This document shows, piece by piece, positions 1 to 24,000 of a stretch of 24,000 nucleotides of DNA. Within the stretch, counting starts at the first letter, position 1. The number at the start of each line of letters is the position of its first letter. This stretch comes from Nitrososphaerales archaeon (GTDB taxonomy: Archaea; Thermoproteota; Nitrososphaeria; Nitrososphaerales; CADDZS01), in the NCBI GenBank assembly GCA_030037995.1, contig JASHPQ010000110.1, positions 9,945 through 33,944 on the forward strand, written 5' to 3'. The translations under genes and the position numbers were made by a program. Under the pieces are notes generated by a model. It saw nothing but the letters and a program-made list of their open reading frames with translations. It was not told where the DNA came from and ran no database searches.

Positions 1-206
1 GCGAGTAGGTTGAGATGCACGTTGCAGGGGGTAGCCTCGTTCCAGGTGTTCGCCACTCCAATCAGCGGCTTTGCAAGATCCGAGTCGCCCAATCCCATGG
101 CCTTGTACATTGAGCGGTGAGGAGCGTTCTTCGGCCCCTGCAGGACACCTACGCTGTGCAGATTCTTTAACTGTCTTTGAACTGAAGACTGCTGCTTTGC
201 TGGCAC
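1..206 (-). CDS. ilvD: Dihydroxy-acid dehydratase, N-terminal fragment. The gene continues beyond the left edge of the window.
   Basis: It is absent from the ORF track because it is truncated. My reverse-strand translation from GTG at 206 is VPAKQQSSVQRQLKNLHSVGVLQGPKNAPHRSMYKAMGLGDSDLAKPLIGVANTWNEATPCNVHLNLL. This matches the conserved IlvD N-terminus (APHRS..KA.G..D.D..KP.IG(V/I)AN.WNE..PCN.HL). An in-frame stop lies at 210-212 just upstream. Confidence 0.75.
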   Translation of the reverse strand, partial: MPAKQQSSVQRQLKNLHSVGVLQGPKNAPHRSMYKAMGLGDSDLAKPLIGVANTWNEATPCNVHLNLL

Positions 207-308
207 TGTCTAACTTTCCAAAAGACCACTAGACAGACGGAGTTTAAAGAAGTTTACATGCTGCAAGAAAAAATACAGCGGCAGAGGGAATAGCTTCCCG
301 CGATTTTC

Positions 309-566
309 ATGCACAAGATAGTGATCTTTTCGAAAGAGGGGTGTCATCTCTGCGAACGTGCGATTATTAAGCTCCAAGACTTTTCGGAGACTGGCATGTT
401 TGATTTGGAAATCTCAGACATAACGAAAGATAGCGCCCTCTTCGAAAAATACTTTCTTTCCATTCCGGTCGTGGAGCTCGACGGGAGAATTGTCTTTCGA
501 GCGACCGATCTCCGCAGGCCGGAGGACATCGAGATAAAACTGGACTCCATTGTCTCAGACCTATAG
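309..566 (+). CDS. Small glutaredoxin-like thioredoxin-fold protein with a CxxC redox motif.
   Basis: The protein is 85 aa with an ATG start. It has 'IVIFSKEGCHLCE' (beta-strand followed by CxxC) and a later 'IPVVELDG' (cis-Pro region), the typical layout of glutaredoxin/NrdH-like small redoxins. Confidence 0.8.
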   Translation: MHKIVIFSKEGCHLCERAIIKLQDFSETGMFDLEISDITKDSALFEKYFLSIPVVELDGRIVFRATDLRRPEDIEIKLDSIVSDL

Positions 567-1092
567 TGAAGAATCGTTCTGGTCAACAAATCAGAGGAAA
601 GAGGCCCAAAACACTGTAGCGATCTTTTCGGATCATAGATAGTATGGAATTCGAAAGTACTTTTTCTATTTAGAGCAATTGGGTAAGGCTAACAATAGCC
701 AAAGGGAGTTCAATGGATCCATCAAATTACTATGGCTCGCCCCCGCATGCGTTACCTCCGAGGGGGCCCTAGGTCTAATAACTAAAGCAACCCCGTGGGT
801 AGATGATCCTCTCGGAACCGTCCAATGTGTTCAACCCGGCAGATCATCTCGATTTTCTCAAAACTTGAAATGCTCCATGCGTACGGCCTCTCGTCACAAT
901 CTATTCTCTCCGATTGCCGCAGATTATTAGGAGAAAGCATCCACATTTTCTCAAGCTTCCAGAGTCAAACAAGGAAAACGATGACCCAGATTCTCTACAG
1001 GATTGCAAATCCATGCGGGAAATGAATCTTGATACCTAACTTCTTTTATCCGCGATACGCGAAAATTTCGAGTGACGGAGGAGCAGGGGAGC

Positions 1093-2367
1093 ATGGCGGA
1101 TTCGCTTACGGTGAGAGACAATCGAACAGGAAAGGAATACGAGATCCCGATCAGCGAGGGGGCAATTCGGTCGGCAGAATTTAGAAACATAAAGGTAAGC
1201 GCTGAAGATTTTGGTTTATTGGCTTACGATCCTGCCTTCATGAACACCGCTTCATGCAAGAGCAAGATCACCTTCATAGATGGAGATAAAGGAATTCTGC
1301 GTTATCGTGGGTATCCCATTGAAGAACTGGCCGAGAGAAGAAAGTATCTGGAGGTGGCGTACCTCTTGATTTACGGCGAGTTGCCTTCCACGACTGAGCT
1401 CAGGGACTGGACTCACAACATTACCTATCATACAATGGTGCACGAGAACATCAAGAAGTTTTTCGACGGCTTCCATTACGACGCTCATCCAATGGGGATG
1501 CTCGTCACCACGATCGCCGCGCTCTCCACTTTCTATCCGAACGCGAAGAATATTTTCGACGAAAAGACCCGGGAGTTGCAAATTTACAGGTTGATAGGGA
1601 AGATCCCGACGCTTGCTGCGTTTGCCTACCGACACTCCCAGGGAATGGCATACATCTACCCCAACAACGAGCTGAACTACGCCGAGAATTTTCTCACGAT
1701 GATGTACAGACCGCCTTCTACCTCGACTTATGAGCCGAACCCGGTTCTTGCCAAGGCACTCGACGTGCTCTTCATTCTCCACGCGGATCACGAGCAAAAC
1801 TGCAGTTCCACTGCTATGAGGACAGTGGGAAGCTCACACGCTGACCCCTACAGTGCTGCCGCTGCGGCTTGCGCTGCGTTGTACGGGCCACTTCACGGAG
1901 GCGCCAACGAGGAGGTGCTCAAAATGCTCGAGGAAATCGGGACGAAGGAGAAAGTCCCCGAAATCATCCGGCAGGTGAAGGCGGGCGACAGACTGCTCAT
2001 GGGATTCGGCCACCGCGTCTACAAGAACTATGACCCTAGAGCCAAGATAATCAAGAAAATCGCCGAAGAGGTCTTCGAGGTCACCGGCCGGAACAGACTG
2101 CTTGACATCGCCCTCGAACTGGAAAAGGTAGCCCTGTCTGATGAGTATTTCATAAAGAGAAAGCTGTACCCCAACGTCGATTTTTACTCTGGCCTGATTT
2201 ATCAGGCGATGGGTTTCCCCATGGACATTTTCACCGTGCTATTTGCGATCCCCAGAATGTCTGGCTGGCTCGCGCAGTGGAAGGAGCTCTTGCAGGATCC
2301 GGAGCAAAAGATATCGAGGCCTCGGCAGATTTACGAGGGGTATCCTGAACGGCACGTTCCGCCCTAG
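1093..2367 (+). CDS. gltA: Citrate synthase of the large GltA-like form. A 2-methylcitrate synthase activity cannot be excluded.
   Basis: It carries 'LHADHEQNCSSTAMR', 'GPLHGGANEEVLKMLEEIG', 'MGFGHRVYKNYDPRA' and 'KLYPNVDFYSG', and reads collinear with E. coli GltA along its length. The track ORF starts at GTG 1072. I prefer the in-frame ATG at 1093, which is preceded by GGAGGAG at 1077-1083. Confidence 0.9.
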   Translation: MADSLTVRDNRTGKEYEIPISEGAIRSAEFRNIKVSAEDFGLLAYDPAFMNTASCKSKITFIDGDKGILRYRGYPIEELAERRKYLEVAYLLIYGELPSTTELRDWTHNITYHTMVHENIKKFFDGFHYDAHPMGMLVTTIAALSTFYPNAKNIFDEKTRELQIYRLIGKIPTLAAFAYRHSQGMAYIYPNNELNYAENFLTMMYRPPSTSTYEPNPVLAKALDVLFILHADHEQNCSSTAMRTVGSSHADPYSAAAAACAALYGPLHGGANEEVLKMLEEIGTKEKVPEIIRQVKAGDRLLMGFGHRVYKNYDPRAKIIKKIAEEVFEVTGRNRLLDIALELEKVALSDEYFIKRKLYPNVDFYSGLIYQAMGFPMDIFTVLFAIPRMSGWLAQWKELLQDPEQKISRPRQIYEGYPERHVPP

Positions 2368-2454
2368 TAGCCTTTTCCACTTTTCATTAACGGCTTTCAC
2401 GGGCCAACAGCAAACGAGATATGTTGGTCTTTTGGTGTCCTAATCTCGTTTGGC

Positions 2455-2793
2455 ATGATAACGAAAATGGGCTCTATTGCTGTAGTGGTGAGAGACGAAA
2501 AGAAAGCGGCAAACTGGTACAAATCCAAGCTTGGATTTGTGATCAAAAGCAACATGGAACATTGGGTCACAGTTGCGCCAAAAGGTGCGAGAGGCGCGGT
2601 GTTGCATCTTTGCAAAACAAAGCCACTGGAGAAGGGAAATACTGGAATCGCGTTCAGCGTTGACAACCTAGAGCGGACTTACAGAGATCTTTCGAAGAAG
2701 GGCGTCAGGTTCACCGTTAAGCCCAGAGATGATGGGTGGGGGCTTTACGCGATGTTCGCGGACCTTGATGGAAACGTATTCTGGTTGTCCTAG
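2455..2793 (+). CDS. VOC-superfamily protein (glyoxalase / bleomycin-resistance fold).
   Basis: The protein is 112 aa. It shows the beta-alpha-beta-beta-beta style pattern 'GSIAVVVRDEKKAANWY..LGF' and a C-terminal 'FADLDGNVFWL', typical of the VOC fold. The usual metal ligands (N-terminal His, C-terminal Glu) appear replaced by Ser and Trp. Confidence 0.7.
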   Translation: MITKMGSIAVVVRDEKKAANWYKSKLGFVIKSNMEHWVTVAPKGARGAVLHLCKTKPLEKGNTGIAFSVDNLERTYRDLSKKGVRFTVKPRDDGWGLYAMFADLDGNVFWLS

Positions 2794-3317
2794 GAACTTG
2801 CGGAGCCTTGCTCGGCTCTGTGCAACCCCATCCGTTCAACGAGACGTTTCATCTGCTCGTCCGTGATCCACTCTATTTTCAAGTACTCGACTATCTGGTC
2901 GTCGGAGAATCCAATTCGCCTAGCCTCATCTACGGTACCTAGATAGGCTTCGATCTCAATAGGGCTGTCCACGTATTCAAAATCATTCAGGAACAGCTCC
3001 TTCCCCTCCATGAACTGCTTCACATGGTGCAGTTCGTGCACGACGTCCAGGTAGATAATTGCCTGATCCGCTGTTCGCAAATGATAAGCGCTGATCAGCA
3101 AGTGACCGTCCTCATCACTGACCGCCATGTAACCGAACCTGGCGGAATAAAATTCGACCTTCAAATTGTGGAGGATCTGATCCGTTTTCTCACCAAACAA
3201 TTTCCTTATGATCGGAATGTTTTCGAATCCCGCAAAATAGTCGGTAAATGGATAGAGGTTCACTTTGGCCTCTCTATTGATCTGAACATCAGGAAGCGTA
3301 GGCCCCCGTGAATCCAA
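2790..3317 (-). CDS. Hypothetical protein with an HExxH zinc-metallopeptidase motif.
   Basis: The ORF is 175 aa and contains 'YLDVVHELHHVKQFMEGKE...IEIEAY', an HExxH followed by downstream Glu residues in a gluzincin-like arrangement. It lies in tandem with the hydrolase gene, 53 bp downstream of it. Only TTG (3317) or an internal GTG is available as a start. Confidence 0.55.
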   Translation of the reverse strand: MDSRGPTLPDVQINREAKVNLYPFTDYFAGFENIPIIRKLFGEKTDQILHNLKVEFYSARFGYMAVSDEDGHLLISAYHLRTADQAIIYLDVVHELHHVKQFMEGKELFLNDFEYVDSPIEIEAYLGTVDEARRIGFSDDQIVEYLKIEWITDEQMKRLVERMGLHRAEQGSASS

Positions 3318-3370
3318 GATTGTCAGCTGTCCGATATTCGCTTCTCAGAGAGTTAAAGTTGTATAGCTGT

Positions 3371-4123
3371 TCAGTCTAGGGCGGAGGCAAATTCGATGAG
3401 GTGGCGATTAAAGTCAGCCGGCCTTTCGAGCATCGGAAGATGAGAGGCGTCCCTCATGATGACAAGCTTCGATTTTGGAATATTCTCCTTCAAGTAGGTA
3501 GACCAAGTCACGGGCGTCATCTTGTCCTCCTCCCCCACGATTATCAAAACCGGAATTAGAATCGATTGGAGTTTCTGCCTAACGTCAAAACTGTTGCAAG
3601 CTTCGTAATCGCTTGCTGCAATTCCGTTGTTGCACTTCAAAATCTCATTGGTCACAAATCGTATCGTTTCTAGATTTGTCTTTGACGAAAATTGCCTGGG
3701 TCCGACAACAGCCTTTACCGTTTCTTCGAATCTGGATCTGAGACCCTCGCGGATGGAAGGGAGGACGCCTAACTTTGCACCCGTACACACGAGTACGATT
3801 CCCCTCAAGGAATTTGGATGCTGGATCGCATTCAATAGCGTGATCGCTCCGCCCATGGAATGCCCTACAAGGATTGGTCTCTCCCGGCAGGTCGTTGCCA
3901 CAAACTCTGAGACAATTTTCGAATAACTTGCAATTTCGATATTGCAGGGAAGGGGTGAGGATTTACCGTGACCCGGAAGATCTACGGTTATGATTTTGAA
4001 TCGATCGGAAAGAGTCCTTTGATGATTCCAGAAGGATGAATTCTCGCATGCACCGTGGACAAACACAATTGGTTTGCCCAGCCCGGTTTCGTTGTATGCA
4101 ACGTTTGAGCCGTTCAACAACAA
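3371..4123 (-). CDS. Alpha/beta-fold hydrolase.
   Basis: It has 'VFVHGACENSSFW' (HG oxyanion region), 'GHSMGG' (GxSxG nucleophile elbow), 'GEEDKMTP' (acid) and 'DASHLPMLERP' (catalytic His). A TTG start is preceded on the minus strand by an ATAAATAAAA box at 4141-4150. Confidence 0.85.
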   Translation of the reverse strand: MLLNGSNVAYNETGLGKPIVFVHGACENSSFWNHQRTLSDRFKIITVDLPGHGKSSPLPCNIEIASYSKIVSEFVATTCRERPILVGHSMGGAITLLNAIQHPNSLRGIVLVCTGAKLGVLPSIREGLRSRFEETVKAVVGPRQFSSKTNLETIRFVTNEILKCNNGIAASDYEACNSFDVRQKLQSILIPVLIIVGEEDKMTPVTWSTYLKENIPKSKLVIMRDASHLPMLERPADFNRHLIEFASALD

Positions 4124-4140
4124 CTGGGGAACATTTGACG

Positions 4141-4150
4141 TTTTATTTAT
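4141..4150 (-). promoter_or_regulatory. TATA-like box upstream of the hydrolase gene.
   Basis: The minus strand reads ATAAATAAAA about 20-27 nt upstream of the TTG triplets at 4123-4115. This spacing fits a near-leaderless archaeal-type promoter. Confidence 0.3.
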
Positions 4151-4359
4151 GCACCAAATCTACATTCGTAGAGAGATATGAAGCCGCTAGGAATCCTTAG
4201 GAAATTGATCCTGCAACAACTTCGCGTGCGCCTATCGTATGAGTGCGGGGGGTATAAGCTATTCTACACCTTGGCCGGCGAATCGCCGGAAACAAACCTA
4301 ACTCGTTAACTATTACTTTTTTTGTCGATTCCATAGTATCTAATTGGAAAATTCTCGCG

Positions 4360-6003
4360 TTAAACAAGAGCGCGCGGATAATACTCGCCGAAAACCGTCC
4401 TCAGAGCGTCGCTTATTTCCCCCGTAGTAACGCCGGCTTTCGTTGCTTGAATTATGAAGGGAACAAGATTATTCTCATCTCCGTGACTCCTCCGTGAAGC
4501 TCGTTCCTGCAATGCGGAAATGGCCTTTTCACAGGAGGATCTGTCACGTTTTCTCCTGAAGTCTTGCAGGTGACTCAGCTGTCTTTCGATGGATTTTTTA
4601 GAAATTTGAAGAACTTTGAGTGGTTCTCTCTCCTCGCTCTGGAACATATTGACACCAACGACAACCTTCTTTTTTTCGTCGACTTCTTTTTCGTACTTGT
4701 AGGCGCTGTTCTGAATTTCTTTTTGAATGTAGCCGGCCTTGATGGCCTCTAGGGCTCCGCCTAGTCGCTCGATCTTTTCGAGCTCTTCGTTTGCAAGAGC
4801 TTCGATTTCGTCCGTCAGACATTCCAAGTAGTAGGAACCTCCCAAAGGGTCCGCCGTTTTGATTACCCCAGATTCTTCCGCGATGATCTGCTGTGTTCGG
4901 AGAGCTATCGTCACGGCGTCTTCAGAGGGCAAACCGAGCGCCTCGTCAAAGGAGTTGGTATGCAGTGACTGGGCACCTCCTAGTACCGCAGCAAGTGCCT
5001 GCACGGAGACCCGGATGACGTTGTTGTGCGGTTGTTGCGCGGTGAGTGTTTCTCCGCTCGTCTGCGCGTGGAACTTTAGCTTCATGGAGTTTTCGTTCCT
5101 GGAATTGAACCGATCTTTAACGATCTTTGCCCAAATTCTCCTTGCTGCCCTAAACTTCGCAATCTCCTCCAAAAAGTCATTTCGACATGCAAAGAAAAAC
5201 GAGAGCTGATCACAGAAAGCGTCTATGGCAAATCCTCTATCAATTACTCCCTTGACGTACTCAATAGCATCCGCGAACGTGAAAGCAAGCTCTTGAACCG
5301 CGCTGGCTCCCGCCTCCCGCATGTGATAACCAGATATGCTGATCGGATGCCATTTCGGCATTTCCTTGGAGCAGAAGGTTATGAGATCGATGCTGAGGTC
5401 GAATGAGGGATCCGGAGGATAAATGAAAGTATTCCGCGCCGCGTACTCTTTCAAAATATCGTTTTGAGTCGTCCCCCTCAGAGTCGATCTCGAGATCCCG
5501 TTTGCTTCAGCCGCAACGACGTACATCGACAACATGATCGACGCGGTTGCGTTAATCGTCATGCTCGTCGAAACTTTGTCAACTGGAATGTCTGACAGTA
5601 GGGTGTCCATGTTTTCCAGAGTGCTTATTGCTACTCCCACCTTGCCAACTTCCCCCTCGGATCTCGAGCTGTCTGAGTCGAAACCCAGCTGCGTCGGCAG
5701 GTCGAAGGCAATGCTCAAACCCGTCTGCCCTCGCTCCAGCAAGTACTTGAATCGCCTGTTCGTGTCTTCAGCGGTTCCAAAGCCGGAGTACTCACGCATC
5801 GTCCACAAACGCTCCCGGAACATTTCACGATAGATTCCACGAGTGAATGGAAAGATCCCTGGTTCCTCGTTTATTTCGCGAGTTGTTGTCGAAGAATAAA
5901 AGGACTTGACTGGGATTCCCGAATCGGTTTCGAACTTCTTTTCGTCTTTCACCTTTCGGTCTTGATTCAGGACAGTCAAATGAGTCATGCTCGCCTCATT
6001 CAT
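4360..6003 (-). CDS. mcmA: Methylmalonyl-CoA mutase, catalytic (substrate-binding TIM-barrel) subunit. It has no fused B12 domain.
   Basis: It carries 'FPFTRGIY...LWTMREYSGFGTAEDTN', 'GLSIAFDLPTQLGFDSD', 'TSMTINA', 'GTTQNDILKEYAARNTFIYPP', 'SISGYHMREAGAS' and 'AARRIWA'. The Tyr (..EYSGF) and Arg (..AARNT) at the carboxylate-binding positions fit a true MCM. GGGAGA lies 6-11 nt upstream of ATG 6003. Confidence 0.92.
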   Translation of the reverse strand: MNEASMTHLTVLNQDRKVKDEKKFETDSGIPVKSFYSSTTTREINEEPGIFPFTRGIYREMFRERLWTMREYSGFGTAEDTNRRFKYLLERGQTGLSIAFDLPTQLGFDSDSSRSEGEVGKVGVAISTLENMDTLLSDIPVDKVSTSMTINATASIMLSMYVVAAEANGISRSTLRGTTQNDILKEYAARNTFIYPPDPSFDLSIDLITFCSKEMPKWHPISISGYHMREAGASAVQELAFTFADAIEYVKGVIDRGFAIDAFCDQLSFFFACRNDFLEEIAKFRAARRIWAKIVKDRFNSRNENSMKLKFHAQTSGETLTAQQPHNNVIRVSVQALAAVLGGAQSLHTNSFDEALGLPSEDAVTIALRTQQIIAEESGVIKTADPLGGSYYLECLTDEIEALANEELEKIERLGGALEAIKAGYIQKEIQNSAYKYEKEVDEKKKVVVGVNMFQSEEREPLKVLQISKKSIERQLSHLQDFRRKRDRSSCEKAISALQERASRRSHGDENNLVPFIIQATKAGVTTGEISDALRTVFGEYYPRALV

Positions 6004-6018
6004 TTTTCTTTCTCCCAG

Positions 6019-6981
6019 TTAACGGTTCTCTTTCCTGAGAATGTACTTTTGAGCTAATTGATGTGCCGCGGCATCTGGATCGATATCTTTTTTCAAAAGT
6101 CGATTGAGCATGGTAGCAAATTCTGGATCTCTTGGAAGCACGGCGGTCAACTCCGAGATCACTAAGTCACTGATCCTCTTAGTCAGCTCTTTCTGCAATT
6201 TCATCGAGGATTCAGCCGACGAGCTCCCCGACTTCTTCAAAAATTCTCCGTGATCCTCGATCGCAGTCACCAATTCATTCATCCCTTCGGATGACCTGGC
6301 GCTCACCTTTATGGCTCTTTGCTGCCAGCCGGATTCCTTTGCGGAGAGGACAGAACCGAGATTGTATAACACTTTGTCCGCACCAGGCAGATCGCACTTG
6401 TTTACTGCAAAAATGTCTCCGATTTCAACCAACCCAGCCTTGGCGGCTTGTATCTCGTCACCGAGCTCTGGCATCAAAACAACTATTATAGTGTCCGCTA
6501 CGTCCACTATTTCTACTTCCGTCTGACCGATTCCGACAGTCTCCACAAACACAATATCAAAACCTGCCGCGTCAAGTGTCCTAACCACGTCTTTGGATGC
6601 GCGCGACAATCCGCCTTCGTCTCCCCTCGACGCCATGCTCCTGATGTAGACATTTGGATCAAGAGAGTGGTCTAACATTCTGACTCGATCTCCCAAGATG
6701 GCCCCTCCAGACACCGGACTGGAAGGATCAACGGCCAATACGGCGACTTTTTTCTCTTTCAGTCGGTACGACTTTACAAGCTGATCCACGAGAGAACTCT
6801 TGCCGGTTCCGAGCGGCCCAGTCACGCCTATTATGTGCGCTCGACCCGTGTGCATGTATATCTCTTTCATGAGCGACGAGTAATCGGGCTCTTCGTTTTC
6901 AACGATCGTAATAGCTTTTGAGAGAGAGTTTCTTTCACCCCTTAAAACCCGCTCCGAAACAGTTGGCAACTGGAACTGCAT
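6019..6981 (-). CDS. meaB: MeaB/ArgK-type G-protein chaperone for B12-dependent mutases.
   Basis: It has the P-loop 'GVTGPLGTGKSS', then 'AVLAVDPSSPVSGGAILGDRVRM', 'ETVGIGQTE' and 'VNKCD' (the NKxD motif). It lies 15 bp upstream of mcmA on the same strand. The track ORF extends to GTG 7056, but that would run over the neighbouring promoter, so I prefer ATG 6981 (MQFQLPTV...). Confidence 0.9.
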   Translation of the reverse strand: MQFQLPTVSERVLRGERNSLSKAITIVENEEPDYSSLMKEIYMHTGRAHIIGVTGPLGTGKSSLVDQLVKSYRLKEKKVAVLAVDPSSPVSGGAILGDRVRMLDHSLDPNVYIRSMASRGDEGGLSRASKDVVRTLDAAGFDIVFVETVGIGQTEVEIVDVADTIIVVLMPELGDEIQAAKAGLVEIGDIFAVNKCDLPGADKVLYNLGSVLSAKESGWQQRAIKVSARSSEGMNELVTAIEDHGEFLKKSGSSSAESSMKLQKELTKRISDLVISELTAVLPRDPEFATMLNRLLKKDIDPDAAAHQLAQKYILRKENR

Positions 6982-7047
6982 TCCGAAACAGAGATTTATC
7001 AATCTTGAAACGAAGGCCCATTCAATTTCGGAGAAAGGAAAGTGAGG

Positions 7048-7053
7048 TATAAT
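7048..7053 (+). promoter_or_regulatory. TATAAT/TATA-like element upstream of the tRNA-binding-domain gene.
   Basis: 'GGTATAATC' sits about 40 nt upstream of ATG 7091. GGTGGTGA lies immediately before the ATG. Confidence 0.3.
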
Positions 7054-7090
7054 CACAAGAGTAATCTACCGGGCCTTGGGTGGTGAAATT

Positions 7091-7450
7091 ATGTCTCTAA
7101 ACACAGCCTCGGTGAAGCCAACCATCACCTTGCAGGAGTCGGAAAAGGTAGACATCAGAGTCGGTAGAATCTTAGTTGTAGAAGACATCTCCAAATCAGA
7201 TACATTAGTACGGCTGACAGTTGACTTTGGAAGCTTTCAACGGAAGATCATCTCTGGAATGAAGATAGAACGGCCCAATTTTGCAGAGGTTCAAGGGAGG
7301 CAGGCCCTTTTCGTGGTGAATATCGCACCGAGGATAATTATGGGAGAAGTCTCAGAAGGAATGCTGTTTGACATAGGCTACTCTGATGGAATCGTTCCGG
7401 TGCTCGCGGTTCCAGAGAAGGAGGTGCCTAACGGAGTACGAGCTGGCTGA
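7091..7450 (+). CDS. Stand-alone tRNA-binding OB-fold protein (CsaA / Trbp111 / EMAP-II-like domain).
   Basis: It has 'VDIRVGRILVVEDISKSDTLVRLTVDFG...RKIISGMK...GRQALFVVNIAPRIIMGEVSEGMLF', the characteristic tRNA_bind domain pattern. ATG 7091 is preceded by GGTGA. The track start at TTG 7076 is less likely. Confidence 0.8.
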   Translation: MSLNTASVKPTITLQESEKVDIRVGRILVVEDISKSDTLVRLTVDFGSFQRKIISGMKIERPNFAEVQGRQALFVVNIAPRIIMGEVSEGMLFDIGYSDGIVPVLAVPEKEVPNGVRAG

Positions 7451-7624
7451 TTTATCAACGCACGAGCAGACGGCGTACAAAAAAGGGAACTGACATTTAG
7501 CTAGCTTCTACTAGAAGATAACTACCTCGATTATCGATGCCACCGGAAAAGCGCACTCGCTTCTTCGCGACGGAAGGCAATCATTTTTAGCTGAAGTGAT
7601 TTTGTAACAATTTAGGAAAGTGCG

Positions 7625-7630
7625 TATATA
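7625..7630 (+). promoter_or_regulatory. TATA box candidate for the small Zn-finger ORF.
   Basis: TATATA lies 47 nt upstream of ATG 7677. GGTG at 7667-7670 lies 6 nt before the ATG. Confidence 0.3.
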
Positions 7631-7676
7631 GTTCGTGTTAGCCGTCCTACATACAAAAGAAACACAGGTGTTTGCA

Positions 7677-7865
7677 ATGACTCAAGAACAGATTCAGATG
7701 CATAGACAGGTCAACAGCAATGTAGAATATTACGCTCCTTGCTTTACATGTGAGAAACACCCCTTCTATTCACATGTACCGATTACTCTGCATAAGGGTG
7801 GCTATTGCTTAATTTGTCACAATCTTCCGATTGAAACAAAGGAACGAAAGCTACCGGAATTTTAG
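7677..7865 (+). CDS. Small Cys-rich (CxxC...CxxC) putative zinc-ribbon protein.
   Basis: The protein is 62 aa from ATG 7677: MTQEQIQMHRQVNSNVEYYAPCFTCEKHPFYSHVPITLHKGGYCLICHNLPIETKERKLPEF. It has two CxxC pairs 23 residues apart, plus its own TATA and SD-like signals. Its 3' end overlaps the convergent accB stop by 15 nt. Confidence 0.45.
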   Translation: MTQEQIQMHRQVNSNVEYYAPCFTCEKHPFYSHVPITLHKGGYCLICHNLPIETKERKLPEF

Positions 7866-8372
7866 CTTGATCAAGGCCTTACCTCTACCGACCATATCTC
7901 CTTCTTTCACAAAGATCTCCTCGACGACGCAGTCGCGAGGAGCTTTGATCTGAGCTTCCATTTTCATCGCCTCGAGGACTATTAGGGCGTCTCCTTCCTT
8001 CAAAGTGTCTCCCTCCTTCACGGGGAGCTTGACGATTTTGGCCGGGAAGTTTGAGGCAACCAGTTCGTTTGCAGTAGCAATTAGCGAAGAGGTGTGATGC
8101 TCCGTTTCTAGGCTGCCGGTTCTTGAGGTCACCCTCCTTCCGTTTGCGATGAAGGATACGGCGGTTTGAGTCCTTTCTAACTGAATGATTGAATAGACTT
8201 TTCCTTCGACGGAAAGAATCACCCTGTCCTTATCTCGTCTCAGGATAGTGATCTTGGCCTTTCCTCTTTTTCCGCCTTTGACTAGTGCAACATACTCTTC
8301 GACATCGGCATTGTCAGACGAGTCAATCTCGACGTCTCTGACCTCTTGGCCGATCGCAATTTTATAGTCCAT
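7851..8372 (-). CDS. accB: Biotin carboxyl carrier protein.
   Basis: The C-terminal biotinyl domain has 'GDALIVLEAMKMEAQIKAP' (the biotinylation motif EAMKM). ATG 8372 (MDYKIAIG...) overlaps the accC stop by 11 nt, suggesting translational coupling. Confidence 0.85.
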   Translation of the reverse strand: MDYKIAIGQEVRDVEIDSSDNADVEEYVALVKGGKRGKAKITILRRDKDRVILSVEGKVYSIIQLERTQTAVSFIANGRRVTSRTGSLETEHHTSSLIATANELVASNFPAKIVKLPVKEGDTLKEGDALIVLEAMKMEAQIKAPRDCVVEEIFVKEGDMVGRGKALIKLKFR

Positions 8373-9885
8373 CGACGAACCGCGCACCGCTAGCTTTCTG
8401 GGAAAGGAACCATGGAGGTCTTTGGATCTTCTCCCTGCCGGGTCTCTCCCTATTGCTGAAGTACTGGTTTCTGGAAAGTAACATTGCCGATATTAGGAAG
8501 TAATCTTCTTCCAAATTCGGAAGCATCTGCTTGGATAGATCTGTAGTCTCGATAAAACTCGTATCAAACTGTCCTTTTGAGAACTTGTCATTCATCAGCA
8601 CAGCTTTGTGAAAAGGGATGGTCGTTTCAATTCCAGAAATCAAGAATTCCTCGAGCGCAACTAGCGCTCGATTTCTAGCCTCTTGAAAGTCTTTACCAGA
8701 GGCGAGCAATTTCGCTACGAGGGAATCGTAGTAGGGAGATACCTCGACACCCCGTTGTAAGGCCGTTTCAACTCGGATTCCTGGGCCGCCGGGAATTGAC
8801 AGGAAATCGATCGTTCCGGTCGTAGGCGTGAAACCATGAGAGGGATCTTCAGCATTAATCCGGCACTCGATCGCACAACCGTTGATTTTCACATCTTTTT
8901 GGGCAAACGGGATTTTGTTAGACGAAGCTATCTCGATCTGCGCCTTAACAATGTCTAACCCTGTTACAAGTTCAGTGACCGGATGCTCTACTTGGAGCCT
9001 AGAATTGATCTCCATGAAATAGAAATTACCTGTCCCAGAATCTCTCAGAAATTCCACGGTGCCGGCGTTACGGTATCCAACAGCTCTCGCCACGGTTAGT
9101 GCAAAAGAGGAGATCAGGTTTCTCGCTTCTTCATCAATGACTGGAGAAGGTGACATCTCGATTAATTTTTGGTACCTTCTCTGTATGGAGCAGTCTCTCT
9201 CGCCGAGATGAACGAACTCGTTGGAATCGTCGCTTGCAATAATTTGAATTTCAATATGTCTCGGATTGACGAGCCGCTTTTCGATGAAAATTGAGAATCT
9301 ACCAAACGATGCCTTCGCCTCTCTCTGAGCCGAGGAAAACCCATCGCTGACCTCGTCTTCATTTCTGGCCTCACGGATCCCCCTTCCCCCGCCGCCGAAA
9401 GCACTTTTCAAAAGAACAGGAAACCCAATTTCCTTCGAAAACCGCACAGCTTCCTCTGTCTCGCTTATCGGTTCCCGAGTATAGGGAACCACGGGCACTC
9501 CCTTTGACTCCGCTATTCGTTTGCATTCTAGCTTATTTCCACTGACCCGAAGAGTTTCTGGTGACGGTCCGATGAACTTTAGATCATTCTCCCGGCAGGT
9601 TCGTGAGAAATCACTGGACTCGGAGAGAAAGCCATAGCCCGGATGTACCGCATCACAATCGGTGCTCTTGGCCGCATCGATTATTTTGCCAACGTTAAGG
9701 TAAGTCTCCGTAGCAGAGGATCCAACAAGTCTCACTGCTCGATCTGCCATACTTGCATGCGGCCACGTCACGTCAGCATCCGAGTAAACCGTGACGGCTT
9801 CGATGTTCATAATCCTAAGAGCCCTAATTATTCTTAGGGCGATCTCGCCACGATTTGCAATCAGTACTCGTCTGAAGCTTGGCAT
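8362..9885 (-). CDS. accC: Biotin carboxylase subunit of acetyl-/propionyl-CoA carboxylase.
   Basis: It has 'RRVLIANRGEIALRIIRA', 'VHPGYGFLSE', an ATP-grasp Gly-rich loop 'KSAFGGGGRGIR', 'HIEIQI', 'ERDCSIQRRYQKLIE' and 'EINSRLQVEHPVTE'. The ORF is 507 aa with an ATG start. Confidence 0.95.
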   Translation of the reverse strand: MPSFRRVLIANRGEIALRIIRALRIMNIEAVTVYSDADVTWPHASMADRAVRLVGSSATETYLNVGKIIDAAKSTDCDAVHPGYGFLSESSDFSRTCRENDLKFIGPSPETLRVSGNKLECKRIAESKGVPVVPYTREPISETEEAVRFSKEIGFPVLLKSAFGGGGRGIREARNEDEVSDGFSSAQREAKASFGRFSIFIEKRLVNPRHIEIQIIASDDSNEFVHLGERDCSIQRRYQKLIEMSPSPVIDEEARNLISSFALTVARAVGYRNAGTVEFLRDSGTGNFYFMEINSRLQVEHPVTELVTGLDIVKAQIEIASSNKIPFAQKDVKINGCAIECRINAEDPSHGFTPTTGTIDFLSIPGGPGIRVETALQRGVEVSPYYDSLVAKLLASGKDFQEARNRALVALEEFLISGIETTIPFHKAVLMNDKFSKGQFDTSFIETTDLSKQMLPNLEEDYFLISAMLLSRNQYFSNRERPGREKIQRPPWFLSQKASGARFVDGL

Positions 9886-9936
9886 TGGATCACTCGTCTA
9901 CGAATTGCTGTCCTTTCTCTTCTTCCGTTGGAGAAG

Positions 9937-11502
9937 CTAAAGCGGAATATTCCCGTGTTTTTTCGTCGGTCTTTGTTCGCTTTTGTCAGAAAGGAGACTC
10001 AGCGCTCGGACTATTTGATAACGAGTCTCTCGGGGAAAGATAACAGAGTCGATTATCCCCCTTTCTGCGGCGATGAAAGGGTTCAGGAATTTCTCTGTAT
10101 ATTCCTCCACTGCTTTGTCCTTGAAGCTTTGATCCGGATGGGTTTCGAGCTCCCGGCGGTAAAGTATCTTAACAGCTCCTTCTGGGCCCATTACCGCCAG
10201 CTGAGCAGAGGGCCAAGCAAAGTTCAAGTCAGCTTTGGAGTACTTGCTACCCATCGCACAGTAGGCGCCACCGTAAGCCTTTCTGGTTATGATTGTTATT
10301 TTGGGAACGGTCGCTTCGCAGTAGGCATAGAGCAACTTAGAGCCATGCCTGATTATGCCGCCAGACTCTTGATCCACTCCAGGCATATAGCCCGGTACGT
10401 CTACCAGTGTGATTACTGGGATGTTGAAAGAGTCGCAAAATCTGATGAATCTAGCTGCCTTGTTCGAGGAATCAATGTCAAGCGCGCCAGCAAGCTGCAT
10501 TGGTTGATTCGCAACAAGGCCAACGCTTTTTCCATCGAATCTCGCGAACGCGATGATGATATTCGGAGCCCAATCGGATTGAACCTCCAAGAAATCATGA
10601 TCATCTACTATTTCAGAAATCACGGATTTCATATCATATGGTTTGTCGGACTCATGAGGAATCAATGTGTCCAGCACGTGATTTGCTCGCGTCGGGCTGT
10701 CGGTCGCGTCGACCATTGGAGGGAATTCGGAGTTATTGGAGGGGAGGAAAGAAAGGAGCTTTCTAATCTGGCTGAAGCAGTCTTCTTCATTCTCAGAAAC
10801 AAAATGAGCCACGCCGCTTTTGGTTGCGTGCACCTCCGCGCCTCCGAGCTGTTCGAACGTGACATCCTGCCCGAGCGCTTCCCTTACTATGTCAGGGCCG
10901 GTGATGAACATGTTGCCGATGCGGTCGACCATGAATACAAAGTCAGTCATGGCAGGTGAGTAAACCGCCCCGCCGGCGCAGGGCCCCAGAATCCCGGAGA
11001 TCTGCGGGATCACTCCAGAAGCAAGCGTGTTTCGAAAGAAAATCTCGCTATAGGCTGCCAAGCTCTGCACCCCTTCCTGAATCCTAGCACCACCGGAGTC
11101 GCACAAACCAATTATTGGGGCACCAGCTTTCATGGAAAGATCCATCACCTTGTTGATTTTCCTGCCAAACACCTCTCCCAGCGAACCTCCGAAGACTGTG
11201 AAATCGTGGGCGAAAATGAAAACGGCTCTCCCATCTATCGTCCCGTATCCTGTGACGACCCCGTCGCCGTAGTATTTTTCACCGGACTTACCGTTCTCCT
11301 CCGATCCGCTGAGGGCGAACTTGTCTATCTCGACGAAGGAATCCCTGTCAAGCAAAGCATCGATCCTCTCTCTCGCTGTTTTCTTGCCCCGGTGGTGCTG
11401 GGCGTCGATACGAGTCTTGCCGCCTCCCAAATTGGCGGATTCATTCATGGTATTGAGCTGATCGACGATTCGGGTCATCCCACTCGAGACTTCGTTATCC
11501 AT
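9937..11502 (-). CDS. pccB: Carboxyltransferase subunit (propionyl-CoA carboxylase beta / acyl-CoA carboxylase CT).
   Basis: It has 'GKKTARERIDALLDRDSFVE', 'DGVVTGYGTIDGR.VFIFAHDFTVFGGSLG', 'PIIGLCDSGGARIQEG' and 'ITLVDVPGYMPG...E..GIIRHG.KLLYAY'. The track start is TTG 11526. ATG 11502 lies about 34 nt from a TTTAAAT box and is preferred. Confidence 0.93.
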   Translation of the reverse strand: MDNEVSSGMTRIVDQLNTMNESANLGGGKTRIDAQHHRGKKTARERIDALLDRDSFVEIDKFALSGSEENGKSGEKYYGDGVVTGYGTIDGRAVFIFAHDFTVFGGSLGEVFGRKINKVMDLSMKAGAPIIGLCDSGGARIQEGVQSLAAYSEIFFRNTLASGVIPQISGILGPCAGGAVYSPAMTDFVFMVDRIGNMFITGPDIVREALGQDVTFEQLGGAEVHATKSGVAHFVSENEEDCFSQIRKLLSFLPSNNSEFPPMVDATDSPTRANHVLDTLIPHESDKPYDMKSVISEIVDDHDFLEVQSDWAPNIIIAFARFDGKSVGLVANQPMQLAGALDIDSSNKAARFIRFCDSFNIPVITLVDVPGYMPGVDQESGGIIRHGSKLLYAYCEATVPKITIITRKAYGGAYCAMGSKYSKADLNFAWPSAQLAVMGPEGAVKILYRRELETHPDQSFKDKAVEEYTEKFLNPFIAAERGIIDSVIFPRETRYQIVRALSLLSDKSEQRPTKKHGNIPL

Positions 11503-11532
11503 GGTTCCGGAGTCGTTCTTTTCCAAACGTGC

Positions 11533-11539
11533 TTTAAAT
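11533..11539 (-). promoter_or_regulatory. TATA-like box (ATTTAAA on the minus strand) upstream of pccB.
   Basis: An AT-rich heptamer lies about 34 nt upstream of ATG 11502. It sits in the 135-bp divergent region shared with the antitoxin gene. Confidence 0.3.
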
Positions 11540-11661
11540 TGTATCCTCGCAGCTGATTTGTCTCGTTGTTTTCTAAAGTTCGATCTGGTCTGTAGAATAC
11601 GGCTCGTAAGTCAATATGTCGATCGCATTGAAATCAGGCTTAAGTACCTCAGGGCATACAG

Positions 11662-11916
11662 GTGCAGAACGAGCTCTTGTTGTCGGAAGAGACGGTCACT
11701 GTCAATAAAAAGGGCCAATTTACTATTCCTGCCAGATTTAGAAAACAGTTCCGAATACAGGAAGGCACGAAGTTACTCGTAACTCATGATGAATTTGCGA
11801 TTGTCATTCGTCGACTCCTTGACATGGACGATCTTGTGGGGATTCATTCCGGAAAGACTGGTGCAGAGGAATTGCTCAAAGAGCTTGATCAGATGCGAAA
11901 GCAGGACAGGTACTAG
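11662..11916 (+). CDS. vapB: AbrB/SpoVT/MazE-fold antitoxin (VapB-like).
   Basis: It has 'VTVNKKGQFTIPARFRKQFRIQEGTKLLV', the swapped-hairpin DNA-binding motif. The protein is 84 aa with a GTG start. It ends 11 bp upstream of the PIN gene. Confidence 0.75.
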   Translation: MQNELLLSEETVTVNKKGQFTIPARFRKQFRIQEGTKLLVTHDEFAIVIRRLLDMDDLVGIHSGKTGAEELLKELDQMRKQDRY

Positions 11917-11927
11917 GTTCGCAACAA

Positions 11928-12326
11928 ATGGTACGCACAGTGGATACTCGATTTCTGCTCCTCCAGGTGATCGCTGACAGCGAAGAATTGAAATCGAAAG
12001 TACGTTCTAAGATGCTCGAACTTCGTCAGGAAATGGCCCTCGTCCCGACCATCGTCCTACACGAAGTGTACAAGATCGAATTTCACAGATTCGGCAGAGA
12101 AGCCGCAGATGTCCAGCTGAAATCGATCGAGACTTCGGGACTGAAAATCGAGGAACTGACCGTGGAGATTGCCCGAATCGCTGCGGTGCTGCGGTGCAAG
12201 TACACAGATTTACCCGTGGCAAATTCGATAATCGCAGCAACGGCGATCGTCAAAGGATCGAAAGTCGTTTTTTCTGATGACGAGCAGTTCGCCAAAGTGA
12301 AGGAGATAAGGGCGGAATGGTTTTGA
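11928..12326 (+). CDS. vapC: PIN-domain protein (VapC-like toxin).
   Basis: The protein is 132 aa with 'VDTRFLL' (Asp6), 'LHEVY' (Glu46), 'ANSIIAATAI' and 'VVFSDDEQF' (Asp117/118). Its size and its pairing with an AbrB antitoxin are typical of VapBC. Confidence 0.8.
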   Translation: MVRTVDTRFLLLQVIADSEELKSKVRSKMLELRQEMALVPTIVLHEVYKIEFHRFGREAADVQLKSIETSGLKIEELTVEIARIAAVLRCKYTDLPVANSIIAATAIVKGSKVVFSDDEQFAKVKEIRAEWF

Positions 12327-12412
12327 GCCAGTAACCTGCCCAGATGCCAGATTCTTATAAAAGAGAAACCAATCAGTCGCTGCAAAACAGTCAGGAAAAA
12401 AGTTGAGGCGCA

Positions 12413-12712
12413 GTGAGAGACAGGGCATCCAGATATGCGACGAAAAAGCAAACAACTTCGGCCAGGAGATCTAGCCCGCTTCTAATCGCCTATGTCACAA
12501 GAACTCCCAAAGGAAAGATTCGGTTACGCAGGATCGGGATAAGGTTTGAAGGTCAGAAGGAAGAGGTCATCGAGAGCCTGCCCTCCGACGATCCCAGGTA
12601 CGTATTTAACGACGATTATAAGGTAAGAAAATCCACTCACAGCATCGTAAAAAAGTCCGCAAAGTTTGCCAGATTCTACGATGCCAGCGCGAGGATCTCG
12701 TACGACGTGTAG
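12413..12712 (+). CDS. Hypothetical basic protein.
   Basis: The ORF is 99 aa. It shows good purine-first codon periodicity in its distal two-thirds, and GAGG lies 4 nt upstream of GTG 12413. I recognise no motif, and there is no in-frame ATG. Confidence 0.4.
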   Translation: MRDRASRYATKKQTTSARRSSPLLIAYVTRTPKGKIRLRRIGIRFEGQKEEVIESLPSDDPRYVFNDDYKVRKSTHSIVKKSAKFARFYDASARISYDV

Positions 12713-12760
12713 TCGCGACAAGGGAAGAATTTCCGCCCTCTCTGGACGAAAGTTAAACAG

Positions 12761-13687
12761 TCACTTTTTGCCCTGCGAAATTTTTCTGTAAAATTCTCCG
12801 TGCTTGTCCTGCTCGACCAGTTTCTCCTTTACGAGCTTTGCGCAACAGGCTTCGAGTACATCTGGATCGATACTCGTGCCGTACTTTTCGTCTAGCTCTT
12901 TTTCGATCTGAAAGAACCCCTTCCAGTGCATATCTCCCAATTCTTCCAAGACTCGGGATCTCAATTCTCCTTCATCTATCGTCGATTCGACGCTCTTGGT
13001 TTGAGCCTCCGGCGCTTCCATGTCCGAAGTGGCCGCTTTTTCGACAAGCGGAACCCATTCGTTTATGGCACTTTTGAGTTCCTCCATATTAGCTGGTCTG
13101 TACTTTTGCAGGAATTCCGTCTTCGTGGTGGACGGATCGCCAGGCAGATTGTGCCAGACTACGTTGAGCGATGGCCTGAGAATACCCCTGTTACCCGAAA
13201 CTGTGACGATCTGCTCCAAAGGAATTGCAAACGCATCCCGCTCTTGAAGTAACTCCTGGACATCTGCATCTTCTTGAGCTGATTTGCCCACGGCGAACAC
13301 CAGTCGTCGATTGGTCAGTAGTAGTGCCCCTTCCTGAACGGCGTGAGAGTTCTTGCGGATCACATTATCCTGAGTCTTCAGGACAGCTTCTTTTGAAGTA
13401 TCGAAGGACACACTGGTAGGTCTTGCTGTCGAGAGCGTCTCGTTCCCAATTGTATAGTTCTGGACATCTAGATTCAAGTTAGAGGACGAAGAAGAGGAGT
13501 ACTGCTGCGAACCAAGAGTATCTTCGTAAATGTATCCACAGTAGGAACAAGTCTCATCGGTGGAGTTTCGAGCAGTTCCGCACATTGGACATTTCGAGAG
13601 TTTGTTGTCGGCCAAAAACAGACAATCGTTGTTCCTTGATTGCATTTCATTCTTTCGGGTATTTCTCACCCCGATGGACTTGGGCAT
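12761..13687 (-). CDS. Uncharacterised multidomain protein: N-terminal zinc ribbon, Ser-rich linker, PH/GRAM-like domain and C-terminal winged-helix-like domain.
   Basis: The protein is 308 aa with an ATG start. It has C33-x2-C36-x10-C47-x2-C50 ('CPMCG...CSYCG'). The stretch 'GALLLTNRRLVFAV...IPLEQIVTVSGNRG' resembles GRAM / bacterial-PH / GLUE strand patterns. The C-terminal 'MHWKGFFQIEKELDEKYGTSIDPDVLEACCAKLVKEKLVEQDKHGEFYRK' looks like a winged-helix domain. Confidence 0.75.
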   Translation of the reverse strand: MPKSIGVRNTRKNEMQSRNNDCLFLADNKLSKCPMCGTARNSTDETCSYCGYIYEDTLGSQQYSSSSSSNLNLDVQNYTIGNETLSTARPTSVSFDTSKEAVLKTQDNVIRKNSHAVQEGALLLTNRRLVFAVGKSAQEDADVQELLQERDAFAIPLEQIVTVSGNRGILRPSLNVVWHNLPGDPSTTKTEFLQKYRPANMEELKSAINEWVPLVEKAATSDMEAPEAQTKSVESTIDEGELRSRVLEELGDMHWKGFFQIEKELDEKYGTSIDPDVLEACCAKLVKEKLVEQDKHGEFYRKISQGKK

Positions 13688-13820
13688 TTGGACTTATCGC
13701 GGTTACACTGTCACTATCTGATAGATACTGCTAACAAAGATCATATGAAACCGTTTTGTTGTTCGTCCAAAATCTATCGCTAACTCTTATTTCATTTGAA
13801 CAATCCTTTGTTTCAGCACC

Positions 13821-14435
13821 TTGGAATTCGAACGGCTTGGAGACGACGAACGCAAATTGCGCGAGTTGCTTCGCCTGCGAAGTTTGAGAAGACTCAAAAT
13901 TAGCAATCCTATTTGTTTGACTTCAGTTGACTCGACTCAGTCATTCATCGCTAACAAGCTGCACAGTTCGGCCGAAGGAGATCTCGTCATTAGCAGAGTG
14001 CAGACTGCCGGTAAAGGTCGCGAGGGCAGATCATGGTTCTCCCAGGAAGGCGGACTCTGGATGACTATGACCCTGCTTCCCCCGAACGCCGACATCCTTG
14101 CCAGAATTCCTTCAATCGCCACGAACTCGATCCTCAAGACGCTGGAGGATTTCGGGGCGCGAGGGTGCTCTATCAAGCCGCCGAATGATGTGTATTGCGG
14201 CGGAAGAAAGATTGCAGGTGTGCTGGCAGATGCAAGCGTCACGGGATCGAGCTCTGTTGTTTATCTGGGAGTGGGAATCAATGTGAACAACGACACTTCT
14301 GAAATTGATAGGATCTCCGAAACTGCAACAAGCATGCGATACGAAACAGGCAGTACACTCGATCTGATGGAGTTCGCGGCCTCACTAATTGCGAGTCTTG
14401 ATTTCGAATACGCTCGGGCCATTGCTGAGATGTAA
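13821..14435 (+). CDS. birA: Biotin-[acetyl-CoA-carboxylase] ligase, class I (no N-terminal HTH).
   Basis: It has 'VDSTQSF', 'VQTAGKGREGRSWFS' (the GxGRxGRxW biotin/ATP loop) and 'NDVYCGGRKIAGVL'. The protein is 204 aa. Only non-ATG starts are available (TTG 13821). Confidence 0.85.
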   Translation: MEFERLGDDERKLRELLRLRSLRRLKISNPICLTSVDSTQSFIANKLHSSAEGDLVISRVQTAGKGREGRSWFSQEGGLWMTMTLLPPNADILARIPSIATNSILKTLEDFGARGCSIKPPNDVYCGGRKIAGVLADASVTGSSSVVYLGVGINVNNDTSEIDRISETATSMRYETGSTLDLMEFAASLIASLDFEYARAIAEM

Positions 14436-14456
14436 TTACAGGCACCCCGGCAGCCT

Positions 14457-14615
14457 CTACGGAGAATGCTTTGTGCACTCCGGGTGTGTAACGTGGTTTG
14501 TCTGTTCGCATCGCCCCAGCTCGTCTTCGTCGGAGAACGGGATAAGACAGTGAACGCAATAACCGTCTCTATCAGCGTTGAATTCTTTGCTTGCCCTGTA
14601 TTCCTTGAACTTCAT
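14457..14615 (-). CDS. Small Cys/His-rich putative zinc-binding protein (52 aa, below the ORF-track cutoff).
   Basis: My own translation from ATG 14615 is MKFKEYRASKEFNADRDGYCVHCLIPFSDEDELGRCEQTNHVTHPECTKHSP*. The pattern is C-x2-C-x12-C-x4-H-x2-H-x2-C. It sits in otherwise unexplained space between birA and the second mutase gene. Confidence 0.35.
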   Translation of the reverse strand: MKFKEYRASKEFNADRDGYCVHCLIPFSDEDELGRCEQTNHVTHPECTKHSP

Positions 14616-14775
14616 GGTGAATGATTTCTCTTTTGGTTCTCAAATTAGATTTTGTCGACTGTCTTGTGAAGATTTGGGGGTTGCCGCGTGTAGCGAATTC
14701 GAACTTTTCTTCCTGCAAAACCGCAAGTGAAAAATAAGACGGTTGAATATTTCTCGTTAGATTGGAGAATTTGGA

Positions 14776-16530
14776 ATGACGAACGGGTCTTACTGGATGC
14801 TAAAGTTGGAAGGTCTCGAAGAAAAGAAACGGCAAGAAAGAGATGGCGATTTTGATCCGAAGAGAATGAGCATCCTAAGGGAGAAGATCCACAACTGGGA
14901 GAAATCTGTCCTCGATCCGGTGCTTTCAGAAACTCCAGAAAGGAAAGATCAGTTCGAGAATTTTTCGGGGATTACACTGAAGAGGATCTATACTCCGGAA
15001 GATGTGACGGATCTGGACTACTCCAGAGACCTGGGGATGCCTGGCGAGTATCCTTACACTCGGGGAGTATACCCAACGATGTACCGGGGGCGGCCCTGGA
15101 CGATGCGCATGTTCTCTGGATTTGGTACCGCAGATCAGACGAACAAGCGACTCAAGTACTTGCTGAGAGAGGGAGAAACCGGCCTTTCAATCGCTTTCGA
15201 TATGCCTACCCTCTACGGTTATGACGCGGACAGCGACAGGGCGGAGGGCGAAGTTGGGAAGTGCGGAGTGTCCGTTTCCTCCTTGGCAGACATGGAAACG
15301 ATCTTCGACTCTATTCCGCTGGATCAAGTAAGCACCTCCATGACAATCAATGCTCCCGCCGCGGTGCTGACGGCGATGTACGCCGCGGTCGGGGAAAAGC
15401 AGGGAGTTCCACTGGAAAAACTCCGAGGTACTGTACAAACGGACATCCTGAAGGAATACATTGCGCAGAAAGAGTGGGCCTTTCCTCCAGACGCCCATCT
15501 GCGAATTATCCGGGATCTCATGGTCTTTTGCACTGAGCGCATGCCCTACTGGCATTACATCAGCATCTCAGGGTATCACATCAGGGAGGCGGGAGCGAGC
15601 GCTGTGCAGGAGCTTGCTTTCACACTCGCAGACGGTTTCTCGTATGTGGATCTTGGAAGAGAGGCAGGTCTGGACGTAGACTCGTTTGTTCCGCGGTTTT
15701 CCTTTTTCTTCAACTGCGACATGGACTTTTTCGAGGAGATTGCAAAGTTTAGGGCGGCGAGACGTATCTGGGCGACCGTCATGAAGGAAAAGTTCGGTGC
15801 AAAAAATCCGAGGTCAATGCTCCTACGCTTTCACACGCAGACTTCGGGCGTTTCGCTGACTTGGCAGCAACCCCTTAACAATGTCATCCGGACAACGGTA
15901 GAGGCGCTCGCAGCCATTTTGGGAGGCACACAATCGCTTCACACCAATTCTTATGACGAGGCCTGGGCCCTTCCCACAGAAGACGCCGTCACAATCGCCC
16001 TGAGGACTCAGCAAATTCTCTCGGAAGAAACTGGAATCACAGATGTCGTAGATCCGCTAGGTGGCTCTTACTACCTGGAGTGGTTGACCGCCGAAATGGA
16101 AGAGCAGGCGTACAAGTATTTCGAAAAGATCTACCAGATAGGTGGGGTTCTGGAAGCAATCAAGCAGGGGTTCCTTCAGAGGGAGATAGCAAACACCTCT
16201 TATCACAAGACCAAGGAGCTAGAGTCCGGGAAACGCTTTGTGGTGGGAGTCAACAAATATGAGGTCAATGAAGAAAAGCCGATTGACTATCTGAAAGTAA
16301 ATCAAGCCCTCCGGAGAAAAGCGGTGACCAAGCTTCGGACTTTGAAGAAACGGAGGGACAAAAGCCGGGTTTCGCAATCGCTGGAAAACCTGAGAAAAGC
16401 ATTCGAGGACCCCGGCTCGAACTCCATGTATCCTATTCTCGAGGCGGTGAAGTCATATGCAACGCTCCAGGAAATAATGGATGTGGGAAGGCAGGTATTC
16501 GGCGGATGGAAGGAACCGGTAATCGCCTGA
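14776..16530 (+). CDS. B12-dependent acyl-CoA mutase catalytic subunit, second paralog, with an isobutyryl-CoA-mutase-like active-site signature.
   Basis: It has 'YPYTRGVY...PWTMRMFSGFGTADQTN', 'GLSIAFDMPT', 'TSMTINA', 'GTVQTDILKEYIAQKEWAFPP', 'SISGYHIREAGAS' and 'AARRIWA'. Phe and Gln occupy the positions where the 4360-6003 paralog has Tyr and Arg. GGAG lies 9 nt before ATG 14776. Confidence 0.92.
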   Translation: MTNGSYWMLKLEGLEEKKRQERDGDFDPKRMSILREKIHNWEKSVLDPVLSETPERKDQFENFSGITLKRIYTPEDVTDLDYSRDLGMPGEYPYTRGVYPTMYRGRPWTMRMFSGFGTADQTNKRLKYLLREGETGLSIAFDMPTLYGYDADSDRAEGEVGKCGVSVSSLADMETIFDSIPLDQVSTSMTINAPAAVLTAMYAAVGEKQGVPLEKLRGTVQTDILKEYIAQKEWAFPPDAHLRIIRDLMVFCTERMPYWHYISISGYHIREAGASAVQELAFTLADGFSYVDLGREAGLDVDSFVPRFSFFFNCDMDFFEEIAKFRAARRIWATVMKEKFGAKNPRSMLLRFHTQTSGVSLTWQQPLNNVIRTTVEALAAILGGTQSLHTNSYDEAWALPTEDAVTIALRTQQILSEETGITDVVDPLGGSYYLEWLTAEMEEQAYKYFEKIYQIGGVLEAIKQGFLQREIANTSYHKTKELESGKRFVVGVNKYEVNEEKPIDYLKVNQALRRKAVTKLRTLKKRRDKSRVSQSLENLRKAFEDPGSNSMYPILEAVKSYATLQEIMDVGRQVFGGWKEPVIA

Positions 16531-16585
16531 AGACGACAATAATGCCAAATATCAGATCTTCGAAACGTTAGATGTATTCGCGCCC

Positions 16586-17131
16586 ATGTCATCTTTGCAG
16601 CTTCTAAGTGAACCCGAGAAAGAGTCCAGAAGAATCAGGATACTCGTAGCAAAGCCCGGACTAGACGGCCACGATCGCGGCGCCCTCGTGCTCTCGCGTG
16701 CGTTTCGAGACGCCGGGATGGAGGTCATCTATTCTGGACTTCTCCCCACTCCCGAACAGGTCGCTCAGATGGCAGTCGATGAGGACGTTGACGTCGTTGC
16801 GCTGAGTTTACTCAACGGGGCGCACATGACGGCCTTTCCGAAGGTTGTGCAATTTCTCAAGGAAAAAGGAGGCGGGGATATCTTGGTCGTCGGCGGAGGC
16901 ATCATACCGGATGTGGACAAGCCGAAACTCGAGAGAATGGGGATAAAGGGAAATTTTGGTCCGGGGACATCGCTCAAGACGATTGTGGACTTTATCAAAG
17001 ACTCCGTTAAGGAAAACCGGGATAGAATTTCGAAGAAAGGAGTGGAGGCTCGTGTCTCGAAACGTAGCGCGTCTGCTTCGGCAAAAAAGTCGAAGAAAAA
17101 ATTAGTTAGGCGTCCGAATCGTTCAAGGTAA
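16586..17131 (+). CDS. Acyl-CoA mutase small subunit (cobalamin-binding domain) with a basic C-terminal tail.
   Basis: It has 'RILVAKPGLDGHDRGALVLSRAF' (the DxHxxG B12 lower-ligand motif), 'VVALSLL' (the SxL motif) and 'VVGGGIIP' (the GG motif). It starts 55 bp downstream of the catalytic subunit. Confidence 0.9.
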   Translation: MSSLQLLSEPEKESRRIRILVAKPGLDGHDRGALVLSRAFRDAGMEVIYSGLLPTPEQVAQMAVDEDVDVVALSLLNGAHMTAFPKVVQFLKEKGGGDILVVGGGIIPDVDKPKLERMGIKGNFGPGTSLKTIVDFIKDSVKENRDRISKKGVEARVSKRSASASAKKSKKKLVRRPNRSR

Positions 17132-17132
17132 C

Positions 17133-17147
17133 TTTTTTTCTAATTTT
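17133..17147 (+). terminator. Oligo-T termination tract after the mutase operon.
   Basis: A T7 run (17133-17139) followed by TAATTTT comes directly after the stop codon. It lies in the 15-bp gap between the convergent genes. Confidence 0.35.
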
Positions 17148-17812
17148 CATTTTGAGCTATGGAGCGCTTCTTTCTGTCCTGTTAGATCGCGTATCTTAAT
17201 GAGGTCGCTTTGGAGGAGGTTCTTCAGCGAGCGATTCCGGAACACCGATGCCGGATGGTAGGTCGCGAGAACTGGAATATCTGATTTTAGAGCTTTTAAC
17301 AGCTTACCGTGATTGGATCCCATCTTCTTCTCCCCTGTAAAGTATTGAAGAGCTGTCGCCCCGAGACTGCAGATCAATTTGGGTTTCAGGATCTCGATCT
17401 GTTTTTCCAGATAAGTTGAGGTACAAGTCTGGATTTCGTCTGGTTTGGGCTTTCGATTCTTCGGAGGACGACACTTTACGATGTTTGTAATGTAGACTCG
17501 CTTCCTGTCAAGACCTGCATTCTTCAAAAGCTCATCTAGAAGCTTTCCTCCCGAACCTACGAACGGTTCCCCCTTAAGATCCTCATTCCTTCCCGGTCCC
17601 TCCCCGACGAAGACGACGGAAGGATCTTCAATGTTTCCCGAGCCGGGGACTGCGTTTGTCCTCGTCTCGCACAGCTGGCAGAGTTTGCACGAGATTATCC
17701 GCCGATTCAGGTATTTGATCGATCTAGACTTCTTTTTTTCAGGCTCCGAATTGTTCAACGGTGAGAACCCCCGGAACGGTTGCTCATGCAGGGGTGATTT
17801 TTTATACCTCAA
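17147..17812 (-). CDS. udg: Family-4 uracil-DNA glycosylase (Fe-S type).
   Basis: It has 'CKLCQLC' plus later Cys residues (4Fe-4S ligands), 'VVFVGEGPGRNEDLKGEPFVGSGGKLL' (motif A, GE(A/G)PG) and 'YHPASVFRN' (motif B). The start is uncertain: TTG 17812 overlaps the peptidase stop, and TTG 17758 is an alternative. Confidence 0.85.
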   Translation of the reverse strand: MRYKKSPLHEQPFRGFSPLNNSEPEKKKSRSIKYLNRRIISCKLCQLCETRTNAVPGSGNIEDPSVVFVGEGPGRNEDLKGEPFVGSGGKLLDELLKNAGLDRKRVYITNIVKCRPPKNRKPKPDEIQTCTSTYLEKQIEILKPKLICSLGATALQYFTGEKKMGSNHGKLLKALKSDIPVLATYHPASVFRNRSLKNLLQSDLIKIRDLTGQKEALHSSK

Positions 17813-18917
17813 TCAGTTCTCGTTTCACAGTAGTCAGAATCTTGGGTTTGTCCTTAGTTACTAGAATATCGTCCTCGATCCTCACCCCTCCAAAATCCGG
17901 CACGTAGATTCCTGGCTCCACGGTGAGCACCATACCCGGCCTCAATTTTTTCTTGTATCGAGGCGACAGGCCCGGTCCGTCATGAACGGAGAGGCCGAGC
18001 GAATGTCCAGTAGAGTGAATGAACCGCCCCTTGTATTCCGTTGAATCTATTAAACCGGCCACTTTGGAGTGGACGAAATCCCCCGTATTCTCCGGCGTGC
18101 ACAGCTCGGTTCCTAGTTCTACCGCGCGTTGGACGATATCGTACATCTCCCTTTGTCTCTTCGAAGCCCTGCCAAAAACGAGAGTCCGGGTAATGTCGGA
18201 GCAGTAACGATTGTACCTTGCCCCGTAATCACAAAGAACAAACTGCCCCCTTCTCAGCTTTGTTACTCCCGGGGAATAGTGGGGCTTGGCGCTATTTTTT
18301 CCGAACGCGACTATTGAATCGAAGGAAACGCCGCTCGCCCCGGCGTCTTGCATTTCAAAAGCCATTTTGGCGGAAACAGAGCTCTCGGTAACGCCTTCGC
18401 CGAGCATGGACGGAATCTTCTTGTACGTGTCAGAAGCGATATCGCAAGCCTTCCGGATCAGGGCGATCTCACCTTCGTCTTTGATCAGGCGAGCGGCCTC
18501 AAAGGCTTCTGATTCGTCAAGTAGTTTGGATCCTTTGAAAACCGATTTTATCTGAAGATAAGAGCTGTAGGTAAGTTCCGACGAGTTAAGCGCAATAGTT
18601 TTTCCGGGGGTACTTGTCGCAATCGACTTTAGTCTCGCTATCATGCGGTCTCTGTCCTGGTCAGCAAAGACCACGACGCCATTTTCAAAGGACCTCGCTA
18701 TTGGCTCCTCCAGCAATGACGTGACGAGTGAAATCTTACCATTTCTTTCAGCTACCAGGTAGGAGCTTTCAAAGAGTCCGTAAGGATACCCAGTGACATA
18801 GAAAAAAGACGCGTCGAGGTGCGGTTCAGCTCCATTAGCCAGTACGAAGGTGTCTGCTCTCTCTCCGATCTGCTCGAAGATTTTCTCTGCTCTTTTCTTA
18901 GAATCTATCTTGGGCAT
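17802..18917 (-). CDS. pepQ: M24B Xaa-Pro (amino/di)peptidase.
   Basis: It has 'VLCDYGARYNRYCSDITRT', 'HSTGHSLGLSVHDGP' and 'MVLTVEPGIYVPDFGGVRIEDDILVT', the pita-bread-fold metal ligands D, D, H, E, E. ATG 18917 (MPKIDSKK...) is preferred over the track TTG 18941. Confidence 0.9.
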   Translation of the reverse strand: MPKIDSKKRAEKIFEQIGERADTFVLANGAEPHLDASFFYVTGYPYGLFESSYLVAERNGKISLVTSLLEEPIARSFENGVVVFADQDRDRMIARLKSIATSTPGKTIALNSSELTYSSYLQIKSVFKGSKLLDESEAFEAARLIKDEGEIALIRKACDIASDTYKKIPSMLGEGVTESSVSAKMAFEMQDAGASGVSFDSIVAFGKNSAKPHYSPGVTKLRRGQFVLCDYGARYNRYCSDITRTLVFGRASKRQREMYDIVQRAVELGTELCTPENTGDFVHSKVAGLIDSTEYKGRFIHSTGHSLGLSVHDGPGLSPRYKKKLRPGMVLTVEPGIYVPDFGGVRIEDDILVTKDKPKILTTVKRELIEV

Positions 18918-18991
18918 CCGCGTTCGGAGGTCGAGGTTCAAGTCTTGGTAGAAAAAGCCTTTTGGATGGAAGCGAAATGGTATGGTTCCAA

Positions 18992-20176
18992 ATGAACTTC
19001 GACCTCACGGACGAACAGAAACTCATTTTGAGCGTCGTCGACGAAACCTGCCAGAAGATCCGGCCTATCGAGGATCGGTTTTATCTCGAACGCCGCTTCA
19101 ACGATCAAGTACTTCCGATTTTCAAGGAGGCGCATCTCCTAGGTTTTCCGATCTCGAGAAGCTACGGTGAAGGTCAGGGAGCAGATGCTCTGACTTACGC
19201 TCTGGTCTTGGAGAGAGTAGGCAGAGAGGGTACGGGAATCCGAACGTTTTTCTCTGGTCATGTTTCTCTGGGCCAGAGTACCTTGCAAAAGTGGGGCAGC
19301 GAAGAACAAAAACAACGCTATCTGCCACGCACTACTTCTGGCGAGCTGATCATGGCATTCGGCCTCACCGAACCGACCGCAGGATCGGATCCAGCTTCGA
19401 TGAAGACCAGTTTCGAGGAGAGAGGAGGCAGCTACTACCTGAACGGTCAGAAGGCTTGGATTTCCAACGGATCTATTGCAGATCTGATAGTGGTTTTTGC
19501 GTACCCAAAAGGAAAGTCGGAAGGGATGTGCGCCTTTCTCGTCGAGACCGAAGCAGAGGGATTCTCGGCGGAACCGATTAAAAACAAACTCGGCCTCCCC
19601 ACCTCGGATACGGGACTGCTGTATTTCAATGACTGCAGGGTGTCCAGAGACAATATGCTTGGTCCGCCGGGCAAGGGGCTAAGTGTTGCCTACACCGCTT
19701 TGATGAGTGGAAGACTTTCCGTGGCGGCGGGGAGTGTAGGTGTACTACAGGATTGCCTTGACGAGGCCGTAAAGTACGCAAGGGAAAGAGTGCAGCATAA
19801 GAAGAAAATTGGGAAGCATCAGCTGATCCAGCGAGAAATTGCGAAGATTTCTCTAGATCTCGAAAGTTCGAGGCTGATGACGTACAAGGCGGCCAGCCTG
19901 AAAGTAAAGTCGGACGAATCACCCGACAATTACGAGCTGCGAGCGGAGGCCGACTGGTGGATCGCGCAGGCAAAATACTACGCCGCAAACGCGTCGTTCT
20001 GGGCGGCTGACCGAGCCGTGCAAATATTCGGGGCGAACGGCTTTTCCTTCGAAAACAGGCCGGCTAGACACCTCGCAGACACGCGGGCATGCAGGATCTA
20101 CGAAGGAACTGACCAGATCCTTGAGCAAAAGATCGCGATCAAACTACTTGGATCCGAGTTTGAAGCCTTCTCGTAA
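18992..20176 (+). CDS. Acyl-CoA dehydrogenase (short/branched-chain-like).
   Basis: It has 'MNFDLTDEQ', 'AFGLTEPTAGSDP', 'NGQKAWISNG', 'QIFGANGF' and 'RIYEGTDQI' (the catalytic Glu in the YEGT motif). The track start TTG 18962 and ATG 18977 are in-frame alternatives. Confidence 0.92.
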   Translation: MNFDLTDEQKLILSVVDETCQKIRPIEDRFYLERRFNDQVLPIFKEAHLLGFPISRSYGEGQGADALTYALVLERVGREGTGIRTFFSGHVSLGQSTLQKWGSEEQKQRYLPRTTSGELIMAFGLTEPTAGSDPASMKTSFEERGGSYYLNGQKAWISNGSIADLIVVFAYPKGKSEGMCAFLVETEAEGFSAEPIKNKLGLPTSDTGLLYFNDCRVSRDNMLGPPGKGLSVAYTALMSGRLSVAAGSVGVLQDCLDEAVKYARERVQHKKKIGKHQLIQREIAKISLDLESSRLMTYKAASLKVKSDESPDNYELRAEADWWIAQAKYYAANASFWAADRAVQIFGANGFSFENRPARHLADTRACRIYEGTDQILEQKIAIKLLGSEFEAFS

Positions 20177-20286
20177 GGAGACTTGTACCGGATTTTCCGC
20201 ACGACTCAACAATTGTGAAATAGCGCAGTTGGTCAAACGGCTTCACAAACAACGAATAGGATCTCGAGGAAAGGACGCTATAGATT

Positions 20287-21075
20287 TTGCCAGAAATAAT
20301 TGTGTGCTTCAAGCACGTGATTGATGAAACCGAGCTGAGGATTGACAGAGCGAACAATAAAATCAACTTCGAGGGGGCAAAGACAAAGATAAGCGATGAT
20401 GACAAGAACGCGATCGAAGAAGCCGTTCGCATCAAGGAGAAAAACGGAGGGAGCATCACAGGAGTTTGCCTCGCCGGACCTGACGCCAAAAAGAGCGTAA
20501 AGGAAGCCCTTGCAATGGGATGCGACAGGGCCCGGTTGATCTCCGATCCCGCGTTCCAGGACGAAGACGCAATCGCTACCGCATACGTCCTTTCCCAAGC
20601 GATCAAGAAGATCGGAAAGTACGACATTGTATTAACTTCGACGGGCACGACCGATTCTTACACCGGAATCGTCGGCCCGGCTCTCGCAGAATTTCTCGAT
20701 CTGCCGCAGCTTACGTTTGCTTCCAAAATCACGATTTCTGGCAACCATGCGACCGTGGACCGCCTTCTGGAAGATGGCGTTGAAACTGTGGGGGCAGAGC
20801 TGCCGGTGCTCGTTACCGTGGCTAGAGAAATAAATCAGCCGCGATTTCCCACATTACTTCAGATAATGAGCGCCGGAAAGAAAGAGCTCCTGGAGTGGAA
20901 CGCGGCGAATCTCGGGGTAGATCCCTCTTTAGTCGGCAAAGTGGGATCCATGGTTGAAGTGACGGGCCTGAACGTGCCAAAGTCTTCGCGAAAGAAGATT
21001 ATCTTCGAAGGAAAACCTGACGAAGCGGCGGGCAAGTTGGCCGAAGCTCTCGTGAAAGAGGGCGCGGTAAAGTAG
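20287..21075 (+). CDS. etfB: Electron transfer flavoprotein, beta subunit.
   Basis: It has 'IIVCFKHVIDE', 'DDKNAIEEAVRIKE', 'DIVLTSTGTTDSYTGIVGPALAEFLDLPQLT' and 'INQPRFPTL..IM.A.KK'. A TTG start is preceded by GGAAAGGA. Confidence 0.92.
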   Translation: MPEIIVCFKHVIDETELRIDRANNKINFEGAKTKISDDDKNAIEEAVRIKEKNGGSITGVCLAGPDAKKSVKEALAMGCDRARLISDPAFQDEDAIATAYVLSQAIKKIGKYDIVLTSTGTTDSYTGIVGPALAEFLDLPQLTFASKITISGNHATVDRLLEDGVETVGAELPVLVTVAREINQPRFPTLLQIMSAGKKELLEWNAANLGVDPSLVGKVGSMVEVTGLNVPKSSRKKIIFEGKPDEAAGKLAEALVKEGAVK

Positions 21076-21076
21076 C

Positions 21077-22027
21077 ATGTCAAACATTCTGGCTTTCTCG
21101 GATTCAGCTGACTCCTGTCTGGAGCTCGTAACTCTGGGGAAAAATCTCGGCGGAAGCTTCTCGATTGCGGTTCTAGGTTCGGGTGACCTGTCTTCTCAAT
21201 CAAAGAAGCTCTCCGTGGACGGCGTCTCAAGCATTTACGAAGTCTCGCATGAATCCCTCAAAAACTTGCTTGCGGGGCCGGCTACAGACGCCCTCGAGGC
21301 AGTTTCCAAGAGGGCCAGACCCGATCTTATTCTGCTAAGCTCGACCAAGAAAGGAAAGGAGCTTGCGGGTCGGCTCGCGGCTAGGCTAAAGGTGGGGTGC
21401 ATTTCCGATGCCATGAAACTATCCGTTCAGGGCAGCGGCTTTGCAGCTGACAGGCTGGTTTGGGGAGGGAATGCTATTGCGTCAGTATCTTCCAAGGGAG
21501 CGGCCGTGGTCACCATTCCACTCCGAGCCTACGCGCGGGCGTCGAATCCATCCAGCCCTAACATAATCCAAGTGGACGATTTTCAGCCCAAACCAGTCAA
21601 TGTTAGCGCAATTGGAAAGAAGGAAAAACCCAAGGGCCAAGTGAGCATCAAGGATGCCGAAATTATTGTCTCTGCTGGCAGGGGCTTCAAGAAGAAGGAG
21701 GACCTGTCGATGCTCGAGGATCTCGCAAAAGTCCTGAATGCGGTGGTGGGGGCGTCCCGGCCCCTGACCTCCGACCTCGGTTGGGTCTCGGAAGACAGGC
21801 AGGTGGGCCTGTCCGGGACAACCGTGAAACCGAAGCTTTACATCGCCGTAGGCATATCGGGGCAGATTCAGCACCTCACGGGCATGCGAGAATCGAAAGT
21901 AATCGTCGCGATCAACACCGACAAGAACGCCCCAATTTTTCAAGAGTGCGACTACGGGATCGTCGGAGACCTGTACGCCGTCGTGCCGGAGCTCACGAAG
22001 GCTTTCAAGGCACAGCTTGGTCGATAG
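21077..22027 (+). CDS. etfA: Electron transfer flavoprotein, alpha subunit.
   Basis: It starts 1 nt after the etfB stop. It has 'IIVSAGRG', 'VVGASRPL.SDLGWVSEDRQVGLSGTTVKPKLYIAVGISGQIQHLTGM' and 'IVAINTDKNAPIF' (the FAD-binding C-terminal domain). Confidence 0.92.
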   Translation: MSNILAFSDSADSCLELVTLGKNLGGSFSIAVLGSGDLSSQSKKLSVDGVSSIYEVSHESLKNLLAGPATDALEAVSKRARPDLILLSSTKKGKELAGRLAARLKVGCISDAMKLSVQGSGFAADRLVWGGNAIASVSSKGAAVVTIPLRAYARASNPSSPNIIQVDDFQPKPVNVSAIGKKEKPKGQVSIKDAEIIVSAGRGFKKKEDLSMLEDLAKVLNAVVGASRPLTSDLGWVSEDRQVGLSGTTVKPKLYIAVGISGQIQHLTGMRESKVIVAINTDKNAPIFQECDYGIVGDLYAVVPELTKAFKAQLGR

Positions 22028-22170
22028 AAGATCCTCACTCGCGATAAGTAAAAAAGAGTAGTGAGGCAGTCGAGAGCCTCAATTACTCAGCATTGAATTT
22101 CTCTCTTATTCGGTCCTCTTTTACAGAGACCTGCGTTCAGGGTGAAGTCTGCCGGCTAAAATATCCGCTG

Positions 22171-24000
22171 ATGCCCGCTGGGACATCGAATTACCTGTAC
22201 GGCGCCTTTTCCATCTTTCTCCTGATTTTCCTCTACGGCGTCTACAGGAAGTACTCCATATACGGAATTGGCTGGAGGGAGATTTCCCAGAACACATCCA
22301 GACTCGTAAAAAACAGCCGTCGAATTATCTCCGATGGTTTAGGGCAGAGAAAGATCCTGCAGCGGAGATACGGCGGCCTAGAGCACTCTTGGATGTTCTA
22401 CGGTATCAGTGCGCTCACCGCTGGGACGATTATAGTGGCGATTGATTACGACATCCTCAGGCCGTTGGGAGTTGTCTTACTTCAGGGCGACTTCTATCTG
22501 GGATTCAAGACGTTTCTTGACATCTTCGGCCTCGTATTTGTGATATCTGTAGTATTGGCTCTCGCAAGACGAATTTCCTTCAAACCGTTCTTCATGGGCG
22601 AAGACAGAGCTGACAGATGGATCTTGCTTGGGCTGCTCTACATGGGCGTTTCCGGCTTCGTTCTGGAGGGCCTAGAGCTCGCGCTCATCCCGGTCCCATG
22701 GGCTTACTTCTCCCCTGTTGGATTGGTCTTCCAGCGGATGTTCATCTCGCTCGGCGCCGCCCCCTTGACTTTGGCCTATCAGGGATGGGTGAGCACCTAC
22801 CAGACGCTGTGGTGGATCCATGCCCTCATCGCTTTTTCCCTGATAGCCGCGATTCCGTATACCAAGTTCTTCCACGCCCCCAATGCTCTTGTGAATATGA
22901 TGATGAAAGATGAGACCCGGCCGCAGGGGAGGATGACTACTCCGTTCAACCTGGCGGAGATCATGAAGCAGCAAGAGTCCAATCCGGAGTTCATGCCAGA
23001 CCTCGCCGTCGGAATCAAGACGAGCAGCGATCTAAACTGGAGTCAGCGAGTGATGCTTGACGCCTGCACTAATTGCGGGAGGTGCGAAGCTGCATGCCCT
23101 GCCAATGCCGCCGGGAGGGATCTATCACCGAGACTTGTGGTTCAGGATCTGAAAAATCGCTACTACAAAGACGAGCAGCTGAAGAGAGGTAAGAAATCCG
23201 GAAATCGAGCTGCGACTGAAACGGATTTCTTTTCTAGCGGAACGATCCGGGACGCTGAAATGTACTCTTGCGTCACTTGCCTCGCCTGTGTGTACGAGTG
23301 TCCCGTCGACATCAATCAGCTGGACTTCATAAGCGACCTCAGGAGAACTGTGGTATCGTCGAACCGGCTGGCGCCGGATCAGAACATACTGCTCTCTAAT
23401 CTGGCTGCACATCAGAATCCTTACGGCTTCAGCAATTCGAACAGAGCCAACTGGACGTCTGGGCTGCCGGTGAAGACTCTGGCGGAGAATCCGCAGGCAG
23501 AATACCTCTACTGGGTGGGGTGCGTCTGCTCCTTTGACCAAAGGGCTCAGAGCATCGCGAAGGCTCTTGCTAAGATCATGACCTCTGCTGGCGTGTCCTT
23601 TGTCATTCTGGGTATTGAAGAAGCCTGCAATGGGGATCCTGCGAGACGGCTCGGAGAAGAAGGCAGATTCCAGGAGCTCGCCCTCCAAAACATCGAGAAG
23701 TTGAATGGTTCCTCTTCAAGGAAAATCATCACAAGCTGTCCCCACTGCTTCAACACGCTCAAGAACGAGTATCCCACCTTCGGCGGAAGCTACAAGGTCG
23801 TGCACCACACACAGCTCATTTCGGAGCTTATCGACTCGGGCAAGTTGAAAGTCTCTGATCAGAAGCTCAAGGAGATCTCGGTTACGCTTCACGACGCTTG
23901 CTACGCCGTCCGTTACAACAGCATTTTCGAGGAGCCTCGAAAGATCTTGGACGCAACGAATGCGACTCTAAAAGAGATGCACAGGTGCAAGGAGAAGACC
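22171..24000 (+). CDS. Membrane-anchored Fe-S oxidoreductase: N-terminal NarI/DsrM/HdrE-like polytopic domain fused to an HdrD/GlpC-like 2x[4Fe-4S] + CCG-type cysteine-rich domain. It is 3'-truncated by the window edge.
   Basis: It is absent from the ORF track because no stop lies within the window. My translation in the frame of ATG 22171 is open to position 24000. About 5 hydrophobic helices are present (e.g. 'YLYGAFSIFLLIFLYGVY', 'EHSWMFYGISALTAGTIIVAI', 'LWWIHALIAFSLIAAIPY'). They are followed by 'CTNCGRCEAACP', 'CVTCLACVYECP', 'YWVGCVCSF', 'EEACNGDP' and 'TSCPHCFNT'. TTG 22093 is an alternative start. Confidence 0.85.
   Translation, partial: MPAGTSNYLYGAFSIFLLIFLYGVYRKYSIYGIGWREISQNTSRLVKNSRRIISDGLGQRKILQRRYGGLEHSWMFYGISALTAGTIIVAIDYDILRPLGVVLLQGDFYLGFKTFLDIFGLVFVISVVLALARRISFKPFFMGEDRADRWILLGLLYMGVSGFVLEGLELALIPVPWAYFSPVGLVFQRMFISLGAAPLTLAYQGWVSTYQTLWWIHALIAFSLIAAIPYTKFFHAPNALVNMMMKDETRPQGRMTTPFNLAEIMKQQESNPEFMPDLAVGIKTSSDLNWSQRVMLDACTNCGRCEAACPANAAGRDLSPRLVVQDLKNRYYKDEQLKRGKKSGNRAATETDFFSSGTIRDAEMYSCVTCLACVYECPVDINQLDFISDLRRTVVSSNRLAPDQNILLSNLAAHQNPYGFSNSNRANWTSGLPVKTLAENPQAEYLYWVGCVCSFDQRAQSIAKALAKIMTSAGVSFVILGIEEACNGDPARRLGEEGRFQELALQNIEKLNGSSSRKIITSCPHCFNTLKNEYPTFGGSYKVVHHTQLISELIDSGKLKVSDQKLKEISVTLHDACYAVRYNSIFEEPRKILDATNATLKEMHRCKEKT

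Follow-up and report, generated by a model that had tools for sequence, protein, structure and literature searches.

The window, i.e. the whole stretch of 24,000 nucleotides of DNA that was analysed, carries on its reverse strand a gene for a protein that consists of an N-terminal four-cysteine zinc ribbon, a PH-superfamily domain of the GRAM/GLUE-like type and a single C-terminal winged helix, in this order. The three folds are already known; the combination of zinc ribbon, PH domain and winged helix is undescribed. The protein is best explained as a soluble, cytoplasmic adaptor with a 'beads-on-a-string' organization, from a family so far found only in Thaumarchaeota (Nitrososphaerota), in which the PH domain would serve for recognition and the winged helix as a dock. 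The probability of this reading is put at about 0.45.

Translation start and upstream element

The maximal open reading frame (ORF), at positions 12761–13687, starts with ATG and comprises 308 codons, and residue numbers throughout refer to this 308-aa ORF; all features of the protein described below lie on the reverse strand. The features that the original prediction had read from the ORF, namely a CPMC-x10-CSYC motif, a Ser-rich stretch, several strand motifs and an acidic linker, are present in the translation. The extent of the coding sequence, which it had equated with the ORF, has to be revised, since the start of the ORF appears to be over-extended. A TTG codon, located eight codons 5′ of CPMC, is kept in five loci (the window and loci L001, L002, L007 and L008), while in-frame stop codons between an upstream island of identity and this TTG are found in L001 and L002. 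Residues 1–28 of the 308-aa ORF are modelled by AlphaFold2 (AF2) with a pLDDT of ∼40. Judged from this sequence comparison, translation probably starts at TTG 13615–13613, giving a coding sequence of 12761–13615 with 284 residues plus a stop codon, and the first 24 codons of the ORF are probably untranslated. This shorter coding sequence is also likely because the first 14 codons of the ORF overlap with a conserved non-coding element. ATG 13645 may be an alternative start codon.

The conserved element (CCGAAAGAATGAA, positions 13646–13658, reverse strand) is located 30 nt 5′ of the TTG. Its consensus in the family is yCCGAAAGArTsAAA (13–14 nt), and its distance to the TTG varies between 27 and 31 nt across five loci that encode the ribbon-containing form of the protein (see below). 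Each ribbon-containing locus has exactly one copy of the element and the loci of the ribbon-less form have none. The element stands out as an island of identity, the surrounding upstream DNA having diverged apart from the TTG. Searches of the window with Rfam (at gathering thresholds) and ARAGORN gave no match, and thus the element does not correspond to a known RNA. It is a candidate core promoter, comprising the BRE/TATA region of a leaderless mRNA, or else a candidate binding site for a regulator.

In most homologues the annotated gene begins at the internal Met of CPMC, by which the zinc ribbon is halved. Despite these gene calls, the DNA of five loci retains the sequence TGyCCnATGTGyGG, which encodes C-P-M-C. 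The family is systematically mis-started by gene callers, either at the internal Met of CPMC or, as in the window, by over-extension of the ORF.

Structure and distribution of the family

The AF2 model, calculated from an alignment of 31 sequences, has a mean pLDDT of 69 and a pTM of 0.42 for the whole protein. In view of this pTM value and of linkers with pLDDT values below 50, the domains are considered to be independent and not packed together. The Ser-rich linker between zinc ribbon and PH domain (residues 59–97, positions 13397–13513) has pLDDT values of 30–35 and coincides with variable alignment columns, residues 59–94 being disordered in the model. A second flexible linker, which is acidic (residues 222–237, positions 12977–13024), precedes the winged helix and shows a pLDDT below 50 at residues 223–235. 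Neither a sequence-level relative in the PDB, nor a catalytic family, a transmembrane segment or a defence or phage family was detected in the library searches with the protein. The search against NCBIfam yielded nothing useful and all Pfam matches are sub-threshold, while a fold search against BFVD returned only generic PH and winged-helix matches.

The zinc ribbon comprises residues 30–58 (positions 13514–13600) and is predicted by AF2 with a pLDDT of ∼80. Its four cysteines (C33, C36, C47 and C50) are arranged as C-x2-C-x10-C-x2-C, with CPMC and CSYC as the two half-sites, and residues 32–52 give a sub-threshold match to the Pfam family Zn_Ribbon_1 (E 5e-4). The spacing of the cysteines is identical to that in NZF/RanBP2 fingers, which are characterized by the signature W-x-C-x2-C-x3-N-x6-C-x2-C together with a T-F dipeptide for ubiquitin binding. 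The ribbon contains neither a Trp before the first Cys, nor an N at +4, nor the T-F dipeptide, the consensus in the family being C-G-T-x-R, and the Pfam family Zn_ribbon_RanBP is matched by 3 of 62 members, with E-values of 0.023 or worse. A ubiquitin-binding NZF was rejected on the absence of the signature residues. By its sequence, the domain is a generic ribbon and not an NZF.

The PH domain (residues 98–221, positions 13025–13396) was identified from the AF2 model, Foldseek, Pfam and hhalign. Residues 102–220 have pLDDT values of 80–90 and form a seven-stranded antiparallel sandwich (strands 102–112, 117–125, 128–133, 153–156, 160–166, 173–179 and 187–194), with an inserted helix at residues 140–147 and a C-terminal capping helix at residues 208–220. 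Characteristic motifs are EGxLxLTNRRLxF, IPLEQI and SGNRGILRPSL. A Foldseek search against the PDB gave 24 matches with E ≤ 1e-3, nearly all of which belong to the PH superfamily (GLUE, GRAM, DH/PH and others). The best matches are the GLUE domains of human EAP45 (2hth_B, E 1.5e-5) and yeast Vps36 (2cay, E 2e-5 and 6e-5), followed by BBS5, KETc7, the N-terminal domain of SSRP1, a Leishmania domain and the GRAM-PH domain of MTMR2. EAP45/Vps36, BBS5, SSRP1 and MTMR2 are binding modules and not enzymes, which speaks in favour of an adaptor.

At the sequence level the relationship to these domains is weak. Among 62 members of the family, Vps36_ESCRT-II (PF11605) is the Pfam family weakly matched by the most members (21; best E 0.0022, all below threshold), followed by bPH_3 (11), GRAM (6) and PH_TFIIH (2). 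None of the 62 members reaches the gathering threshold for GRAM, bPH or Vps36_ESCRT-II, all E-values being at least 0.002, and for the protein of the window the match to bPH_3 (residues 98–175) has an E-value of 0.15 and a score of 13.0 bits, compared to a cut-off of 23. The family profile finds 2cay and 2dx5 among the PDB sequences with E-values of 0.6–1.0. In hhalign, the family profile aligns to the single sequence of the human VPS36 GLUE domain (100% identical to 2hth_B) with P 0.002, and to a vertebrate Vps36 GLUE profile with P 1.2e-4 and a probability of 55% over 72 columns; the latter profile, being vertebrate-only and shallow (Neff ∼1.5), provides a lower-quality test than HHpred. In the alignment with the vertebrate profile, GxLxLTxxRLxF is in register with GxLLLSTHRLIW, and IPLEQI with IPLSQI. 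Motifs of the GxLxLTxxRLxF and IPLEQI type are hallmarks of GRAM and GLUE domains, and since they are aligned here, the domain is placed in the PH superfamily, within its GRAM-like branch. Nominally, the closest solved relative is GLUE, with a Foldseek E-value that is ∼5–10 times better than those of unrelated PH domains, a margin too small for a specific orthology or for a distinction between GLUE and GRAM-like. Within the family, the PH domains have pI values between 4.2 and 9.9 and no consistently basic face, so that their charge gives no indication of membrane binding.

The C-terminal domain (residues 238–304, positions 12776–12976) is a single canonical winged helix, as concluded from the full AF2 model, a model of the isolated domain and fold searches. 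Residues 239–302 form three helices and two strands with a pLDDT of ∼82 in the full model; when modelled alone, the domain has a pLDDT of 80.8 and matches known winged helices with a TMq of ∼0.75. Its fold neighbours are PadR/RosR proteins (TMq 0.71–0.77, 23–28% identity), Fur/Zur, cullin WH-B, BlaI/MecI and Z-alpha domains. With the family profile, RosR is found at an E-value of 8.4e-4, with 28% identity over 67 residues. No ESCRT-II chain is present among the best 50 winged-helix fold matches, and the EAP30 and Vps25 families of Pfam (PF04157 and PF05871) are not among the top families in the 62 members. The ribbon, the PH-like segment and the winged helix proposed by the original prediction are all reproduced by the structure model.

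The winged helix is conspicuously acidic. In the protein of the window it has a pI of 4.8 and a net charge of −6, with a short basic tail at the end, and in most members its pI lies between 4.2 and 5.1; the net charge does not exceed zero in 61 of the 62 members, with −11 as the lowest value, and 57 of them have a charge of −3 or less. PadR and RosR proteins contact DNA through residues at the beginning of helix 3, and in RosR the sequence H-G-R-L-Y lies where this recognition helix begins. In the family, a conserved D-P-D..E at the N-terminus of helix 3 is aligned to this segment. The chain ends 4–8 residues past the wing, without a dimerization helix of the PadR type. The wing itself contains a conserved F-[FY]-R-K, which could contact DNA; this motif, and the fact that the winged helix is nearest in sequence to the DNA-binding proteins RosR and PadR, speak against an adaptor. 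As a cause of the resemblance to RosR, halophile-style acidity was considered and set aside, though it may contribute to the match. The winged helix most likely docks a partner protein and not DNA.

A word-indexed search retrieved 30 homologues with 40–99% identity, an exhaustive phmmer search of 1.84 billion cluster representatives retrieved 64 (each representing a cluster at 50% identity), and at least 358 clusters at 90% identity were found in a profile search. These numbers contradict the earlier description of the protein as an orphan. Since the family is conserved at 25–62% identity across at least 358 clusters, it must be under selection. Every named source is a metagenome-assembled genome (MAG) of Thaumarchaeota, Nitrososphaerales or Nitrososphaerota. 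All entries are annotated as 'hypothetical' and without a Pfam domain. The protein is not covered by any family of Pfam or NCBIfam, and the searches of these libraries gave sub-threshold matches only, with no confident placement in a characterized family, in agreement with the earlier remark that the combination was not recognized as a named family. No description of the family was found in the literature, and the family merits an entry in Pfam or arCOG. A profile scan of genome contigs with the alignment of close homologues detected one locus only.

The family occurs in two forms. The ribbon-containing form, to which the protein of the window belongs, has a length of ∼265–290 residues. The ribbon-less form comprises ∼220–245 residues and is 25–33% identical in the PH domain and the winged helix; it is truly devoid of the ribbon, because stop codons are located just 5′ of its start. 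Many ribbon-less members terminate with a conserved tail, SPLGEDDLSS.

Genomic context and possible functions

The gene is divergent from a gene for a biotin-protein ligase (positions 13821–14435, forward strand), which contains only the catalytic domain of a BirA-like protein and no DNA-binding domain, and it is convergent with its other neighbour. By this layout it is monocistronic, and its divergence from birA is as originally described. The side of the ligase further includes genes for MCM, a B12-binding subunit, UDG, an M24 peptidase, ACAD, ETF-beta and ETF-alpha. On the upstream side of the window are found citrate synthase, a hydrolase, a second MCM, MeaB, tRNA_bind, BCCP, biotin carboxylase and carboxyltransferase, with a toxin-antitoxin pair (MazE/AbrB and PIN) and a 99-aa ORF between the carboxyltransferase and the gene. 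The same order is present, as a mirror image, in L008/L009 and in L007, and also, as judged by ORF sizes, in L001, in which the small ORF is 65% identical to that of the window. On a contig whose homologue has 40% identity (P0030) this order is likewise found, and both the toxin-antitoxin pair and the small ORF are part of it. In L002 the correspondence is limited to the side with BirA, MCM, the B12-binding subunit and UDG; on its downstream side this locus has an amidase and thiolases. The pairing with birA is kept in all six ribbon-containing loci, down to 40% identity. The gene had been placed in a small accessory islet; with the order of the 24-kb block, toxin-antitoxin pair included, recurring in relatives down to 40% identity, it sits in the conserved core gene order of its clade. 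The reading as a defence island or prophage was rejected: PADLOC gave no match for the protein, the small ORF or the toxin-antitoxin pair, and PHROGs gave none for the small ORF and for the protein a single marginal match in the zinc-ribbon region (E 0.0094).

The ribbon-less relatives reside in at least five other housekeeping contexts, including RbkR/translin, VKOR/tRNA-edit, archaemetzincin/MMPL, VTT/diphthamide synthase and Macro. The 14 loci inspected cover about nine distinct contexts, and none of them has a gene for Snf7/CdvB, Vps4/CdvC, MIT or CdvA within 8–10 kb. No conserved operon partner is shared among the approximately nine contexts, which counts against an adaptor.

As an adaptor, the protein would comprise three separately folded binding modules on flexible linkers. 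The PH domain, as the conserved core of the family, would probably recognize the ligand; candidates are a partner protein, a peptide and anionic head-groups of the membrane. The acidic winged helix would hold a partner protein, more likely than DNA, and by this means the adaptor would tether this partner to the ligand of the PH domain. The N-terminal four-Cys zinc ribbon would take part in the ribbon-containing subgroup only. We infer that the modules bind rather than catalyse, and the same reserve applies to any assignment to a pathway.

Alternatively, the protein might act as a local transcription regulator, of which the PadR/RosR-like winged helix binds to the shared 133-bp intergenic DNA while the PH domain, with or without the ribbon, senses a metabolite. 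Its targets would be the divergent birA and/or the genes of the biotin-dependent carboxylase and methylmalonyl-CoA mutase, and possibly the gene itself via the upstream element. A local regulator is classically encoded by a winged-helix gene that diverges from a neighbouring operon, and in all six of six ribbon-containing loci the gene is invariantly paired with the ligase that lacks a DNA-binding domain; however, the 24-kb block is collinear, and the adjacency to birA may merely be inherited gene order. Likewise, the gene-specific 13–14-nt element is perfectly conserved, but it is non-palindromic and positioned like a core promoter. The RosR profile match (E 8e-4), the ranking of PadR/RosR as best winged-helix folds with 23–28% identity, and the R-K on the wing would suit DNA binding, whereas the acidity of the winged helix in a non-halophile family, the acidic residues at the contact positions of RosR helix 3 and the missing dimerization helix after the wing would not. 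In addition, the ribbon-less relatives occur in at least five unrelated neighbourhoods that have no target gene in common. Taken together, these observations make a role as regulator unlikely. If the protein did regulate birA or the biotin-dependent carboxylase, it would add to the transcription factors of archaea a new type, in which a PH fold acts as the sensor.

Returning to the adaptor reading, a more specific version can be drawn by analogy, in which the protein serves the Cdv machinery of Thaumarchaeota, for division or vesiculation, as a minimal adaptor of the Vps36 (ESCRT-II) kind; this version is very unlikely. Its GLUE-like PH domain would bind to the membrane or to CdvA and its winged helix to an ESCRT-III (CdvB) subunit, an equally improbable arrangement; in eukaryotes, WH2 of Vps25 binds to Vps20. 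GLUE provides the best fold and the best weak sequence matches, but the E-values of unrelated PH domains are only ∼5–10 times worse. Instead of tandem winged helices there is one, with no ESCRT-II chain in the top 50 folds and no Pfam signal for EAP30/Vps25, the ribbon lacks the NZF signature, and no Snf7, Vps4, MIT or CdvA gene is located within 8–10 kb at any locus examined. The confinement of the family to Thaumarchaeota is in line with a role in Cdv function, and fusions of zinc ribbon and PH domain in Asgard archaea have been proposed as parts of ESCRT-I (PMC11188069). Moreover, Thaumarchaeota do not have the CdvA-BWI/CdvB-BWH link of Crenarchaeota, and the recruitment of CdvB in these organisms is unexplained (PMC8970359). 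It is still less probable that the adaptor links the membrane or CdvA to CdvB polymers, thereby supplying the recruitment step that Thaumarchaeota, with no BWI in CdvA and no broken winged helix in CdvB, lack. A protein acting with Cdv would bear on the recruitment of thaumarchaeal ESCRT-III and on the origin of ESCRT-II: a module of GLUE and winged helix would exist outside Asgard archaea and eukaryotes, and the origin of ESCRT-II-type adaptors would move back to the ancestor of TACK and Asgard archaea.

The PH folds of TFIIH p62/Tfb1 and FACT SSRP1/Pob3 bind to acidic or histone peptides, and a factor of chromatin or the transcription machinery that uses its PH fold in this way is highly improbable here: the N-terminal domain of SSRP1 and chains of FACT-nucleosome complexes are among the significant folds and PH_TFIIH is weakly matched in 2 of 62 members, but such matches, which rank below GLUE, BBS5 and GRAM, are expected of any PH fold, and neither a tandem PH domain nor a link in context to histone or transcription genes is present.

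Comparison with known systems

The protein family joins a GLUE-like PH domain and a winged helix, which are two building blocks of eukaryotic Vps36, and shares with Vps36/EAP45 the overall logic of zinc finger(s), PH domain and winged helix. The original prediction had drawn a loose architectural analogy to Vps36. For the PH domain this analogy gains in strength, with the GLUE structures 2hth_B and 2cay as best folds, Vps36_ESCRT-II matches in 21 of 62 members, the hhalign P-value of 1.2e-4 and the motifs GxLxLTxxRLxF and IPLxQI in register. It does not extend to the other parts. Vps36/EAP45, composed of GLUE (PF11605) and EAP30 (PF04157), has tandem winged helices, whereas here a single winged helix is present without a preceding helical domain, and this domain is nearest to the PadR and cullin types. 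Furthermore, the ribbon is N-terminal and non-NZF, while the finger of Vps36 is inserted in the PH domain. The scores remain below the Pfam thresholds and there is no genomic tie to ESCRT-III or Vps4; the named homologues are all from Thaumarchaeota, and about nine distinct neighbourhoods of family members contain no cdv/ESCRT genes.

To our knowledge, PH-like domains are rare in archaea and functionally almost unexplored, and the only archaeal fusion of a zinc ribbon and a PH domain discussed so far is a proposed ESCRT-I component from Asgard archaea. This protein, Znr_PH_CC_SB, is composed of zinc ribbons, a PH domain, a coiled coil and a steadiness box (Makarova et al. 2024, PMC11188069). 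Both proteins are archaeal and have one or more N-terminal zinc ribbons, followed by a PH domain that is fused to a protein-interaction module. By description, they differ in that the present protein has one ribbon instead of three and a winged helix in place of the coiled coil and steadiness box. In addition, its host belongs to the Thaumarchaeota and not to the Asgard archaea, and its gene is located outside an ESCRT gene cluster.

With GRAM (PF02893) and bPH_3 (PF14470) domains the protein shares the fold and the hallmark motif of β1-β2, although the matches are weak and all scores are below the gathering thresholds. Proteins with bPH domains are usually membrane-anchored or oligomeric single-domain proteins, and we know of no bPH protein described with a C-terminal winged helix. 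The resemblance to PadR/RosR proteins, such as RosR from H. salinarum (6ez1/6qfd), concerns the winged-helix fold and its hydrophobic pattern. Unlike in these proteins, the winged helix is located at the C-terminus instead of the N-terminus, is fused to a PH domain, lacks a dimerization helix and carries acidic residues at the positions of the DNA contacts.

Translation start and conserved upstream element

In the public gene calls for most members of the family, the start is placed at the internal Met of C-P-M-C, the first Cys pair of the four-Cys zinc ribbon, with the consequence that this pair is lost from the predicted protein. Homologues called in this way are P0005, P0007-P0012, P0014, P0015, P0017, P0019, P0020, P0024, P0028 and P0030. 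These wrong starts represent a systematic mis-annotation, which arises because the probable true start is a non-ATG codon (TTG).

Upstream of the conserved TTG start, at a spacing of 27-31 nt, lies a 13-14 nt element, yCCGAAAGArTsAAA (window 13646-13658, minus strand), which falls within the annotated N-terminus of the 308-aa target ORF. The element occurs once per locus encoding a ribbon-containing (ZnR+) member, at 9952-9965 in L001, 9927-9940 in L002, 7927-7940 in L007 and 7925-7938 in L008/L009. It forms an island of perfect conservation in these loci and in the window, while the surrounding upstream DNA has diverged. It may be the core of a promoter or a site for a regulator.

C-terminal tail of the relatives without zinc ribbon

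Many relatives that lack the ribbon share a motif at the extreme C-terminus, F-Y-R-K-x-S-P-L-G-E-D-D-L-S-S (for example proteins P0050, P0054-P0056, P0062, P0070, P0073 and P0076, and loci L003-L006 and L010-L014), which looks like a putative short linear motif for docking or phosphorylation. The ZnR+ subgroup does not contain this motif and has a basic tail in its place.

Genomic neighbourhood

Two full-length methylmalonyl-CoA mutase large-subunit paralogues of 547 and 584 aa (4360-6003, minus strand, and 14776-16530, plus strand) flank the biotin carboxylase operon within the single 24-kb window, accompanied by MeaB and a separate B12-binding subunit. The window also carries an ETF/ACAD cluster and citrate synthase, and contains no ammonia-oxidation genes.

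Convergent with the target is a basic 99-aa ORF (12413-12712, plus strand), which has no match in Pfam, PADLOC or PHROG. It is 65% identical to L001:10833-11135 (minus strand), and L007, L008 and the P0030 contig each have an ORF of similar size at the equivalent place. The ORF encodes a real small protein, conserved in the clade and uncharacterised.

Between the carboxylase operon and this ORF lies a MazE/AbrB antitoxin and PIN toxin pair (11662-12326, plus strand), a placement kept in relatives down to 40% identity to the target. In L007 no PIN domain is detected, and the P0030 contig shows just a weak one. The pair is a VapBC-like system fixed in the clade, not a recently gained accessory element.

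Follow-up and report, generated by a model that had tools for sequence, protein, structure and literature searches.

A probable isobutyryl-CoA mutase-type enzyme with separate large and small subunits in a Nitrososphaerales archaeon

Two mutase paralogs in one window

What does the second acyl-CoA mutase of this archaeon rearrange? The window, i.e., the whole analyzed stretch of 24,000 nucleotides, has two mutase large-subunit genes, called here copy 1 and copy 2, and the first-pass annotation proposed that copy 2 is not a redundant methylmalonyl-CoA mutase (MCM) but an isobutyryl-CoA mutase (ICM)-type enzyme for a non-carboxylated acyl-CoA. In MCM, the substrate carboxylate is held by Tyr89 and Arg207. 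Acyl-CoA mutases have been classed by the same two sites (PMC7238569, citing Jost et al., 2015). The features concerned are as follows.

4360..6003, minus strand: copy 1, Tyr/Arg-type MCM large subunit (WTMREYSGFG, KEYAARNTF, Y/A/R clade)
6019..7056, minus strand: MeaB-type G-protein chaperone, the sole one in the window (TIGR00750, 336 bits; PF03308)
14776..16530, plus strand: copy 2, IcmA-type acyl-CoA mutase large (substrate-binding) subunit, 584 aa (PF01642, TIGR00641, F/Q columns)
15112-15114, plus strand: codon of copy 2 Phe113
15466-15468, plus strand: codon of copy 2 Gln231
16586..17131, plus strand: small B12-binding subunit (IcmB/HcmB-like), 181 aa (PF02310, TIGR00640, DGHDRG)
18962..20176, plus strand: short-chain acyl-CoA dehydrogenase, ACAD (three ACAD Pfam domains)
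20287-21075, plus strand: electron-transfer flavoprotein (ETF) beta (PF01012/PF00766, ETF pair)
21077-22027, plus strand: ETF alpha (PF01012/PF00766, ETF pair)

Both large-subunit frames were present in an ORF check of the window, and scanning the window for Rfam families and tRNAs gave no matches. As the first-pass annotation had it, the paralogs align along their lengths (51% identity over 538 residues), both retain the radical-handling motif ISISGYH(M/I)REAGA, and the genome is archaeal, as judged from the nearest homologs with a name, which are from Nitrososphaerales MAGs. Copy 2 matches PF01642 with 739 bits over 513 residues and TIGR00641 with 759 bits, and its radical-handling motifs are intact (SISGYHIREAGA, GYH, and TVQTD in TVQTDILKE).

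Pocket residues

The motifs from which copy 1 had been read as Tyr/Arg and copy 2 as Phe/Gln are found in the two frames. Copy 1 has WTMREYSGFG and KEYAARNTFIYPP, with Tyr72 and Arg190 as the pocket pair, and copy 2 has WTMRMFSGFG (15097-15126) and KEYIAQKEWAFPP (15451-15489), with Phe113 and Gln231. The pocket region is gap-free in phmmer alignments of copy 2 with solved structures. Phe113 falls on SEQRES residue 88 of Propionibacterium shermanii MCM (1REQ_A), which is Tyr89 when numbered from the gene; Gln231 falls on SEQRES residue 206 (Arg207). This is the residue equivalence that the annotation had assumed by eye. In HcmA (4R3U), the columns of Phe113, Ala140, and Gln231 hold Ile90, Asp117, and Gln208, respectively; Ile at the first site had also been anticipated. 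IcmF (4XC6) was outside the top five PDB matches of copy 2 and was aligned via chimeras of the window MeaB and copy 2 fragments. Phe113 corresponds there to chain residue 618 (Phe598, the F of RMFAGEG), Gln231 to chain residue 762 (Gln742), and Ala140 to the A of LSTAFD.

Streptomyces IcmA orthologs (566 aa), some of which carry the name isobutyryl-CoA mutase large subunit, have Phe80 and Gln198 in the columns of Phe113 and Gln231, at an identical 118-residue spacing. These orthologs are real database proteins and stand as a proxy for the characterized S. cinnamonensis IcmA. The literature numbering, Y89/R207 for MCM, F80/Q198 for IcmA, F598/Q742 for IcmF, and I90/D117/Q208 for HcmA, agrees with the residue counts of the alignments. 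Since the carboxylate sites of copy 2 hold Phe and Gln, as in characterized ICM and IcmF, its pocket would suit an uncharged C4 acyl group. Judged from its sequence, copy 2 is a member of the ICM family and not an MCM.

The Phe/Gln family

Phe and Gln occur together in all 120 nearest database homologs of copy 2 and in all 80 retrieved genome loci (12 archaeal and 68 bacterial), so that the pair in copy 2 is no chance substitution. Copy 2 is part of a large, coherent Phe/Gln (F/Q) family of two-subunit mutases, and not an odd MCM. The family is found in Nitrososphaerota, Bathyarchaeia, and Thermoplasmatales and in many bacteria, and the Streptomyces IcmA orthologs belong to it. Among 150 representatives taken at 50% identity, 18 have F and Q, 68 have Y and R, and none has Y with Q. 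Exactly two columns reach 85% conservation or more within the F/Q set and within the Y/R set and yet differ between the sets, and these are the pocket sites. The same 150 representatives include many uncharacterized pocket variants of the acyl-CoA mutase superfamily. One F/A/Q representative of 913 aa (P0170) was suspected to be IcmF-like, but on inspection it was not. A plasmid tblastn search for named ICM and IcmF references matched only Y/R MCMs (Streptomyces canus, Halopenitus, Acetoanaerobium, Paraburkholderia, and S. rimosus), which served solely as Y/R controls.

A neighbor-joining (NJ) tree places copy 2 with the F/A/Q sequences, and copy 1 in a Y/A/R clade alongside split MCMs and the MCMs of human and P. 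shermanii. Copy 2 is inside an archaeal F/A/Q clade with 99.8% bootstrap support, and this clade is in turn part of a core F/A/Q clade, supported at only 57%, that also holds bacterial members and the Streptomyces IcmA orthologs. Support for the core clade was 0.195 in a first tree of all representatives, because fragmentary sequences were included, and rose to 0.57 when seven of them were dropped. HcmA is outside the F/A/Q clade.

Profile scores and signature columns give the same grouping. A bacterial F/Q profile scores copy 2 at 870 bits versus 763 for a Y/R profile, and with both pocket motifs masked the values are 816 and 725 bits; the advantage is thus 91-107 bits. A profile built from Streptomyces sequences only gives 638 for copy 2 and 540 for copy 1. 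Copy 2 is only 53% identical to Streptomyces IcmA overall, a value close to those for split Y/R MCMs (52-54%). Of eight family-signature columns, copy 2 matches eight, HcmA five, and copy 1 none.

Small subunit and gene neighborhood

The small-subunit gene lies directly downstream of copy 2, its start being 56 bp past the copy 2 stop, and the split large and small format claimed for this enzyme stands. The encoded protein matches PF02310 and TIGR00640 (161 bits), has an intact cobalamin-ligand motif DxHxxG in the form of DGHDRG, and ends in a basic tail rich in Lys, Arg, and Ser. Among solved structures, it is matched best by 2YXB (136 bits) and HcmB (4R3U_C, 132 bits). The pairing recurs in the family: 10 of the 12 archaeal loci and 48 of the 68 bacterial ones have a small-subunit gene no more than 8 kb away from the F/Q large subunit, and in most archaeal loci this gene is directly 3' of it.

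MeaB adjoins copy 1 and is about 8 kb from copy 2, on the opposite strand. It could serve one or both mutases; at seven other loci (L009-L012 and L015-L017), MeaB adjoins the F/Q mutase. Copy 1 is flanked by MeaB and by a biotin carboxylase/BCCP/carboxyltransferase set at 7851-11526, and with these genes it would carry out the methylmalonyl-CoA to succinyl-CoA step. It is not part of the ICM-type enzyme.

The ACAD has its best solved matches in the butyryl-CoA dehydrogenases 4L1F, 5OL2, and 1BUC and in SCAD (193-215 bits). It is a candidate butyryl-CoA dehydrogenase downstream of the mutase, its substrate being a guess because even its best solved matches reach only about 200 bits. An ACAD gene is directly 3' of the small subunit in four archaeal loci (L008, L011, L012, and L013). 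The ETF pair presumably accepts the electrons from the ACAD; counted at F/Q loci only, ETF genes occur no farther than 8 kb from the mutase at L006 and at 19 of the 68 bacterial loci. Together with the grouping with IcmA orthologs, the IcmF alignment, and the complete set of signature columns, these ACAD/ETF neighbors, which recur in other archaea and in bacteria, support the central proposal of the annotation, i.e., a putative ICM-type mutase for a non-carboxylated acyl-CoA.

Comparison with known mutases

Streptomyces cinnamonensis IcmA/IcmB (EC 5.4.99.13) resembles the copy 2 system in having a separate large subunit and a B12 subunit of about 140-180 aa. Streptomyces IcmA has the motifs KEYIAQKEW and FDMPTL in common with copy 2 and falls in the same clade, and its profile scores copy 2 above the MCM paralog. 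Copy 2 differs from it by an N-terminal extension of about 33 residues, besides the low identity. As compared with Streptomyces IcmB, the archaeal small-subunit gene is adjacent to that of the large subunit and its product has the basic C-terminal tail. The Streptomyces genes are presumably unlinked and feed polyketide precursor pools.

IcmF of Cupriavidus metallidurans, a fusion of ICM and GTPase, shares Phe, Ala, and Gln with copy 2 Phe113, Ala140, and Gln231. It is a single chain of 1093 aa with B12 domain, G domain, and barrel, whereas the window has three separate genes. Copy 2 scores 281 bits with IcmF versus 582 with HcmA, and it fails the NCBIfam IcmF model NF045497 (349 bits, cutoff 1500).

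The motifs WTMRMFSGFG, GLSIAFDMPT, and KEYIAQKEW are identical in copy 2 and in homologs from Cuniculiplasma divulgatum, Thermoplasma acidophilum, and T. volcanium, which belong to the same archaeal F/Q clade. By tblastn, copy 2 has 61% identity with the related locus L015 from Cuniculiplasmataceae. In C. divulgatum, CSP5_0924, CSP5_0925, and CSP5_0926 are named isobutyryl-CoA mutase subunit A, subunit B, and G-protein chaperone, by annotation only, and the products of this operon have been detected by proteomics. Thermoplasmatales (Thermoplasma, Cuniculiplasma) have a tight large-small-MeaB operon, whereas MeaB in the window is beside the Y/R paralog.

Alternative substrates

An F/Q-pocket mutase could prefer another uncharged acyl-CoA, for example isovaleryl/pivalyl-CoA (PCM-like), 2-methylbutyryl-CoA, or other branched or short acyl groups. 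Isovaleryl/pivalyl-CoA is turned over slowly by IcmF, which has the same F/Q pair, and the superfamily is rich in the uncharacterized pocket variants mentioned above. The archaeal clade is, moreover, distinct, strongly supported, and 53% identical to Streptomyces IcmA. We regard this preference as unlikely. The F/A/Q triplet and all eight signature columns are those of the bacterial ICM-type set, and the neighboring ACAD most resembles dehydrogenases for straight short chains (butyryl-CoA). Kitanishi et al. in 2015 reportedly obtained efficient PCM activity in IcmF by removal of the Phe (F598A), and a native PCM is said to be without ICM activity; the Phe retained in copy 2 would thus favor ICM.

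Copy 2 would alternatively be a 2-hydroxyisobutyryl-CoA/3-hydroxybutyryl-CoA mutase (HCM/RCM-like) tapping the 3-hydroxybutyryl-CoA pool of a 3HP/4HB-type pathway. HcmA/HcmB of Aquincola tertiaricarbonis (4R3U) has the split architecture, and HcmA is the top solved structure for copy 2 (582 bits versus 488 for human MCM), with Gln at the second site and five of the eight signature columns in common. However, Gln is the only pocket residue shared: both HCM-defining residues are missing, Ile90 being replaced by Phe and Asp117 by Ala in copy 2, and HcmA does not join the F/A/Q clade. Copy 1 is likewise closest to HcmA (523 versus 500 bits), so that this similarity reflects the split-subunit lineage and not the substrate. 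An HCM-like activity is accordingly very improbable.

Known MCMs (1REQ, human 2XIJ, and the archaeal split enzymes) have the fold, the GYH/TxQxD radical machinery, and the B12 binding mode of copy 2 at 43-54% identity, but differ from it in Tyr89/Arg207 and in clade. That copy 2 is a redundant or regulatory MCM paralog, as database labels have it and as the presence of MeaB, propionyl-/acetyl-CoA carboxylase genes, and copy 1 all within 10 kb might suggest, is hardly credible at all, since both carboxylate-binding residues are missing from copy 2, all 68 Y/R-type representatives keep the Y/R pair and never mix it with Q, the window already has a genuine Y/R MCM, and tree, profiles, and signature columns cluster copy 2 with ICM.

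Proposed function

The products of 14776-16530 and 16586-17131 probably form an AdoCbl-dependent mutase of the IcmA/IcmB family, most likely interconverting isobutyryl-CoA and n-butyryl-CoA and feeding beta-oxidation. The large subunit would be a TIM barrel binding the acyl-CoA, and the small subunit would bind B12 through the His of DxHxxG. Isobutyryl-CoA and n-butyryl-CoA would be interconverted by the usual radical 1,2-shift in the pocket with Phe113 and Gln231. Whereas residue equivalence, family membership, subunit pairing, and the recurrent neighborhood are results of this analysis, we infer the substrate, the direction of flux, and the chaperone of this enzyme as follows: isobutyryl-CoA, derived from valine or isobutyrate, would probably be converted to n-butyryl-CoA, possibly with the help of the window MeaB, and n-butyryl-CoA would then be oxidized by the neighboring ACAD and ETF towards crotonyl-CoA and acetyl-CoA.

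It is conceivable, although doubtful, that the MCM-type and ICM-type large subunits of Nitrososphaerales and Bathyarchaeia share one small subunit and one MeaB. Two large-subunit genes occur with one MeaB gene in the window and in three other locus types (L016, L087/88, and L089/90). A single small-subunit gene was found for the window, L087, and L089/90; L016 yielded none. With such sharing, two catalytic barrels would draw on a single cofactor module, and the propionate/methylmalonyl-CoA and valine/butyrate fluxes would be coupled via a common B12 pool.

Significance

The annotation had also suggested that no enzyme of this kind had been characterized biochemically in Archaea. The literature search likewise found no biochemical characterization of an archaeal F/Q mutase. 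The novelty of the copy 2 enzyme is nevertheless limited, because the orthologous Cuniculiplasma divulgatum operon is already named ICM A, B, and chaperone and has been seen in the proteome. An archaeal ICM would leave the understanding of the enzyme class unchanged. A stable two-subunit form would be convenient for enzymology, and would be the first assayed from Archaea.

Nearly all archaeal F/Q proteins, those of Thermoplasma acidophilum and T. volcanium among them, carry the MCM label. Owing to these mislabels, MCM may be counted twice in metabolic reconstructions of Thaumarchaeota, Bathyarchaeia, and Thermoplasmatota, and the link from valine/isobutyrate to butyrate may be missed. The location of the putative ICM beside ACAD and ETF suggests that soil archaea may have a B12-dependent route for oxidizing branched C4 units through beta-oxidation, and such a route bears on heterotrophy or mixotrophy in Nitrososphaerales.

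Gene content of the window

The 24-kb window has a GC content of about 50%, and its proteins find their closest named relatives in Nitrososphaerales/Thaumarchaeota MAGs. Scanning it for Rfam families and tRNAs found none.

Genes of the window (coordinates, strand where assigned, product)
1072-2367, +, citrate synthase
2790-3317, ORF of 175 aa, no family match
3371-4123, -, alpha/beta hydrolase
4360-6003, -, mutase large subunit, copy 1
6019-7056, -, MeaB G-protein chaperone
7076-7450, +, tRNA-binding domain protein
7851-11526, -, BCCP, biotin carboxylase and carboxyltransferase
11662-11916, ORF of 84 aa, upstream of the PIN-domain ORF
11928-12326, +, PIN-domain protein
12761-13687, -, Zn-ribbon protein of 308 aa, weak zinc-ribbon match alone, otherwise without family
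13821-14435, +, BirA-like biotin ligase of 204 aa, TTG start
14776-16530, +, mutase large subunit, copy 2
16586-17131, +, B12-binding small subunit
17147-17812, -, family-4 uracil-DNA glycosylase
17802-18941, -, M24 Xaa-Pro dipeptidase
18962-20176, +, acyl-CoA dehydrogenase (ACAD)
20287-22027, +, ETF beta and alpha

The 84-aa and PIN-domain ORFs (11662-12326) resemble an inserted VapBC-type toxin-antitoxin pair, with the carboxylase genes on one side and the mutase region on the other. The BirA-like ORF matches a 243-position ligase profile only over positions 14-176. In the window and in several thaumarchaeal relatives (loci L006, L007, L008, and L087), such a ligase gene immediately precedes the Phe/Gln mutase; in the window, L006, L007, and L008 it stands between carboxylase genes and mutase.

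Specificity residues of the two copies

The two large subunits are 51% identical. Copy 1 reads WTMREYSGFG and KEYAARNTFIYPP, with Tyr and Arg, and copy 2 reads WTMRMFSGFG (15097-15126) and KEYIAQKEWAFPP (15451-15489), with Phe113 and Gln231, as quoted in the first-pass annotation. Aligned with solved structures by phmmer, copy 2 shows no gap across the two motifs. In P. shermanii methylmalonyl-CoA mutase (MCM; 1REQ_A), Phe113 and Gln231 fall on SEQRES residues 88 and 206, which are Tyr89 and Arg207 because the deposited chain lacks Met1. In the 2-hydroxyisobutyryl-CoA mutase (HCM) HcmA (4R3U_A), the same columns hold Ile90, the Ile expected at the first site, and Gln208 (chain index minus 11); where HcmA has Asp117, copy 2 has Ala140. 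Since IcmF had no place among the top five matches, chimeras of the window MeaB and copy 2 fragments were used as query; Phe113 then aligns with the F of RMFAGEG (chain residue 618) and Gln231 with the second Q of KEDQGQN (762). Subtraction of a 20-residue tag gives Phe598 and Gln742, which we take to be the literature numbers of the two sites. Database proteins of Streptomyces that were recovered with a probe sequence are 566 aa long, and several are called 'isobutyryl-CoA mutase large subunit' by their source; they carry F exactly at position 80 and Q exactly at 198, the numbering quoted earlier for IcmA of S. cinnamonensis. The copy 2 pocket lacks both carboxylate ligands of MCM and is the same as isobutyryl-CoA mutase (ICM) and IcmF at both sites.

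Conservation of the Phe/Gln pair

The pair (F/Q) is present in 120/120 nearest copy 2 homologs. Scanning one genome per species gave >600 matching stretches, and all of the best 80 loci, which were examined, have F/A/Q at three pocket columns. The archaea among them include Nitrososphaerota/Thaumarchaeota, 'Crenarchaeota', Bathyarchaeota, and Thermoplasmata/Cuniculiplasmataceae, and the many bacteria (55-61% identity) include Gaiellaceae and other Actinomycetota, Rubrobacter, Acidobacteriota, Nitrospira, Binatia, and Chloroflexota. When 1.84 billion cluster representatives were searched exhaustively with HMMER, the 150 best matches listed included 68 with Y/A/R, 18 with F/A/Q, and none with Y and Q together. 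Exactly two columns are conserved at ≥85% in both the bacterial F/Q and the Y/R sets yet differ between them, and these are the two sites. A looser criterion yields eight F/Q-signature columns (F; M and L of FDMPTL; Q, K, and E of AQKE; the YF pair in the AYKYFEK segment), of which copy 2 matches 8, copy 1 none, and HcmA 5. Judged from these sequence comparisons, the F/Q pair is a family property, and chance substitution is ruled out.

Dozens of the 150 representatives (within P0125-P0270) have neither Y/R nor F/Q, for example I-V-H, V-V-N, V-V-G, Q-D-H, V-V-V, or A-L-R, and point to many acyl-CoA-mutase-like subfamilies with uncharacterised substrates. A Paraburkholderia plasmid locus (L003, 4043-8209) encodes a split Tyr/Arg-type mutase with FGVVCGG replacing the conserved FHTQTSG segment, followed by a small subunit, a 392-aa ORF, and a MeaB-like gene; this enzyme may be another uncharacterised variant.

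Phylogenetic and profile placement

In a neighbor-joining tree of 516 columns, including representatives, locus proteins, PDB references, and Streptomyces IcmA orthologs, copy 2 falls within a monophyletic archaeal F/A/Q group (bootstrap 99.8%) nested in a core F/A/Q clade with bacteria and the Streptomyces orthologs (bootstrap only 57%). Copy 1 is found among Y/A/R proteins, with split bacterial and haloarchaeal MCMs and the human and P. shermanii MCMs. The deep node being only moderately supported, a profile test was added.

Profile scores in bits (bacterial F/Q; Y/R; Streptomyces-only)
Copy 2, full: 870; 763; 638
Copy 2, pocket motifs masked: 816; 725; 590
Copy 1, full: 759; 762; 540

The preference of copy 2 is kept after masking, so the signal extends along the whole protein, beyond the pocket alone. 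HcmA is the best solved match of copy 2 (582 bits vs. 488 for human MCM) and of copy 1 too (523 vs. 500 bits), and therefore reflects the split-subunit lineage rather than the substrate. Tree and profiles show copy 2 to be a member of the IcmA-type family. The earlier proposal of an ICM-type mutase is supported by residue columns, signature columns, tree, and profiles alike.

Small subunit and chaperone

The small-subunit gene starts 56 bp past copy 2, carries the cobalamin-ligand motif DGHDRG, and has the archaeal B12 subunit 2YXB and HcmB as best solved matches. The split format described for copy 2 is thus confirmed, and the pair encodes a predicted intact two-subunit AdoCbl acyl-CoA mutase. 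Small-subunit genes lie ≤8 kb from the F/Q large subunit at 10/12 archaeal and 48/68 bacterial loci. The window protein ends in a Lys/Arg/Ser-rich tail of ~35 residues (RISKKGVEARVSKRSASASAKKSKKKLVRRPNRSR; residues ~147-181, window 17026-17131), which HcmB and 2YXB lack; a thaumarchaeal ortholog in L087 has a similar tail.

In Thermoplasma acidophilum and Cuniculiplasma divulgatum (L091, L092), a tight large-small-MeaB operon begins with the F/Q gene, so in those lineages the F/Q enzyme is served by a small subunit and a chaperone of its own. Y/R and F/Q large-subunit genes occur within 17-24 kb, with one MeaB gene, in the window, L016, L087/L088, and L089/L090, all from Thaumarchaeota and Bathyarchaeia. 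One small-subunit gene was found in the window, L087, and L089/L090, each time next to the Phe/Gln gene, whereas L016 yielded none. Sharing of one small subunit and one MeaB by both large subunits in Nitrososphaerales and Bathyarchaeia is a rather doubtful idea.

The Bathyarchaeia small-subunit call in L090 (9763-10236) has 103 aa and starts past the cobalamin-ligand motif. The in-frame upstream sequence reads ...RPNGHDRGA... with stop codons before it, and the N-terminus is therefore divergent, frameshifted, or miscalled.

Proposed function

An ACAD gene directly follows the small subunit in archaeal loci L008, L011, L012, and L013 and lies ≤8 kb from the F/Q mutase at 6/12 archaeal loci; in L006 the mutase is flanked by both ACAD and ETFab. 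ETF genes are found ≤8 kb away at 19/68 bacterial loci, and one Bathyarchaeia locus has thiolase/DUF35 pairs after the small subunit instead. Among solved structures, the window ACAD is nearest to SCAD and to the Bcd/Etf-system butyryl-CoA dehydrogenases 4L1F, 5OL2, and 1BUC (193-215 bits), a resemblance that is no more than suggestive.

The copy 2 enzyme would interconvert isobutyryl-CoA and n-butyryl-CoA, and through it and the adjacent ACAD and ETF, carbon from valine or isobutyrate would enter beta-oxidation. The steps from propionyl-CoA to succinyl-CoA would fall to copy 1, MeaB, and the biotin carboxylase genes. There is a small chance that copy 2 acts on another uncharged substrate such as pivalyl- or isovaleryl-CoA, but its retained Phe favours ICM, since the F598A substitution is reportedly needed to turn IcmF into a good pivalyl-CoA mutase. 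An HCM-type activity is unlikely, as copy 2 has neither Ile90 nor Asp117. A redundant MCM is very unlikely, as pocket residues, family-wide F/Q conservation, and tree and profile placement all count against it. For the ICM reading, flux may also run in reverse, from butyryl-CoA to isobutyryl-CoA and on by valine degradation to propionyl-CoA and MCM; a hypothetical route from butyrate to isobutyryl-CoA has been discussed for bacteria (PMC7238569).

Predicted archaeal isobutyryl-CoA mutases

ICM was known only from bacteria according to a 2010 review (PMC2847961), and the literature that we searched describes no assay of an ICM from archaea. The first-pass view of such an enzyme as uncharacterised in archaea stands for biochemistry, but the prediction has already been made, by annotation in Thermoplasmatales. 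In C. divulgatum, the products annotated as ICM A, B, and G-protein chaperone were all detected as proteins (PMC7285479). Database proteins of this species share WTMRMFSGFG, GLSIAFDMPT, and KEYIAQKEW with copy 2, and from organism, UniRef name, and gene order we infer that CSP5_0924 is the motif-bearing protein. The T. acidophilum and T. volcanium homologs have the same three motifs and are labelled MCM. The window gene pair is a thaumarchaeal addition to the known IcmA/IcmB kind, and archaeal genes of this type are commonly mis-annotated.
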